Positions 1 to 64,000 of a DNA stretch of 64,000 bases are shown here, in pieces. The stretch is from Candidatus Omnitrophota bacterium (GTDB lineage: Bacteria > Omnitrophota > Omnitrophia > Omnitrophales > Aquincolibacteriaceae). The notes below the pieces were generated by a model. The model searched no databases. It was not told where the DNA came from and saw only the letters and a list, made by a program, of their open reading frames with translations. The stretch is from NCBI GenBank assembly GCA_030698625.1, contig JAUYMS010000041.1, forward strand, positions 11,314 through 75,313, in the 5' to 3' direction. Position 1 is the first letter of the stretch. Every line of letters starts with the position of its first letter. The translations under genes were made by a program, and so were the position numbers.

Positions 1-760
1 CGCCCTTTTTGGTTCCATCCGGATCAAACAACACATAGCCCTTTGCGTCTTTAATCACGGCTAAGAGTTGCTCTAAGAATTTTTCATTCCCAATTTTCAA
101 TGTTTCGGTAATAAATCCCAGCCGTTTCGCCGCGGCTTTGGTCTTAAACTTTTTCGTGTATTGAGCAAGTTTTGTCCAATCAATTTCTTTTTGTTTCACC
201 CAAATCCCGCGAACCGCGTCGATTAATCCGCCGCAAATATCGGGGCGGTCGAGGCCGTCTAAAATAGTCCGCTCAAGATCACTCACCCGGACTTGTTCCT
301 GCTTCGTGGCCCAATGCGTGGTACGGCCCCAGAAATGTTCTTTCTTGGAATAGATAAAGTGGTACTTAATGTCTGTCAATTTTTTACCCGCCACACGCTG
401 AGGAATAGTGATGTAAACATCCATAATGGAATGCGAAGTCATTCCATGCAGGCGCATCGCGCTGTAGTGAGAAATAAAATAAGGATGCGGAGCTGCTATT
501 TCGCGGGCAATGATCGGCCAGTTTTTTAACTGAGTATTTTCCTGACCTGTTTTAAGAATTAAATAAACGCCCGCTTTTAATCTTGCAATGAGACCTCTCT
601 TCACAAGCTCACTGAGAAAATCGCCCGTTGCGTAGGCATCTTTGCCGTAAAGGCGACGGAAAGCGTCTAATGAAAAAGTAGTCTTTCCGTTCTTTTGAAG
701 CTGATTCAGCAAATGAGCGCTTTTAGGGCCCAGGGTCTTTGTAGGATATGGGGTTTTCAT
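1..760 (-). CDS. Partial CDS (C-terminus beyond window start). Winged-helix AbiEi-like (type IV TA/abortive-infection antitoxin family) protein.
   Basis: Manual reverse translation from ATG at 758-760 gives an open frame to position 1 with no stop. It is absent from the ORF track only because it runs off the edge. The N-terminus reads MKTPYPTKTLGPKSAHLLNQLQKNGKTTFSLDAFRRLYGKDAYATGDFLSELVKRGLIARLKAGVYLI (wHTH with the R-G-x-Y-x-I/L signature). Further on, VSDLERTILDGLDRP resembles the ERTLLDL motif of AbiEi-family proteins. Confidence 0.45.
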   Translation of the reverse strand, partial: MKTPYPTKTLGPKSAHLLNQLQKNGKTTFSLDAFRRLYGKDAYATGDFLSELVKRGLIARLKAGVYLILKTGQENTQLKNWPIIAREIAAPHPYFISHYSAMRLHGMTSHSIMDVYITIPQRVAGKKLTDIKYHFIYSKKEHFWGRTTHWATKQEQVRVSDLERTILDGLDRPDICGGLIDAVRGIWVKQKEIDWTKLAQYTKKFKTKAAAKRLGFITETLKIGNEKFLEQLLAVIKDAKGYVLFDPDGTKKG

Positions 761-889
761 GAGCTATATAATATGTATGGAATTAAGGATATCAACCTTA
801 ATTTTAGACACACAATATAGTGTTATCTATATCTTATTTGATTACAATAAGTTATATCGTCTTTAAAACCGCGCCAATCCCACAACGGC

Positions 890-2980
890 TTAGATCTCGC
901 TCACTGTGATGGCTGATGTGGTGAGGTTGAGCTCGAAGCGCTTTCCGTTGACCAGGGTGAAGGTCGCAAAATTACCTGCGAGACTTCCGCTGCCCGGCAA
1001 AAAGGCATAGCCGGCCGCGGCTTCTCCCGCCGGCACACGGATTTGCACCGAGCGCATCCAGTCCGCGTAGACGTCGCCCAACTTGATGACCGTAACATCC
1101 AGATAACTCACATTGGGTACGGGATCGTGATTGTGAAGGTCCGTCGTAACAATGAAGTCATTGTTGAGAAACGTCCGGCGGAAAACAGGCACCGCAGGAA
1201 TTTCCTGCCGCCTGTTCACAAGGCGGGCACGAAAAGCGCCGGTTGCGCGTTCGCGCAGGATTAAATCCTCGTTCTCGACTTCAAGCGACCACTTCTGGTC
1301 AGGCGTGACCACGATTTGAGGCGCATCAAAACGGTGCACTTCAAGCCGGCCCGCCAAATACTTCCCCTCCACGATGAAGTAAAGCGCGCGCACCCGGGTG
1401 AGGTCCACGCCGTAAGCCTGGAAGGGCGTTTTCGTGATCGCCCAGGGCTGGGGGGCATCGCTTTTAATCCCGGAAAAAATCACCGAACCCTTCTTATTGT
1501 CAGCGTCGACAATCTCAAACTTTATGCGGTCAACATCCCCGACAAAGTTAAAACCAAGGTAGGGCAGCGCAGTCAGATCAGCCGGTTGATCATAACGCCA
1601 ACCGGTTCCGGCCCAACCTTGTGCAGCGGTATTAAATTGAAAACGAATACCCAGATCGATCTGCTGAGTGTTCGCAACAATACCCGACGGTGAGACCGTG
1701 GTTGGGTACGGATCACCCGGCAGTTCCTGAATGCCTGCCGCGAGGTTCGGCTCGATCGCGGTGGGAATGCGGTTGATCTCGATCGTGCCGGTCTCATGGA
1801 CTCCTTCCACGATAAAATAAATCATGCGTACGCGGGCAAGATTAACGCCCGAGGCAGCCAGGTCCGCAGTCGAAATCACCCATTCGTCCCGCCGTTCAGC
1901 CGTAATGCTGTGCAGGTAGACCACCGCCTTACGGTTTTGGTCGTCGATGACCTCAACCTTGACCCGGTCCGGGTCTCCGCTCAGACTGAAGATCAAGCTT
2001 TCATAGCCGCTCAGATTCGCGGTTTCAATGGGCCCGGTGCCGAAGTCATCGTAGTTAAATCCTCCGCCGACCCAACCGGGCGCACCGGTATCGTAGGTCA
2101 TACGAATCCCGCGGCCCGTATCTTCAATTGAAGCCGACGCCCCATTCGGGATAACGGTGTTGTTCCGAGGCCTGCCGGGCAAGCGTGTGATATGCTCCTC
2201 GGATTGATAAATATCCGCATAGCCTGATCCGCGCGGGTACTGGTTCACCGTGACGTTTCCTGTTTGATTCTGACCTTCAACAATGAAGTAAATCACCCGT
2301 ACCCGCGACATATTTACGTTCTGAAACGCGGATCGCGGAACGGTCCACACCCGCTCAGTATCCGAACGAATACCCGTCAGATAAACGAAGGACTTCTGAT
2401 CGTTTTCGTCGACGATTTCCATTTTGAGCTGATTAATCGTACCCTGCAGCCCGAACGTGAATTCGGACAGGCGGGTCAGGTCCCCTGTTTCGATCGCACC
2501 GGTCCGGAAGTCGTCGTAGGTGAATCCTGTGCCGGCCCAACCGGGGGCCCCCGTCTCAAAGTGAAAATAGACGCCGCGGTCCTGAGAGCCACCCGTGGCC
2601 TGTGCACCGCCCGGGGTAATGAAAGTCTCCTTCGGATACCGCGAAATACCCACGGGTAAGGCGCGAATTTCGGATGTCGTACGCGATGAGGGGCCGTAAT
2701 TCGCGGGAGCGGCCTTTGCCGCCTGCGGCGTTTCGGCTGCAGACAAGGCGGCAGCGCCTAAAAACTCCGCCATCGGCTCAGCCTTAAGCGATTTCTGTGC
2801 AGATTCCACAACAGCGCCGGCCGCATCGGCATCAACGGGAACGGTAGCGACCGCGCCCCGGGGCTCTAAAATCACGGTTGAGTCGGCAGCGAATGCCGTC
2901 ATCACCGGTGTAAAGATCATGCTCATCGCAGTGACTACCGCGATGACCTCGTTTGCCGGATTGTGTTTTATCGTTTTCAT
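890..2980 (-). CDS. Secreted protein (signal peptide, Ala-rich linker) with three tandem ~115-aa repeat modules (repeat protein A). Function unknown, possibly carbohydrate-binding beta-sandwich-like.
   Basis: 696-aa ORF. The N-terminal signal is MKTIKHNPANEVIAVVTAMSMIFTPVMTAFA. It has three internal repeats sharing G-x-R-x-x-Y/F-x-T-G-A-x-G-W-x-G-x-G-F-x-Y-D-D-F ... K-x-E-I/V-V/I-D ... V-Y-L ... R-V-R-x-I-Y-F-I-V-E-G-x-x-x-T-G. An AAGGAG SD lies about 9 nt upstream of the ATG. A LacI-type operator lies about 58 bp upstream. Confidence 0.8.
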   Translation of the reverse strand: MKTIKHNPANEVIAVVTAMSMIFTPVMTAFAADSTVILEPRGAVATVPVDADAAGAVVESAQKSLKAEPMAEFLGAAALSAAETPQAAKAAPANYGPSSRTTSEIRALPVGISRYPKETFITPGGAQATGGSQDRGVYFHFETGAPGWAGTGFTYDDFRTGAIETGDLTRLSEFTFGLQGTINQLKMEIVDENDQKSFVYLTGIRSDTERVWTVPRSAFQNVNMSRVRVIYFIVEGQNQTGNVTVNQYPRGSGYADIYQSEEHITRLPGRPRNNTVIPNGASASIEDTGRGIRMTYDTGAPGWVGGGFNYDDFGTGPIETANLSGYESLIFSLSGDPDRVKVEVIDDQNRKAVVYLHSITAERRDEWVISTADLAASGVNLARVRMIYFIVEGVHETGTIEINRIPTAIEPNLAAGIQELPGDPYPTTVSPSGIVANTQQIDLGIRFQFNTAAQGWAGTGWRYDQPADLTALPYLGFNFVGDVDRIKFEIVDADNKKGSVIFSGIKSDAPQPWAITKTPFQAYGVDLTRVRALYFIVEGKYLAGRLEVHRFDAPQIVVTPDQKWSLEVENEDLILRERATGAFRARLVNRRQEIPAVPVFRRTFLNNDFIVTTDLHNHDPVPNVSYLDVTVIKLGDVYADWMRSVQIRVPAGEAAAGYAFLPGSGSLAGNFATFTLVNGKRFELNLTTSAITVSEI

Positions 2981-3038
2981 TTTTCTTTATCTCCTTGTTA
3001 TTTTTTCCCCTTGCTTCCTTCTGCCTCTGTGCCTTTAA

Positions 3039-3052
3039 TGTAAGCGCTTACA
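3039..3052. promoter_or_regulatory. Perfect 14-bp palindrome TGTAAGCGCTTACA (LacI-family operator type) in the promoter region of repeat-protein gene A, between the LacI-1 stop and the gene A start.
   Basis: Read directly: tgtaagcgcttaca is self-complementary. It matches the LacI/GalR-family consensus TGnAAnCGnTTnCA (cre/PurR-like). Confidence 0.6.
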
Positions 3053-3070
3053 CTTAAGGGCCAAAAAAAT

Positions 3071-4114
3071 TTACGCCCGGCTCACGGTCTTGCGCTCAAC
3101 GAATTCGGCAGGCAGAAGCGTTTGATTTCCGTAAAAGCCGCGGGCTGCCTTCTTACCCAGGTGACCGATCATAATCTCGGCACCCCGCTTGGCCACGTCG
3201 TAAAGCGGCATCCTCACGGTCGTAAGCGGCGGGCTCATCGTCGCAGCCGCTTTCTCATCGTCAAAGCCGACAACCGAGACGTCGCTCGGGCACTTACGGC
3301 CCGCTTTGCTTAAGTGCTGAATGGCGCCTCGCGCCATGGCATCGTTCAGGCAAAACATCGCCGAAAAATCCTTTCTCTTTTTTAAAAGTTGAGCGGCGGC
3401 CTCTTCGGCCTTCTCTTCGCGAAAATCGCCGCAGACGATCATGTCCTGATCCAAGCCGATCCCCTTTTTCTTTAGGTAACCGCGAAAGCCTTCAAGACGC
3501 AGACGGCTGTCGACCGAGCATGCGGCCCCGGTCATCACCGCTATTTTGCGGTGGCCTTGCCCGTAGAGGTATTCGGCGGCCAGTTTTCCGCCCGCCGCCT
3601 GATCGCCGCTTACGAAGTGGGCATGCACATTCTTTTCGGGATCCCCCAGAATAACGCAAGGCACACTCAGGTTACGAAATGCGGACTTATCCGAAAAGAA
3701 GGCGTGCCAATGCGTGACAATCAAGCCGTCGATTCCCTCGGCAGCTTTGAAATCGTATTTATTCCAATGGGTCTCGCCGCATTTGAGCATCAACACCTTG
3801 AAGCGGTAGGGCGTATTGAGGAGGGCATCGGAAACGCCGCAGAGTATTTGCGCATAATAATCGTTTAGGAAAACGCCTTCTCCGTGCGGCACCAAGACCC
3901 CCAATGTCCGGTACACCGCCTGAGTCAGCCCTTTAGCGGCGAGGTTCGGCGCGTACTGATGCCTGGCGATTATCGCATCCACCCGCTTGAGGGTATCCGG
4001 CGATACCTTGGAGCGCGTTTCGGGGTTCATGGCGCGCGAGACGGTCGCTATCGAGACCTTGGCCTTTTTTGCTATTTCATAAATGGTTAATTTCATTTTC
4101 CATCCTTTTTCCAT
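3071..4114 (-). CDS. LacI-family transcriptional regulator (paralog 1).
   Basis: The N-terminal HTH reads MKLTIYEIAKKAKVSIATVSRAMN, followed by a periplasmic-binding-protein-like sugar-binding domain. The true start is more likely M7 (about 4096) than 4114, because the operator sits 5 bp from the 4114 ATG. Confidence 0.9.
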   Translation of the reverse strand: MEKGWKMKLTIYEIAKKAKVSIATVSRAMNPETRSKVSPDTLKRVDAIIARHQYAPNLAAKGLTQAVYRTLGVLVPHGEGVFLNDYYAQILCGVSDALLNTPYRFKVLMLKCGETHWNKYDFKAAEGIDGLIVTHWHAFFSDKSAFRNLSVPCVILGDPEKNVHAHFVSGDQAAGGKLAAEYLYGQGHRKIAVMTGAACSVDSRLRLEGFRGYLKKKGIGLDQDMIVCGDFREEKAEEAAAQLLKKRKDFSAMFCLNDAMARGAIQHLSKAGRKCPSDVSVVGFDDEKAAATMSPPLTTVRMPLYDVAKRGAEIMIGHLGKKAARGFYGNQTLLPAEFVERKTVSRA

Positions 4115-4119
4115 ACTTC

Positions 4120-4135
4120 ATGTAAGCGCTTACAT
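4120..4135. promoter_or_regulatory. Perfect 16-bp palindrome ATGTAAGCGCTTACAT immediately upstream of LacI-1 (putative autoregulatory operator).
   Basis: Read directly. It has the same core as the 3039-3052 site. Confidence 0.6.
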
Positions 4136-4203
4136 CCTAACACCCCTCCCCCGCTCTGTCAAGCAGTGCGGGATAATATTAGGCGGGGGGCGGAACATAA
4201 AAT

Positions 4204-4270
4204 TTGACATTTCATGATATTAGGTTAGGATATGATCTGATACAGATTAAGTCTTAATAGGATATCATCT
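4204..4270 (+). promoter_or_regulatory. Divergent promoter region between LacI-1 and the cupredoxin/FTR1 pair. It contains TTGACA (4204-4209) and a 13-bp direct repeat TAGGATAT[G/C]ATCT (4227-4239 and 4258-4270).
   Basis: Read directly. An AAGGAGAA SD precedes the ATG at 4295. Assigning the -10 element is ambiguous. Confidence 0.3.
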
Positions 4271-4294
4271 TTAAAACCCCAAGGAGAAACACCC

Positions 4295-4639
4295 ATGCAC
4301 AAGCGAGTCATCCGGTTGAGCCTTATGTCCTTATGCGTTATCGGCGTGTTTTCAAGCGCCGCACTCGCAAAAGAACTTAAAACCTTTGAGATCAAAATCA
4401 AGGATCATCGCTTTGTTCCGTCTGAAATCGTTGTTCCCGCGGGTGAAAAAATTAAGCTCATCATTGAAAATCAGGATGATACCCCCGAAGAATTTGAGAG
4501 CGACTCATTGCGGCGCGAAAAAATTATCCCTGCCCATACTAAAGCACAGGTGTTTATTCCCGCGCTTAAGCCCGGCGAGTATAGCTTTGTCGGGGAGTTC
4601 CATGAAGAAACCGCACAAGGAAAATTAGTCGCCGTATAA
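4295..4639 (+). CDS. Small periplasmic cupredoxin-like protein (FtrB-like or EfeO-N-terminal-like partner of an FTR1 permease).
   Basis: 114 aa with signal peptide MHKRVIRLSLMSLCVIGVFSSAALA. It has a beta-rich mature domain and a strong SD. It lies immediately upstream of the FTR1 gene. Confidence 0.55.
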   Translation: MHKRVIRLSLMSLCVIGVFSSAALAKELKTFEIKIKDHRFVPSEIVVPAGEKIKLIIENQDDTPEEFESDSLRREKIIPAHTKAQVFIPALKPGEYSFVGEFHEETAQGKLVAV

Positions 4640-4660
4640 CAGGAGTACTTAAGGTTTTTT

Positions 4661-5554
4661 ATGCTGTCTATTTCTATTATTGTTTTTCGGGAAGTTCTGG
4701 AGATCGCCATGATCCTCGGTGTGGTGATGGCCGTCACCCGGGGATTGGTGGGGCGCAGGCGTTGGACTGCGGCCGGTATTTTAGGCGGTCTTTTGGGTTC
4801 TGCCGTCGTCGCCTATTTTACCGGAGCGATTTCAAATACGCTGGATGGAATGGGGCAGGAAGTTTTTAATGCCTTGGTTTTGATTCTGGCGACGGGACTG
4901 ATCGGTTGGACTGTGGTATGGATGAAAAGCCATAGCGCGGCTCTCGTGCGGCAAATAAAAGATGTCGGTAAATCAGTTGCCGCGGGGGAAGTCCCCCTCC
5001 ATATGTTGTCCGTTGTCGTGGGGCTCGCGATGCTTCGCGAAGGCTCAGAGATTGTCCTTTTTATTTACGGAGCGATTGCCTCCGGGACACCCTTTTTGAG
5101 TGTGCTTGCCGGGTTTACCTTTGGACTGATTTCCGGGAGTGCGGTCGGGGCGGCACTGTATTTCGGTTTATTAACCATCTCTCCCAAACATTTCTTTTCA
5201 GTAACAAGTTTTCTTCTTATATTTTTAGCTGCGGGAATGTTATTGCAGGCCGTGGGATTGTTAACGGCAGTCGGGTGGCTCCCTGAGGGAATTTCTCCTC
5301 TCTGGGACACTTCCGCAATCCTTAGCGAGAAACACGTCCTCGGTCAACTCGCGAATGCCTTGTTTGGGTATACCGCCCGGCCCTCTGCCGCTCAGGCCTT
5401 TGCCTATTTTGCAACAGTTGCAGGGCTCCTATTCTTAAATCACCTCTATTCACAACCCGGTAAGGGAAAAAACCATGTTCGCAGCAAGCGTAAGTCAAAT
5501 GAACAGACTCATCTTCTAGGGCTCGTTATTTACGGACGCTCTTCAAACACGTGA
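4661..5554 (+). CDS. High-affinity iron permease, FTR1/EfeU family.
   Basis: Polytopic membrane protein with two RExxE motifs (REVLE near the N-terminus and REGSE in the middle). Confidence 0.85.
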   Translation: MLSISIIVFREVLEIAMILGVVMAVTRGLVGRRRWTAAGILGGLLGSAVVAYFTGAISNTLDGMGQEVFNALVLILATGLIGWTVVWMKSHSAALVRQIKDVGKSVAAGEVPLHMLSVVVGLAMLREGSEIVLFIYGAIASGTPFLSVLAGFTFGLISGSAVGAALYFGLLTISPKHFFSVTSFLLIFLAAGMLLQAVGLLTAVGWLPEGISPLWDTSAILSEKHVLGQLANALFGYTARPSAAQAFAYFATVAGLLFLNHLYSQPGKGKNHVRSKRKSNEQTHLLGLVIYGRSSNT

Positions 5555-5633
5555 AATATGAGGTGGGTTATTTGTTCGGCTTATCCCGCGGCGCGCCGGA
5601 TGGTCTTTTGAAATGGATTGTTGAGGTTGAATT

Positions 5634-6056
5634 TTAAGACTTTTTCTTAGGACCCGGGAGGTTGCCGCCGGGCCCGCCTTCGCCAGAGGCCTTACGCGCT
5701 TGCATCGCAGCTTTCATCGCGGCCTTTCGCTCATCGGCCGAGCTTTTCATTTTGCCTTTACGTATCAGCGACTCCTCCGGCATCGCAGCCTCCGGCGCAA
5801 CCTTATCCTTCATCCGGGCCGCTTTCTTTTCCGCGTGCTGCCTTTCTCTTTCAGCTTTCCTTTGGGTCAAGATCCGGTCTCGCTCCCCTTTATCCTTGCC
5901 TGCCGTCTTCGCCCAATCGCTCATTTTATCGAGGGTGTTTTCCTGATGCACCTCATCATCAGCAAAGGCCGTAGCAACCGGTAGAACCGAAAAGACCATA
6001 AAACCAATCAAAAGAACCGACAGAAACTTCTTCATATTCATCTCCCTCTCTTTCAT
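5634..6056 (-). CDS. Secreted Lys/Glu/Arg/Ala-rich low-complexity protein, function unknown.
   Basis: Signal peptide MKKFLSVLLIGFMVFSVLPVATAFA, followed by a highly charged KE-rich sequence. Confidence 0.5.
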   Translation of the reverse strand: MKEREMNMKKFLSVLLIGFMVFSVLPVATAFADDEVHQENTLDKMSDWAKTAGKDKGERDRILTQRKAERERQHAEKKAARMKDKVAPEAAMPEESLIRKGKMKSSADERKAAMKAAMQARKASGEGGPGGNLPGPKKKS

Positions 6057-6074
6057 TTGTGTTACGTTTTCACC

Positions 6075-6491
6075 CTAAGACTCTTCAGGCCCGACAGTGC
6101 GGCGGAGAGTTTTTTTCTGGCCCTGTTTCTTTTTGGCGTCGAGCATTTTGTCCTTCGCTCGCTTGGAGCGCTTGCGCTTTTGCCGTTTGATTTTGGCAAT
6201 TCGGTGTGCTTCTGCGCTTTCGCGGCCGCGGATGCGGGCATCCAGCTTCTTCAGAAGGATACTGCGCGCTAAAAAGCGGTTCATCGCCTGCGAGCGTTCT
6301 TGCTGGCACCGCACGCTGAGCCCCGTAGGAATATGCTTGAGCACCACACAAGTGGAAACTTTGTTTACGTTCTGTCCGCCCGGCCCGCCGGACCGCACGA
6401 AGGTTTCCCGGAGGTCGGCTTCGCGAATGCCAAGCCGCTTCATGGCCCCGGCCAGTGCGTCATTCTTCTTTTCGGTGACCGGAAATCGCAT
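6075..6491 (-). CDS. arfB: Alternative ribosome-rescue factor ArfB (peptidyl-tRNA hydrolase, YaeJ family).
   Basis: 138 aa. The GGQ motif appears in GGPGGQNVNKVSTCV. It has a basic C-terminal tail typical of ArfB. Confidence 0.85.
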   Translation of the reverse strand: MRFPVTEKKNDALAGAMKRLGIREADLRETFVRSGGPGGQNVNKVSTCVVLKHIPTGLSVRCQQERSQAMNRFLARSILLKKLDARIRGRESAEAHRIAKIKRQKRKRSKRAKDKMLDAKKKQGQKKTLRRTVGPEES

Positions 6492-6494
6492 GGG

Positions 6495-6707
6495 CTAGGT
6501 GGTCACGATCACTTGCCCGTCAAACTCAATTCGCTGACCCGGGCGCACTTTAAAGGCCTTACGGGTTTCGATGACCCCGTTCACCTTCACCTGCGAACCG
6601 GCAATGACCTGCTTGGCAAACCCGCCGCTCTCACAAAGCCCCATTAATTTGAGGAGCTTGAAGAGTTCGATGTACTCGGTTTTTAGCGAAAATTCAATTT
6701 GCGGCAT
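6495..6707 (-). CDS. S4-domain RNA-binding protein (YbcJ-like).
   Basis: 70 aa. It resembles E. coli YbcJ (LLKL.G...SGG.AK..I..G.V.V.G..ETRK). Its stop lies 4 nt from the arfB start. Confidence 0.8.
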   Translation of the reverse strand: MPQIEFSLKTEYIELFKLLKLMGLCESGGFAKQVIAGSQVKVNGVIETRKAFKVRPGQRIEFDGQVIVTT

Positions 6708-6713
6708 GGTGAA

Positions 6714-8105
6714 TTATGGCTTCACGACAAACACCACATCTCCTTCGCCGTCGAGGCGGCCGAACTGGGGCGTCTGAAGATTGTTGGAGGCACGCGACAC
6801 TTGCGGTTTGAGAAAGGCCCCAAGCTCGGAGGCTGTTACCACGTTGTCATTGTCGCGGTCGGCTTCTCCGTCGAGGCCCCTCAGCAGATATTCGGTGAAG
6901 ACACCGTGGCCCTCACGCTCCATCACTTGTTCTCCTTTACCACCGGCGGTGATCATTTGGATCGACCGCATGCCGGTTATTTTCTGAATGTACCCGTTAA
7001 TGCCGGGATCGATTCCCGCCGCACGGGTAAAGCCAAGCCCTGAATAACAGGCATCCATCATATAGAGCATGTGCTTCGCCGGAATGCGGCGGGAAAGCGC
7101 TCTGATTTGGTCCATTGAGATCGCTGTCGTGAAATAATTGGTGATGTCGCCGTCTACGGGAATAATGTATCCCTGCTCTTTGCCGTCAGTCAGGGTTTCT
7201 GTCTGTCCGTGCCCTGCGAAGAAAAGCACAACCCTATCTTCGGCCCCGACTTTCTTAGGCAGCTCGCTTGCTAGCAATGTCAGAATCCTTGTGCGTGTGG
7301 CGTCTTTATCCAGGACTTCAATGACCTCGTCAAAACCGATTGCCTCAAGTTTTTGCTTCACGGCCCGCGCATCATTGACCGCATATTCCAGAGACGGCCA
7401 GAGATCATAGTTGTTGATACCGATTACGACGGCCCAGCTTTTTTGGTAATAATCTCCGGTTTCGAGTTCGCTCGCTTCAGGCGGCCCGAGTTCACCCCTT
7501 ACCGGAGCGGAAATCACGCGACGCTCGGCAAAGGCAATGAGGGGCGAAGAATGGTCGAGATTGTCCGCGAACTTGGAGAAAGTTTCCTGCAAGACCTTGC
7601 GGAAGCCATAGCTCCAGGGCGACGCCGTGGCCTTGCCGCCGCCTTCGATCGTATCGAGGATTTTCTGATCACGGTTCATCAACGTGCCCGTGAGGTCCAC
7701 CGTGGTTGTATTGAAACTTCGTTGACCCAGGGTGCAAAGCAGATCCACGGACATAACTAGATCGGCTTCGCCTTGTAGAGCTGCCTCAATACTCTCAAAT
7801 TGAACCACACTTTTAAAACGCTTCTCAAGGATTTCCTGCAAACCCACCGTGACCAGATCCGCACCAATGTCGCTGGTCGCGAGCGGATAGGCCACCTTCG
7901 CCAATCTCTTATTCTCTTCAATGTAGTCGAACGCCCTTTTGGCATTCTCTGTGTGCACGATGCCGAGTTTTAGTTTTCCGAGAGGCCCGCTTTGACCCCC
8001 GGCCGACCTCAGGGCAGAGACGGGATCCAAATAGCTGGGCGTTGAAACGCAACCCGACATCCATAAGAGTACGGCACCGGTGAGCCAGAAGTTTCTTGAG
8101 ATCAT
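6714..8105 (-). CDS. Lipoprotein with a C-terminal peptidase C14 (caspase/orthocaspase) domain.
   Basis: Start reassigned to the ATG at 8103-8105 (MISRNFWLTGAVLLWMSGC, lipobox Cys; GGAG SD 10 nt upstream). The caspase fold shows the His-Gly (FFAGHGQ) and Asp-Ala-Cys (MMDACYSG) catalytic dyad context. A C-terminal DGEADRDNDNVVTASEL motif is typical of bacterial caspase homologs. Confidence 0.8.
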   Translation of the reverse strand: MISRNFWLTGAVLLWMSGCVSTPSYLDPVSALRSAGGQSGPLGKLKLGIVHTENAKRAFDYIEENKRLAKVAYPLATSDIGADLVTVGLQEILEKRFKSVVQFESIEAALQGEADLVMSVDLLCTLGQRSFNTTTVDLTGTLMNRDQKILDTIEGGGKATASPWSYGFRKVLQETFSKFADNLDHSSPLIAFAERRVISAPVRGELGPPEASELETGDYYQKSWAVVIGINNYDLWPSLEYAVNDARAVKQKLEAIGFDEVIEVLDKDATRTRILTLLASELPKKVGAEDRVVLFFAGHGQTETLTDGKEQGYIIPVDGDITNYFTTAISMDQIRALSRRIPAKHMLYMMDACYSGLGFTRAAGIDPGINGYIQKITGMRSIQMITAGGKGEQVMEREGHGVFTEYLLRGLDGEADRDNDNVVTASELGAFLKPQVSRASNNLQTPQFGRLDGEGDVVFVVKP

Positions 8106-8176
8106 TCCCTGTTCTCCATGATATCTGTTTCGGCCATTCAGGCTGAAATCCCAAGGGAAGGATACGCGCAGGAACG

Positions 8177-9400
8177 CTAGGGGGCAAGGGCGGACCAAAG
8201 CTCCTGAAGCTTGGCGTAGGCCGGGCGAAGCCGGGTCTTGAAGTTCGTGCCTTCTTTTTCTATCGCAGCCAGCCCGAACCACTCTTCGACATCATCCGGA
8301 CTCTGTTCTAAGGAATCTTCTTTCCCGAATTTCCACCACGCATCTAGATATTCGTGCACGACCATTCCGGCAATGGGCGACGACGCCGTCGTGATGTCGC
8401 GCCAACTCTGCTCAAGACCTGTCGCTTGCTCTTCCGGCGTGTTGCCGCCGTATCCGTAATCGGGCGATCCGTAATGCTCGGCACCCGGCGCAACGCTTAA
8501 GCCTGTTTCCGTGACCAGCAGGAGTTTGTTCGGGTGCTTGCGTTTAAGCTGCTCGAGCCAACCCTGGAAGAGGGTCCCGGTAGCCGACCCTTCATCCGCC
8601 TGCGCATATTCTAAAACGGCGTAACTGTATGCATTGAAGCTTCTGAAATCGAGAAACGTTGTGTCCAGCAAATCGTAAGTCCGGGCTTCGTTGGCGTAGG
8701 AGACAAGATGCGTATGTCCGTAGCGTTCTGTCTGGTAGGTCTTAAGGTAATCCGCTATTTCAGCGATGAAGCTCTCGGTCGCCGTCGAACCTTTCGGTGC
8801 GCTGATATACTTCCCGTCATAGCCGCTGATTTCGGGATGGAGATCATCGGTCGATTCCACACTCGCCCGGCTCAGTTCACTGCCGACGATAAAGCCAAGG
8901 ATGGGCGGGGGTTCTTCTTCGGAGTAAACCGAATAGATGCGGCTTAACGTGAGACGAATCGCATGCTGACAGCGGCGTTTATAGGAAACATTCTGTAAGT
9001 CCTTCTGACTTGGGTCAAACCAGATCGTCTGAATGAAGGCCAGGTCCCCGGCATCCTTCAAGGCCTCATAGACAAAAACGGGAACTTCCCAGAGGCGAAT
9101 CGTGTTGGCGCCCGCCCCTTTGATGTCGTCGATATCCCGGCGAATCCGCGCCTTCAAGGGCTCCGGCAGATCCGTTTTCCGGACAAGCTCCCAAGGGACT
9201 TCGCCCGGATAAACGGGGACATAGACAATGCCTTTGACGAGGAACTTTTCGCCTTCTTGGAAAAAGTAATCGTCACCCAATTCGAATTCGGCGGCCGAAA
9301 CGGGCGCAACGAACGACCCCAAACAAAGACAGAAAGCCGCAACCCATTTCACCCATCCCCTTCCAAAGATATTTGAGCACCGTCTTTTATTCATGCGCAT
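8177..9400 (-). CDS. Secreted GH5-like (clan GH-A, TIM-barrel) glycoside hydrolase.
   Basis: Signal peptide present. GANTIRLW is the typical N-terminal GH5 strand. An NEA/NEP-like acid/base motif appears in VSYANEART. A nucleophile-like motif appears in LLLVTETGLS. Confidence 0.55.
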   Translation of the reverse strand: MRMNKRRCSNIFGRGWVKWVAAFCLCLGSFVAPVSAAEFELGDDYFFQEGEKFLVKGIVYVPVYPGEVPWELVRKTDLPEPLKARIRRDIDDIKGAGANTIRLWEVPVFVYEALKDAGDLAFIQTIWFDPSQKDLQNVSYKRRCQHAIRLTLSRIYSVYSEEEPPPILGFIVGSELSRASVESTDDLHPEISGYDGKYISAPKGSTATESFIAEIADYLKTYQTERYGHTHLVSYANEARTYDLLDTTFLDFRSFNAYSYAVLEYAQADEGSATGTLFQGWLEQLKRKHPNKLLLVTETGLSVAPGAEHYGSPDYGYGGNTPEEQATGLEQSWRDITTASSPIAGMVVHEYLDAWWKFGKEDSLEQSPDDVEEWFGLAAIEKEGTNFKTRLRPAYAKLQELWSALAP

Positions 9401-9446
9401 ATAAAAATAACGGGCAGTAACCGACGCGTTTCATCGGCTACTGCCC
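9401..9446 (-). terminator. Rho-independent terminator downstream of repeat-protein gene B.
   Basis: The hairpin stem is GGGCAGTA (9412-9419) pairing with TACTGCCC (9439-9446), with an inner CCGA/TCGG. On the minus strand it is followed by GTTATTTTTATAT. It directly abuts the start codon of the GH5-like gene. Confidence 0.5.
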
Positions 9447-9512
9447 TAGATAGCGGTGCCCTCTCTGCGTCTGAAAGGGAGATAGTTATCAAAGTCACCG
9501 CCTCCGTTAATG

Positions 9513-11804
9513 TTAGCCAATCTGTCGCACTTCCAGAGTCGACAAGTTCACTTCGTAGATCATGGTGACGCCGTCGACCACGGCTTCGATAATCGCAATG
9601 CCCGGCAGCCATTGAATTAATCGGAGCGTGAGCCCCGTCGTGAAATGCGGGATTTCAACTTTGACCGACGGGTCGTCGAGACTTTGCACAACGATGGTTA
9701 TGTCCTTGGGATTGCCGGCATAGCCGCCGTCGGGCGAAACATCGTAAACATCACTGAACGCGTCGCGAAACCCGACGCCTTTACTCATGTTCACGAGTTC
9801 CGTTTCTTCGCCTGTCAGAATATTCACCACCGCAAGCCGCTGCTGATACCACCCCGAAAAGCCCGAGTAGGTATAGGAGTCGATAAACCAATAATCCGGA
9901 TTACTGGCGGAGGGAACAAACACTCCGGTTAAAGGAGATTCGAGTCCGAAAATATGCGTCTCGAGATGTCCGGGAACATCATAGACCGCATACTTGCCGT
10001 CGAGGATCACGTCGTGATTCTGAGTGCCGTCGGTAAACGTGATGATTTGGCTTTCTCCGGTCCGAAAATCCATTACTTCTAAAATGCCGTCCCTGCGGAA
10101 TCCGAAACGGGGATCTGAGGGGGCCGGCGCCCACCCTGAAAAATCGACAGGGACATGGGTAAACTCCATCGCCCCCGTCTGCTGCGGCCCTTCTACGATC
10201 ACGAAGATCATGCGAAGGCGCGTGAGATCGATCCCCTGTAAATACGAAGCGGGAATGCGATACATTAATTCTTGGTCAGGCCGGATGCCCTCGACGTAAA
10301 CCGCACGCTTATTGTCAAAGGCATCGACAAACTCCAATTTTACGGTGGCGGCATCACCTTTGAGACCGAATACAAATTCGGGATATCCGCCGGCATCAAA
10401 TGACTCAACCACGGCAGTCGCAAAATCATCAAAGGTCAATCCGCTCCCGGCCCAGGTCGCGTTATTGGTTTGATAATCCATATGCAATCCCCTAGCCGTA
10501 GCCGTTGACGTAACCGTGGCCTCGACAGGCGCGATCACCATCGCGGATGCGGGGGGCAGCTGCGTGTGGTCTGAAAGCAATCCGTCGTCGACCGGAACCA
10601 CCCCGGGAATAATACCCTTGGAAGGCGTTTGATAGAGGATGTCGAGAGTTCCCGTCTCATAGGCCCCTTCGAGAATGAAATACATGATCCGAATTCTCGT
10701 GAGATCAATGCCTGAGAAAGCCGCTGTCGGGATATTCCAAAACTGAGTCGTATCGGACTCGATTCCGGATAGATAAATTACGGCTCTTTGGTTCCATTCA
10801 TCGATGACTTCGAGTTTCACTTGTGCCGCGTCACCGCGAAGACCGATGATCAATTCCGGATAGTAGCGCATATCCACGGTTTCGGTCTGAGCGGTCGAGA
10901 AATCATCGAAGGTCAGTCCCCCGCCTGACCAGCCGTCGGCCCCGTTTGCGTAGTTAAGGCGCACTCCCCGTGAAGTCGTCTCGATAGCCGTTTGAGAATC
11001 CGGAGGCGCGACCACCGTCTGCTGCGGCAAATAGGTACCGTTGGTGCTCCAGGTCTCGGGAAGTCGCGTGACCTGATTCACGGTTAGATCAGCGTCCGGA
11101 TTGACCGATCCTGCCTCAACCGGCTGAATGTTCATTTCCAGTTTCCCGGTTTGATACTGACCTTCCACGATAAAATACAGAAGCCGCGTGTTGCTCAGAT
11201 CCACCCCTTGAAACCGGCTGGTATCGATGACCCACACCTGCTCCTGCTGCGAAAGAATTCCCGTTAAATGAACGGAACTTTTATTGTTATTCACGTCCAC
11301 AATTTCAAACTTGAGGGTCGAGACATCGCCCTTAAGCCCGATGATAAGCTGTGATGTTGCGGACAAATCCATGGATCCGGCCGAATCGAACGAAAACCCG
11401 CCTCCGGCCCAACCCGCCCATGATGTGTCATAGTTCATGACAGCGCCGCGTCCCGTCGGCGAAATCGAAGCCATCCAAGACTGAGCCGAGACCGTTACGG
11501 GATCGGGATCCGGAACCGGCAAAGGCTCAATATCGGTGACATCCTTATCTTGTGAAGGACTTATGGGCCCCTCCGCCGATGCCGCAGAAAGCGGCCCGTC
11601 GGGAACGGTTGAATCCGAAACGACCGCCACGGCCTCTTCGGCAGATGCCTTGTCTTCGGCTGCCGCAAGGCTCATCACAGGTGTGAATTGCCCCATTGCG
11701 TTTTGACCGATGGTCTGTTCGGCATAACCGATAGGCGAAACGCTTGTGACCATAAAGAAAATAACTGTTGTTAAAGCGAGTTTCGAAAGTGGATTGTTTT
11801 TCAT
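9513..11804 (-). CDS. Secreted protein with three tandem ~115-aa repeat modules (repeat protein B, paralog of 890..2980) plus a distinct ~200-aa C-terminal domain.
   Basis: 763 aa with signal peptide. It has the same module signature (GW.G.G..FDDF ... K.E.VD ... R.R..YFIVEG..TG) three times. It lies 40 bp downstream of LacI paralog 2. Confidence 0.8.
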   Translation of the reverse strand: MKNNPLSKLALTTVIFFMVTSVSPIGYAEQTIGQNAMGQFTPVMSLAAAEDKASAEEAVAVVSDSTVPDGPLSAASAEGPISPSQDKDVTDIEPLPVPDPDPVTVSAQSWMASISPTGRGAVMNYDTSWAGWAGGGFSFDSAGSMDLSATSQLIIGLKGDVSTLKFEIVDVNNNKSSVHLTGILSQQEQVWVIDTSRFQGVDLSNTRLLYFIVEGQYQTGKLEMNIQPVEAGSVNPDADLTVNQVTRLPETWSTNGTYLPQQTVVAPPDSQTAIETTSRGVRLNYANGADGWSGGGLTFDDFSTAQTETVDMRYYPELIIGLRGDAAQVKLEVIDEWNQRAVIYLSGIESDTTQFWNIPTAAFSGIDLTRIRIMYFILEGAYETGTLDILYQTPSKGIIPGVVPVDDGLLSDHTQLPPASAMVIAPVEATVTSTATARGLHMDYQTNNATWAGSGLTFDDFATAVVESFDAGGYPEFVFGLKGDAATVKLEFVDAFDNKRAVYVEGIRPDQELMYRIPASYLQGIDLTRLRMIFVIVEGPQQTGAMEFTHVPVDFSGWAPAPSDPRFGFRRDGILEVMDFRTGESQIITFTDGTQNHDVILDGKYAVYDVPGHLETHIFGLESPLTGVFVPSASNPDYWFIDSYTYSGFSGWYQQRLAVVNILTGEETELVNMSKGVGFRDAFSDVYDVSPDGGYAGNPKDITIVVQSLDDPSVKVEIPHFTTGLTLRLIQWLPGIAIIEAVVDGVTMIYEVNLSTLEVRQIG

Positions 11805-11844
11805 ATTGTTGTCCTGTTAAATTTATTTTATTGTCCTGCGAACG

Positions 11845-12876
11845 CTAAACTTCTCGGACTGATCCCCGCTCAACAATCGAAACCGGGGAATAACAAGGTT
11901 TGCAAAACCCCGCATCCTTTTTGTGTCTTATCTGTTCGATAAGATCCGTGGCCGCTTTTTTGGCCAAATCATAAACAGGCGCCTGCACGGTCGTAAGCGG
12001 CGGGGAGGAGTGCTCCGTGCGCATATCGTCGTCATAACCCATGACGGAAAGTCTCCCCGGACAGTCAACGCCGCGTTCGCGAAGCCGCCTAAGAATACCC
12101 AGCGCTTGAATATCGTTCATACAAAATACGGCCGTAAACTCCGGCTTACGGGCCAGCAGGTCGTCGGTAATCTCGTAAGCCCGCTGCTCGTCAAAGTCGA
12201 CCTTAAAAATCGAATCGTCATCGACCGTAATTCCCTTTTCTTCCAGGTAAGTTTTAAATCCCCTGAACCGCTCGCGGATGTCGGGCGAATACGGTATGCC
12301 GTAAAGGGTGGCGATACGGCGGTGCCCATGATCGTACAGGTATTTCGCGGCCATTCGCCCCCCGCTGAAATGATCGCCGGCTACAAACCGGGCTTTTATG
12401 TCCTCTTCTACGTTATTGATGATGACGCTCGGGATTGTGAACCGGTTAAACACTTGGCCGCCGGAAAATATGGTTCGCCAATAAGTAAGGATCACTCCGT
12501 CGACACCTTCCCCGTCTTTGATGTTGTAGTGATCCCATCTCGGTTTCTCGGGTTTCATGAGAATCATTTTTAAGCGAAACTCCGTATCCAGAAGAGCGTC
12601 GGCAACGCCCGATATGATTTGGGAGTAGTATTCGGAAAGAAGAATTCCCGTATGATGCGGGAACACGACCCCGATCGCCTGATAGGCGGTCTTTCTAAGA
12701 TTTTGCGCAGCAAGATTCGGGGTGTAGTGGCACTTCTTGACGAGGGCATCGATTTTTTTTAGGGTTTGAGGGGCCACCTTATGCCTTGTTTCGGGATTCA
12801 GGACTCGCGAGATCGTCGCGATTGATACCCCAGCCTTGGCCGCCAATTCACGTATGTCGTTTTTTGTCTTTTCCAT
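11845..12876 (-). CDS. LacI-family transcriptional regulator (paralog 2).
   Basis: The HTH reads IRELAAKAGVSIATISRVLN, followed by a sugar-binding domain. It is clearly paralogous to 3071..4114. Confidence 0.9.
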   Translation of the reverse strand: MEKTKNDIRELAAKAGVSIATISRVLNPETRHKVAPQTLKKIDALVKKCHYTPNLAAQNLRKTAYQAIGVVFPHHTGILLSEYYSQIISGVADALLDTEFRLKMILMKPEKPRWDHYNIKDGEGVDGVILTYWRTIFSGGQVFNRFTIPSVIINNVEEDIKARFVAGDHFSGGRMAAKYLYDHGHRRIATLYGIPYSPDIRERFRGFKTYLEEKGITVDDDSIFKVDFDEQRAYEITDDLLARKPEFTAVFCMNDIQALGILRRLRERGVDCPGRLSVMGYDDDMRTEHSSPPLTTVQAPVYDLAKKAATDLIEQIRHKKDAGFCKPCYSPVSIVERGSVREV

Positions 12877-12888
12877 ATCCGTTCTCTT

Positions 12889-12904
12889 ATGTAAACGTTT
12901 ACAT
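12889..12904. promoter_or_regulatory. Perfect 16-bp palindrome ATGTAAACGTTTACAT, 12 bp upstream of the LacI-2 start (putative operator).
   Basis: Read directly. It has the same arms as the LacI-1 operators but the central core is AACGTT instead of AGCGCT. Confidence 0.6.
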
Positions 12905-13056
12905 CATAGTACCGCATAATGTCCCGTTCGTCAATGATCAGGTGTAAAAACGTCCGAGAATAATCGTTCACTATCTATAGGTTTAAGAGTTAAGCTATGA
13001 ATCGCGGCGGGCCGTATATCTTCACCTGTCCTAACAGAGACAGTTAACCCGTAGAC

Positions 13057-14400
13057 TTAGGAGTAGGGTTTCTTCATGAAAGACAGGATGTTCCATTCCC
13101 GGTTTCGGCCGATGAGCGGACGAATGCCCAGGACACTAAAAAACAAGTCGGCGTTCGATGCCGGGCGGACCCCCTTACGGACTTCCTGGAAATGACCGGA
13201 GAGGAAAAAATGCGCGGCGAACCTGAGAGAACCCGACAATAAGAACAGGGTCAGAAGCGGAAACCCGAAAATAGGCGGGAGCCTTTCGGCCAGAAAACCT
13301 CCCAAGGCTGCTCCCAAAAAAACAGCAGACCCGTTGATGAAGTTAAAATACCCCAGACAGCGGACTCGTTTCGCCGGAGTGACCGCATCAAAAATATAAT
13401 TAGCGGCGCTCAGAGTGAACCCTCCCCACACAAATCCCGAAAACGATTCGACCCCGATCAAATAAAAAGGGTTTTTTGAGACCAGCCATAAAAAGGGAAT
13501 CACGGGGATGAGTACGCTGACGGTTTTCAACACCCTTGCGTTACCCACATGATCAGCGTGACTGCCCCATATCGGAAAGCTGATGAAGCCGGTAATCACC
13601 GCGGACATATGCACGCTCATATAAGTTAAGTAGCTGAACTGCAGGTCTTTGAGCATATAGACACTGAAATAAGGCGAGGCAAGCTGGGTTGCGAACGTGA
13701 TGGATGCGACATATAAGACATAGCGAACATAATTACTGCGGCGGAAACCGCGAATGAACTGCAGGAACGTGAAATGGGATCCGGGTTTGTCCTCCATGGG
13801 ACGATCGGCCATTTGTTGAAAAAGATAGCAGGAAAAAAAACGGCAACCGGCAATGCCGATAAAGAGAACAAAAAAACCAAGGGCCAGAAAATATTTTTCA
13901 GCATAATACAGTAGAATGCCGGCAAAGCATAGGCCTCCCACGCCCGCAATGCCTGCCACCTGGGCCCGCCACCCGAGATAACGGCCTCTTTGGGTCGGCT
14001 GCAAATACTCGCTAACCAGGCTGCCCCAAGCCGTGCCGATTAAATTCGCAAGGATCCTGAAAATTGAGGTCATCACGATCAGCGCGAGGATCCTGCCCGG
14101 AAACGGAATTAAAGCCAGGGACGCCACCGGGATCAAGAACGCGGCCTGGATTTTTGAGCCCTCGACCAAACACCGCAACCGGCTCCCCATCTTTTTGACG
14201 ACTTGTACCGCAATCAACTGAGATAAAGACCCCAGAAGGTGCGGAATCGCCACAAGAAATCCGATTTCCACCGGCGTCGCCCCTAAAAACAAGGCAAAGG
14301 GCACCAAATAATAGTCCAGCACCACCAACATGATGTTGGCCGGAATGCCTTCTCTCCAGGATGCTTCCAAACTTTTTCTTATCGAATCAGATATTTGCAT
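13057..14400 (-). CDS. MFS transporter.
   Basis: About 12 TM segments. Start reassigned to the ATG at 14398-14400 (MQISDSIRK). Confidence 0.75.
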   Translation of the reverse strand: MQISDSIRKSLEASWREGIPANIMLVVLDYYLVPFALFLGATPVEIGFLVAIPHLLGSLSQLIAVQVVKKMGSRLRCLVEGSKIQAAFLIPVASLALIPFPGRILALIVMTSIFRILANLIGTAWGSLVSEYLQPTQRGRYLGWRAQVAGIAGVGGLCFAGILLYYAEKYFLALGFFVLFIGIAGCRFFSCYLFQQMADRPMEDKPGSHFTFLQFIRGFRRSNYVRYVLYVASITFATQLASPYFSVYMLKDLQFSYLTYMSVHMSAVITGFISFPIWGSHADHVGNARVLKTVSVLIPVIPFLWLVSKNPFYLIGVESFSGFVWGGFTLSAANYIFDAVTPAKRVRCLGYFNFINGSAVFLGAALGGFLAERLPPIFGFPLLTLFLLSGSLRFAAHFFLSGHFQEVRKGVRPASNADLFFSVLGIRPLIGRNREWNILSFMKKPYS

Positions 14401-14423
14401 TATCCCTCTATATAGAATCCGGA

Positions 14424-16100
14424 CTACGCAGACGACGGGCGGTTGGAGATAAGTATTTTTCCGTATTCGTCTTTGACGATGTGGTAGGTATCGACGCCGG
14501 TGCGCTGGCGCATGACTTGCAGTCTTTCTTTTTCCAGCAGACAATACACTTGTTTCTCTTTCCGGTTAAACATCGCGCCAAACACGTGTGCCGGCAGAAA
14601 CCATTCGCTTGATTCCCCCTGGTGGTCTTCGTCGATGCTCCCCTGGTCTAAGGTGCCTCTGTCCCCGCCGACCGTGACGATTCTTCGTTTAAGATAAAAC
14701 GGGAGATCAGAAAAACGGTCGGGGGAAGCAAAGACGGCCACCACGGTCTCCGGTGTTAATTGCGGCGCTATCTCCGAAGCAAAGGCGTAGGTGCTCTCGA
14801 GCGGACTCAGCTTGACCATGCCGGTAAAAATAACGAGAAGCACGGTGTAGATCATGCCGGACAGGCTCAAGATCGTCATGTCTTTACGTTTTTTGCGAAG
14901 CGCCCACAGACATAGCACCCCTCCCGCCGCCACCGCAAGGCTCCCCGTAAAAATGGTTGTCTTCAACATCACCATCTCCGGTTCACGCACCGCATAAACC
15001 GCAATGTTTAAACCGAAAAACCCCAACACACACACGACGCCGATAAACCCCATAGCGTAATGCAGCCATTTGCGCTCATTTTCGTGAAGGCGATCGGCTT
15101 TCCATGCCGCAAGAAGACCGGCGACCAGAATCGCCACAGGCACGCAGATCGGAACAATGTAGTACGGCAGTTTCCCCCTCGGAATACTGAAAAAAATAAA
15201 AATGACCGTGATCCAGCTCACGAGATATTTCGTTTTATCCCGCTCAATTTCTTCCCCCTTTAACCCCTGCAGCACGGCCGACGGCACAAGTAGTGCCCAC
15301 GGAAAGGTCACGACAACCGCGACGTAAGAGAAAAACCAGAACGGCCGGCTTCTCCCGAAACCGCCTGAGGCAAATCGCTCGAAGTGATGTTTCAAGATAA
15401 ATACGTCGAGAAACTCGGGTTCTACCCAGGACACGGCAACCACCCACGGGGCCACGACGAACAGCAGAATCACAATGCCCCAACCCAGGGAAACCCGCTT
15501 TATTTCCTCCAACCGCCCCGTCCAAACAAGAAAGACAAAGAAGATTAGCCCGGGTAAGACGACGCCGATCAACCCCTTGGTTAAAACGGTCAACCCCATA
15601 AAAAAATAGGCCCAGAGATAATTCGCCCGGCGCTGATCAAAATAGCCGCTCATCAGAAACAGAATTGAGGTGCTGAGCAGGAGAATCATCTGCATATCAA
15701 TCACCGCAAATCTGCCGACGAGGACATAGCCGATTGAGGTTAAGAGAAGCAGCGAGGCCAGCCTGGCCGTGGTATCAGAAAACAGGCGGCGCGTGAAAAT
15801 GTAGGTGACCAGAATGCCTAACAGGGCGGACAATATGGAAGGCAGCCGCAGAACAAGATCGGCTTCGCCGAGCAACCCGACAAACAGAGATGCCGCATAC
15901 GGCGCCAGAATCGGTTTTTCCAGATACTCCACGTAATTAAAATGCGGGACAATGAAATTCCTGCTCTCGAACATTTCCCTCGCTATTTCAGCGTAACGGC
16001 CTTCGTCAGAGGACCAAAGAGGTATAAGGTCCGCAACGAAGAAAAAAAGGAAAAAGCAGGCAAACACAAACCCCACGACGGGGAGTACTCTTTTTATCAT
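14424..16100 (-). CDS. ArnT/PMT-like membrane glycosyltransferase (GT39/GT83 family).
   Basis: Polytopic membrane protein with an N-terminal WSSDEGRYAEIAREM motif. This is the DE/RYAEIAREM signature of 4-amino-arabinose and mannosyl transferases. Confidence 0.75.
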   Translation of the reverse strand: MIKRVLPVVGFVFACFFLFFFVADLIPLWSSDEGRYAEIAREMFESRNFIVPHFNYVEYLEKPILAPYAASLFVGLLGEADLVLRLPSILSALLGILVTYIFTRRLFSDTTARLASLLLLTSIGYVLVGRFAVIDMQMILLLSTSILFLMSGYFDQRRANYLWAYFFMGLTVLTKGLIGVVLPGLIFFVFLVWTGRLEEIKRVSLGWGIVILLFVVAPWVVAVSWVEPEFLDVFILKHHFERFASGGFGRSRPFWFFSYVAVVVTFPWALLVPSAVLQGLKGEEIERDKTKYLVSWITVIFIFFSIPRGKLPYYIVPICVPVAILVAGLLAAWKADRLHENERKWLHYAMGFIGVVCVLGFFGLNIAVYAVREPEMVMLKTTIFTGSLAVAAGGVLCLWALRKKRKDMTILSLSGMIYTVLLVIFTGMVKLSPLESTYAFASEIAPQLTPETVVAVFASPDRFSDLPFYLKRRIVTVGGDRGTLDQGSIDEDHQGESSEWFLPAHVFGAMFNRKEKQVYCLLEKERLQVMRQRTGVDTYHIVKDEYGKILISNRPSSA

Positions 16101-16819
16101 GCCGGGTCCTTTTCATAATGATAGATGAACGACGCAGAACACAGGCCCACCCAGACGGCCAAAAACACGTCTGAGGGCCAGTGTTTGTTGGCATAAACCC
16201 TCGCAAAGGCCGTGCACAAAGGTAAGAGGATGAGAAACCAGCGGGAGAAGTGTGCGTTTACCTTGAAGAGAAAAAAAGCGATCGCGGCGACAATCGCGAC
16301 ATCGCCCGAAGTGAAGCTTTGATAGACCCGGGCATCCTTCAAGACGCCGTCGAAATTAAAAAAAGACAGGTGTCCGAAATCCCCGTAAGGTCTTGCGCGC
16401 AGAAACAGGAACTTCAGGGCAAAACTCAGTGCCGCCGCTAAAACGGCTGAGAGACACGCGCCGAAGGCCGCATTTGAGAGCGCCTTTCGGCGCGCCAGAA
16501 GGCCTGCGCAGTATAAGAAGGCCAAAAACATCCACGGGTGAATGTTCCGGCCGAGCATTCCGCCAAAGGACCCTAGAAAAGCAGCGACAGGGTGCTGCCA
16601 GGACCTAGCCGCGCTCATTAAGGCAGGGTCCAAAAGCATGATGCAAGCCAAGAGAGGAACAACCGGAATCAGAATGCCCCTTAGGTAAAATTTCCGCCCC
16701 ACGGCGCCTGCATAGGCCGCTATCCTGCGAAAATAGCCCGCGCGCCACTGCCCGATAAGGACCGCGGCAATAATGATGATGGTAATAATTTTGGGCAATG
16801 CCCCGATAAATCGCGTCAT
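16097..16819 (-). CDS. PAP2-family membrane phosphatase.
   Basis: PAP2 motifs KFLFLRARP, SFTSGD and ARVYANKHWPSD. It overlaps the ArnT-like gene by 4 nt. Confidence 0.7.
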   Translation of the reverse strand: MTRFIGALPKIITIIIIAAVLIGQWRAGYFRRIAAYAGAVGRKFYLRGILIPVVPLLACIMLLDPALMSAARSWQHPVAAFLGSFGGMLGRNIHPWMFLAFLYCAGLLARRKALSNAAFGACLSAVLAAALSFALKFLFLRARPYGDFGHLSFFNFDGVLKDARVYQSFTSGDVAIVAAIAFFLFKVNAHFSRWFLILLPLCTAFARVYANKHWPSDVFLAVWVGLCSASFIYHYEKDPA

Positions 16820-17526
16820 AAGGCAAAACTCAGCAGCCGGTTAATTTTCTTTTCGTGCTTCATTCTAAAAAATTCAAACTCCGGGGTGAGTTGGTATACG
16901 CCCCTGGAAACACCCTTAAACCAACCCAAATGGTTATTATACAAAATAGACACCGTGTTTTCGATATCGAGTTTTGTTTTGAGCTCTTGAGTAGAGGAGG
17001 CGCCGTGTTCGAATAAATACATCGCAACACGTATCGCCTTTTCCTTATAAACCGTGAAGAGGGGCTCTTTCGTGCTCCCCCCCTGATTGAGATCGATGCT
17101 CCGGCCCTTAAATTCTTTGACCGCCAAATTTTTCTTGGTGTAATTTTTCCGCTTTTTAAATTCCGAAGGCTCAAACTCGACAACGACTTGTTTTTTTGTC
17201 TGCTCATCCAAAGTGATAAGACCGCAATGGAGCCGTTTTAAAAGACCGCACATCCGCTTATAAGATTTCGGCCACCGCCCGCCCTTTTTCAAGGGGACAT
17301 AGGCATACACCTGCTCGGTCATCTTGAGACGCTCGATGAGTTGGTAAACAAGCTGGAGATTAAATGCGAGCTTCATCTCAACAATAAGAAGCTCCCCGCC
17401 CTTTTGGGCCATCACATCCACGCCCTCCACCTCGGAATGGACGAGATACCCCTCGTTTTCTAAATATTTCTTAAGGGGCTTGTACATCTCGACTTCTTTC
17501 ATCGGCGGGTTCCTATTTTTGCTCAT
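16816..17526 (-). CDS. Hypothetical protein with an N-terminal PD-(D/E)xK-like motif and a C-terminal winged-helix-like region.
   Basis: EVEGVDVMAQKGGELLIVEMK reads as D...E.K. The C-terminus KAIRVAMYLFEHGASSTQELKTKL...SRGVYQLT resembles a wHTH. The true start is probably an internal Met (MKEVEM or MYKPLKKY). Confidence 0.5.
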   Translation of the reverse strand: MSKNRNPPMKEVEMYKPLKKYLENEGYLVHSEVEGVDVMAQKGGELLIVEMKLAFNLQLVYQLIERLKMTEQVYAYVPLKKGGRWPKSYKRMCGLLKRLHCGLITLDEQTKKQVVVEFEPSEFKKRKNYTKKNLAVKEFKGRSIDLNQGGSTKEPLFTVYKEKAIRVAMYLFEHGASSTQELKTKLDIENTVSILYNNHLGWFKGVSRGVYQLTPEFEFFRMKHEKKINRLLSFAL

Positions 17527-17806
17527 ACTCGCAAAGATAGGCGGTATCCTGCATCACCTTCGCTTTAAACTTTGAGTTTGCAGGGACATCAAACGAGGCG
17601 CCTTCACCAAACTCTTCCCACTCCCCTTCTTCCGCGAAATACACCGACAACTCCCCGGAGACAACCGTCATTGTCTCTTTTGTCGTCGTATTGAATTCAT
17701 ATTCTCCCGGCATCATCACACCGACGGTCCGTTTTCCTTTATTCGAATTAACAACCAAAGATTTTACGTTACCGTCAAAATACTCATTCACTTCAACCAT
17801 CTTCAT
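17513..17806 (-). CDS. ppnP: Pyrimidine/purine nucleoside phosphorylase PpnP (YaiE, DUF1255 cupin).
   Basis: 97 aa. It aligns to E. coli YaiE at NEYFDGNVKS...GVMMPGEYEF...YLCEY. Confidence 0.85.
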   Translation of the reverse strand: MKMVEVNEYFDGNVKSLVVNSNKGKRTVGVMMPGEYEFNTTTKETMTVVSGELSVYFAEEGEWEEFGEGASFDVPANSKFKAKVMQDTAYLCEYEQK

Positions 17807-18318
17807 TCTCCTTTTTTATCATTATTGGTTAGTGGTGTCAGTGCCTTTTTCCATAAAGACACTTTCTCGGCGAGCTTGGTCGTATGCGCCCGGCTTGAGG
17901 AGGGCACATAGGCATAATCGGTTGCCCCGCGATTCCGGAAATTCCGGAGAAACTGCTCTTCCGTCTTTTTGCCGTTCAAAAGGATCTTCGTGACACGCGG
18001 GTTCCTCTTGAGGAAGCGGCCGATGTCATTAACAACGGAATCCTTAATCGCTGCATCCAGCGAACCGACCCGCTCACACGACTTGAAGACATCCCATAAA
18101 GCAATTTTATGCTTTCCTAGGAATGCCTTCTTTGCCGCATAATCTTCCGGCATCGGGCCGCCGAAGACCGCGGAGAGAATCCTCCAAAAATCGTTCTGAG
18201 GATTGCCGTAGTACTCCCTGCGAGCCAGCGACATCTTACCCGGCATAGACCCAAGAATCAGAGTCCGTGCCCCGTTCTCGTTCAGCGGTGAAAATGATTT
18301 TAGCCGTTTTTTATTCAT
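17803..18318 (-). CDS. UDG-superfamily DNA glycosylase, family-6-like (DNA-deoxyinosine/hypoxanthine glycosylase-like).
   Basis: LILGSMPGKMSLARREYYGNPQNDFWRIL matches the UDG motif (GxxPG ... FW). It is closest to the family 6 pattern. Confidence 0.65.
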   Translation of the reverse strand: MNKKRLKSFSPLNENGARTLILGSMPGKMSLARREYYGNPQNDFWRILSAVFGGPMPEDYAAKKAFLGKHKIALWDVFKSCERVGSLDAAIKDSVVNDIGRFLKRNPRVTKILLNGKKTEEQFLRNFRNRGATDYAYVPSSSRAHTTKLAEKVSLWKKALTPLTNNDKKGE

Positions 18319-18472
18319 TTTAGATGCGGGTCCCCCTTAGCTCCCGACAACTGCGCCTATTATAGGGCCCGCCGGCCTGCAATCAAGACCCCCCTGGGCT
18401 TGGGGGGCTCGCGTTAGGCTCTTGCGTGGGGGGCCGGAAATCTGATAAACTTTGGGATTACCCTGCTTAAAT

Positions 18473-18550
<78 letters not shown>

Positions 18551-18566
18551 GAACTCATGATAAAAT

Positions 18567-18610
18567 AAGGCCTTGTGAGTAAGAATACTCACAAGGCCTT
18601 TTCTTTTTTT
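18567..18610 (+). terminator. Rho-independent terminator after tRNA-Pro.
   Basis: Perfect 14-bp stem AAGGCCTTGTGAGT / ACTCACAAGGCCTT with a 6-nt loop, followed by TTCTTTTTTT. Confidence 0.75.
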
Positions 18611-18835
18611 GGCCATACCGAGATGATTTGCCTAGATTCTGCCTGAATTTTTCCCGTCACAGATGCGATGCATCCTCTTTTCCCAATATGCCGAGTTAGT
18701 CAAAACCTGAAGCAAATGAAGACATTTTTTGAATCGGTTCCGGTTCTCCCCGGGACGGGGATTGAGGAATGAGTTGTACTGAAAGGTACCGCCTATTGGG
18801 GAAGTCCAGATCGGTGATAGTTGTGACGGCGCAAG

Positions 18836-19195
18836 TTACGCCGGCGGTTCAAGGAGTTTCATTACAGCTTGCTCAAGGGCGGGAAGTTTTGAAGTAACGA
18901 CATCCCACAAAATGTCGAGGTCTACACCGAAATATTCATGGATCAAAATATCGCGCAAGCTGCCGATCTTCACCCATTCGATATGCGGTTGTTTGCTGCG
19001 CGTTTCATCAGGCAGCTTCTTGACCGCTTCACCCAGAATCTCCAGGTTCCTTACAACGGCATCTGCGGTGCGCATGTCATTTTTAAACTTCGATAGGTCG
19101 TAGCCTTCCGTGTATTGCCGAATGCGTTCTATTGCCTGGAGAATATCTTCGAGATAGACGATTGCATCACGGGGCATCGATGAGATCGCCCTCAA
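18836..19195 (-). CDS. hepT: HepT-like HEPN toxin (DUF86), type VII TA system.
   Basis: Rx4HxY motif in SLRDILIHEY. It overlaps the upstream MNT gene by about 29 nt. Confidence 0.8.
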   Translation of the reverse strand: MRAISSMPRDAIVYLEDILQAIERIRQYTEGYDLSKFKNDMRTADAVVRNLEILGEAVKKLPDETRSKQPHIEWVKIGSLRDILIHEYFGVDLDILWDVVTSKLPALEQAVMKLLEPPA

Positions 19196-19454
19196 TGTTT
19201 TTTCGGATTCTCGGTTTGAGGGTGTCGAGGAGTACCAGGTCTACCCGGCATTCAAACAAGCTCTCCAAATCGTGCTTTAAACCCATATAGGCGTCAAAAG
19301 TCTTCGTCTCGAAGGCTACAATAAAATCGAGATCACTTTGATGCGTCATTGCTTGACGGGCGCCTGAGCCGAATAACTGCAGTTTCCGGACACCATATTT
19401 TTTTAATATAGCGCGGTTCTGATGAATTTTGCGGATAATCTCTTGTCGATCCAC
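19167..19454 (-). CDS. mntA: MNT-like minimal nucleotidyltransferase antitoxin.
   Basis: 95 aa. LFGSGARQAMTHQSDLDFIV is the GS...D.D nucleotidyltransferase motif. Confidence 0.8.
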   Translation of the reverse strand: MDRQEIIRKIHQNRAILKKYGVRKLQLFGSGARQAMTHQSDLDFIVAFETKTFDAYMGLKHDLESLFECRVDLVLLDTLKPRIRKNIEGDLIDAP

Positions 19455-19602
19455 GTCTCATATCTCCTAATCATGCACATTCTACGGCACTTAAACGGGC
19501 TACCCTAAGGGCTTATTATACCCTACCCCAGCTATATCTTGAAGCGCTACTGCGCGTAAAGACTCGTTGCCTATAACATGAGGTATGGAGCGCGCCCGGC
19601 GA

Positions 19603-20448
19603 TTAAGCAGAAGCGCTGACCTTCTCGTGAGCCAGGCGGTCTTGAATGACCTTGCCGACGAAGGTAATGGTGGGGTTTCCGTTGCGGTTCGTGCCGTACC
19701 GGACGTTCGAGGTATCGAGGATGATTGAAAGGCCGGGATACAACCTGAGAAGTTCGGCAACGGGGTCGGGTGCTTTGCGAATAAGATCCGCCTTGGGTCC
19801 GTAGTTGATAAGGGCACCGACCAGCACCAGAAGATTCAGAATCAGGTCCGCGGTTATGGGATCCAACTCAGAGACTTCCAGCGCCACGTCCAGCTACCAG
19901 ATGTTGGAACTCACCGGCACGTCCGCATTTCCGAGCAGGCTCACGGCCGCATCTCTGGACGCGATCCTGCTTGCTGTCGAAACGCGTTTCGTATGGGTAT
20001 TCACGCCGGCACGCAGGATCGGGGGCACTTCGTCGGCCACGTACGTGATGCGGCTCAGGATATTTGCATAGGTGTTGAGAGTCTCGGCGAGCCGGGCCGG
20101 CGGAACGTTGATGGGGAGATTCTTGACATTCCCGTTCTCGTCGAGTACCACGGCAATCGAGGCGCCCGAAAGGATAAGGCTTTCGGCCGGCGTCTGGGCC
20201 AGATCACTTGCAAGACGCTTGAGGACCGGTAGTATCAACTGCACATTGTCATAGATTGTCGCCAATTCTTTAGTTAATGTCCGGCGCTCTGTGAGTTCCG
20301 CTGCGAGGCGATCCGCCAGAATTGTCATCGAGCGCACGAGCGTGTCGTTCAGGGTCTCCAGTCCCACGTCTTTCGCCAGCCGGCCTGCTGCGGAGGCAAA
20401 TTCATCACGCGGCACCTCCGGCAGAAGTTCCTGAAGTGCCTGCGGCAC
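19603..20448 (-). pseudogene. Unknown protein (~281 aa) interrupted by a single in-frame TAG (plus-strand cta at 19894-19896). Possible pseudogene or read-through.
   Basis: ORFs 19894..20448 and 19603..19887 are in the same frame, separated only by TAG plus two sense codons. The downstream part is called from a GTG. An R-x5-H string (RAGVNTH) is present but does not match the canonical HEPN Rx4-6H. Confidence 0.4.
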
Positions 20449-20454
20449 TTTTGC

Positions 20455-21360
20455 CTATGCCGACTCACGCAAGATGACTTCCGGCTTGAATTTGATTTGA
20501 GCGGCGCGGCGAAGCTTGCCCGAAATAATGCCGAGAAGGATCTCGACTGCCTTCTTGCCCATGGCCGCGGTAGGTTGCCGAACAGAGGTGAGCGTCGGGC
20601 TCATGACTTCGTTTACCGGCGAGTCGTCAAAACCGGCCACCGCGATCTCGGCAGGTACGTGGATCTTATGCCTTCGAAGAATGCGGATAGCTCCGTGGGC
20701 AATATCGTCGTTGGCGCAGAGGATGACTTCGGGCCGGGCCGCGGCAGTAATGAGGCTTTTCATAATGTCATGGGGCAGGCGCTCGCTGAAATGACTGCTT
20801 TCATAGGTAAAAGCCGGGTCATAAGTCAACTTGAGCCGCCGGAGTCCGTGCTTAAAAGCCTCATAGCGTGCCTTGGCGTCCCGTGAACCCGACTCGGGGC
20901 CTCGAATCATGCCGAATCGGCGGTACCCCTTGCGGCGCAGTTTTTCGAGCAGAGTGAAAATGGCCGTCTCGTTCTCGCAATATAATATGCTGTTGCGAAT
21001 CGTCTTATCGTGATCGTTAACTAGGACAGCCGGCAGGAGTTTAGCTTTCATCATTTCGGAGACAATCCGCGGCAGATGGCGCCAAATAAAAAAGATAATG
21101 CCGTCCACGCGATGGCGCTCGAGAAGGCTCTTGAAAGTGATTTGCTTCTGCTCCCGGTCGCGGACAGGAAGCCATTTCAGATCCCAGCCTGAATGAGGCC
21201 GAAGGCCTTCGAGGACACCGGCGATCAACTCTTCAAAATAGGGACTCCGTGCCGCTTCGGCACGAAACGGAAGCACAATACCGATCGTCCGAATAGGTGC
21301 CCCGCTTTTGTCACCCCTCATAGGACGCCGCCAATCTGAAATTTTCGCCGCATTTGCCAT
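20455..21360 (-). CDS. LacI-type periplasmic-binding-fold (sugar-binding domain) protein that lacks the N-terminal HTH domain.
   Basis: 301 aa. It aligns to the ligand-binding/dimerisation domain of the two LacI paralogs (for example AVAGFDDSPV...MSPTLTSVRQP versus VVGFDDEKAAATMSPPLTTVRMP). The N-terminus MANAAKISDWRRPMRGDK has no HTH. No HTH is encoded upstream in any frame. Confidence 0.7.
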   Translation of the reverse strand: MANAAKISDWRRPMRGDKSGAPIRTIGIVLPFRAEAARSPYFEELIAGVLEGLRPHSGWDLKWLPVRDREQKQITFKSLLERHRVDGIIFFIWRHLPRIVSEMMKAKLLPAVLVNDHDKTIRNSILYCENETAIFTLLEKLRRKGYRRFGMIRGPESGSRDAKARYEAFKHGLRRLKLTYDPAFTYESSHFSERLPHDIMKSLITAAARPEVILCANDDIAHGAIRILRRHKIHVPAEIAVAGFDDSPVNEVMSPTLTSVRQPTAAMGKKAVEILLGIISGKLRRAAQIKFKPEVILRESA

Positions 21361-21447
21361 TTTACATTTTCATACTCCGATTTTATATAGAAATCACCCG
21401 ATCTTTTTTGCTATCCGCATTACCGTCCATCCCTTAAAATAGGGCCT

Positions 21448-22077
21448 ATGCCCCATAGATCTAAAACAGGTGTTTTGCTTCTATTATGCCTGGGTGTGGC
21501 CGTAGCGGCCCTCTCGCCTGCCGCGAACTACGAATATGAGCGGTTTTCCTATAAGGACGCGCGCGATACCAAGATGAGGGGGTTTTCTCAAATTCAGCGG
21601 GCTTATGTGAATGAGGCCTCAAAGATATTCAGCGACCTGCAGGTCTGGTTTCGTCTGCCGAACGGCGTTTTAGGAGAAGACGGCCGGATGAGGTTTGAGG
21701 CCACTTTGGAACTCAACTTAGAGATGGAAACGAAGGGCATTAAGCACAGTTACCTTTTTTTTGTTGATGATTTGTTTCTTGATGCGGAGGGTAAGGAGAT
21801 TCCCCTGCTGGCGAAGAGCGCCGGGTTCACCGATGAAAAGGGGCACATCAAGAGTATCGACGGCTATCGCATGACGGCAAAGTATGCGCGATTTGAAATT
21901 GTTACCGGCCTCTCCGCGCCCCTGCCGAGAACCCTGCAGCTGCAATATCGTTTCTTTGTCCGCAAAGGCGAACAGCCCGACCAGCAGATCTACGGAAGTA
22001 TTCCCCTGGAGCTCCATAAGCATCGGCAGAGATCTCTCTCGAATTTGTTCTCCATTTTTAATCCGAAAAAAAATTAA
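21448..22077 (+). CDS. Secreted hypothetical protein.
   Basis: Signal peptide MPHRSKTGVLLLLCLGVAVAALSPAANYE. No recognisable domain. Confidence 0.5.
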   Translation: MPHRSKTGVLLLLCLGVAVAALSPAANYEYERFSYKDARDTKMRGFSQIQRAYVNEASKIFSDLQVWFRLPNGVLGEDGRMRFEATLELNLEMETKGIKHSYLFFVDDLFLDAEGKEIPLLAKSAGFTDEKGHIKSIDGYRMTAKYARFEIVTGLSAPLPRTLQLQYRFFVRKGEQPDQQIYGSIPLELHKHRQRSLSNLFSIFNPKKN

Positions 22078-23189
22078 TCGCGGTGGGTTTGGATCTGTGA
22101 GGCCCTGAGCCCGAAGCGTTCGCGCAGGCCGCGCGTTGCATTCAATAGGGGCAGGAGCCACGCGGGAGCCGGCGATAAGTACAGGCGTTTCACGTGCTCG
22201 CGAACGACGCAGGTGACTACAGTCTTCAGCATGAAGGCGAACGAAAGCCGCCTCTTTTCTTTTTCGACGGCAACTTCCTTTTCGCCCGGCAATAGCGGCA
22301 GGTCGTGCTTGGCGAGCCCCCAATCGGGCCCATTCGGGTGGAAGCTAGCCGATTTGTCGCCGAAGATATCGTAGTTTTTTTTGCGGGCCGTACGGGCCGT
22401 CAAGGAAGGCTTCACGTGTTCCAGATGGTAGAAATCGACACCGGTAATGCCGCTTAGATTGACCAGCGGGTATTTCTCTTCGAGCCGATAACCCAGGTCT
22501 GTTTCCATCCACCCCCAATAGATAAAGCGTTCGTCATAGCCCCCGCATTCCGCCCACAGATCGCGGTGCAGTACCATGATTCCGGTCGGCGCATTAAACC
22601 AGGGATTGTAATTGAACTCCTCAACGGGCAGTTGTCCTTTAAAGCAGTTGAGGAAGGTCACGACGTCGGTGAAGGCGCCACAGCGCACGGCAAATTCATA
22701 GGGCATCATTCGGCGCAGGGCAAAAAGAAAACAGGCTTCAGGGTTTACTCCGAACGGCGTGTTGCCGTCGACAAAATCGAAAAACCGCTTTAGGAAAGCG
22801 CGTCCGACCAGGGTGTCTTGGTCGATGCGGCCGATGTAATCCCCGCTCGCCCTTCTTACGACAGCGTTCAGGGCCAAGACCTCGGGAAACGGGCTGTCTT
22901 TCTGCACGCTCGCTGCCAGTTCCGGTGAGACCTCGAGGAACCGCACCATACGCCTGGCCGCGCTGCCGAGCTCCGCTTCTTTGCGGAGCGGAACCTCACT
23001 GGCCCAATCGGAGACAATCACGTCGACCCTGCCCTCCAGGCCCAAAGCCTCTACATTCCGGGCTAGATAGTTCAGAGCTGTCTGTAGACGCCAGCGCGGC
23101 TTACCCATATACCGGTCATTCCGGGAGCACAGGATAAAAGTGAGGGTTTTCGGGCTTTCTGAGCGGGACATCGGGCAATTATAGCACAC
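22074..23189 (-). CDS. Hypothetical protein, possibly a GT-A-fold glycosyltransferase-like enzyme.
   Basis: DVIVSDW and RIDQDT read as DxD-like. This is weak recognition only. The start is probably the internal Met MSRSESPK. Confidence 0.35.
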   Translation of the reverse strand: MCYNCPMSRSESPKTLTFILCSRNDRYMGKPRWRLQTALNYLARNVEALGLEGRVDVIVSDWASEVPLRKEAELGSAARRMVRFLEVSPELAASVQKDSPFPEVLALNAVVRRASGDYIGRIDQDTLVGRAFLKRFFDFVDGNTPFGVNPEACFLFALRRMMPYEFAVRCGAFTDVVTFLNCFKGQLPVEEFNYNPWFNAPTGIMVLHRDLWAECGGYDERFIYWGWMETDLGYRLEEKYPLVNLSGITGVDFYHLEHVKPSLTARTARKKNYDIFGDKSASFHPNGPDWGLAKHDLPLLPGEKEVAVEKEKRRLSFAFMLKTVVTCVVREHVKRLYLSPAPAWLLPLLNATRGLRERFGLRASQIQTHRD

Positions 23190-23359
23190 GGGCGACCGCG
23201 GGAACGTCCGATAATATTCTATGATTATAATTGATAAAACTTTGCCTCCCCCCTTGCGCTAGGGTAGGCCACCGGGTAGTCTTCTTTTAAGCACTTAATT
23301 AGTTTTGAAACGAAAGGGCAACCCCGTCGTGAGGCGGGCGCGCAAAGTTAGAGGTCCCT

Positions 23360-24121
23360 TTGGGACGGCTCAACTACCGAAATCAAATGAAAGATAATCT
23401 GCTCCACGGTTCTTGCGTTTTTAGTGCTACGGCTGCCCTCGTCCTTCTTGTTATCCCCTTTGCTGTCTTAGCTGAATCCGGTATTTCTGAATTGGACCAT
23501 ACATTCCAAGAAGAGCAATTACTTGCGTCTAATACGATTGCGGCCCCGCTGGTCACAGCCGGCCGCATGGCGGAGCCCGCGATCGCCATCGAGGGAATGT
23601 CTCTTTTAGCGAAACCGCTTACGACCGGTCACCAAGGAGCGCTCGATTATCAGGGCATTGCCGAACACGGCGTAAGGATTCAATTCCGTCAAATCAAGGA
23701 ACCCGTTGCTTTCTTCTGGGTTTTTGATGAACCCGTGGACCTGAGCGATCGTTGGGTTCGTGTTTATTATGCGGGCCCCATCGTACCGAACCGCCTACAG
23801 CTCAAGCTCGACCACGCCGAAGTCCGGCTCGACGGCGCCTTTGACATTTATCTCGAAAACTCGACTTGGACCCAAACAGTTTTCTTCAAGCTTCCGCGCA
23901 AGAAGACTTTCGAAGCCATCGATTCGCTGCGCCTCGTAGCGAACCCGGGGCTTCTTAAGAACAGCAGCGCGGATTTTTGGATTTTAGAAGTAGAAGTACT
24001 CCCCGAGGGTAACGATCCTTTGGGGGGAGTGTCGGATCTGTCCAGATTCGAATGGTATGACCGGCCATTCCGGCCGGACAACCACATAGGCATTAACTCA
24101 ACGCATTACAAAGCAACATGA
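23360..24121 (+). CDS. Secreted hypothetical protein.
   Basis: Signal-peptide-like N-terminus, probably starting at MKDNLLHGSCVFSATAALVLLVIPFAVLA. No recognisable domain. Confidence 0.5.
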   Translation: MGRLNYRNQMKDNLLHGSCVFSATAALVLLVIPFAVLAESGISELDHTFQEEQLLASNTIAAPLVTAGRMAEPAIAIEGMSLLAKPLTTGHQGALDYQGIAEHGVRIQFRQIKEPVAFFWVFDEPVDLSDRWVRVYYAGPIVPNRLQLKLDHAEVRLDGAFDIYLENSTWTQTVFFKLPRKKTFEAIDSLRLVANPGLLKNSSADFWILEVEVLPEGNDPLGGVSDLSRFEWYDRPFRPDNHIGINSTHYKAT

Positions 24122-24287
24122 CACTGCGCATTACCCAACCAGCCAAGGCATTATCCCGCCTTGTTTTACAACGTGGAGGAAGTACTATGATCAACTTTAA
24201 TTGGATTATCAATTTAGCGACTATCTCCAACACCCCGCAACCAAAGCCCCGCACGAAGAGAAGGTCTTAACGGTTTTCATACGGTAA

Positions 24288-24337
24288 ATAAAAAACGGGC
24301 AAGGCTGCGTTAGGTAACGCGGCTTTGCCCGTTTTTT
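24288..24337. terminator. Bidirectional Rho-independent terminator between convergent genes.
   Basis: A-tract, then the imperfect long hairpin CGGGCAAGGCTGCG...CGCGGCTTTGCCCG, then TTTTTT. Confidence 0.55.
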
Positions 24338-24355
24338 CATCCGCGAAATACGTTC

Positions 24356-24628
24356 TTAATTCACAGACTTTTTCAGATCAGAACCTGCGGAAAAAGCAGG
24401 AACTTTGCGAGCCTTGATCTGGATGGTTTCGCCGGTCTTCGGATTACGGCCCGTACGAGCCTTTCTCTTCTTAACCGAGAAGCTACCAAAACCCACCAAA
24501 GACACCTTATTACCCTTTTTTAGCGATACCTTAATCGCGTCAAAAGTGACATTCAGAGATTCCCACGCTTTCGCTTTGGAAACCTTGGTTCTCTTGGCAA
24601 TTTCGTTTGCAAGGTCAGCTTTATTCAT
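24356..24628 (-). CDS. hup: HU/IHF-family DNA-binding protein.
   Basis: 90 aa with a typical HU sequence (GFGSF...R.GRNP.TGE.I.I). Confidence 0.9.
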   Translation of the reverse strand: MNKADLANEIAKRTKVSKAKAWESLNVTFDAIKVSLKKGNKVSLVGFGSFSVKKRKARTGRNPKTGETIQIKARKVPAFSAGSDLKKSVN

Positions 24629-24666
24629 TTAAATCACCCCCTCTCCTTCTGCTAGATTTAACACCA

Positions 24667-25668
24667 CTAATACTGCTTCCACTCTTCGTGCGCGTCGCGG
24701 GCCAGCAAATCCCCTACGGCCGAGCGCGCATCCTTGTCCTCGAAAAGAAGTTTATAGACTTCTCCCATGACCGGCAGGTCCACTCCCAAGCGCGTGGCGA
24801 GTTCATGCACGCTGGCAGCGGTATCTACACCTTCGGCCACCATTTCCATACTCGCCAGGATATCTTTAATTTTCTTGCCTTCGCCGAGCTCGCGTCCCAC
24901 GCGCAGGTTTCGGCCGTGCTTCGAAAAACAGGTTGTGACCAAATCGCCCATTCCCGAAAGGCCGAAAAAAGTATTCGGGTTCGCTCCCATACGAATCCCC
25001 AATCGCGCCATTTCCAGTAAGCCGCGCGAAAGAAGACCGGCCTTGGTGTTGTCGCCGAACTTCAAGCCGTCGCAAACGCCCGCGGCAATTGCGATCACGT
25101 TCTTTAAGGCCCCGCCCAGTTCCACGCCGACAATATCGGTTTGCACGTAAATACGAAAATACGGGTTGAGCAATGCCTGCTGCACTTTTGCCGCAACACC
25201 GCGGTCGCTCGAAGCCGCTACGATCAAGGTCGGCATGTTGCGTGCGACTTCTTCGGCGTGCGACGGTCCGGAAATTACGACGAGATTAATCTTCTCGCCC
25301 AACACGCTCAAGATAATCTCCGAAGGCCTGAGGCAGGTCTTCTTCTCAATCCCTTTGGCAACACTGACGAAGATCTTCTTGCTGTAGTCGAGATCCTTAA
25401 TCTTGTGGAGGACATTGCGCAGGTACTGCGTGGGAATGGCTAAGATAACGATTTCACCGAACTCGATGGCGCTCGTGATGTTTGTTTCGATCTGAATTTT
25501 TTCGGGCAGCTCGACGCCGGGCAGGAATTTAACGTTCTCGCGCTTTTCGCGCAGAACTTTGGCATACTCGGGGAACGCCGACCAGAGGACGACGTCATTT
25601 TTATTTCTGTCAGAAACAACGGCTAATGCGGTTCCCCAACCGCCGTCACCAAGTACCGCTATCTTCAT
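24667..25668 (-). CDS. gpsA: NAD(P)H-dependent glycerol-3-phosphate dehydrogenase.
   Basis: MKIAVLGDGGWGTALA Rossmann motif plus the GpsA C-terminal domain. Confidence 0.9.
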   Translation of the reverse strand: MKIAVLGDGGWGTALAVVSDRNKNDVVLWSAFPEYAKVLREKRENVKFLPGVELPEKIQIETNITSAIEFGEIVILAIPTQYLRNVLHKIKDLDYSKKIFVSVAKGIEKKTCLRPSEIILSVLGEKINLVVISGPSHAEEVARNMPTLIVAASSDRGVAAKVQQALLNPYFRIYVQTDIVGVELGGALKNVIAIAAGVCDGLKFGDNTKAGLLSRGLLEMARLGIRMGANPNTFFGLSGMGDLVTTCFSKHGRNLRVGRELGEGKKIKDILASMEMVAEGVDTAASVHELATRLGVDLPVMGEVYKLLFEDKDARSAVGDLLARDAHEEWKQY

Positions 25669-25784
25669 CTTGGACTCACCTTTGAGCTTAAATAAGATTA
25701 ACGGAATATGCTGAAACCCTTGCAGGACAAGGCTCCTACGAGGGATTCTTTATAACACGGAATGTGGGGCGGGTCAAAACAAAA

Positions 25785-26222
25785 TTAGGCGAGCAGAACA
25801 AAAGTTTTTACGTTTTCCCGGACTCTCGGAGGCACTGAAATCGGCCGCATTGAGTCGTTGACAAAAACGTGGACTGTGAATCCGGTCGCGATCAATTTTG
25901 CTTCGTCACCCTTCGGGAAAACACGGTACTCAAATCGCATCGAACTGCGTCTCAGGAGACTGACACTGGTTCGCACCACGAGAAGGTCGTCATAAGTCGA
26001 TGATGAGTGGTACTTTGCCTGAGCTTCGACAACCGGCAGGTAGATTCCCTCTTTTTCACAGTCTGTATAGGGTAACCCCAAGGCACGGAAATACTCGGTA
26101 CGGGCGGCCTCGAACCAAAGAAAATAGTTCGCGTAATAGCTTACTGCCATCTTGTCGGTGTCTGAGTAGCGCACGCGGTATTCGTAATCGAAGTAATTCA
26201 TAGGAGGTTGTTCACAATTCAC
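25785..26222 (-). CDS. YbgC/4HBT-family acyl-CoA thioesterase.
   Basis: Hotdog-fold motif YRVRYSDTD...YANYF. Confidence 0.7.
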   Translation of the reverse strand: MNCEQPPMNYFDYEYRVRYSDTDKMAVSYYANYFLWFEAARTEYFRALGLPYTDCEKEGIYLPVVEAQAKYHSSSTYDDLLVVRTSVSLLRRSSMRFEYRVFPKGDEAKLIATGFTVHVFVNDSMRPISVPPRVRENVKTFVLLA

Positions 26223-26267
26223 AAGAAAGCGGTGACTTTACGTCAATTTTTAAGGTCGCAGAAGGCC

Positions 26268-27398
26268 TCAGAGAGACTCCTTGAGGCGGGCAAAAAAGGG
26301 TTTCTTTTTGTTCGCTGCGGATTCGCTGCGAAGTTTCGCATACTCTTTAAGCAATTTTCGTTCCTCTTCGCTGATCTTGGACGGAACTTCAATCTCCACG
26401 CGCGCATACTCGTCGCCCCGAACATTCGGGTTCCCGAGCTGGGGTAACCCCTCGCCCTTCACCTTGATGATCTTTCCGGAGGGCGTACCCCCCTCGATCT
26501 TGATCTTGGTCTCTCCGGTAAGCGTGGGCACGGTCACTTCTCCGCCTAAAACAGCTGCGGTGTAGGGCACCAGGACTTCGCAATAGAGGTCGTTTTCCCG
26601 CCTTTGAAAACCCTTATGATCTTCGATTTCTATGCGCACATAAAGGTCGCCGCGCGGTCCGCCGCCCGTGCCGGCTTCCCCCTCGCCGACTACCTTCAGA
26701 CGGGAATGGTCATGAATACCGGCGGGCACTTTTACGCTGAGCTTTCGCGTCTGGCGTACCTGCCCCTGCCCTTCGCAAACGTGACATTGTTTTTCAATGC
26801 GCTCCCCCGCACCCTGACATTTGGGGCAAGTGCGGCGAAGTGTAAAGAATCCTTGAGATACCCTTATCTCACCGTGACCACCGCAATCTTTGCACGGGGT
26901 TTTTTTTGAACCCGGCGCTGCACCGCTGCCTTTACAATCCGAACAGGTTTCGCGGCGCGGAATCTCCAATTTCACTTCACGGCCGTCCAAGACATCTTCG
27001 AGTGTGATCGGGCAGAGCATTTCGAGATGGGAACCCCGTCTCGGACGGCTGCCACCCCCACGACCGCGTCCACCTCCGCTTCCGCCAAAGAAGTCTTCGA
27101 AGAGATCGCCGAAGATGTCGCCGAAACCGCTGAAGTTGTCGGCAAAATCTTCAAAGCCTTGAAAGCCGCGGCCCCCTAGAGAATGTCCAAACTGGTCATA
27201 CTGCGCCCGCTTCTCGGCATCGCTTAAAACAGCGTAAGCTTCGGCCGCTTCTTTGAAGTTCTCTTCGGCATGCGGATCATCCGGATTATGGTCCGGGTGG
27301 TATTTCAGGGCAACTTTACGGTAGGATTTCTTGATTTCGTCAGGGGTGGCGCTGCGGGCAACACCGAGCACCTCATAATAATCGCGTTTGTTTGCCAT
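26268..27398 (-). CDS. dnaJ: Chaperone DnaJ.
   Basis: J-domain with HPD, a G/F region, and four CxxCxGxG zinc-finger repeats. Confidence 0.95.
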
Positions 27399-27406
27399 GG
27401 GGAGTT

Positions 27407-27979
27407 TTACTTTTTCTTGGGAGCGACTCTAACGCGCACCTTCGCGGCACGCAGAAGGCGGTCGTGAATCATGTAGCCGGGCTCGATTTCGTCGACGATC
27501 GTATCTTCCTTGCCTTCTTCTTCGACGTAACCGACGGCCTCGTGCAGATGAGGGTCAAAGGCGGCGTCCTTGGTTTCGAGCCGCTTGAGCCCCTGAATCT
27601 TAAGAATGTCGGCAAGTTGTTTGTAGACCATTTCTACGCCTGAGACAAGCGCTTCCTGCCCCGGAGACTCTTTGGCGTGCTGAAGGGCTCGCTCAAAGTT
27701 GGCTAACACGTTCAGCAACGACCGAAGTAAACTTTCCTGTCCGAATTTTAGGAAATCTTCCCGGTCACGGGCGAGCCTCTTTTTGGCGTTTTCGAAATCA
27801 GCGGCAGAGCGAAGGAATTTATCCTTGTGTTCTTCCAGCTCTTTGATAGCGCTCAAAAGCTCTTCATACTCTTTGTGTTCGAGCACGACTTCTTTTGGTG
27901 TGTCCGAAACTTCTTGCGGCTTGTCGGTGACTTCTTCAGGCTTGTCCGCATCTTCTTTGACTTCGTCTTTTGGGGTCAC
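27407..27979 (-). CDS. grpE: Nucleotide exchange factor GrpE.
   Basis: Typical GrpE coiled-coil and C-terminal beta domain. Confidence 0.9.
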
Positions 27980-28752
27980 GAGCGGTCTCCCAAAAAACCG
28001 GCATCAAGAACTTCCCCGACAATCTCGGCCATGCGCGCAGCCAGCGGAACCATCCGCGAATATCGCAGCCTGCGGGGGCCTACGATCGCAAGGGTGCCTA
28101 TTGTTGTGTCGTCGACTCCGTAAGGTGTGCAAATCACGGAGCATTCGCGCAGCGCGTCGTGATCGTTCTCTTCACCGATGAAAACAGACACTGTCCCGTG
28201 GGTCCCATCTTTGCCCTGCAGCCAGGACATAAGCTCCTGACGGCTTTCGATGGCACTCAGCAAATTCCGCAGCTTATCGAGGTCACGGAATTCGGGCTTA
28301 TCCAGCATGGTCACAGACCCCTGAACGTAAAGACGCAGTCTGTTACCCTGGTCCGGAAACACCACCATACCGATCTCCCGGGCCAATGCCGAAAGTGTGC
28401 GGGAAGCCTCTTCGGCTACCCTTTCAGGCTCCTCCATCTGCTCGGAAGCCTTCTCGAGATCCGCGCGAACCCGCTCAAAAAAGTCGACAGGAAAGTCATC
28501 CTCTTGCATCGTATGATCAACATAATAGCGGTATCCAAGATCGGTCGGGACCCTGCCCGAAGAGGTATGGGGGTGCATGAGGTACCCGTCTTCCTCGAGC
28601 AGGCCCATCTCGTGGCGAATGGTCGCGCTAGAGCAGGACACACGGTACCTCTCCGCCATAAATCGCGAGCCCACCGGTTGGGCTGTCTCAATATGGGTCT
28701 CTACGACATTGCTTAGGATGGCTTGCTGCCTAGAGGTCAGAGAGTGAGTCAT
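27976..28752 (-). CDS. hrcA: Heat-inducible repressor HrcA.
   Basis: N-terminal wHTH (QPVGSRFMAERY...SSATIRHEMGLLEEDGYL) plus the HrcA C-terminal domain. Confidence 0.9.
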   Translation of the reverse strand: MTHSLTSRQQAILSNVVETHIETAQPVGSRFMAERYRVSCSSATIRHEMGLLEEDGYLMHPHTSSGRVPTDLGYRYYVDHTMQEDDFPVDFFERVRADLEKASEQMEEPERVAEEASRTLSALAREIGMVVFPDQGNRLRLYVQGSVTMLDKPEFRDLDKLRNLLSAIESRQELMSWLQGKDGTHGTVSVFIGEENDHDALRECSVICTPYGVDDTTIGTLAIVGPRRLRYSRMVPLAARMAEIVGEVLDAGFLGDRS

Positions 28753-28762
28753 AAGAAGACGT

Positions 28763-28792
28763 ATGATACCAAAAAAGGCGGGTTAACTCAAC
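28763..28792 (-). promoter_or_regulatory. Candidate sigma70-like promoter for hrcA.
   Basis: On the minus strand: TTGAGT, 18-nt spacer, TATCAT, ending about 10 nt before the ATG. No CIRCE inverted repeat was found here. Confidence 0.3.
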
Positions 28793-28816
28793 CACCAGGG
28801 ATAGAACGGGGTAAAA

Positions 28817-30184
28817 CTATATTCTGGAGGTATTTAGCAGCGCCTGGGCATCGATCTTATTCTGGCGGAAGAGTTCCAGGTCGTCACGCCCGAAGATCCG
28901 CTGTTCGGTCTCCTGGGGCAGGGTCAGGCTGAGATAGTCATAATCACCGAAATGATAGCTCCTGAGAACATCGACAAACTCGCGGTAAATCAGGCTCAGG
29001 AGGTAAATCATGTCCTCATGGAAGAGCAGGGATTCACGGCTGTAGTTGTTGAAATCACGAAGTGCGACCGATTTGAAATCCAGTGAGAAACTCGGAGCTT
29101 TGTCCTCGATACCCTCATATTCCAGGGCCAGTCTCACCTCGCGGAAGGTATGCTGAATGCGCTCATCGACGGCCACGAGCGTTTGAATGCGCCGCGTAAG
29201 CTGTTGGGCCAGAAAAACCCCGACCTGGATATCCTCGGCTTTGAATTCCTCATCCCAGGATTCGAAGCTCTTTTCCATCTGGATTTCACGCGGGAAAGGT
29301 ATCTTCTTGAAATTCCCCCATTCGTCAAAAAACTGGAAGGGAATGATGCGGCTGATCATCGGCCTTTCCTTGTTGAAAGATACCATAGCCAGATACTGGG
29401 CTTGGGCGGGATCCTCGATGAGGTCAGCGCCTTCAAGCGTGGGCCGGGCCTTAACATGAACGATCACTTCCGACTGCTGCAGCTGCGTGCTGCGCATGTC
29501 TAAGACTTCCCACTGAACTTTTGCCGGTGATCCTTCACCGGCCTGAACCGTATTAAAAAACACGCCTTCAAGTGCGGCCTCAGTCACGGCCGGGTCGAAA
29601 TATTTGACCCGAATATCCTTAAGCGTGGACTGGTTCAGATCCGCAAATAACTGCCGAATGGGCTTGTGCCAAACAACGGCGCGGTTCTGTTTCATTTCGT
29701 AAATGACGCGCTTACGATATTCGTCGCGCGAGATATCCCAAATCCTCACCCGCTTCACATCATCCACATAGCCTTTAAGCACCAACTGCAGGCCGGTCCG
29801 TTCCACATCGGTCGCCTGCAGAATATAAAATTTGATATCGCGGTCGGTACTGAGCAATACACGCGAAATGGTAAAGAGCACATCCTCGACTTTGTCCATA
29901 GCCTCCGGCGAAGGCTCAAAGAGCGTCTCAAGATTTCGCACTTTCCCGGCAACTAGAGACTCTTTGAAGTCGGCGGCAAACAGCTTCTCGAGCGGAAGAT
30001 AGACACCGATCGTATGGCCGACAATTTTGACGTCAACGTTGTCGACATGGTACTCATCGCGGCAGATCTTTAGGATGGATTCTTTGAGTTGGTCACCCGG
30101 GTAGGACTTGCTGGAACAACCTGCCGCCGCTACCGCCACGATAAGCAGCAACAAAGCCGGTTTGAGGGGCGCGGTGATTCTCAT
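28817..30184 (-). CDS. Hypothetical lipoprotein.
   Basis: Signal peptide ending in the lipobox AAAGC. Confidence 0.6.
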   Translation of the reverse strand: MRITAPLKPALLLLIVAVAAAGCSSKSYPGDQLKESILKICRDEYHVDNVDVKIVGHTIGVYLPLEKLFAADFKESLVAGKVRNLETLFEPSPEAMDKVEDVLFTISRVLLSTDRDIKFYILQATDVERTGLQLVLKGYVDDVKRVRIWDISRDEYRKRVIYEMKQNRAVVWHKPIRQLFADLNQSTLKDIRVKYFDPAVTEAALEGVFFNTVQAGEGSPAKVQWEVLDMRSTQLQQSEVIVHVKARPTLEGADLIEDPAQAQYLAMVSFNKERPMISRIIPFQFFDEWGNFKKIPFPREIQMEKSFESWDEEFKAEDIQVGVFLAQQLTRRIQTLVAVDERIQHTFREVRLALEYEGIEDKAPSFSLDFKSVALRDFNNYSRESLLFHEDMIYLLSLIYREFVDVLRSYHFGDYDYLSLTLPQETEQRIFGRDDLELFRQNKIDAQALLNTSRI

Positions 30185-31866
30185 CAGTTTTGTTCGGGAG
30201 TCGCCGGCGGTGAACCGGCTTCTTCCTTTTTCTCCTCGGCGGAAGTTCCGAACTTACGAGGGTTGGCCTTGCCGTATTCGGCGAAGATAGCCTCGATTTG
30301 ATCGTAATCAAGCTCCTGCTGGGTCAACAGTTCATGCGCAAAGCGTTCAAAAATGGCGTTGTCGTCCTTGAGGAGTGCATCAACTTCCTTAACGCAAGTA
30401 TCGATAACGTCACGCGTGTCATTATTGAGTTGATTGATCATCTCGTTAGAAAGTTGCTCCTTCGGAATAACGGTATAGTCCCCCACAAGACCGCTGGCGC
30501 CCATACCGCATTGCCACACCATATAATGAGCAAGTCCCATCGCCTTCTTGAAATCGGAGGATACGCCGCTGGTTGAGGTCTTATACTTGGCCTTTTCACC
30601 GCAATAGCCCGCAACGCATACTTTGATATCTGCCAAGAGGGATTCGCGGTCGTAACTGTGCCACTCTTCGACCGGAGTCGGATGCACAACACCTAAACTT
30701 GACTTTCTCGGGATGATGGATGCCTTAAAAACGTCATTGCGAGGATGCAATAAAAAAGTCGCCAGCAGATGACCGGTTTCGTGATAGGCGGTCATTTCTC
30801 TTTCGCGAACGTTCATCGTAATGCGGTTCTTCGTACCGAGATCGATACGCTCGATCGCTTCTGAGAGCTCCTTGCTCGTCACGACGCCCATACCTCGGCG
30901 CGTAGCAATCAGGGCTGATTCCTTAATGATATTTTCGATATCGGCCGGCGTCTTATCGACGGCTTTTCGCGCCAAGCGTTTCACATCGACAGAGCCGTCA
31001 TGTTTCACCTTCTTCAGATAAAATTCAAAGATGGCCTCGCGATTTTCGAGTCCCGGTTTGGTGATATAAATTTTTCGGTCAAAACGGCCGGGTCGTAGAA
31101 GCGCGGGATCGAGTAAGTCTTCATTAGCGTTCGTTGCGCCGATCATAATGACATTTGCTGCTTTGCCGGTCAAACCGTCCATCTCAACCAGGAGCTGATT
31201 CTGAGTGGTATTGGACTCACCGCTGCCGAACTGATTAAACGTGCGGCGGCTTCCCAAGGCATCCAACTCGTCGATGAAAATCACACAACCGCCGAAACCG
31301 TCAGCCATCGCGCGCGCCTTCTTGAAGAGGCTGCGCACACGGCTGGCACCGACACCGACGAAAACCTCGTTGAACTCACTGGCCGCCATCGACAGAAAGG
31401 GAAGCCTTGCCTCGGTCGCAATCGCCTTGGCCAAATAGGTCTTACCGCAGCCCGGGGGACCAAGCATGAGAATTCCGCGAATAATCTTACCGCCGATTTG
31501 CTTTATACGGGTATGGTCTTTAATCAGGTCTACGACTTCCTTCGACTCCATTTTGGCATCATCCAAACCGATCACATCATCAAAATTGACATTCACGTCT
31601 TTGGCATTGATGTTCTTCTTGTCCATCTTTGAAAAACCGCCGCGCAAGACCATCATGTACATGTAGACGAAAACCACGCTGTTTACGAGAACCAGGAGGA
31701 TGGAAATCGGCATCTGAGCGAGGGTAATATTGCGGTAGTAGCTCTCAAGCGACATCATCCCGTAGACGGAAAGCACGATGAGGATCAAGACACCCATGAT
31801 GATTAGAATCTTGACCCTGTGATTCAGAAAATGCATTCTCACCAACCGATAATTAATCATGTCCAT
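30184..31866 (-). CDS. FtsH-like AAA+ zinc metalloprotease (divergent paralog with a very short periplasmic loop).
   Basis: Two N-terminal TM helices. Walker A GPPGCGKT, Walker B IFIDELDAL and zinc motif HETGH. Confidence 0.8.
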   Translation of the reverse strand: MDMINYRLVRMHFLNHRVKILIIMGVLILIVLSVYGMMSLESYYRNITLAQMPISILLVLVNSVVFVYMYMMVLRGGFSKMDKKNINAKDVNVNFDDVIGLDDAKMESKEVVDLIKDHTRIKQIGGKIIRGILMLGPPGCGKTYLAKAIATEARLPFLSMAASEFNEVFVGVGASRVRSLFKKARAMADGFGGCVIFIDELDALGSRRTFNQFGSGESNTTQNQLLVEMDGLTGKAANVIMIGATNANEDLLDPALLRPGRFDRKIYITKPGLENREAIFEFYLKKVKHDGSVDVKRLARKAVDKTPADIENIIKESALIATRRGMGVVTSKELSEAIERIDLGTKNRITMNVREREMTAYHETGHLLATFLLHPRNDVFKASIIPRKSSLGVVHPTPVEEWHSYDRESLLADIKVCVAGYCGEKAKYKTSTSGVSSDFKKAMGLAHYMVWQCGMGASGLVGDYTVIPKEQLSNEMINQLNNDTRDVIDTCVKEVDALLKDDNAIFERFAHELLTQQELDYDQIEAIFAEYGKANPRKFGTSAEEKKEEAGSPPATPEQN

Positions 31867-32026
31867 CTCCTATCTTATTATGACACAACGATTTAAGCGC
31901 CCTTCGCAAGGACACCAACTCTATAATACCATAACTTATGGTAAAAACACCTGTCAACTCGGCAGATTCACCTCTTACCTTACGGCCTCAAGTCCTTTAT
32001 TCTTAAAGACATAATTGCCGTTCAGT

Positions 32027-32515
32027 TTACCACGAATCCAACGAATCCTGCTTAAATTCGGAGTCCGCCTGCCCTTTATCGGCCGAGGAATCGTCCCAAT
32101 CCTCTCCCCACCAGCTGGCGTCAAATGCCTCTTCCTGCACCTCCCCAAACTCTTGAGGAAGGAGATCTTCGACCTCCGGCAACATCACCCCGTCATCATC
32201 CAGCCTTTTGTACTTACTGTCCATCGGCGGATCCACGAAGAAATTGATCTTTGAATAGATCACGTAAGACGGCGACGGAGGCCCTTTGACACCGTCTTTT
32301 AGCTCTTCCATCTTCTTCTTATAGGATATGGGATTGGTTTGAGTTTTGAGAATCGGGTCGTCGTCTTTCCGGACGGTTGCGAGGTTAGTTAACATTACCA
32401 CGATAAGTAATCCCTGTACTAGCCAAAAACCAGCGTGTTTTATGTCGTTAGTGATTGCTATAAAAACCGGAGTATTTTTCACCATATAAAAAAGAGATAA
32501 AATCCATCCCCACAA
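32027..32515 (-). CDS. Hypothetical membrane-anchored protein with an acidic C-terminus.
   Basis: An ORF with TM segments. No recognisable domain. Confidence 0.45.
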   Translation of the reverse strand: MWGWILSLFYMVKNTPVFIAITNDIKHAGFWLVQGLLIVVMLTNLATVRKDDDPILKTQTNPISYKKKMEELKDGVKGPPSPSYVIYSKINFFVDPPMDSKYKRLDDDGVMLPEVEDLLPQEFGEVQEEAFDASWWGEDWDDSSADKGQADSEFKQDSLDSW

Positions 32516-32539
32516 GATTACATGCTCTATCAGGAAATA

Positions 32540-35344
32540 TCAAATATATGTCGCTTTTGGGGCCCCAGCTCGTCTTTTGTATTCCTTTAAATATTGACCA
32601 GTAAAAGAGTTGGGGCAATTCTCCAAACCGGCCAACGGCCCTGAGTAAACCAAATGCCCGCCGCCGTCGCCCCCTTCCGGCCCCAGATCGATCACGAAAT
32701 CCGCCGATCGGATCACTTCCATATTGTGTTCGATAATTAAAAGCGAGTGTCCCCGTTCGAGAAGCTCGTCGAGAGCCTGCATGAGATACTGAATGTCATG
32801 ATAATGCAGGCCGGATGTCGGCTCATCGAAAAGGTAAAGGATGTGATTAGCTGTCTGCTGTGTCATCTCAAAGGCAATCTTGAGTCTTTGTGCTTCACCT
32901 CCGGATAATGTCGTTGCCGATTGCCCAAGCCTTAGATAACCGAGCCCCACTTTTTGTAATATCTCGAGCCTCTCGATAAGCAAGCGCTCACGGGAAAAGA
33001 AAGCAGCGGCTTCATCGATGGTCATCGCCAAGACATCATCGATATTCTTTCCTTCGTATTTAATCTCTAAGACCTCCGGACGAAAACGCTTTCCTTCGCA
33101 TTCCTCACAGCGCACGAAGACATCCGCCAGAAAATGCATCTCGACTTTGATCTGCCCTTCTCCTTTGCACCGCGCACAGCGGCCCCCATCGACATTAAAG
33201 GAAAAGTGACTTGCAGTAAAACCCTCACGCTGCGACTCGCAGGTCCGGCCGAAAAGTTTTCTGATTTCATCGAAAGCTTTCATGTAGGTAACGGGATTTG
33301 AACGCGGCGTACGGCCGATCGGAGATTGATCAATCAGGCCTATCTGGTCGACGTTTTCAAAGCCGTCTACAGAATCGACTTTGCCGAGATCCTGCACCGG
33401 CTTTCCCTGAAATCTTAAGAAGTGATGATAAAGCACATCGTAGAGCAGTGTGCTTTTGCCGGAACCCGAAACGCCCGTCAGAACGACCATTTCCTGCAAA
33501 GGAATTTCCACATTGAGGTCTTTGAGGTTGTGTTCCCTTGCGCCCCGAATACGAATGGATCCCCCTAGGGTCTTCGGCTGCTTCCGCTTGCTGCGGCTAA
33601 CCGCGAGTTCTCCCGACAGGTACCGGCCCGTCAGAGACCCCTCTATATTCGCCAGCTTTTCAATGGGGCCCTGGAACAGCACTCTCCCGCCGTTCTCTCC
33701 GCCTGCCGGGCCCATATCCAGGACTTCGTCGGCAGCTTCGATCATAGTGCGATCATGCTCCACGACCACAACGGTATTCCCTAAATCGCGCAATTGTTTA
33801 AGTTGGCGAATCAGCAACCCATTGTCGCGTTCGTGCAGTCCGATACTCGGCTCATCCAATACGTACAGGGTATCCACGAGCGCCGACCCGAGAGAAGTTG
33901 CCAGATGAATTCTCTGCAGCTCTCCGCCCGAAAGCGTTCTCGATAGGCGCGCAAGGCTCAAATACCCCAAACCGATGCGGTCCAGAAACTCGATTCGTTT
34001 CTTGATCTCCAAATAAACCGGCTCCACCCTTTCGCGCTCCGGGCCCTTCAGCGCCGTCTCGACCTTCTGAAAGTATTCCTTCCATCTTGCCACCGTCATG
34101 GTCATAAGATCGGCAATATTGGTGCCTGCCACGCGAACACAGAGAGCTTCGGGCTTCAGGCGTGACTCGTGACATTCCGGGCACGGTTCGTAGCCGCGAT
34201 ATTTCGAAAGAAAAATGCGTACGTGCATCTTATAAGTCTTTGTGCCGAGATAGTCGAAGTAGTCCTTAACGCTGAAGTAGCCTTCTGTTTTAGGTGCACC
34301 GCGAAGAATGGATTCGCGATGCGCCGCACTTAAAGTGCGCCAGGAATCAGTAACGGAGATTTTCTTCTTTTTACAAAACGCCAGGAGCTGTTCAAAGTGC
34401 CACGCCGCGCTTGGCTTGGTCCACGGCTCTATGACCCCTTCGATAATGGATTTCCCTTCGTCGGGGATAATCAAATTCCAGTCGAGCGTGATCGTTCGCC
34501 CAAATCCCTGGCAAAGACCACATGCCCCCAGCGGGCTATTAAAGGAAAAGAGATTCGGCACGGGTTCCCGGAAAGCCTTCCCGCAATCCGAACACCTCAG
34601 GCCTTCGGAATACTGGAGAAGTTTGTCGGGAGTCTTCACCTGAATGGTCCCCTGCCCATAACGAAAGGCAAGCTCCAGGGAATCGACTAAGCGCTTCTTT
34701 TTGGCGGAATCTACTTTGAGACGGTCAGCGCAAACCGCTAGGCGGTCTGAGAGTGATTTCTGATGCTTAAGCACGCCTTCAGCATCAACCACTTTTCCCC
34801 GCACGAAGTATTCGACAAAGCCCTGCTTATCAAGCTCGGGAAGGAATTCTTTCAGGTACCGATTTCCTTTTTTTGCCAAGGGAAGTTCAAAGAGGATAAC
34901 AACTTCATGGCCCCTTTGAGAGCTGAGCAATTGATTGGCAATTGACGCGGGGTTGTGGGCAGTGACTTCGGACCCGCAATCGGGGCAATAGATCCGACCG
35001 GCGCGCGCAAAGAAGAGACGCAGGTAGTCGTTGATCTCGGTCTGTGTCCCCACCGTGGATCGGGCATTCGTAATGGAATTTTTTGACTGAATGGCAATAG
35101 CAGGCGGGATCCCGCTGACGCCCTCGATATCGGGCTTTTCCATGCGCTCAAGAAATTGACGAGCATAAGATGACAGCGATTCCACATAACGTCGCTGCCC
35201 TTCGGCATAAAGGGTATCAAAGGCAAGAGACGACTTTCCCGAACCAGAAACACCCGTGATTACATAAAGCTTACGGTGCGGAAGGATTAGGTCGAATCCC
35301 TTAAGATTGTGGGTTCTGACACCCCGGAGGAAAATGGCGTCCAT
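32540..35344 (-). CDS. uvrA: Excinuclease ABC subunit A.
   Basis: 934 aa. Two ABC ATPase modules with zinc-finger insertions (GVSGSGKSSLAFDTLYAEGQRRYVESLS). Confidence 0.95.
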   Translation of the reverse strand: MDAIFLRGVRTHNLKGFDLILPHRKLYVITGVSGSGKSSLAFDTLYAEGQRRYVESLSSYARQFLERMEKPDIEGVSGIPPAIAIQSKNSITNARSTVGTQTEINDYLRLFFARAGRIYCPDCGSEVTAHNPASIANQLLSSQRGHEVVILFELPLAKKGNRYLKEFLPELDKQGFVEYFVRGKVVDAEGVLKHQKSLSDRLAVCADRLKVDSAKKKRLVDSLELAFRYGQGTIQVKTPDKLLQYSEGLRCSDCGKAFREPVPNLFSFNSPLGACGLCQGFGRTITLDWNLIIPDEGKSIIEGVIEPWTKPSAAWHFEQLLAFCKKKKISVTDSWRTLSAAHRESILRGAPKTEGYFSVKDYFDYLGTKTYKMHVRIFLSKYRGYEPCPECHESRLKPEALCVRVAGTNIADLMTMTVARWKEYFQKVETALKGPERERVEPVYLEIKKRIEFLDRIGLGYLSLARLSRTLSGGELQRIHLATSLGSALVDTLYVLDEPSIGLHERDNGLLIRQLKQLRDLGNTVVVVEHDRTMIEAADEVLDMGPAGGENGGRVLFQGPIEKLANIEGSLTGRYLSGELAVSRSKRKQPKTLGGSIRIRGAREHNLKDLNVEIPLQEMVVLTGVSGSGKSTLLYDVLYHHFLRFQGKPVQDLGKVDSVDGFENVDQIGLIDQSPIGRTPRSNPVTYMKAFDEIRKLFGRTCESQREGFTASHFSFNVDGGRCARCKGEGQIKVEMHFLADVFVRCEECEGKRFRPEVLEIKYEGKNIDDVLAMTIDEAAAFFSRERLLIERLEILQKVGLGYLRLGQSATTLSGGEAQRLKIAFEMTQQTANHILYLFDEPTSGLHYHDIQYLMQALDELLERGHSLLIIEHNMEVIRSADFVIDLGPEGGDGGGHLVYSGPLAGLENCPNSFTGQYLKEYKRRAGAPKATYI

Positions 35345-35362
35345 CGTTCAAGGCGAAACCCG

Positions 35363-35767
35363 CTATAGTTCGCGGCTCACGTGAAAATTGATGGCTTCGA
35401 GCAACTTGCCGCCGCCTAGGACATGCTGAGATTGGGGCGCAAGCGTTACGACGGTAAATTTACTGGTATCCCGCGTCACCAGCACCGTAACGGAGCGTTG
35501 GTCGGCATCATCATAGGCACGGAACTGCGTGTTGTATACACGAAGAATCCCTTGGGTCTTTTCAGTCGACTCGAGTTCCCATCCATCCACCCCTTCGAGG
35601 GCCTCCATGGTCCTTAAGTAGGTCAGGTCATAGGGTAGCTCGTAGCGGAGTGCTTCAGCATTTGCCGGCAGAACCTTGCTCTGAACCTCGTTTCGGAGAG
35701 TCTGACAACCGGTGGCGGAGATGGACAGCATAAGTATTAATATGAATCCGGATCGAAGTTGCATCAA
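35363..35767 (-). CDS. Hypothetical lipoprotein.
   Basis: Signal peptide with the lipobox SATGC. Confidence 0.55.
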   Translation of the reverse strand: MMQLRSGFILILMLSISATGCQTLRNEVQSKVLPANAEALRYELPYDLTYLRTMEALEGVDGWELESTEKTQGILRVYNTQFRAYDDADQRSVTVLVTRDTSKFTVVTLAPQSQHVLGGGKLLEAINFHVSREL

Positions 35768-35786
35768 GGGGGTTTCCTCCCGATTT

Positions 35787-38700
35787 TTAGAATTTACCCG
35801 TCAATCTCACAAACGGGCCGTGACTGTCAAAGTCAGTCTTCACACTTAGATCATCGTCAAAATCCGTGAAATTATAACCTAGTCCGACGCGAACGTAATC
35901 ATAAAACTCTCGGTCCACCTCGAGCAGGGTGCCGTGCTTTAGAGTACCGGCGGCCTCACTTTGCATGAGAATTCGGTATTCCAAGGCGATATCCCACTTC
36001 CGGGTCACGTGGACATTAAAGCGATTCACCCAAAGAAGCGTATCAATGACAATCTCATCGGTCACCGAGCTTGAAAAAATACCCTTCTTATAGGCCAGTT
36101 TTTCGACCAAACCCACGTATTTATGAAGGTCATAAGCCAAATCAACCGAAAGAATATGCGAACGCTCGTCAGTCGGCAACCCGGTAAACAGCCCCGTCGA
36201 GAACTGGATGTCATTGGCAATATTGTCCATATAGCTGTACTTGGTAAGCAAATTCAACTTGTCGTTGTCTACGGGGCGGTAAGCAAGCCCGACATTCATC
36301 TCGGTAAACGCCGCGCCGGTCTCATCCGGCTCAAGGAATCGTGACTTCCCGTAGTCCCAGTTGGCAAGGAAACTCAGGCTGTCAGAAATCTTATACTCGG
36401 CGCGATTGCGAATCACCCACTGCGAAAGCCGCGGGCTGTCCTGGTCACGACGATATTCCAGTGAAGCCCGAGCCCGAAATTTATCGGTGTCAGCATATTC
36501 AACGGCGCCGGCGATAGTATTAAAGGTGTTAGTACGCGTCAGTCCGGCATTGGCCTCCGCATCAAGCGCACGCGTCGTGCTGTTATCCAGATGCCGCCGT
36601 TCGAACTTCCATTCCACATTCCAACGATCTCCGATCTTGGTGTCGAGGCCGATGATGTCGCCATAGCCGTCAACACCGTCGTAGGTGGAGTGTTCGCGCT
36701 CGGAGTAAAAACGTGAGCGCTTGCTGATCGGAAAACTGCTGCCGACTGCGGTCGACAGACTCTTATGACCGATACCCCGGTCAAACATACGGATGTTGGC
36801 ATAACTGCGCACCCCTTCCGCGCGAATCTGCTCGAAACCGAAATAAGTAGAATCTCCGAGATTGCCGATCATTTGCTCAAGATACGCATAGAGGTCGTTG
36901 ACCATTTCATAACGCACACCGGCGCCGAGCTGGTGATTCGGTTTTCCGTCGAGGGTCGCCTGAAAACGCACATAGGGCAGGATGCGCTCGTTAAACTGGT
37001 ATCCGAGTTTACCGGCAACAACATTGCCCATGGGAGACTCCGAAAGCAAGCTTGGCGCAAGGGCCTCTTCGGCGGGCAGGTCGGTATAACGCCGCAGGTA
37101 CTCGGCTTCGGCAATCCATTTGGCATCACGGTAGTGAATCTGTGCCGTATGGGTCCTGAGATCTTTATAGGGCGCCACGATTCCGAGCGTCTCGGGCGTA
37201 CGCAACTGTGTGATGAGTTGGCTCTTATCCAAGCGGTAACGGACGGAGAGCTTCTCGTTAACTTTAAAACGCGCATCCAACCCGTACTTTTTGAAACCCT
37301 CCTGGGAACGAATCCGGTCGGTAGAAAATCCCGGATTCACGGCCTGGATGAAACCCGAAAGCTCCAATTGCTCGATGGGTTTAGATTCGGCCTTAATGAG
37401 CCAGGCATCCTCACGCTCATCCTGCCCCTTCAGCGGCGACAGTTCGGCGAAGCTGAGGCCGCCGTTATAAGAGACGGCCGTTTCCACCTGCTTGAGCCGT
37501 GTCTCGGCATACTCTGCCGTTACCTTGGTGTTGCGGCCGAGCTTGAGCGTGGCATCAAGGCCGCGCATATCGTAATCTACATTCTGGCGTTTCTCCTCAA
37601 CAAACGTACCGCCCAATTTTAAATGATCGCCAATGTGCGTATACCCCCGCAGACCGTGGTTATGATTTTCATGAACATTTAAACCCGCCTCGAACTCATA
37701 GTCGACCACCAGAAAGACCGGGCTCCCGTCAAGCAAATCGCCCGTCACCAGTGTATCGGAAGCGGCCACCGATGAGAGCGGCCGCGAAAGCATAATGCGC
37801 CCTTCGTCATAATCAATTTCGTAGTCGATCCCTTCCATTAAATCGTGACTATCTACGGAAATATTGCTGATCTTGTCGTGAATCTCCACACGGACTTTTT
37901 CGCTACCTTCGACGACACTTCGGTTTCGCAGGTAATAAAGAGAGCCGCCCGTGGCCGCGAATTCATTGTGATCTCCGCGCGTTGACGACTTATTCCAGAA
38001 AAGATCCATGGCGCGGTTCGGATCGCCGTAAACGGTGCTCCCCAGCGTCTCATAATGGGCCTTGAGGCCGGATAAAGTGCGGTTGTATGTGGCGAGCTCC
38101 GTGTCGGTGAAGTTTGTTTCAAAACTGCCCCATTTGACGTAGGAGCGATCCATTTCGATGAGGAGAAAAAGTTGTTGACGCGTACCCAGCCCTTCGTAAT
38201 CGCGTTCAGAATTATCTCCGTAGACCGGATAGTAGTCATCGGGATCCAGGTTCCGGAAAAATGCCGAACTGGCGCCGTCGGAATCGTAGCGCGACTTGAT
38301 CAGGAATTTCCCCTTCAATTTTCCTTTCAAATAGTAGGATAGGCGCCCTTCCTCATAGAAGCCCTGCTTGAACTCATCGTCGTGAACGGCCTTCTTGATA
38401 TTATCGCCGCCGAAGTTCACGCCCAGTTCTTCTTCGCCCAACCCCACCATGAAAAACATACTGTCCTTGACCGTAACTGTTTCGCGGTAGGTCGTTGTCT
38501 CACCGTCGGGCGTCGTGGCCCCCACGACGATCTCCTTGTCACCGGGACTCACATAGAATTCGATCTGGAAAAGGCCGCTCGAAGGGTCAACATCGACATG
38601 CTGCGTATTTATCGTTACGGAATTTTCGGGCAGTGTCTTACCGCGCACACGAACCGTGGGTTTCGCAACCAGCGGAATGGACTGTTTGCCGTCCTGAAAC

Positions 38701-40394
38701 AGATTAAAATCACCGATCGCGGGAATCTTGATATCGGCATTCGGCAATATGGCCTCGGCCTTCGAAACTACCCGGAAAAACTTGAGTGCGGTCCAGTCCT
38801 CGCGCCCTTCCTTGTCCTTGACTTTGAACTGATATGAATAGATTCCGGGTTTGATGAGAAATCCGTCTTCGGTCTGTCCCGACCACGTCACTTCGGCCGG
38901 AGGCGCTGAGAGCCCAAAGCCCGTCCACACTTCGCCACCCACCTCATCTCGCACCTCGAGATACCACGTCTTAACAAAATCCGCATAATTCATCCTAAAG
39001 CGGAAAATCGGCTCCTTTTCCAAAACGCCCAATCCGCCTTTCAGCATCTCGGGCTCCATCGTCACATCAAGCGCCGGCCGAGAAGTATCAATTCCCTGCG
39101 TCACGCTCACATTCAGGTCGTCTTGAAACTCTTTCGGAATATGCGAGGGGGGCAACAAGACGGCAAAGTTAGCTTTGCTCATAATGCCGGGCGTTGTTCG
39201 CACCAGATAAGATTCTTCTGAAATGAATTTGGTTCCGGGCGTCAGGGAATGACCGTCGATCTTGACGATATGCCGCCCGACTTTCACTGCCGGAATAAAA
39301 TATCGCCCAAACTCATCAGTCGTGATAGCAATTCCCTCTTCGGTAAACAGACGGACCCAAGGCACACCCATCTCTCCGTCGTTCTGTACGCCGTCTTGAT
39401 TGGCGTCATGAAATACCTTACCGATGATCGTGCCCTGTTCAAAGACAGGGTCCGGCCGTATGAGCAGTTGCACCTTGGCCCTTTCTGAGACCTCACTGCC
39501 GCTCAATACATTAATAAGAATGTCATAGAGCTTCCCGGTCGTGACGGCTGAAGTTACGAGCAACTGAAAGCTCGTGTTGACGGTCTCAAGGGGACCGAGA
39601 TTGCCCACGGAAATAAAAACCGACCCTTCTTCAAACGGGACCCGCCGATCATTGACGCGCACCGACTGCGGCAAGAGATCGAAGCCAACCGGAAAATCAG
39701 CGAAGAGCTGGGTGCCCGGCAGCGCGCTGTCGGAGACATTGGTGAACTGCGCAAAAATCGTTACCGCGTCCCCGGGCTTAACCGCATTGTTCGAAGCCGA
39801 AACCACGAGTTTTGCGGGATTGATGTCACCGGTCACGTCATCAAAGAGTACGTTGCCGTTCGCACCCAGGATGCGAAGGGTAAAGACAATACGCTCCGTG
39901 CCTTCGGGCGCCGTCCCCGAAGCCGTAAACCGTTGGAATCCCGCGCCGGGCGGCGCATTCGTGCTATCGATAAAAGGAGAGACCACATCCGAAATCAGGA
40001 CATCCGAATTACTTGCTTCATTGACCCTTTTGAACTCGATGCGCAACTGCGCACCCTGCCCCGCTCCGTTGGCAACGTTGGACTCAACTAACGCACTGAA
40101 GGTGACAAAATCACGCGGATTGACCGGCTCTGAGGTCTGGAAGGTAAACTGCGCCGTCGTCGCCAGAAGGAGCGCAAAGGCACCCTCCGGGGGCTGCGAA
40201 AACCCGGCCGGAAACGTCCCGTCACCTGGAGTCACGCGCACGGCACCGTTTGTGATGTCCCAGTTTCCGGCGGTTCCATTGCCGATTTCCTGTTCGAAAC
40301 TCGTATTTCCGATAATGTTGGCATACGCGGGAGCGGCACCCATCAGCGACACCAACACGCTCCATAAAATAGTGTGAAGTAATTTTGTTCTCAT
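35787..40394 (-). CDS. Giant (1535 aa) outer-membrane protein with an N-terminal Ig-like/SdrD-B-like region and a large C-terminal beta-barrel-like domain.
   Basis: Signal peptide. An SdrD-B-type motif reads GKVFHDANQDGVQNDGEMGVPWVRL...TTDEFGRYFI. The aromatic/Gly-rich C-terminal half ends in ...FVRLTGKF (a C-terminal Phe typical of outer-membrane proteins). Confidence 0.7.
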   Translation of the reverse strand: MRTKLLHTILWSVLVSLMGAAPAYANIIGNTSFEQEIGNGTAGNWDITNGAVRVTPGDGTFPAGFSQPPEGAFALLLATTAQFTFQTSEPVNPRDFVTFSALVESNVANGAGQGAQLRIEFKRVNEASNSDVLISDVVSPFIDSTNAPPGAGFQRFTASGTAPEGTERIVFTLRILGANGNVLFDDVTGDINPAKLVVSASNNAVKPGDAVTIFAQFTNVSDSALPGTQLFADFPVGFDLLPQSVRVNDRRVPFEEGSVFISVGNLGPLETVNTSFQLLVTSAVTTGKLYDILINVLSGSEVSERAKVQLLIRPDPVFEQGTIIGKVFHDANQDGVQNDGEMGVPWVRLFTEEGIAITTDEFGRYFIPAVKVGRHIVKIDGHSLTPGTKFISEESYLVRTTPGIMSKANFAVLLPPSHIPKEFQDDLNVSVTQGIDTSRPALDVTMEPEMLKGGLGVLEKEPIFRFRMNYADFVKTWYLEVRDEVGGEVWTGFGLSAPPAEVTWSGQTEDGFLIKPGIYSYQFKVKDKEGREDWTALKFFRVVSKAEAILPNADIKIPAIGDFNLFQDGKQSIPLVAKPTVRVRGKTLPENSVTINTQHVDVDPSSGLFQIEFYVSPGDKEIVVGATTPDGETTTYRETVTVKDSMFFMVGLGEEELGVNFGGDNIKKAVHDDEFKQGFYEEGRLSYYLKGKLKGKFLIKSRYDSDGASSAFFRNLDPDDYYPVYGDNSERDYEGLGTRQQLFLLIEMDRSYVKWGSFETNFTDTELATYNRTLSGLKAHYETLGSTVYGDPNRAMDLFWNKSSTRGDHNEFAATGGSLYYLRNRSVVEGSEKVRVEIHDKISNISVDSHDLMEGIDYEIDYDEGRIMLSRPLSSVAASDTLVTGDLLDGSPVFLVVDYEFEAGLNVHENHNHGLRGYTHIGDHLKLGGTFVEEKRQNVDYDMRGLDATLKLGRNTKVTAEYAETRLKQVETAVSYNGGLSFAELSPLKGQDEREDAWLIKAESKPIEQLELSGFIQAVNPGFSTDRIRSQEGFKKYGLDARFKVNEKLSVRYRLDKSQLITQLRTPETLGIVAPYKDLRTHTAQIHYRDAKWIAEAEYLRRYTDLPAEEALAPSLLSESPMGNVVAGKLGYQFNERILPYVRFQATLDGKPNHQLGAGVRYEMVNDLYAYLEQMIGNLGDSTYFGFEQIRAEGVRSYANIRMFDRGIGHKSLSTAVGSSFPISKRSRFYSEREHSTYDGVDGYGDIIGLDTKIGDRWNVEWKFERRHLDNSTTRALDAEANAGLTRTNTFNTIAGAVEYADTDKFRARASLEYRRDQDSPRLSQWVIRNRAEYKISDSLSFLANWDYGKSRFLEPDETGAAFTEMNVGLAYRPVDNDKLNLLTKYSYMDNIANDIQFSTGLFTGLPTDERSHILSVDLAYDLHKYVGLVEKLAYKKGIFSSSVTDEIVIDTLLWVNRFNVHVTRKWDIALEYRILMQSEAAGTLKHGTLLEVDREFYDYVRVGLGYNFTDFDDDLSVKTDFDSHGPFVRLTGKF

Positions 40395-42452
40395 TTAGAA
40401 ACGTCTCTGTGAAAAACTCATGCCGAATCTCAAGTCCCAATTTGTTGCGAAAGGCGCTTCCCCGTCCTGTTTCGCATTCTGCACGCCTCCGACACCGACA
40501 TACTCGACAAAAAGCTTTGTCTTCGACAGCCACTCATTTTCCTTGAAACGGTAACTCATGAAGGGCATCCACCGCACCCCGGCGCCCAGGAAATAACGGT
40601 TCTGAAAGGGGAAGGAAAATTCCGAATTGTTGACATGCTCCGCATGCAGATAAGGCATCAAAACGAGTTCGTCATTAAACGGGTTAGGCGGAAGCGGAAT
40701 ACCGGGGAGTTTAAACCCCAGAATCACGGAAGAATTCCAGATGAAGGCGTCAAAATTATTCAGGCTGGAGAAGTTCGTCATCTCAAAGCGATAATCCCCG
40801 AAGTACTCGCCCCACACATACCGCCGGACAAACTCAGGAACGCTGTCGGGGCTCTTTTCGGAGACCGGCGGCAAATCGACGCCCCACTCATAGAATATTT
40901 GGACGCCCGCACGAAGATCGTAATCGCGGCTGCCAATGATTTCGCCTTTGAGGTTTTTACGATTAAAGTACTGCACATACGCGCGATAGTTTTTCACCCA
41001 CTCAAGAAGCGGCAGACCCCACGGACGGAAGTTATAGAAGAATGTATTGTATTGGAACGGGCGCCACTCGAGCCCGGCGCTCAGATCCAGGTGCGATGCG
41101 GCATCGACACCGTTGGACTCTAAAGCCGCTGTCGCTTCCACGAAAGGATCGACCGTACTCAACGGGAACCGAATCCCTTTAAACACCAACCGATTTGTCC
41201 AGAAACCTACCTGGTCGGCAAAGTTTTCCGCATCCAAATTGGTTTGTCTCCAGGTTGTTTCACCGAAAGACTGCCAGACCAGGGGCTCGCCCGACGGGAT
41301 CCCGTAGAAAGGCCCGTAGAGCTTATTGCCGATATCCAATTGGTCGATGTATTTGAGGAAAAGCTGCTCTTCCTTTTCAAACTGAGCTTGTGTCTTTTGG
41401 GGCGGTAGGTCGGCTTCGATCTGAATTCGGATATAGTTCTGCGCCTCTTCCACCATTTTCTTGAAATCGCCGCCGCTCGCCTCAACAACTGCCTTGATCA
41501 TGATGATCTCACCGCGCGCTTTGTCTTCCGATAGATACCCGCGGTGCCCCACATAATAGAGATAGTGTTCTGTGCCGTCGGCGCCAGCTAACTTTAAACG
41601 CCGGATTTCGGCCCCTTCAAACGTGCCCGACTCCATGACTTCATCAAACCATTTTCGGATCTCGCGAACATCCTTCGCATTAGGAAGCGGCCGGGTCCTG
41701 AGTACATTTTCGCCGAAATCAGTGACAATAGAATATCGCGAGCCGGACCCAAGCTCGGTTTCGGGAACCAGAACAAAGCCGGAAAGTTCCGTGGTTTGAT
41801 AAGCGAGCTTCTGATCAGGGCCCATAAAAAAATGCTCCGCAAAAAGATTCTTTGGACCCTCGGCCTTAGCGGGTGCTTTCCGCTTTGCCGAACTGATGGG
41901 AATCGCCATGCGCTCTCTCGACTCTTCTTGTGGTTGCTCGACCTGGGGCACCGCAAGCTGTGAGTAAGTCGGCTCCATCTTCATCGGAAGCGGTTCGGGT
42001 TCCACCGGGGCTACTTTCAATGTAGGCGTCGGTACCGGTGTGGGAAAGGGCGTTGGAATCGGTGTAGGAAAAGGCGTAGGCATCGGCGTCGGAAATGGGG
42101 TTGGGAAGGGTGTGGGCATCGGCGTCGGGTCCGGTGTCGCGCGATAGGACGGCTCGACTTTCGACGACGTGTCTTCAGCTGCGATGTCCTCGCCAGAAGT
42201 CAGCCAGTTTTCCGACTCATCCCAAGACGGCTGGGTTGAAGGAGCCGGCGTCGGCGATGATTGCGTCTCAGTCTCAACCCACCCCTTAAGATCGCTCCAT
42301 TCATCGTCCCAAGGATCGTCAGCCTCATCGATACCCGCATCCCGAGCTTTGTCGGGGTCATACCCCTCATCCCCGAAGACTGCCGGTGATGCAAAAACTG
42401 TCACAAAAATCAAGCCAATGATAAGACAACGGTAGCTACAGAGTTTGGTCAT
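40395..42452 (-). CDS. Outer-membrane protein with a (PTPF/M/I/V)n linker and a C-terminal beta-barrel-like domain.
   Basis: Signal peptide, then an acidic region, then PTPMPTPFPTPFPTPMPTPFPTPIPTPFPTPVPTPT. The C-terminus ends in ...MSFSQRRF. Its stop abuts the start of 35787..40394. Confidence 0.65.
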   Translation of the reverse strand: MTKLCSYRCLIIGLIFVTVFASPAVFGDEGYDPDKARDAGIDEADDPWDDEWSDLKGWVETETQSSPTPAPSTQPSWDESENWLTSGEDIAAEDTSSKVEPSYRATPDPTPMPTPFPTPFPTPMPTPFPTPIPTPFPTPVPTPTLKVAPVEPEPLPMKMEPTYSQLAVPQVEQPQEESRERMAIPISSAKRKAPAKAEGPKNLFAEHFFMGPDQKLAYQTTELSGFVLVPETELGSGSRYSIVTDFGENVLRTRPLPNAKDVREIRKWFDEVMESGTFEGAEIRRLKLAGADGTEHYLYYVGHRGYLSEDKARGEIIMIKAVVEASGGDFKKMVEEAQNYIRIQIEADLPPQKTQAQFEKEEQLFLKYIDQLDIGNKLYGPFYGIPSGEPLVWQSFGETTWRQTNLDAENFADQVGFWTNRLVFKGIRFPLSTVDPFVEATAALESNGVDAASHLDLSAGLEWRPFQYNTFFYNFRPWGLPLLEWVKNYRAYVQYFNRKNLKGEIIGSRDYDLRAGVQIFYEWGVDLPPVSEKSPDSVPEFVRRYVWGEYFGDYRFEMTNFSSLNNFDAFIWNSSVILGFKLPGIPLPPNPFNDELVLMPYLHAEHVNNSEFSFPFQNRYFLGAGVRWMPFMSYRFKENEWLSKTKLFVEYVGVGGVQNAKQDGEAPFATNWDLRFGMSFSQRRF
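42023..42140. repeat. Tandem 12-nt coding repeat (the plus-strand read GGTGTGGGAAAGGGCGTTGGAATCGGTGTAGGAAAAGGCGTAGGCATCGGCGTCGG...) encoding the PTPx linker.
   Basis: Read directly. It consists of imperfect 12-nt units. Confidence 0.6.
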
Positions 42453-43252
42453 GCCATCCCGAGTACTTGCCGCATGTCGTAGAGACCGTGCCGCCTCTTC
42501 GCCACAAACCGCGCGGCGCGAAGCGCCCCCTGAGCAAAGGCCTCGCGTGAACTTGCGCGATGAGTTAGTTCCAGCCTTTCCCCGTCTCCGAGATAGAAAA
42601 CAGTATGATCCCCGACTACATCTCCGCCCCTAAAAGCCAAAACTCCGATCTTCCCCCGGCTACGTGCCCCCGTTTCGCCCCGGCGTCCGTAAACGGTGTC
42701 ACGCGAAGGGTTCCTCTTGCGCGCCTTGGCAACAATCTCCAGGAGTTTCATGGCGGTACCGCTCGGCGCGTCTTTCTTCATGCGATGGTGTGTTTCAGCT
42801 ATTTCAATATCATAATCCTCTGTCAGCACCCCGGCGGTTACCTCACTGAGCCAGAACAAAATGTTAACCCCAATGCTCATATTCGGGGCTTGCACGATAG
42901 GAATCTTCTTTGACGCCGTCTTTAACGACTTAAGCGCAGCCGCCTTTAGACCTGTCGTGCCCAAGACATAACCCGTCTTATTCTTTACGCAGGCCTTGAG
43001 ATTCGCGTTCAGGGCACTCGGATGGCTAAAGTCGATGAGAACGTCGGCAGATTGTAAAGCCACAGAGGGGCTTGTCGTTAAACGCACTCCGACCGGATCG
43101 CAACCTAGAAGGGTGCCGATATCTTGGCCTAGGCTCGGGCAGGCGGCCATCTCGAGCGCACCGGTAATCTTAAAAGCGCGATCCTTGGCAGCCAAGCCAA
43201 GAATAGTTTGGCCCATGCGGCCCGCCGCACCCGCCATGGCAATTCGAATCAT
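42449..43252 (-). CDS. dapB: 4-hydroxy-tetrahydrodipicolinate reductase.
   Basis: MIRIAMAGAAGRMGQ Rossmann motif plus the DapB C-terminal domain. Confidence 0.9.
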   Translation of the reverse strand: MIRIAMAGAAGRMGQTILGLAAKDRAFKITGALEMAACPSLGQDIGTLLGCDPVGVRLTTSPSVALQSADVLIDFSHPSALNANLKACVKNKTGYVLGTTGLKAAALKSLKTASKKIPIVQAPNMSIGVNILFWLSEVTAGVLTEDYDIEIAETHHRMKKDAPSGTAMKLLEIVAKARKRNPSRDTVYGRRGETGARSRGKIGVLAFRGGDVVGDHTVFYLGDGERLELTHRASSREAFAQGALRAARFVAKRRHGLYDMRQVLGMA

Positions 43253-44133
43253 TGAATAACTCCCAAGGTCTTAAGAACTTTTCTGAGCTTCTGTTGGTTA
43301 GCTTTGGTCATCGCGCAAAGCGGCAATCTGAGTTCGGGCTTGATCTTGCGCATCATTCCCAATGCCGTCTTCACCGGAATCGGATTCGATTCGACAAAAA
43401 GCACTTTGGCCAACTCATACATCTCCTGATGAAGCGCGCGCGCACCCACCATGTCACCTTTCAAAGCCCGGTGCACCATCGCCCGAACCTTGATGGGTAC
43501 AATATTCGCCGTTACAGAAATCACTCCGCGGGCCCCGATGGCCATCATCGGGAAAGTCAGGCCGTCATCCCCGGAAAGAACCGTAATATCGCAAAGAGAC
43601 AGGATCTCGTCGACCTGCCCCAGATCGCCGCTTGCCTCTTTAACGGCGACCACGGTATCGATCTTGGCCAACCGTGCAACCGTATGAGGAGACAGAGATA
43701 CCCCCGTCCGGCCCGGTACATTATATAGAACCATTGGTATATCGACTTTTGAGGCTAAATATTGATAATGGCGGTAGAGCCCCTCTTGGGTAGGCTTGTT
43801 GTAGTAAGGGGTTACGACAAGGACGCCGTCGGCTTTGGCTCGCCTGGCATACCGGACCAGTCCCAGCGCCTCTTCGGTGTTGTTCGACCCCGCGCCACAG
43901 ATGACCGGCGCTCGGCCGTCGACATACTCGACCACGATCGACATCAGCCGCCTATGCTCGTCATGCGACATCGTCGCCGACTCCCCGGTGGTACCGCAGG
44001 GAATCAGAACATCGGTACCGCTTCGAAGATGAAAATCCAGCAATCCCCGCAAGGCCTTCCGGTCAATCTTACCGTTTCTGAAAGGAGTGACCAGCGCTAC
44101 CATGGAACCTTCGAATTGCCGTGCTTTTGCCAT
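43249..44133 (-). CDS. dapA: 4-hydroxy-tetrahydrodipicolinate synthase.
   Basis: Start reassigned to MAKARQFEGSMVALVTPF (ATG at 44131-44133). It contains the GTTGE motif. Confidence 0.9.
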   Translation of the reverse strand: MAKARQFEGSMVALVTPFRNGKIDRKALRGLLDFHLRSGTDVLIPCGTTGESATMSHDEHRRLMSIVVEYVDGRAPVICGAGSNNTEEALGLVRYARRAKADGVLVVTPYYNKPTQEGLYRHYQYLASKVDIPMVLYNVPGRTGVSLSPHTVARLAKIDTVVAVKEASGDLGQVDEILSLCDITVLSGDDGLTFPMMAIGARGVISVTANIVPIKVRAMVHRALKGDMVGARALHQEMYELAKVLFVESNPIPVKTALGMMRKIKPELRLPLCAMTKANQQKLRKVLKTLGVIQ

Positions 44134-44162
44134 GACTACCCTCTCGACATTACCCGCACTAT

Positions 44163-44981
44163 TTATGAAATGGTTCCTTCGTAGACAAACTGCGCTTCGC
44201 CTTCTAAATAAACGTCCCACACCCGGGTGCCTGTGACTTGAAAATCTATCTTGAGAATCTCTCCTCCGCTGGTCTTAACATTCACCGGAGGCTTTGTGTA
44301 ACCCATGAGTGTGCTTACAATGGCTGATGCCGTAGAGCCGGTACCGCAAGCCAACGTTTCACCTTCGACGCCTCGCTCATAGGTGCGAACGAGAATATCC
44401 TTTTCCCCTTTAATTTCCACGAAATTCACATTGGTTCCCTTGGGCTTAAAGGCTTGGTCGTGGCGAACCGCGCGGCCGAGGGCAGCGACGTCTATTTTCG
44501 AGATTCCCTCCACAAAGATCACCGTATGCGGGACTCCCGTATTAATAAATGAGTAATGCAGGCGATTGCCCAGGACAGAGATCTCCCGGCGTTCGCGATA
44601 ATCTTTGGTTCTTGCGAGCTGCACGCGGATCTTGGCGCCGTTGATTTCAGCGCGTATCACGCCCGACTGGGATTCAAAACGAAATTTGGAGGCAGCCCCA
44701 TGCTTCTCAACCGCGTATCTGGCAATGCAGCGGAATCCGTTGCCGCAAGCCTCAGCTTCGGAGCCGTCGGAGTTAATGATACGCATCTTAAAATCGGCTC
44801 GCGAGGACTTTTCATAAAGGAGCAGGCCGTCGGCACCGACCCCCGAATGACGTGGGCAGACCCGTTTTGCAAAGGAAACCGGATCGCGCAAAATCTGCTC
44901 GCGGTTATCAATGACAATGAAGTCATTGCCTGAAGCCACCATTTTGTAGAAAGGTATGGTCGTAGTCATATTTAAACTCAT
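44163..44981 (-). CDS. dapF: Diaminopimelate epimerase.
   Basis: FYKMVASGNDFIVID plus the C-terminal GNGxRC motif. Confidence 0.9.
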   Translation of the reverse strand: MSLNMTTTIPFYKMVASGNDFIVIDNREQILRDPVSFAKRVCPRHSGVGADGLLLYEKSSRADFKMRIINSDGSEAEACGNGFRCIARYAVEKHGAASKFRFESQSGVIRAEINGAKIRVQLARTKDYRERREISVLGNRLHYSFINTGVPHTVIFVEGISKIDVAALGRAVRHDQAFKPKGTNVNFVEIKGEKDILVRTYERGVEGETLACGTGSTASAIVSTLMGYTKPPVNVKTSGGEILKIDFQVTGTRVWDVYLEGEAQFVYEGTIS

Positions 44982-45046
44982 AAAAAATCCTTTAATTTTA
45001 ACAAATCTCTCATTTTTTAGCCATGTCTATCTAAAGCAGCCTTTAG

Positions 45047-45217
45047 TCACTTTCTCTTCCTTTCCTTCTGCCATCCTCCAATAATTAACATCATGCCCAC
45101 CATGAAGAAACTCAAGAAACCGAAGAGGCCCAATGTGACGTTCGTCTGTGATCCTGCGAAAAATGCAAACATGATGAAAAGAAGACCCGGAAGAAGGTAT
45201 TTTAAGAAGTAACTCAT
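45047..45217 (-). CDS. Small (about 56 aa) two-TM membrane protein, translationally coupled (ATGA) to the upstream MFS gene.
   Basis: MSYFLKYLLPGLLFIMFAFFAGSQTNVTLGLFGFLSFFMVGMMLIIGGWQKERKRK. Its ATG at 45215-45217 overlaps the MFS stop TGA at 45214-45216. Confidence 0.4.
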   Translation of the reverse strand: MSYFLKYLLPGLLFIMFAFFAGSQTNVTLGLFGFLSFFMVGMMLIIGGWQKERKRK

Positions 45218-46449
45218 GGCACCGCGGGCTCGGGTTTTGATGCGCACCCCACCCACCCTAGAAACATGCCGAGTAAAGTCAATAAGGCCATCCCATATAA
45301 GATGGCTAACGGATCGACCGCAGAATCGAGTAAGACGCCGACGATCGGCGGCGAAACAGCTGTAGCCAATACAATCACCGATGAGGAAATGCCTCGTATG
45401 GTTCCCAGTGTCTCTGTGCCGTACAGTTCTGCCCACAATGCGCCGGAGATGGTCATCCCCAAACCCATGGTCATACCTGCACACGCAAGATAAGCAAAGG
45501 ACCAAGTCACAGTGCGTCCGAATATTAGAAAGAACAACCCCGCCAAGAACGGAATGAGCATGAACGGATAAAGGCACCGGGCACCTACGCGGTCAATAAG
45601 AGGCCCTACCGCGAGGGAGCATAGGCCGCGGCACACCCCGAAAAACGCAAAGGCCATCGCTACGATACGCATATCCCAAGCCTTCCACGCCATAAGGCTG
45701 GCCTGATGAAAAAAGAGCGCCGTTAAAAAAGCCGGCGTTACGAGTTGGGAACCGAGAATAAGATAAAAACGCGTATCATTCCTGATTTGCTTCAAGGTCC
45801 AGCCACGCCCCGGCTGACCCATCGCGGGCTTCCCCGCGATGCCGGAAAACTGAAATTCTTCCTGGGCCTTCAGATGAGGTTCGCTACGCACCAGCAGAAA
45901 CGACCAAGGGACATAAGCCACGAGTGTGATACCGGCTAAAAGCAGCCAGCCCGACCGCCAACCGTTTGTAAAAATCCAGGCGGAGACAATCGCCGGCAGC
46001 AGTGCCTCGCCCAAGGGATAGCCCAGATTCGACAGGCCTAGTGCCTTGCCGCGTATAGCTCCGAATGCCCGCGCCATCGTCGTCGAAGAAACCATGGTAA
46101 GCGTGCCCTGACCAAGATTGCGGATGAGAAGGAACCCTAGAAAAACCGTAAGGATCCCCTGTGTACGGCTTAAGAGGACGCAGCCGGCAACAAGAAGAAG
46201 GCCGGCGCACAAAGCGAACCACGCCAGACGAGTACGATCCAGTAAGCGCCCCCACAGGGGCAAGATAAGAGCAGAGACAAGTGTGGCAGCAGAGTAAACG
46301 CCGGCGATGGTGCTCTGCGACCATCCGAACTCCTTCCGCATTTCCGGAATGAAGAGCGCCACTAGAAAGGTTTGTCCCGGACTGCTAAAGAACGCGGCGA
46401 GCAACCCGAAGAAGAGCAATCCCGGATATCTCCGAAGGATCCGTATCAA
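45214..46449 (-). CDS. MFS transporter.
   Basis: 411 aa with 12 predicted TM segments. Confidence 0.8.
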   Translation of the reverse strand: MIRILRRYPGLLFFGLLAAFFSSPGQTFLVALFIPEMRKEFGWSQSTIAGVYSAATLVSALILPLWGRLLDRTRLAWFALCAGLLLVAGCVLLSRTQGILTVFLGFLLIRNLGQGTLTMVSSTTMARAFGAIRGKALGLSNLGYPLGEALLPAIVSAWIFTNGWRSGWLLLAGITLVAYVPWSFLLVRSEPHLKAQEEFQFSGIAGKPAMGQPGRGWTLKQIRNDTRFYLILGSQLVTPAFLTALFFHQASLMAWKAWDMRIVAMAFAFFGVCRGLCSLAVGPLIDRVGARCLYPFMLIPFLAGLFFLIFGRTVTWSFAYLACAGMTMGLGMTISGALWAELYGTETLGTIRGISSSVIVLATAVSPPIVGVLLDSAVDPLAILYGMALLTLLGMFLGWVGCASKPEPAVP

Positions 46450-46904
46450 CGCGGCATTCTGCTCAAGCGTTGCTGAGCTGCATCAATCAGCACAATGCAA
46501 ACGCTGATCGCCTTTGTGCTGTTCTCAATGTCAGCCGAAGACGCAAAATCAGGGGCGATGCTTTTCCAGATCCTATTGGCATTCTCAAACATTTTCCCGG
46601 CCTCGGTCAACTGAATCAATGCAGCCTGTAATTGCTTACGTGTGGCATCTTGATCGGAGATAATTTTAGCGCTGAGATCGGCAATATGGCCGGCCTGCCG
46701 GGCGTCCGTTTCGGCTTCATTGGCCAAATCGAGATATTTCTGAAAGTTGAATGCCTTCTCAGCCGGAAATGTCTTGCCTTGCGCCGTCGCCGGTATGCTT
46801 TGAGAGACTTCTTCGGAAGACGGTTCCGCGGCGTCAAACCCCTGGCAATAAGCTGTCGGGATCCCAAGCAGAAGCAGAATGGCAATGCCAACGATGATCT
46901 GCAT
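46446..46904 (-). CDS. Secreted hypothetical protein.
   Basis: Signal peptide MQIIVGIAILLLLGIPTAYCQG. Confidence 0.45.
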   Translation of the reverse strand: MQIIVGIAILLLLGIPTAYCQGFDAAEPSSEEVSQSIPATAQGKTFPAEKAFNFQKYLDLANEAETDARQAGHIADLSAKIISDQDATRKQLQAALIQLTEAGKMFENANRIWKSIAPDFASSADIENSTKAISVCIVLIDAAQQRLSRMPR

Positions 46905-46906
46905 AG

Positions 46907-48202
46907 TTATGCGATAAACGCGGGGATCGTCTCGCCTTCCACAAGCTGTTGAAGAGATTCACGCTTGCGGACCACTTCGAAATGGCTTCCTCTGACAAGG
47001 ACTTCCGCGGCCCGCGGCCGCGAATTATAATTGGAAGCCATCACAAACCCGTAAGCCCCGGCCGACATGAGGGCGATATAATCATCCGGATGCAGTTCCT
47101 GCATATGCCTGTCCTTTGCAAGGACGTCTCCGCTTTCACAAATGGGGCCGACGACATCATAGACCTCTTTAGGAGCTCGCGTGTTGCGTTTAAGCGGCAG
47201 CACCCCATGATAGGCACCGTAAAGACTCGGTCGAATAAGATCGTTCATCGCGACATTTACGATCGCGAAATTCTTAACTTGCGTCTGTTTGACATATAAG
47301 ACCTGCCCGACAAGGATTCCGCTGTTGGCGGCAATAAAACGTCCCGGCTCAAAAACCAACTTGAACTTACGGCCCTTAAATAGCGGTAAAATACGCCGCG
47401 CAAACTGCGCTGCCGTCTGCGGGTTCTCACTATCATATATCACACCCAACCCCCCGCCGACATTCAGATACTTGATGACCGTTCCCTGCTTCGCGAGCTT
47501 GTCGATAAAACGCAAGGTCTTGCGAAAGGCTTCGACAAAAGGACTTCCGGTCACAATCTGCGAACCAATGTGCACGTGAATCGCACAAAGCGAAAGATTC
47601 TTATAGCGGGACTTATCGGCAAAAATCCGCGTTGCCGTCTGGATATCGAGACCGAATTTGCTTTCGGCTTTTCCGGTAGCGATATGATCATGCGTCTGAG
47701 GATCAACGCCCGGGTTGATCCTCAGAGACACGTTGACCTTCGCTTTGAGCCGCCCCGCGGCGCGTTCGATCAATTCGAGTTCCGGAACGGATTCGACATT
47801 AAATAAAAGAATGCCGTAGCGAATGGCATCTTCGATTTCTTCGAAGGATTTCCCGACACCCGCAAAAACAATCTTTTCAGGAGGACATCCGACGCGACGC
47901 GCCCGGTACAGCTCTCCGCCCGAAACAATATCAAGACCTGCCCCCTTGTCGACCAAGGTCTTCAAAATAGCAAGATTTGAATTTGCTTTCATGGAGTAGC
48001 AGATGAGAGGTCTTACGGTCGCGAAGGCGCGCTGCAGCTTCCTCAGATGCTCCACGAAAGTCTTATAGCTGTAGATATAAAGAGGGGTCCCGACCTTTTT
48101 GACAATATCGCGAACGAGCACCTTTTCGCAGTACAGTTCATTTCCCCGATACGAAAAATCGTGCATCATCATCGCGACCCCCGGCTCAGGCTTCTTTCCC
48201 AC
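46907..48202 (-). CDS. lysA: Diaminopimelate decarboxylase.
   Basis: Fold-III PLP decarboxylase (alanine-racemase-like) with C-terminal LysA-like motifs. The true start is probably MMMHDFSY. Confidence 0.85.
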   Translation of the reverse strand: MGKKPEPGVAMMMHDFSYRGNELYCEKVLVRDIVKKVGTPLYIYSYKTFVEHLRKLQRAFATVRPLICYSMKANSNLAILKTLVDKGAGLDIVSGGELYRARRVGCPPEKIVFAGVGKSFEEIEDAIRYGILLFNVESVPELELIERAAGRLKAKVNVSLRINPGVDPQTHDHIATGKAESKFGLDIQTATRIFADKSRYKNLSLCAIHVHIGSQIVTGSPFVEAFRKTLRFIDKLAKQGTVIKYLNVGGGLGVIYDSENPQTAAQFARRILPLFKGRKFKLVFEPGRFIAANSGILVGQVLYVKQTQVKNFAIVNVAMNDLIRPSLYGAYHGVLPLKRNTRAPKEVYDVVGPICESGDVLAKDRHMQELHPDDYIALMSAGAYGFVMASNYNSRPRAAEVLVRGSHFEVVRKRESLQQLVEGETIPAFIA

Positions 48203-49575
48203 TTCAAAATTTGCGAGCGAACTCTTTTCGGCTGCGTGCTTCCGATGGTTTTTTTTGCCGCCACCGATGTACGCGGTTGAAAGAGATCGTAAATATCGGA
48301 GTCAAAAACCTTTCCGTACCGCTTCCATTCGGGCAGGCTGAATTCGCGCATCGGCTTTTGCTCTTCGGCGCTGGCACGGACAATTCTACCGACGAGTTCG
48401 TGCGCCTCGGCAAACGGTACCGATTTGCGAACCAAATACTCGAGAATATCAGTAGCAAAAAGGACGTCGTCCTCGACCGAGGTTTCCATAGCCTTCCGAT
48501 TCCACTGAACCGACGCCAGGGTAAGCGCCAGAAGTTTGAGCGTGATACGGGTTTTCATAATGGCATCAAATACAGCCGGCTTGTCTTCCTGAAGGTCACG
48601 GTTGTATCCGAGAGGAAGCCCCTTCTGCATGGTCAGAAGTGCTTGTAGATGACCGAAGATAACACCGCTTCTGCCGCGAATAAGCTCAAAGATATCGGGG
48701 TTTTTCTTCTGCGGCATCAGACTCGAACCTGTAGCAAATTCATCGTCCAAATCGACAAACCCAAAGAACTCGCTGTTCCAGAGGATAAAGTCTTCAGAAA
48801 GCCGCGACAGATGTGTCCAAAGAATGGCCAGACCGCTCAGGAACTCGGTCAAAAACCCCCGATCGCTGACTGCGGCCAGACTATTTGTCGACACTTTCGA
48901 AAAGCCCAATTGACGCGCAAGATAGTCCTGATCAAGCTTCAGCGAAGAACCCGCCAGCGCGGCCGATCCCAAACTCAGGACATCGACCCGCTTCAGGCAA
49001 TCCACAAGACGCGCCCGATCCTCCTCGAACATTTCTACATAGGCCAGAAGGTGATGCGCCAAGAGCACCGGCTGCGCCTTTCTCATATGCGTCATACCCG
49101 CAATAATCGCCCCCGAAGACTTCTTTGCCGCCGCGATAAGACCGCGCTGGGCCTCTCGGATCAGTCCCTCAAGCTCGGGGATCTGCCCTTTTAGATAAAG
49201 TCGGGTCGAGGTCACAACGAGGTCATTGCGGCTGCGCCCGGTGTGAATCTTTTTGCCGACTTCACCCACCTTCTTCTCAAGTTGATCCTGAATAAGCGAG
49301 TGAATGTCTTCATACTTGCGAAGAAATTTAGACGGCACCGATTTGTGCGGATCTGCGGCGCAAAGCACCTTGCCCAGAGACTTTAATCCTCTGAGAAGGC
49401 GATTCATCTCGGGCCGCGTAATAAGCCGGACGCGAGCAAGCATCCTGACCCACGCATCATTGACTTTCAACTCCGCCTCCACCAACTTAAAATCAACGGA
49501 GAGGGAATAACTGAAGCACTTCAGGAGCGGATGCATTTCCTTTTTGAATCTTCCCCCCCACAACTTCTTAGACAT
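48169..49575 (-). CDS. argH: Argininosuccinate lyase.
   Basis: MSKKLWGGRF plus the fumarate-lyase signature GSSLMPQKKNPD. Confidence 0.95.
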   Translation of the reverse strand: MSKKLWGGRFKKEMHPLLKCFSYSLSVDFKLVEAELKVNDAWVRMLARVRLITRPEMNRLLRGLKSLGKVLCAADPHKSVPSKFLRKYEDIHSLIQDQLEKKVGEVGKKIHTGRSRNDLVVTSTRLYLKGQIPELEGLIREAQRGLIAAAKKSSGAIIAGMTHMRKAQPVLLAHHLLAYVEMFEEDRARLVDCLKRVDVLSLGSAALAGSSLKLDQDYLARQLGFSKVSTNSLAAVSDRGFLTEFLSGLAILWTHLSRLSEDFILWNSEFFGFVDLDDEFATGSSLMPQKKNPDIFELIRGRSGVIFGHLQALLTMQKGLPLGYNRDLQEDKPAVFDAIMKTRITLKLLALTLASVQWNRKAMETSVEDDVLFATDILEYLVRKSVPFAEAHELVGRIVRASAEEQKPMREFSLPEWKRYGKVFDSDIYDLFQPRTSVAAKKTIGSTQPKRVRSQILKWERSLSRGSR

Positions 49576-49603
49576 AAAAACCTCCGGCTATTGTGTCACG
49601 TTT

Positions 49604-50791
49604 CTAACGTCTTTTAGCCATTCCTTCGTACGGTAGGCCCCAGACCTTCATGAAGCCTTCTGCGGCCTTATGGTCGAACTGATCGTCAGCGGAATACGTT
49701 GCGAGCTTTTCCGAATAGAGCGAGTAAGAGGACTCTCTCCCCACGCAGGTCGCATGTCCCCGGTCGAGTTTGATTCGAATCCGGCCGGTAACGCGCCGCT
49801 GATTCGACTTGAAAAATTGATCCAACGCCTGCTTCAGGGGTGAAAACCAAAGCCCGAAGTAAACGAGTTGGGCATATTTCTCCGATACCACTCGCTTGTA
49901 ATGGATAAACTCTCGATCCATAACCATGGATTCGAGTTCGCTATGCGCCTGAAGCAGAACTTCGGCAGCGGGTGCCTCGTAAATCTCTCGGCTCTTAATG
50001 CCGACAAGCCGGTTTTCGATCATGTCGAACCGCCCGACACCGTAAATGCCGGCAATCCGATTGAGGGACTCGATCATGTCCACCAAGGATTTGTGAACAC
50101 CGTTAAGCTTGACGGGCACCCCGCGCGAAAACTCGATCGTGATGTATCTCGGCTTTTTCGGCGTCTTCGCCGGAGACCGGGTCATGACATAGGCGTCTTC
50201 GGGCGGCTCCGTCCAGGGATTTTCCAAAATGCCTGCCTCGATGGCAATTCCCCATATGTTCTTGTCAATAGAGTACGGGCTCGCCTTTGTGGCATCCACC
50301 GGGATTTTATGCTTTCTCGCATAATCGATCTCCTCTTCGCGCGAGCTGAATTCCCACACGCGAAGCGGGGCGATAATCTTAAGTTTCGGGTTTAGCGTAC
50401 GGATACCAACTTCGATGCGCACCTGGTCGTTACCCTTGCCGGTACAACCGTGCGCCACATAATCCGCCTTTTCCTTTTCAGCAATCCGTGCCAGATGTTT
50501 GGCGATCAGCGGCCGGCCGATAGCCGTTGCCAACGGGTATTTGCCTTCATAGCGGGCATGCGCCCAAAGCGACGGCAGAATAAAGTCCCGAGCAAACTCC
50601 GTTTTGAGATTCTCAACATAGGTCTTGCTGGCGCCGGCCTGACGCGCCCTACGGCGCAGTTTCTCCGGGTCCTTCACTTCACCGATAAAAGCCGAGAAGC
50701 AAATGACTTCGAGGCGGTATTTTTCCTTCAGCCATTTGACCGCGCATGACGTATCCAATCCACCCGAGTAAGCAAGCACTACCTTTTTCAT
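49604..50791 (-). CDS. argG: Argininosuccinate synthase.
   Basis: Start reassigned to MKKVVLAYSGGLDTS (ATG at 50789-50791). Confidence 0.95.
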   Translation of the reverse strand: MKKVVLAYSGGLDTSCAVKWLKEKYRLEVICFSAFIGEVKDPEKLRRRARQAGASKTYVENLKTEFARDFILPSLWAHARYEGKYPLATAIGRPLIAKHLARIAEKEKADYVAHGCTGKGNDQVRIEVGIRTLNPKLKIIAPLRVWEFSSREEEIDYARKHKIPVDATKASPYSIDKNIWGIAIEAGILENPWTEPPEDAYVMTRSPAKTPKKPRYITIEFSRGVPVKLNGVHKSLVDMIESLNRIAGIYGVGRFDMIENRLVGIKSREIYEAPAAEVLLQAHSELESMVMDREFIHYKRVVSEKYAQLVYFGLWFSPLKQALDQFFKSNQRRVTGRIRIKLDRGHATCVGRESSYSLYSEKLATYSADDQFDHKAAEGFMKVWGLPYEGMAKRR

Positions 50792-50798
50792 AATCACC

Positions 50799-51716
50799 TC
50801 AACTGCAAAGATGCAGTAATATTGCCTTCTGTATGTGTAATCTGTTTTCAGCCTGTTCAAAAACAATCGACTTTTTCGATTCTATCACGCCGTCGGTTAT
50901 TTCCTCACCGCGGTGAGCCGGAAGGCAATGCATCACGAAGGGCTGCCTCCGGCATCGTGCGAGCAGTTTCGGATTAATCTGATAGGTCTCAAACGCCTTA
51001 CTTTTCTTGGCGCTGTCTTTTTCCTGCCCCATGCTCACCCACACGTCCGTATAAACAAAATCAGCATCGCGCACGGCATCTTTAGGATCTTCAAAAGCCT
51101 CAATCCGGGCGCCCGTTCGCTTTGCAACTTGCTTGGCGTCACGACAAATTGAGGCGGGCGGGCTGTGCTTTTTCGGCGTCGCATAGTTAAGCGGCATACC
51201 GAGCTTGGCGGCAAGCAGTATCAGTGAATTTAACACGTTGTTGCCATCGCCGATAAACGTGAGCACGGGCTTTCTCTTGGTCGAACGAAACTTAGATAAC
51301 ATGGTGAAATAGTCCCCCAAAGCCTGGCAGGGGTGCTCCCAATCGCTGAGGCCGTTAATGATCGGCTTAGAGAAGTATTGCCGAAACTCAACGATTGTCT
51401 TATGTGAAAACGTTCTGAGCACGACGCCTGCAAGGTACCGTTCCAAAACCCGGGCGACATCCTTGATTTCTTCCCGGGCTCCGAGTTTAATATCCTGCGG
51501 GCCAAGATAAATCGTTCCGGCTCCCATAGAAAACAACCCCGCATCGAACGAAACCCAAGTCCGCGTAGAGGGTTTTTCGAAAATGAGCCCGAACATTTTT
51601 CCGCGAAGCGACCCCTCAAGCTGTTCCGGATGTTTCTTCCCTTGCTCGGCCAGAGCGAATATGTCCTCGATGCTTTTCACACTCAAATCATTGATCGACA
51701 GCAAACTCTTTGACAT
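50799..51716 (-). CDS. argF: Ornithine carbamoyltransferase.
   Basis: STRTW and HCLP motifs. Confidence 0.9.
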   Translation of the reverse strand: MSKSLLSINDLSVKSIEDIFALAEQGKKHPEQLEGSLRGKMFGLIFEKPSTRTWVSFDAGLFSMGAGTIYLGPQDIKLGAREEIKDVARVLERYLAGVVLRTFSHKTIVEFRQYFSKPIINGLSDWEHPCQALGDYFTMLSKFRSTKRKPVLTFIGDGNNVLNSLILLAAKLGMPLNYATPKKHSPPASICRDAKQVAKRTGARIEAFEDPKDAVRDADFVYTDVWVSMGQEKDSAKKSKAFETYQINPKLLARCRRQPFVMHCLPAHRGEEITDGVIESKKSIVFEQAENRLHIQKAILLHLCS

Positions 51717-51718
51717 GA

Positions 51719-52903
51719 TTACGGCACCTCAGCAAGAACATCTCTAAGAATCGCCATCGCTTGACTGATAAGCTTCTTTGTCACATTAATAGCGGGCATA
51801 ATTCTCAGCACCTTATCCTGCGTGCAATTAATCAGCAGCCCGTTCTGCCGTGCTTTATCCACGATTGCGACTCCCGAGACACTCAACTCGATACCCCGCA
51901 TTAACGCAAGGCCCCTAATCTCTTTGATAAATGAGAACTCCCCCTTGAGCTTCTCCAAAGAAGCCGCAAGATAATCGCCCATTTCCTGCGCATTTCTTAA
52001 TAGGCCCTTTGATTTGATCACGTCAAAAACGGCTAGGGCAGCTGCGGTCACCAGCGGATTCCCTCCGTAGGTCGCCGCATGGGTTCCCGGCGTAAAGACC
52101 TCGGGCAATTTCCTATGCGCCACAAGAGCTCCGATCGGCACACCGCCGCCGAGAGATTTCGCCAGTGTCATGAGATCGGGTTCAATCCCGTAGTGTTGAA
52201 ATCCGAACATCTTTCCCGTGCGGCCCATGCCCGTTTGCACTTCATCAAGTATGAGGAGCAGGTTTTTCTCGTCGCAGAGCTTACGGAGCCCGCGCATAAA
52301 TTCCTGCGTTGCGACATGCACTCCCCCTTCACCCTGAACCGGCTCCAAAAAAACAGCGACCGTCTTGTCATTGATCAGGCTCTTCACCGAATCAAGATTA
52401 TTGAATTCGGCATACACAAAACCCCCGGGTAAAGGCGCAAAACCATGCTTCACTTTGTCCTGGCCAGTGGCCGTAATGGCCGCCAAGGTTCGTCCGTGAA
52501 ACGAGTTTTTCATCGAAATGATTTCATAGCGACCGCTTACGCTGCCAAACTTGCGCGCAAATTTCACGGCAGCTTCCGTGGCCTCGGCTCCGCTCGAGCA
52601 AAAAAAAGCACGCCCGTCAAAGGAGGCTTCCACCAGGGTACGCGCTAATTGGGCCTGCTTCAAATTGAAATAGTTATTCGGGACATGCAGTATCTTTCGC
52701 GATTGCTCTTTAATCGCATTGACGACGGCCGGGGGGCAATGGCCGAGGCCGGAAACCGCCCAACCGGGAAAGAAATCGAGGTACTCGCGATTTTCGATAT
52801 CCCATACGCGCGACCCCTTCCCCTTGACCAAACAGAGGGGTGCCTGTGTGTAGGTGGGTAAAACGAACTTAGAATAGAGATTTTGAACGTCAGCTGTTTT
52901 CAT
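51719..52903 (-). CDS. argD: Acetylornithine aminotransferase.
   Basis: Class-III PLP aminotransferase motifs (LILDEVQTGMGRTGK). Confidence 0.9.
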   Translation of the reverse strand: MKTADVQNLYSKFVLPTYTQAPLCLVKGKGSRVWDIENREYLDFFPGWAVSGLGHCPPAVVNAIKEQSRKILHVPNNYFNLKQAQLARTLVEASFDGRAFFCSSGAEATEAAVKFARKFGSVSGRYEIISMKNSFHGRTLAAITATGQDKVKHGFAPLPGGFVYAEFNNLDSVKSLINDKTVAVFLEPVQGEGGVHVATQEFMRGLRKLCDEKNLLLILDEVQTGMGRTGKMFGFQHYGIEPDLMTLAKSLGGGVPIGALVAHRKLPEVFTPGTHAATYGGNPLVTAAALAVFDVIKSKGLLRNAQEMGDYLAASLEKLKGEFSFIKEIRGLALMRGIELSVSGVAIVDKARQNGLLINCTQDKVLRIMPAINVTKKLISQAMAILRDVLAEVP

Positions 52904-52917
52904 GGAGCGAAAGCCTT

Positions 52918-53781
52918 CTAGACGATGATTTCGGTGCCGATTCCTCGGTCGGTGAAAACTTCCAGCAAAAGAGCATGTTCGATGCGGCCGTCAATGATGT
53001 GCGCCTTGCGCACGCCGCCTTCGAGAGCCGTAATGCAAGACTTCACTTTAGGGATCATGCCCCCTTGAATCACCTTTTTCTTTATCAGTTCCTCAGCTTC
53101 GTCGGCATGAAGGGACGAGATGAGGGAATCCTCGTCATCGGCTTGACGCAGAATGCCTTGCACGTTAGTAAGAACCATTAGTTTCTGAACACCCATGGCC
53201 ACGGCGATCTTTGCGGCAGCATCATCAGCATTGACGTTGTATGTCTCGCCCTCATCGCCGCGGCCGACCGGATAGATCACGGGGATAATATTGCGGTCCG
53301 TCAGTTCTTTCAGCGGGAGAATATTCACGGACGTGACATCGCCGACATAACCGACATCACCGTGGTCCGTATGCTTGACAACATTTAAAATTCCGGCATC
53401 ATGCCCTGAAAGACCTCTCGCTTGCGCTCCGAACCGATTTAGATCGTCAACGATACTTTTATTAATGTCGGCCAGCGTATCAACAACCGTGTCCATGGTC
53501 TCCTTGTCGGTAACCCTTAGGCCATGCACAAAGTTACTTTTGACACCCCTCTTCTTCAAGTTTTCCGTAATTGCCGGCCCCCCGCCGTGAATAAGGATCG
53601 GCTTAATGCCCACATAGTTCATGAACACCAAGTCATGCAGAACGTTGTTACGAATGCTCTCGTAGGTCATGGCGGCACCGCCGTACTTAATGAGAACTTC
53701 CTTGCCGCGGAATTTCTTGATGTACGGTAAGGCCTCGATGAGGATGCTGGCTTTGTCGACGTATTCTTGCATAAGCTTCAC
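52918..53781 (-). CDS. argB: Acetylglutamate kinase.
   Basis: Amino-acid kinase fold (IKYGGAAM...VLIHGGGP). Confidence 0.9.
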   Translation of the reverse strand: MKLMQEYVDKASILIEALPYIKKFRGKEVLIKYGGAAMTYESIRNNVLHDLVFMNYVGIKPILIHGGGPAITENLKKRGVKSNFVHGLRVTDKETMDTVVDTLADINKSIVDDLNRFGAQARGLSGHDAGILNVVKHTDHGDVGYVGDVTSVNILPLKELTDRNIIPVIYPVGRGDEGETYNVNADDAAAKIAVAMGVQKLMVLTNVQGILRQADDEDSLISSLHADEAEELIKKKVIQGGMIPKVKSCITALEGGVRKAHIIDGRIEHALLLEVFTDRGIGTEIIV

Positions 53782-55004
53782 GAGTAGGCCGAATTGATCA
53801 AAACGTATTTGGTCGTCAGGTCAGACGTAATAAACTCGGCTCGCCCCCTTCCTTTACCGATGGCAACATCGATCGCGTATTCTCTGCGCCGGAGAACCTT
53901 TCTCGCCTTCGGGAGCTTTGATGCGCGGAGTATTCCGCCCGCCACAGTCGTCACATTGCCAAAAGATATATTTAGATGGTTCGGATTAAACTGCACGCCG
54001 CTTGCACCGACGGCTGCTGCGATTCTTCCCCAATTGGGGTCTGCACCCGCAAGCATAGTTTTAAAGAGCATCGAATTCGCAATATACCGGGCGGCCTTCT
54101 CCGCCTGAGTCGGGTTTTTGGCACCCCGCACTCGCAGCGTACAAACGTGAGAGACCCCTTCGCCGTCGCGCACCATCTCGTAAGCCATAATCCGACAGAC
54201 TTCCTCTAGTGCATCCCGGAATAACCGGTAGTCTCGATCCACTTTATGAATCGTCTGATTCATGGCCAAGCCGTTGGCCAGCACAAAAACCATATCGTTT
54301 GTGCTCATGTCATTGTCGATCGCAATCTGATTGAACGTGTCGTCGGTCGCGTGCCGTATCGCCCGCCTCAGCATCGGTTTTGCAATAGAGCAGTCGGTGG
54401 TGATAAATGCCAACATCGTCGCCATGTTCGGGTGCACCATCCCCGAGCCTTTCGCTACGGCCCCGATCGTTACCTTCTGATCACCGATATAGAACGACAG
54501 CGCCATCTCTTTGATCCTCTTGTCCGTGGTCAACAAACCCCTCGCTGCAGCGTGACCGCCCTTTTCCTCCTCAGACAGCCGCCGCACCATGCGCTTAATT
54601 CCCCTTTTAAACCGTGTGATGGGAAACCGCACGCCGATCAGACCAGTTTGGGCAATGAGGATTTCCTCCCGCTCAATTTTCAGCAGCTGCGCCGCAGTAG
54701 CCACGGCCTCATCAACGGCTTCTCTGCCTTGAGACCCGTTGATGCAGTTGGCATTGCCGCTGGAGCAAAGAATGGCATGATGCCGCGCTTCGCGAACGGC
54801 ACGCATGGAATAGAGTACCGGCCATGCCTTCAGACGATTTGTCGTAAAGGTTCCCGCCGCTACGCAGGGGGTGGGCGAATAGATGAGAGCGGAATCGTAC
54901 TTTTTCCTGTTGCGCTTGATGCCGCAATGCACGCCGCTTGCAAAAAATCCCTTCGGGCTCGTGACCGTGCCTCCCCGCTTCTTCTCCCAAAATGGCTTTA
55001 CCAT
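53778..55004 (-). CDS. argJ: Bifunctional glutamate N-acetyltransferase/amino-acid acetyltransferase (ornithine acetyltransferase).
   Basis: ArgJ family, with the ATML autoproteolysis site in MATMLAFITTD. Confidence 0.9.
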   Translation of the reverse strand: MVKPFWEKKRGGTVTSPKGFFASGVHCGIKRNRKKYDSALIYSPTPCVAAGTFTTNRLKAWPVLYSMRAVREARHHAILCSSGNANCINGSQGREAVDEAVATAAQLLKIEREEILIAQTGLIGVRFPITRFKRGIKRMVRRLSEEEKGGHAAARGLLTTDKRIKEMALSFYIGDQKVTIGAVAKGSGMVHPNMATMLAFITTDCSIAKPMLRRAIRHATDDTFNQIAIDNDMSTNDMVFVLANGLAMNQTIHKVDRDYRLFRDALEEVCRIMAYEMVRDGEGVSHVCTLRVRGAKNPTQAEKAARYIANSMLFKTMLAGADPNWGRIAAAVGASGVQFNPNHLNISFGNVTTVAGGILRASKLPKARKVLRRREYAIDVAIGKGRGRAEFITSDLTTKYVLINSAYS

Positions 55005-56026
55005 GTTCTTAAACCCTCGTCTTCCTCGAACCCCATTCGAATGTTCATGTTTTGCACTGCCTGCCCCGAGGCCCCCTTGATAAGATTATCGATTGCCGTT
55101 ATGACAATAACCCGGCCGGCTCGGAGATCCACGTTATAACCGATATCGCAGAAGTTCGTGCCCCTGACATCGGCCAGGGCCGGAAACACGTTTTCGCCCC
55201 GCACCCGCACGAACGGCTCCGCAGCATAGGCCTCTTTATACGCCTCCTTGATGACATTTGCCCGGACCTTCTTCTTCAGATCGAGGTAGATCGTGCTCAG
55301 AATCCCTCTTTGCACGGGCAACAGATGCGGCACGAAATTCACCCTCACCCCGTTGCCGGCAACATCCGAGAGAACCTGTTCGATCTCAGGAGTATGTTGA
55401 TGCCTATTCACACGATAAGCGTAAAAATTTTCATTGACCTCACAGAACTGTGTTGCCGTAGTCGGTTTCCTTCCCGCGCCACTCACACCCGATTTCGAAT
55501 CGATAATGATCGACTCCCGCTCAATCAGATCCTTGCCGAGAAGCGGCGCAATCCCGAGAATGGCACCCGTCGGGTAGCAGCCCGGATTCGCAATGAGATC
55601 CGCCTTCTGGATATGTTTTCGGTTTAATTCCGGCAGGCCATAAACGGCTTCTTTGAGCAAATGGACGGCTCGGTGTTTCTTCTGATACCATTTTTCATAA
55701 ACATTCGGACTCTTGATACGAAAATCCGCCGAAAGATCGATGACCGTCTTACCGGCTCTGCGCAAACGAGCCGCGGTAGACATAGCCTCCGTATGGGGCA
55801 GACAGAGAAATGCAACATCCACGTTCCTTTTAATGCGGTCGAATGAAAAGGGCCGCACCTGCAACCCAATGTCCTCCGGGAGTCCGGGCACGAGCGTACG
55901 AACGGAAAAGGGCTGAGTCTTGCGAGTCGTCAGTTCCGTGAGATTTACGCCCGAATGCCGCAGAAGTATTTTAATTAATTCAATTCCCGTATAGCCGGTA
56001 GCACCGACTACGCCGCAACGTATCAT
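54998..56026 (-). CDS. argC: N-acetyl-gamma-glutamyl-phosphate reductase.
   Basis: VGATGYTG Rossmann motif with the catalytic Cys in GCYPTG. Confidence 0.9.
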   Translation of the reverse strand: MIRCGVVGATGYTGIELIKILLRHSGVNLTELTTRKTQPFSVRTLVPGLPEDIGLQVRPFSFDRIKRNVDVAFLCLPHTEAMSTAARLRRAGKTVIDLSADFRIKSPNVYEKWYQKKHRAVHLLKEAVYGLPELNRKHIQKADLIANPGCYPTGAILGIAPLLGKDLIERESIIIDSKSGVSGAGRKPTTATQFCEVNENFYAYRVNRHQHTPEIEQVLSDVAGNGVRVNFVPHLLPVQRGILSTIYLDLKKKVRANVIKEAYKEAYAAEPFVRVRGENVFPALADVRGTNFCDIGYNVDLRAGRVIVITAIDNLIKGASGQAVQNMNIRMGFEEDEGLRTW

Positions 56027-56166
56027 TTTTCTTGAAACTCCCTAGGTTCCAGTTCCAGCTGTGGAGATTCGGTGATTATAAAAAATGCGCCTATCCATTG
56101 TCAATTTAATAAGTTACGCTGTTTTTTTATTGACTTTTTACCCACAAGAATCTACCCTGAGGGTCC

Positions 56167-56901
56167 ATGGCCCCAAAAAACACACCGTCTATCGCCATAA
56201 ATGCCAAGAAAGCCCTTAAGATCCGCTTCAACAAGAACGCCCTTCTGGAGGCCGCTCTCACCCACCCTTCATACCGTAACGAAAACCGCTGCCCGAAACT
56301 TGATAATTTCGACCGCATGGAGTTCTTCGGTGATGCCGTTCTCAACTACATCATCTGCCGGAAACTCTACACGCTCTTTCCGGACGCGGACGAAGGGCAG
56401 CTAAGCCGTCTCCGTTCCACGCTTGTCTCCAGAAGAATTCTCTCGCGCATCGCAAAAGATCTGGGCCTAGCCAATGTGATGCTGCTCGGTAAAAGTCTCA
56501 GACGCCAATCCGCCAGCGTAAAGTCCAAAGTCCTTGCCGACACGTTCGAAGCGGTCATTGCCGCTGTCTACCTCGACCAGGGTTTAGCGCGCGTCCAAAA
56601 GTTTATCTTAGACCATTTTACGGGCTACTTCGATGCCAAGCGCCTGCTCAGACTCGACCCCAATCCAAAAAGTCTTCTCCAGGAAATATGCCAAAAACAC
56701 TGGCAGAAGCTTCCTCAATACGCCCGCAGCCAGGGCACTCGCGGCATTAAAACTGAGATTCGAGTTCGACCGGGAGTTAACATTCTTGCCTGGGGAAGGA
56801 CTCGTCGTGCTTCGGAAGAAAAGGCGGCACGGCTTTTAATCCGAAAAATTCGTCAGAGATTTTCGCGGCCTTTGAAGAAAAGCTCTTCCGGCAAGAAGTG
56901 A
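56167..56901 (+). CDS. rnc: Ribonuclease III.
   Basis: RNase III signature ERMEFFGDAV plus a dsRBD. Confidence 0.9.
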   Translation: MAPKNTPSIAINAKKALKIRFNKNALLEAALTHPSYRNENRCPKLDNFDRMEFFGDAVLNYIICRKLYTLFPDADEGQLSRLRSTLVSRRILSRIAKDLGLANVMLLGKSLRRQSASVKSKVLADTFEAVIAAVYLDQGLARVQKFILDHFTGYFDAKRLLRLDPNPKSLLQEICQKHWQKLPQYARSQGTRGIKTEIRVRPGVNILAWGRTRRASEEKAARLLIRKIRQRFSRPLKKSSSGKK

Positions 56902-59369
56902 CCAAAGCTTTGGCGCGAACGTTCCGCCAATAGCGTTTTCATAAGACCCGGTACGATAGCGGGGTCGACTTTCAAGTCCGGATTTCCAAGCGGTCCGGAT
57001 AATAGTAACGGGATGGGGCCAAAAGCTTCCGCCTCGGAAGCCTTCCAATTCATTGCGGCGTCTTCAAAAATCTGCTTCGCCAATGATGATTCCAGATAGA
57101 CGCGCAATCCAAAATTGAGCATCCCATCCAAGGTCAACTCACCCTCGGCCTGAGCCCAGGCATCGTCAGAAACAAGGACAAGCTCCTCAGTCAACACCTT
57201 GCCGCCCTTGAGAAAGAATCGGGCCGTAACGTCGTGAAACGGGGTCGTCCCTGAAGAGTAGGTTGTAGCGCTGCGCAATTCCGGGACATTGCCAATGGCA
57301 TCCAAAACATCAAAGGTGTAAAATTCACCGTTCGTGAGCGTGAAGGCGCCCTCTCCGAGAAGATGCTCTCTCCACTCAACGGGTCTGGTCCCCTGTCCGG
57401 TAAACGACATATCTAAGAAGAAATTTCCGTCAAGAACGCGCTTGGGTGCATCGCGTCGCCCGAGAAATCTCGCAAAGCTCAATCGGTTGATCGTCGAATG
57501 GGCCCAATAAATCGGGATCTCAGATGTCAAATCGAGCTCCCCTTGGACATCCACGTCACCATCATACGCATTAAACTTCAGCTCAGAAATCTTCCAGATG
57601 CGATCTTCGTATTCCAAAGCAAGTTCAAGATTTTGACACTGCGTCCCCTCCGGAAAACCATCCAGAAGAAATGTCTCTAACTCGCGACTTTCCAAAAAGC
57701 CTGCCCGTCCCCACCAGCCGTGAACAACATTTTTGGCAGCCTTGAGCACACGCACCGGTTCTAGTGATGGAGATTTTAGAGTTAATTTTGCCTTGCGGTC
57801 CCCTGCAATGCCGTAGACCGCTAAATCGAGCGCGATCGGCGCGCCGCCGATTTCAAACCGCGTGTCATTTAGTTCCAAGACAACGGAGCCAAAATCCAAG
57901 GCCATATTGACGTCCCGCACCCCCTCGCCATCCTGAGTGAGCACGTCAACGTTCTCTAGAGTCACATTCATCATCGTTTTTGTCTCATTGAGATTCGCCA
58001 ACTTTCCCTCGAAGTTTGCAAGAACCTTGCCCTTGCCCCTCACTTGATAATCTGCGATGGGAGGAACAAGTGCCTGCCAACCCGCCAGAGAGAACTTGTT
58101 CGTAATAATATTGAGCTGTCCCATACCGGTTTTCATATCAAAGTTCTTCAGCGAGCCTTTCATCGTAACTTCCTTAAGGCGAACGGAAAAATCACCTGTG
58201 AGGACACTGCCCTCTTTAAGGATCGTCTCAAACGAAACGTTTAACGGGAAATCTTTCGGCTTTGAAAAATACCGGGAGTACGTCAACAGCGTCGGAGACA
58301 AATCCCAATGCGCATGCATGGACAAGTGCCCGGGCGTTCCCTCAAGCGTCATTTCCAACTGACTCTGCCCCGAAAAACCGATGTTATAAGGAATGACCCG
58401 CTGGAGACCGATCCAGTACTTAGGGATCATCTCAAGAGCGACGTTGGACGCCGTCACCGTCAACGCCTGTATTTCTCGGGTCCCTAAATGGATATTACCG
58501 TAAGCTTCGAACAGACCGAGCTGTGAGGTTACACTGGCTGATTCTATCAACAAGCTTTCGGCCTTTGGATCCCAAGTCAGCTGCGCCGCTCCCTCAAAGT
58601 CAATCGGCTGAGAGAGCAGGGATTTTTCTCCCCGCCGCAATCCATAGATCCATTGCTTCGCGTCCACCTCAACGGTACCCTTTGTTTCGGTTTCACGGGA
58701 TATCTTACGAAACCCAAAATCAGCCGACACGGTTCCCTCTAAAACTTCCATGTAAGCGCTCATGGGTTTTCTCGAAAAAACAAAAGCTGCCGGTAAATCA
58801 TTAACGGCAGCCTGAAAATCGAACGCAATCTCCGTCCAATCCCATTTCGAGGATTGACCGACGCTTAAAAAACCGCGCAAACTAAAACTTCCGGGAACGT
58901 CCGCCAGATCCCCCTTGACCTGAACCTTCATCCTTGGCCCGAACCGGAGGGGTTCCACAGTAACGCTCAAATTCCTTACGATAATATCCTCGTTGTCTGC
59001 CGGATCACTCGGCCTCAGACGAAGTTCGCCGCCGCGCACAGAAACTCCCGCAACTCCGCCGTGATCGCCCCACGCCGACCGTAGCGAAAAAACCACCGCC
59101 GCCTCCGGAGCTGTCAGCTCGGCGCCTTTAATACCAGGCAGCTTAAGCATCGGCAGATTCAGCTTGATGTCCTTGATAACCGCCAGAGGCTTCGGGGAGC
59201 GGGAAATATGCCACTCCCCCACCTGCATTGAACCACGAGTGATCTTCTCAATGGCTTGGAATATATGCCCCTCAACCACATCGGGCTTGATGAAGAGCGG
59301 GAACAGTAAATAAAGAGCTGCTGCGAGGACGAAGACTGCAGTTGTTATAGAAATAATGAGGCGTTTCAT
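56853..59369 (-). CDS. AsmA-like large membrane-anchored protein (outer-membrane assembly/lipid transport family).
   Basis: An N-terminal TM anchor, then a long beta-rich periplasmic region. Family assignment is tentative. Confidence 0.5.
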   Translation of the reverse strand: MKRLIISITTAVFVLAAALYLLFPLFIKPDVVEGHIFQAIEKITRGSMQVGEWHISRSPKPLAVIKDIKLNLPMLKLPGIKGAELTAPEAAVVFSLRSAWGDHGGVAGVSVRGGELRLRPSDPADNEDIIVRNLSVTVEPLRFGPRMKVQVKGDLADVPGSFSLRGFLSVGQSSKWDWTEIAFDFQAAVNDLPAAFVFSRKPMSAYMEVLEGTVSADFGFRKISRETETKGTVEVDAKQWIYGLRRGEKSLLSQPIDFEGAAQLTWDPKAESLLIESASVTSQLGLFEAYGNIHLGTREIQALTVTASNVALEMIPKYWIGLQRVIPYNIGFSGQSQLEMTLEGTPGHLSMHAHWDLSPTLLTYSRYFSKPKDFPLNVSFETILKEGSVLTGDFSVRLKEVTMKGSLKNFDMKTGMGQLNIITNKFSLAGWQALVPPIADYQVRGKGKVLANFEGKLANLNETKTMMNVTLENVDVLTQDGEGVRDVNMALDFGSVVLELNDTRFEIGGAPIALDLAVYGIAGDRKAKLTLKSPSLEPVRVLKAAKNVVHGWWGRAGFLESRELETFLLDGFPEGTQCQNLELALEYEDRIWKISELKFNAYDGDVDVQGELDLTSEIPIYWAHSTINRLSFARFLGRRDAPKRVLDGNFFLDMSFTGQGTRPVEWREHLLGEGAFTLTNGEFYTFDVLDAIGNVPELRSATTYSSGTTPFHDVTARFFLKGGKVLTEELVLVSDDAWAQAEGELTLDGMLNFGLRVYLESSLAKQIFEDAAMNWKASEAEAFGPIPLLLSGPLGNPDLKVDPAIVPGLMKTLLAERSRQSFGHFLPEELFFKGRENL

Positions 59370-59545
59370 TAAGTTAATGAGTCTAGCATTTTCGCTAAAG
59401 GTTGTCTAACGAAGAGCTTCTTAGTAGGAACCCGACGAGGTCGATCCGAGAGGAGAGTAGTTGTAATCCTCGAGAAAACCCTGGCAACCCGCAGCGAGAA
59501 CGGCGAGCACGACAACCAGGAAAACACCAGCAATTGTTTTTTTCA

Positions 59546-59938
59546 TTAACGCTTGGTGTATTGAAAGCGCTTGCGCGCGCCTTTTTGTCCGTACTTCTTA
59601 CGCTCTTTGCTACGGGGATCGCGAGTCAACAATCCATTGCGGCGTAGAATCGACCGCAAGGTGTCATTGTACTTCAGGAGAGCACGCGCAATACCTAGGC
59701 TCACAGCACCTGCCTGGCCCGCTTTACCGCCGCCATTGACGAGAGCACGCACGCCGAACTGTCCCTCAACCTGGGCTGCCTTCATGGCCCGCTCAACGAG
59801 CTCCTTGAGGTTACTGCGTTGAAGATATTCCATCACACCTTGACCATTGATATTAAAGCCCTTCTGGCCCTGAGAAATCCAAACGCGAGCAATCGCTTGC
59901 TTGCGGCGTCCGGTCGCGTAGAATCTATTTTCTGCCAT
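59546..59938 (-). CDS. rpsI: 30S ribosomal protein S9.
   Basis: 130 aa ending in ...KYGQKGARKRFQYTKR. Confidence 0.95.
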   Translation of the reverse strand: MAENRFYATGRRKQAIARVWISQGQKGFNINGQGVMEYLQRSNLKELVERAMKAAQVEGQFGVRALVNGGGKAGQAGAVSLGIARALLKYNDTLRSILRRNGLLTRDPRSKERKKYGQKGARKRFQYTKR

Positions 59939-59943
59939 AATCG

Positions 59944-60372
59944 CTATACCTCTAGGAGTTCGGGTTTTTGCGCCTTTTGACCGTGTTCGGCCCCGGCATA
60001 AACACGAAGACGGGTCAACATCTTCCGCCCTAATTTATTCTTGGGAAGCATTCGAGAAACCGCCCGCAAAATGATTTCTTCAGGCTTACGCTCTTGCAAC
60101 CACTCAAAATTATAAGTTCTAAGACCACCCGGGTAGCCGGTATAGTGCTTGTATATCTTCTGGTCCCGCTTCCGGCCCGTAACATGAATTTTGGATGCAT
60201 TGACCACGACCACCGCATCCCCTGACCATTGATCCTTGCAAAATACCGCCTTATCCTTGCCAATAAGGACCCTGGCAACTCGCGTGGCCAGACGCCCAAG
60301 CGTTTTGGCAGAGGCGTCTACCAAATAGGTTTTTCTCGCAAAGTCTTTCTCTACAGGTAAATAGGTCTTCAT
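59944..60372 (-). CDS. rplM: 50S ribosomal protein L13.
   Basis: 142 aa with typical L13 sequence. Confidence 0.95.
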   Translation of the reverse strand: MKTYLPVEKDFARKTYLVDASAKTLGRLATRVARVLIGKDKAVFCKDQWSGDAVVVVNASKIHVTGRKRDQKIYKHYTGYPGGLRTYNFEWLQERKPEEIILRAVSRMLPKNKLGRKMLTRLRVYAGAEHGQKAQKPELLEV

Positions 60373-60440
60373 AGGTTCCTTCCAAAAAGAGTCCGAATTG
60401 TACCAAATCAGGACACCAGTGTCAATTACGAGCTTTGTGC

Positions 60441-61187
60441 CTAATATTTGACCTTCACCAGCGCCAAGCCCTCGGCAGGGCTCCCCGCCGGTGCCTTTCG
60501 ACGGTCTTTAGACCTTAATAGAGCCCGAATATCCCCGGGATTCAGCTTCCCCCTGCCCACCGCGACCAGGGCCCCAACAAGATTCCGCACCATTTGGTAC
60601 AGAAAGCCGTCGGCTTCAAAACGCAGGCGAACGAGCTCGCCCACTCGGCGAATCTCCAGGCGCTTCAAGGTGCGCACTGTCGATTTCGGTTCGGAGCCTT
60701 TACCCCGGGCGTTTCCAAAGGACCGAAAATCATGCCGCCCCACCAACAACCTCGCCGCGCGCCGCATTGCCACAAGGTTTAATGGCTGCGGCACATGGTA
60801 GCTTCGATATTTTCTGAGCGGCGATCTAACGGGTTCATTCCAAATGCTGTATTCATAAATCTTGGAAACGGCACTGTACCGAGCGTGAAAATCGGGGGCG
60901 ACCTCGTCGACCGCCGTCACCGCGATCTCGGCCGGCAGTATTCCGTTAAGCGCCCGTTGCATCTCGGCAAGTTCCCGCAGGGATTGGGTCTTGAAATTAA
61001 CCACCTGTCCGTGCGCGTGAACGCCTGTGTCCGTGCGCCCGCTTGCAGCTGCGATTTTTGTCTTGCGATTCAGAAGCTTGGAAAGGGCTTTCTCGAGCGA
61101 TTCCTGAATGCTGATATGATGCGGTTGCTTTTGAAAACCATAAAAAGAGGCGCCGTCGTATTCTAGAGTGAGCTTGATGTTTCGCAT
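60441..61187 (-). CDS. truA: tRNA pseudouridine(38-40) synthase.
   Basis: Catalytic Asp in GRTDTGVHA. Confidence 0.9.
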   Translation of the reverse strand: MRNIKLTLEYDGASFYGFQKQPHHISIQESLEKALSKLLNRKTKIAAASGRTDTGVHAHGQVVNFKTQSLRELAEMQRALNGILPAEIAVTAVDEVAPDFHARYSAVSKIYEYSIWNEPVRSPLRKYRSYHVPQPLNLVAMRRAARLLVGRHDFRSFGNARGKGSEPKSTVRTLKRLEIRRVGELVRLRFEADGFLYQMVRNLVGALVAVGRGKLNPGDIRALLRSKDRRKAPAGSPAEGLALVKVKY

Positions 61188-61193
61188 AGACCG

Positions 61194-62198
61194 CTAGGCC
61201 GGGAACAGAACCTCTGCAATCTGTACCGCGTTCAGAGCCGCTCCTTTGCGTAATTGATCTCCGCTCACAAAGAGCGCCAACCCGTGTTCAATGCTTGGGT
61301 CAATACGAATACGTCCTGCCAGAACATCGTCTTTACCGGATGCATCGAGAGGCATGGGGAAATAATTCCGCTCCGGTTCATCCACCAAACTCACGCCGGG
61401 GGCCTGGCTGAGGGCCTCACGCGCGGCAGCAACACTGACGTCATGTTCAAACTCAACAAAGAGTGCTTCGGAATGGGCTCGAAATACGGGCACGCGCACC
61501 GTCGTCGCCACAACTCGAATGCTCTGGTCGTGAAAAATCTTACGCGTCTCATTCATCATCTTGGTCTCTTCCTCGCAAAATCCCTCTTTGCCAATCGCAC
61601 TATTGTGCGAGAAAAGGTTGAAGGCAATCTGATGCGGAAACACTTCCACGGTTGGCTTTTTTCCGTCTAGCACCTGCTTGGACTGGGCCTGAAGCTCCTG
61701 CATGGCCCTTGCCCCGGCACCGCTGGCAGATTGGTAGGTCGCTACCACGATCCGCCGGATCCTGGCCAAACGATGCAGGGGAAATAGGGGCACGAGCATG
61801 ATGATCGTAGAACAGTTCGGATTTGCGATGATGCCTTTGTGTTTATGAATATCTTCAGCGTTAATCTCCGGAATAACCAGCGGCACCTCCGGATCCATGC
61901 GAAATGCGCTCGTATTGTCTACCACGACGGCACCGGCTTTTACCGCATGCGGAGCCAACTCACGGCTCACCGATCCGCCCGCGCTCGACAAGACAAGATC
62001 CATTCCTGCAAACGAATCCGGCTTTGCCTGCTCAACCTTGTAATCCTTATTACGGAAGCGTATTTTTTTACCGGCCGACCGGGTCGAACCCAACACCTTG
62101 AGTTCGGAGACGGGGAAATTGCGTTCGGCAAGGATACTCAAAAGCTCCTGACCGACAGCACCGGATGCACCCAATATAGCGACTTTAACCTGTTTCAT
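61194..62198 (-). CDS. asd: Aspartate-semialdehyde dehydrogenase.
   Basis: VAILGASGAVG plus the active-site NPNCSTI. Confidence 0.9.
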   Translation of the reverse strand: MKQVKVAILGASGAVGQELLSILAERNFPVSELKVLGSTRSAGKKIRFRNKDYKVEQAKPDSFAGMDLVLSSAGGSVSRELAPHAVKAGAVVVDNTSAFRMDPEVPLVIPEINAEDIHKHKGIIANPNCSTIIMLVPLFPLHRLARIRRIVVATYQSASGAGARAMQELQAQSKQVLDGKKPTVEVFPHQIAFNLFSHNSAIGKEGFCEEETKMMNETRKIFHDQSIRVVATTVRVPVFRAHSEALFVEFEHDVSVAAAREALSQAPGVSLVDEPERNYFPMPLDASGKDDVLAGRIRIDPSIEHGLALFVSGDQLRKGAALNAVQIAEVLFPA

Positions 62199-62200
62199 GA

Positions 62201-63274
62201 TTATGCAATACGCTCCACGATCAGGTCTCCCATTTCGGAACAGCCGACCTGCCGCATACCCTCCTGGTAAATATCCGCCGAGCGAAAACCATCACCCAAT
62301 GTCTTCTCCACGGCGTTTTCAACACTCTGACTTAATTCTAAAAGATTAAAACTGTGCTCCATCATCATGGCAACGGAAAGAATCGAAGCTAAGGGATTCG
62401 CAATATCCTTGCCGGCTATGTCGGGAGCAGATCCGTGCACGGGTTCATACAGCGCGCAGTGATCCCCAACGGAAGCAGAAGCCAGCATGCCTATAGATCC
62501 CGTGAGCATAGCAGCTTCGTCGCTCAGGATATCTCCAAACATATTATTGGTGAGGATAACATCAAACTGCTTGGGCTCGCGAATCAGCTGCATCGCGCAG
62601 TCATCGACGTAACGGTGATCCAACGTCACGTCCGGGTACCGCTTATGGACCTCTTCGACAACTTTGCGCCAAAGCTGGCTCGACTCCAGGACATTCGCCT
62701 TGTCGACAGATGTGAGGCGGCGCTTTCTGCGGCGGGCACACTCAAAAGCTTTTTCTGCAATACGCTCGATCTCAGGGGTTGTGTAAACCTCTGTATTAAT
62801 TCCCTGCTCGCCGCGTCCGTCGGGCAATACGAAGATACCGCGAGGCTCCCCGAAATAAATCCCTCCGGTCAACTCACGGACAATTACGAAATCAATACCG
62901 CTTACGATCTCTTCTTTGAGGGTCGACTTTTTCGCCAGATCACCGAATACACGAACCGGCCGCAGATTCGCGTACGCCCCGAGTTCTCGGCGTAAACTCA
63001 AGAGGCCCTTTTCGGGCCGCTTTGACGATTCCAGGCCGTCCCATTTAGGACCGCCTACCGCACCCAAAAAAACGGCATCGGACTCCTTCGCCTGCTTAAG
63101 GGCCTCGGGGGTTACGGGAACACCGTGCTTGTCGATCGATACGCCGCCTATTAAGGCCTCTTCGATTTCGAATACGAGATGATGCTTCTCGCCCAGCTTG
63201 CGAACGACTTTAATTGCCTGTTCGGCAACCTCGACACCTATTCCATCTCCGCGAAAGACTGTGATTCGATACAT
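62201..63274 (-). CDS. leuB: 3-isopropylmalate dehydrogenase (isocitrate/isopropylmalate dehydrogenase family).
   Basis: Family signature [25 protein letters not shown]. Confidence 0.85.
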
Positions 63275-63284
63275 GCATATATCC

Positions 63285-63989
63285 TTACGACTTTATCCTT
63301 AGTCCCTCTTGCGGACTCGAGGCCGAAGCGTATTCCTTGACCGGAATGCGTCCAGCGGCAAATGCCTTGCTCCCTGAGGAAACAGCTTCCTTCATGGCCG
63401 CAGCCATGAGCACGGGGTCGCGGGCTTGCGCAATCGCCGTATTCATGAGAACACCGTCGGCGCCTAGTTCCATACAGATACTGGCATCCGAAGCCGTCCC
63501 GACGCCTGCGTCGACGATGACAGGGCAGGATACTGCCTCCATGATAAATCTGAGATTCAGCGGGTTTTGTATCCCGCGGCCGGACCCGATCGGTGCCGCG
63601 AGGGGCATCACACAGGCGGCCCCTGCATCTTCGAGCCTTTTAGCCATAATAGGGTCATCGTTGGTGTACGGCATAACCGTAAAACCTTCTTTCACGAGAA
63701 TTTTTGTCGCTTCCAAAAGTCCCAGCGTATCGGGCAGCAATGTCTTCGCGTCTCCGAGCACTTCTAGTTTAACCAAGTCTCCGATACCGGCGGCACGCGC
63801 CAGACGCGCAATACGCAGGGCATCTTCAACGCAATAAGCACCTGCGGTGTTCGGAAGAATCGTGTATTTGTCTCGGTCAATAAAATCCAACAATGTCTTT
63901 TCACGGGGATTGTCCAGATTCACCCGTCCGACCGCAACCGTAATCATGTCCGCACCGGAAGCCTCAAGGGCACGCACCATAATTTCCAT
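63285..63989 (-). CDS. thiG: Thiazole synthase.
   Basis: ThiG TIM-barrel sequence (VMPYTNDDP..., PIGSGRGI). Confidence 0.85.
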
Positions 63990-64000
63990 GGTTTCGTATT

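Follow-up and report, generated by a model that had tools for sequence, protein, structure and literature searches.

The ~890-aa C-terminal module of p1535, a protein of an uncultured Omnitrophota bacterium encoded on the minus strand of the window (the whole 64,000-nucleotide stretch that was analysed), is predicted to form a β-barrel of about 40 strands, which would surpass every single-chain barrel known so far. In the reading that we prefer, with a probability of roughly 0.55, it is a dedicated conduit through the outer membrane (OM), and an anchor in it, for a Sec-exported fibrillar surface protein. The barrel family is unnamed and widespread; p1535, a minimal member of the fused type, is conserved throughout its phylum. 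The genes concerned are:

42449..43252, minus strand: dapB (4-hydroxy-tetrahydrodipicolinate reductase), upstream in nearly all related loci
40395..42452, minus strand: p685, predicted OM protein, 685 aa, Omnitrophota-only (ORF, homolog searches, AF2, Foldseek)
35787..40394, minus strand: p1535, 1535 aa, predicted short fibrillar stalk and giant C-terminal barrel module (ORF, HMM, AF2, Foldseek)
35363..35767, minus strand: lip134, small predicted lipoprotein, 134 aa, lipobox ...SATG/C (sequence reading)

ORF reading of the window gives two minus-strand frames, 685 aa and then 1535 aa, with zero spacing, the ATG of p1535 directly following the TAA stop of p685; the original observation of two abutting genes after dapB is thus borne out. 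Both products start with a Sec-like signal peptide, assigned by eye (MRTKLLHTILWSVLVSLMGAAPAYA/N in p685, MTKLCSYRCLIIGLIFVTVFASPAVFG/D in p1535), and end in Phe, again as predicted. The stop of dapB and the start of p685 share 4 nt (ATGA), and dapB is context, outside the proposed system. The lip134 gene starts 19 nt downstream of p1535 with its own GGAGG Shine-Dalgarno sequence and is found downstream in 43 related loci; family HMM searches gave no family match for it, and it is a possible third component of the locus.

The order of p685 and p1535 is the same in 67 of 74 species-level loci, at 40–60% identity; the remaining seven stop short of the second gene, so that the pair is adjacent in all 67 informative loci. 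Conservation and order to this extent are more than chance. Adjacency alone is nevertheless weak functional evidence, because dapFAB-p685-p1535-lip134-uvrA is a syntenic block throughout, in which uvrA and the dap genes, unrelated in function, keep their places just as strictly. The partial mirror-tree correlation between p685 and p1535 (0.535) is the highest among 15 gene pairs, and argues against the two being unrelated genes kept together by synteny, which is one half of an alternative considered below.

The N-terminal side of p1535 comprises a jelly-roll-like tip and four Ig-like domains ahead of the barrel module:

39825..40319, minus strand: tip domain, residues 26-190 (jelly-roll-like by motif only; weak NF048003 match)
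39453..39824, minus strand: CLIPPER/DUF11-like domain, residues 191-314 (alignment to the DUF11 regions of P0099 and P0101)
39147..39452, minus strand: SdrD_B-like domain, residues 315-416 (PF17210; PDB SdrD match)
38757..39050, minus strand: FlgD_Ig-like domain, residues 449-546 (PF13860, sub-threshold)
38460..38696, minus strand: Ig-like domain (Glucodextran_B-like), residues 567-645, abutting the barrel (HMM match)
35790..38459, minus strand: giant β-barrel module, residues 646-1535, ~40 predicted transmembrane strands, ending ...LTGKF (AF2; Foldseek)
37728..38015, minus strand: small β domain inserted between barrel strands 6 and 7, residues 794-889 (AF2 short strands, local 155-230)

The tip is the least conserved part (mean pairwise identity 0.37) and is specific to Omnitrophota orthologs; of 137 family representatives, only 6 have it. 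Conservation rises from there to 0.72 in the SdrD_B-like domain, the most conserved part, and is 0.65 in the N-terminal part of the barrel. An SdrD-B/Cna-B-like motif had been proposed, and PF17210 does match residues 326-380 (E 7e-5), under the gathering score here and recorded for most orthologs, while the family profile matches the solved SdrD structure with E 3.8e-7. The expected Ig-like segments were recovered as FlgD_ig (464-526) and Glucodextran_B (576-643) matches. Among the representatives, the SdrD_B-like domain is present in 112, the CLIPPER/DUF11-like domain in 104 (PF01345 being recorded for some p1535 orthologs) and the FlgD_Ig-like domain in 99, and an Ig-like domain abuts the module in 81.

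The barrel module is all-β and was modelled over 896 residues with 41 long strands (AF2 pLDDT 76.5, pTM 0.74). Foldseek returned OM barrels only, with probability 1.0 and as generic matches; no solved barrel fits the module over its full extent (TM ≤ 0.23), and TM to solved barrels nowhere exceeds 0.26. In the family alignment, 24 of the 41 strands are amphipathic. From these data we infer a single closed barrel, closure and exact strand number resting on secondary structure and pTM. The contrary possibility, that the giant barrel is a prediction artefact concealing at least two smaller barrels, an open β-sheet or a solenoid, would fit the AF2 model, whose confidence is low in both terminal strands (pLDDT 53–66) and in a block at local 540-640, and the frequent division of the module into two stretches by HMMER. 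Two tests for coevolution of the barrel seam between first and last strand, including DCA, gave no signal, a result that carries no weight because the strand-1 DCA controls also failed. A pTM of 0.74 over this length argues for one rigid fold, beginning with strand 6 all loops of at least 13 aa up to the C-terminus lie on one side of the sheet, as expected if the chain meanders through the membrane without a break, and the module is inherited as a single unit of 848–1,155 aa in 137 of 150 representatives. Together with the mirror-tree result, this leaves the combined alternative of a barrel artefact and unrelated neighbours unlikely. Soluble β-sandwich repeats, the outcome that would have spoken against barrels, are found in the N-terminal 620 residues of p1535 (Ig-like), but not in the C-terminal parts of either protein.

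The inserted domain (GGSLYYLRNR...GSEKVRVE...DYEIDYDEGRI), a small predicted β-sandwich, is highly conserved throughout the family; it has an identity of 0.64, with columns that are invariant in diverse family members. In the chaperone-usher pores FimD and PapC, which have 24 strands, a plug domain also lies between strands 6 and 7, and ushers are among the fold matches of p1535. However, p1535 has no usher HMM match and no chaperone or pilin genes, and its barrel is far larger; the shared position may be a coincidence.

The second protein, p685, is likewise a predicted OM β-barrel protein, with a different layout:

42372..42452, minus strand: signal peptide, residues 1-27 (sequence reading; AF2 helix 5-20)
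41868..42371, minus strand: disordered acidic region and (PTPx)9 linker, residues 28-195 (AF2 pLDDT < 50; composition)
42021-42128, minus strand: PTPx repeat, residues 109-144 (nine exact P-T-P-x units)
41337..41855, minus strand: α/β domain, residues 200-372 (AF2 pLDDT > 90)
40398..41282, minus strand: 12-strand β-barrel, residues 391-685, ending ...FSQRRF (AF2, 12 long strands; Foldseek)

The acidic N-terminus with a (PTPx)n linker had been read correctly (23 D/E and 4 K/R in residues 28-100), and this stretch is variable or missing in homologs, which range from 475 to 929 aa and share only the C-terminal ~520 aa. The α/β domain, without a Pfam match in any of 56 family members, closes with an 18-residue helix (355-372) right before the barrel. 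Foldseek places the β region among OM barrels with probability 1.0, the top structural matches being the COG4313 channel and autotransporter β-domains; the matches to COG4313, to the β-domains of BrkA/Hbp/EspP/NalP, to NanC and to FapF have E 2e-6 to 1e-3. The models thus favour OM barrels in both products, as proposed, but the suggested barrel size of 700–800 residues suits only the ~890-aa module of p1535, the p685 barrel having ~295 aa. Because a search of non-Omnitrophota systems found no counterpart of p685, its role is a guess; most likely it is an accessory that co-evolves with p1535.

The p1535-type barrel, unlike p685, is not confined to one lineage, so that the predicted lineage specificity holds for p685 only. 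At 50% identity the module falls into 2,913 clusters. These span Planctomycetota, Omnitrophota and Proteobacteria, cultured Proteobacteria among them; proteobacterial examples are Sinorhizobium meliloti, Vibrio campbellii and Kangiella. Some relatives have OMP_b-brl, Porin_4 or DUF2490 matches above the gathering score inside the module. The module forms the protein C-terminus in 100 of 137 representatives, 91 of which end in Y, F or W. Fused proteins reach 7,612 aa. In the 11 non-core loci examined, each of the 12 barrel genes either adjoins the gene of a giant secreted repeat protein or is fused with it, and this protein is mostly a CLIPPER/SdrD_B adhesin; in one split system the neighbour is a PQQ β-propeller protein and no adhesin. 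The usual form in Proteobacteria is a gene for a CLIPPER/SdrD_B/CshA adhesin of 2,600–5,300+ aa beside the barrel gene, whereas elsewhere adhesin and barrel are one polypeptide. The adhesin gene overlaps the barrel gene in Kangiella, where the adhesin ends in an OmpA domain, and in S. meliloti (by 4 nt); E. terrae has the OmpA domain on the barrel protein, and further split pairs occur in Cocleimonas, loci L083 and L084, an Omnitrophota paralog and V. campbellii. This peptidoglycan-binding domain often marks the exact border between adhesin and barrel, and where the genes are split it can belong to either of them. The cargo carries a Sec signal peptide and extracellular-type tips, e.g., CBM_2 and GEVED. 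In the split systems it shares its adhesive tip, CLIPPER/cadherin-like stalk and C-terminal OmpA domain with Acinetobacter silvestris B9T28_05395, a Gram-negative CLIPPER fibrillar adhesin with an “OmpA-like anchoring domain” (PMC12617251); that paper names no OM component, whereas the systems described here consistently have a giant barrel, encoded in the same gene or the next.

These associations bear on the possibility that p1535 is an envelope tether and giant porin, comparable to SlpA of Deinococcus (30 strands) and OmpM of Negativicutes, with the whole Ig-like array periplasmic as a spacer or strut between OM and cell wall and the barrel an abundant structural pore without export. In SlpA and OmpM a wall-binding domain likewise precedes a large C-terminal barrel, as does OmpA, in-line or N-terminal, in ~30% of the relatives; OMP barrels normally begin on the periplasmic side; SlpA has the best query-normalised TM among PDB matches (0.21–0.23); phylum-wide conservation of p1535 and p685 is near that of the neighbouring enzymes; and the Pro-rich rod of p685 could bridge the periplasm. 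On the other hand, the family lacks SLH domains and coiled coils, and the HMM search found neither OmpA nor SLH in p1535 itself. Unlike SlpA and OmpM, the family goes together with giant adhesins, its passengers reaching 6,700 aa and carrying the extracellular-type modules CBM_2, GEVED, CshA_repeat and CLIPPER, and the p1535 tip is the most variable part, as expected of an exposed tip. CLIPPER stalks are stabilised by isopeptide bonds (PMC12617251). On balance we regard the tether as unlikely.

Least probable is a general translocon for other folded cargo, in which p1535 would resemble SprA of the type 9 secretion system (T9SS), with p685 in a role like that of PorV, the partner barrel, and lip134 in that of the plug. 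SprA, with 36 strands, is stated to be the largest known barrel (bioRxiv 10.64898/2026.03.07.710327). SprA and, as predicted, p1535 are giant single-chain OM barrels linked to surface adhesins, a smaller barrel and a small plug-like protein; the predicted lumen is very large, SprA is among the Foldseek matches, and the barrel of split systems serves a separate polypeptide. Yet the one TIGR04189 match, in the inserted domain, is weak (E 0.0045; 14 bits vs a cutoff of 200) and absent from all six diverse relatives, TM to SprA is 0.17–0.20, and the module has 890 aa compared with ~2,400 aa. Furthermore, p1535 carries a passenger itself and family cargo is fused or adjacent, whereas T9SS cargo is tagged by a C-terminal domain. 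No T9SS genes were seen within the window, the family occurs in phyla without T9SS, and the 12-strand p685 barrel, of autotransporter/COG4313 type, differs from the 14-strand, FadL-like PorV.

The architecture is also close in outline to type V secretion. As in type Va systems, p1535 and its fused relatives unite in a single chain the Sec signal, the surface passenger at the N-terminus and the OM barrel at the C-terminus, and the split relatives resemble two-partner secretion (Vb) in having cargo and barrel in adjacent genes. However, a barrel of ~890 aa and ~40 strands contrasts with 12 strands in Va and 16 in Vb, the family has no PF03797, Omp85 or POTRA signal, its passengers consist of Ig-like CLIPPER/SdrD_B domains and not of a β-helix, an in-line OmpA wall anchor is frequent, and the pore, by geometry, would admit folded domains. 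Searches of p1535 with autotransporter, TonB-dependent, LptD, usher and SprA HMMs gave no family match. The predicted misfit to classic layouts thus applies to p1535 but not to p685, whose order of passenger, helix and 12-strand barrel is that of Va proteins, with a fold matching BrkA, Hbp, EspP, AIDA-I and NalP.

Export through the p1535-type lumen is what we infer from gene fusion, adjacency and domain types. Sec would carry the barrel-anchored protein over the inner membrane and BAM would insert its C-terminal barrel in the OM, after which the N-terminal tip and stalk could exit via a very wide lumen (~6–7 nm by geometry, with room for folded Ig-like domains). The conserved stem, i.e., the SdrD_B-like, FlgD_Ig-like and Ig domains with the strand 6/7 insert, would remain in or under the pore as a plug, and OmpA, where present, would bind that base to the cell wall. 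The passenger in Omnitrophota is short, limited to tip and four Ig-like domains, with the p1535 gene probably translationally coupled to that of the autotransporter-like p685; p685 and lip134 are most likely accessory subunits for assembly, gating or tethering.

Conservation of p1535 throughout Omnitrophota is almost that of a housekeeping gene. Few adhesins are conserved to this degree, which would also suit a structural envelope role; in addition, p1535 itself lacks an OmpA domain. Both points count against the preferred reading. The wider evidence agrees with the surface or secretion role originally envisaged, and in bacteria of this kind, ultra-small and often attached to a host, p1535 would probably act as a constitutive spike on the surface that mediates attachment. 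For the family as a whole, the pairing of giant barrels with adhesin partners suggests an undescribed route of adhesin export and anchoring.

The two proteins under study, p685 (685 aa) and p1535 (1535 aa), are encoded by abutting genes of the Omnitrophota contig JAUYMS010000041.1, and are accompanied 3′ of p1535 by lip134, a gene for a predicted lipoprotein.

Genes of the locus
44163–44981, minus strand, dapF
43249–44220, minus strand, dapA
42449–43252, minus strand, dapB
40395–42452, minus strand, p685 (685 aa)
35787–40394, minus strand, p1535 (1535 aa)
35363–35767, minus strand, lip134, predicted lipoprotein (134 aa)
32540–35344, minus strand, uvrA

The dapB stop and p685 start codons overlap (ATGA), the ATG of p1535 directly abuts the TAA stop of p685, and lip134 follows p1535 after a gap of 19 nt, preceded by a GGAGG Shine-Dalgarno sequence. 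A promoter and terminator scan returned nothing exceeding shuffled expectation. Both p685 and p1535 start with Sec-type signal peptides, as read by eye, and have Phe as the last residue. The following features named in the original prediction are present, i.e., the SdrD_B motif and Ig-like segments in p1535, and the acidic N-terminus and (PTPx)9 linker in p685.

Full-length homologs of the two proteins, at 40–62% identity, derive nearly all from Candidatus Omnitrophota MAGs and are all annotated as hypothetical. Scanning one genome per GTDB species yielded 74 loci, Omnitrophota-labelled or from MAGs without a taxon name; p685 is followed by p1535 in 67 of them, and the remaining seven contigs stop too early. 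The dapF–dapA–dapB genes lie 5′ of p685 wherever the sequence extends upstream by 1 kb or more, with loci L017 and L061 as exceptions. lip134 was detected in 43 related Omnitrophota loci, with uvrA next; it is without any family match, and may be a third component of the p685–p1535 system. One p685 homolog, P0140, comes from a MAG labelled “Verrucomicrobiae bacterium”, and is the sole hint of p685 beyond the phylum, unless the contig is Omnitrophota DNA that was mis-binned. The two proteins evolve ~1.4–1.5 times faster than the neighbouring enzymes (mean distances 0.73–0.79 vs 0.39–0.59). Among 15 gene pairs compared over 38 loci, their distance matrices give both the top raw correlation (0.959) and the top partial correlation (0.535), figures that are not a probability but are suggestive of co-evolution.

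Elsewhere in the window, the following minus-strand genes were recorded.

Other genes in the window
890–2980, minus strand, ORF of 696 aa, no Pfam match at E ≤ 1e-5
6714–8282, minus strand, caspase-domain (Peptidase_C14) protein
8177–9400, minus strand, ORF of 407 aa, no Pfam match at E ≤ 1e-5
9513–11804, minus strand, ORF of 763 aa, no Pfam match at E ≤ 1e-5
14424–16100, minus strand, PMT_2/ArnT-like membrane glycosyltransferase
28817–30184, minus strand, ORF of 455 aa, no Pfam match at E ≤ 1e-5
56853–59369, minus strand, 838-aa protein whose C-terminus matches the AsmA family of envelope lipid-transport proteins, slightly short of the gathering score

The p1535 polypeptide combines a series of N-terminal domains with a large C-terminal all-β module.

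Domains of p1535, with mean pairwise identity
Residues 26–190, tip domain, jelly-roll-like by motif only; 0.37
Residues 191–314, CLIPPER/DUF11-like domain; 0.37 (CLIPPER-like)
Residues 315–416, SdrD_B-like domain; 0.72
Residues 449–546, FlgD_Ig-like domain
Residues 567–645, Ig-like domain abutting the barrel
Residues 646–1535, all-β module (AlphaFold2); 0.65 for the barrel N-part
Residues 794–889, small β domain inserted between strands 6 and 7 of the module (AlphaFold2); 0.64

Of all parts of the protein, the tip varies most. The SdrD_B match is sub-threshold in p1535, yet recorded for most orthologs, and the DUF11 region aligns with bona fide DUF11 domains of the homologous proteins P0099 and P0101; p1535 carries domains of families known from fibrillar-adhesin stalks (CLIPPER/DUF11 and SdrD_B). 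Searches of PDB sequences with single sequences and profiles retrieved the SdrD domain only.

For the module (residues 640–1535, 50 homologs), AlphaFold2 predicts 41 long strands with a pLDDT of 76.5 and a pTM of 0.74. From strand 6 to the C-terminus, all loops of at least 13 residues are found on one side, and strands 1–5 are of opposite parity. In the model, this parity switch would be accounted for by one broken strand, leaving ~40 true strands and a periplasmic N-terminus; by standard barrel geometry, 40 strands would give a Cα diameter of ~7 nm. Foldseek matches at probability 1.0 are to large outer-membrane barrels only (TonB-dependent transporters, SlpA, SprA, MtrB, LptD, and FimD), and a whole-fold match is absent, with TM ≤ 0.26 and rmsd ≥ 19 Å against these barrels. 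With the Sec signal of p1535, amphipathic all-β strands, a C-terminal aromatic residue and similarity to known outer-membrane barrels, the class of the module is clear. The first and last strands are predicted at a pLDDT of 53–66. In a global mean-field DCA of 270 sequences, gap blocks dominated the signal and the adjacent-strand controls mostly failed; a sub-alignment of 363 sequences recovered mid-barrel hairpins, while every strand-1 pair failed. As strand-1 controls failed too, the seam result is uninformative on closure of the predicted barrel, and is not counter-evidence. In a March 2026 preprint, SprA, with 36 strands, is given as the largest known barrel, and barrel surveys based on AFDB are noted to leave out proteins of more than 1,280 residues (bioRxiv 10.64898/2026.03.07.710327).

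The original prediction of a giant barrel did not hold for p685. Its AlphaFold2 model, based on an alignment of 56 sequences, comprises a signal peptide, a disordered segment (residues 28–195, pLDDT < 50) that varies or is missing in homologs, a confident α/β domain (residues 200–372) closed by an 18-residue helix (355–372) just ahead of the barrel, and 12 long β-strands (residues 391–684). Foldseek against the PDB returned the COG4313 channel, the β-domains of BrkA, Hbp, EspP, AIDA-I, and NalP, and CymA, OmpG, NanC, and FapF, all of them 12–14-strand outer-membrane barrels (E down to 2e-6, TM ≤ 0.48, identity ~10–13%). Since 12 strands are predicted and the matches are to barrels of 12–14 strands, p685 is a barrel of ordinary size, laid out like an autotransporter. 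Pfam scans of 56 members of the p685 family matched no family consistently.

As in type V secretion, the p1535 family pairs a passenger, in cis or in trans, with a barrel at the C-terminus. The type Va barrel, whose lumen is traversed by an α-helical linker, has 12 strands, compared with ~40 predicted for p1535 and 12 for p685, and the autotransporter domain PF03797 is without a match in either protein at E ≤ 1. p685 resembles type Va β-domains in fold, but with TMt ≤ 0.48 and 10–13% identity. The p1535 module recalls SprA by its predicted pore size; against the SprA/Sov model TIGR04189, p1535 scores 14.2 bits (cutoff 200; E 0.0045, over 88 residues), none of six diverse family modules match, and the 36-strand SprA fold superimposes on the module with a TMq of 0.17–0.20 and an rmsd of ~31 Å. 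A TonB-dependent receptor is likewise rejected, as PF07715 and PF00593 are both absent from p1535 and 22-strand receptor structures give TM ≤ 0.26. LptD, with its N-terminal β-jellyroll, 26-strand barrel and LptE plug, gives no LptD/OstA match to p1535 and a TMq of 0.15–0.18. SlpA/OmpM proteins carry N-terminal SLH and coiled-coil segments before the barrel, and no SLH match is found in p1535; an OmpA domain analogous to their wall tether occurs in relatives only, not in p1535. The p1535 family thus fails membership of the type V, SprA, and SlpA/OmpM classes.

An exhaustive phmmer search of 1.84 billion representatives with the module identified 2,913 related clusters at E ≤ 1e-3, and 952 at E ≤ 1e-30. 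Among the best 150 of the 2,913 representatives, 137 contain a complete module (848–1,155 aa), which is C-terminal in 100, with 91 of these 100 finishing in Tyr, Phe or Trp. The length N-terminal to the module ranges from 0 to 6,715 aa in the 137 representatives, and includes SdrD_B-like (112), CLIPPER-like (104), FlgD_Ig-like (99), abutting Ig (81), and OmpA (41) domains; the Omnitrophota tip is found in only six. Matches to small-barrel Pfam families (OMP_b-brl, Porin_4, DUF2490, Legionella_OMP, and DUF481) fall inside relatives' modules, some above the gathering score. Named carriers include deltaproteobacterial and Planctomycetes MAGs, Cocleimonas, and Kangiella spongicola, and the module is present on plasmids or chromids of Croceibacterium, Ralstonia, Vibrio campbellii, Eleftheria terrae, Sinorhizobium meliloti, Sulfitobacter, and others, annotated as “hypothetical”, “OmpA family protein” or “TonB-dependent receptor”. 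The last name is given by RefSeq to many homologs, e.g., locus L079, 2165–5878 (Kangiella spongicola), and plasmid matches H7–H9, H11, and H13–H15. The one homolog tested, Kangiella P0487, has neither a Plug nor a TonB_dep_Rec domain, and the name should therefore be rechecked; judged by domain content, it looks like a propagated misannotation.

The proposed family consists of proteins with a full-length ~890-aa C-terminal module, either in one chain with a giant repeat protein or encoded next to it, as found here with p1535 as query. In the openly searchable literature, no prior description of this family or of the Omnitrophota proteins was found. DeepTMHMM β-barrel calls on two Omnitrophota proteins of 10,556 and 15,129 aa have been dismissed as artefacts (bioRxiv 10.64898/2026.06.07.730766). 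Since the module ends proteins of up to 7,612 aa, these calls might be real and reflect C-terminal barrels.

In many family members, the module forms one chain with long CLIPPER/Calx-β/SdrD_B arrays, and OmpA lies ~250 aa N-terminal of the barrel. Short module proteins are encoded next to a giant repeat-protein gene; all 12 barrel genes at 11 loci have such an adhesin-type neighbour.

Neighbours of barrel genes
Kangiella: adhesin with C-terminal OmpA, overlapping the barrel gene start
Cocleimonas: adhesin of at least 3,391 aa, adjoining the barrel gene
Locus L083: adhesin of at least 5,344 aa with a Sec signal peptide
Locus L084: two barrel genes with an adhesin beside each, one adhesin having a CBM_2 tip
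Omnitrophota paralog: CLIPPER/SdrD_B protein
S. meliloti: 3,362-aa DUF11 protein, 4-nt overlap with the barrel gene
E. terrae (L089): 2,647-aa SdrD_B protein, then OmpA and barrel
V. campbellii: 3,771-aa DUF11 protein, then barrel
Planctomycetes MAG (L086, 3458–12138): PQQ β-propeller repeat protein of 1,852 aa, whose gene overlaps the barrel gene start; no CLIPPER adhesin
Two long-read contigs: fragments of adhesin, OmpA and barrel, probably fusions broken by frameshifts

The β-propeller neighbour in L086 implies that the cargo type can vary. OmpA is located at the C-terminus of the adhesin, at the N-terminus of the barrel protein, or in-line in fusions, a placement that would be expected if all forms stem from one assembly of adhesin, then OmpA, then barrel. 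In L084 (2855–13618), a MacB-type ABC/FtsX/membrane-fusion gene set is flanked by the two barrel genes, a hint that some systems may include an energised partner in the inner membrane. In E. terrae, a type II secretion/pilus-like cluster (secretin, GspE, GspF, and pseudopilins) is situated ~3 kb from the adhesin–barrel pair (L089, 20059–28921).

Beside the distant barrel genes, no relatives of p685 were found (hhalign probability < 1%, no hmmsearch match), and the unannotated genes just 3′ of these barrel genes are mutually unrelated. With no counterparts found outside Omnitrophota, p685 and lip134 are best treated as lineage-specific accessories.

Starting from the observed barrel class, family breadth and genetic coupling, we infer each step of the following mechanism. 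The cargo would be Sec-exported, with extracellular-type tips and a periplasmic wall-binding tail, and so would have to cross the outer membrane, for which the fused or adjacent barrel would be the obvious conduit and anchor. p1535 would be a miniature fused version, its tip exposed and its stem interacting with the pore and perhaps plugging it, an arrangement that fits its conservation gradient. There is a substantial chance that the p1535 system constitutes a new secretion and anchoring class. The full reading, to which we assign a probability of roughly 0.4, is that the ~890-aa module is an outer-membrane machine of a new class, a single-chain barrel of ~40 strands larger than SprA, that would export fibrillar adhesins already folded and stabilised by isopeptide bonds, either in cis (as fusions) or in trans (from a neighbouring gene), hold them at the wall via the junction OmpA, and occur in Omnitrophota as a phylum-wide three-component version (p685, p1535, and lip134) for host attachment.

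Gram-negative CLIPPER/SdrD_B fibrillar adhesins with an “OmpA-like anchor” were recently described, and their outer-membrane route was not named (PMC12617251). The giant barrel gene, consistently fused or adjacent, is a concrete candidate for exporting such adhesins, and experimentally tractable bacteria carry it (S. meliloti, V. campbellii, Kangiella, and E. terrae). If ~40 strands is correct, the p1535 barrel would surpass the largest known single-chain barrel. In the main study of the phylum, which mentions neither p685 nor p1535, Omnitrophota are characterised as ultra-small bacteria that are often attached to hosts, and adhesion recurs as a theme. As a conserved envelope complex of Omnitrophota, the locus may underlie cell–cell attachment in these uncultured nanobacteria.
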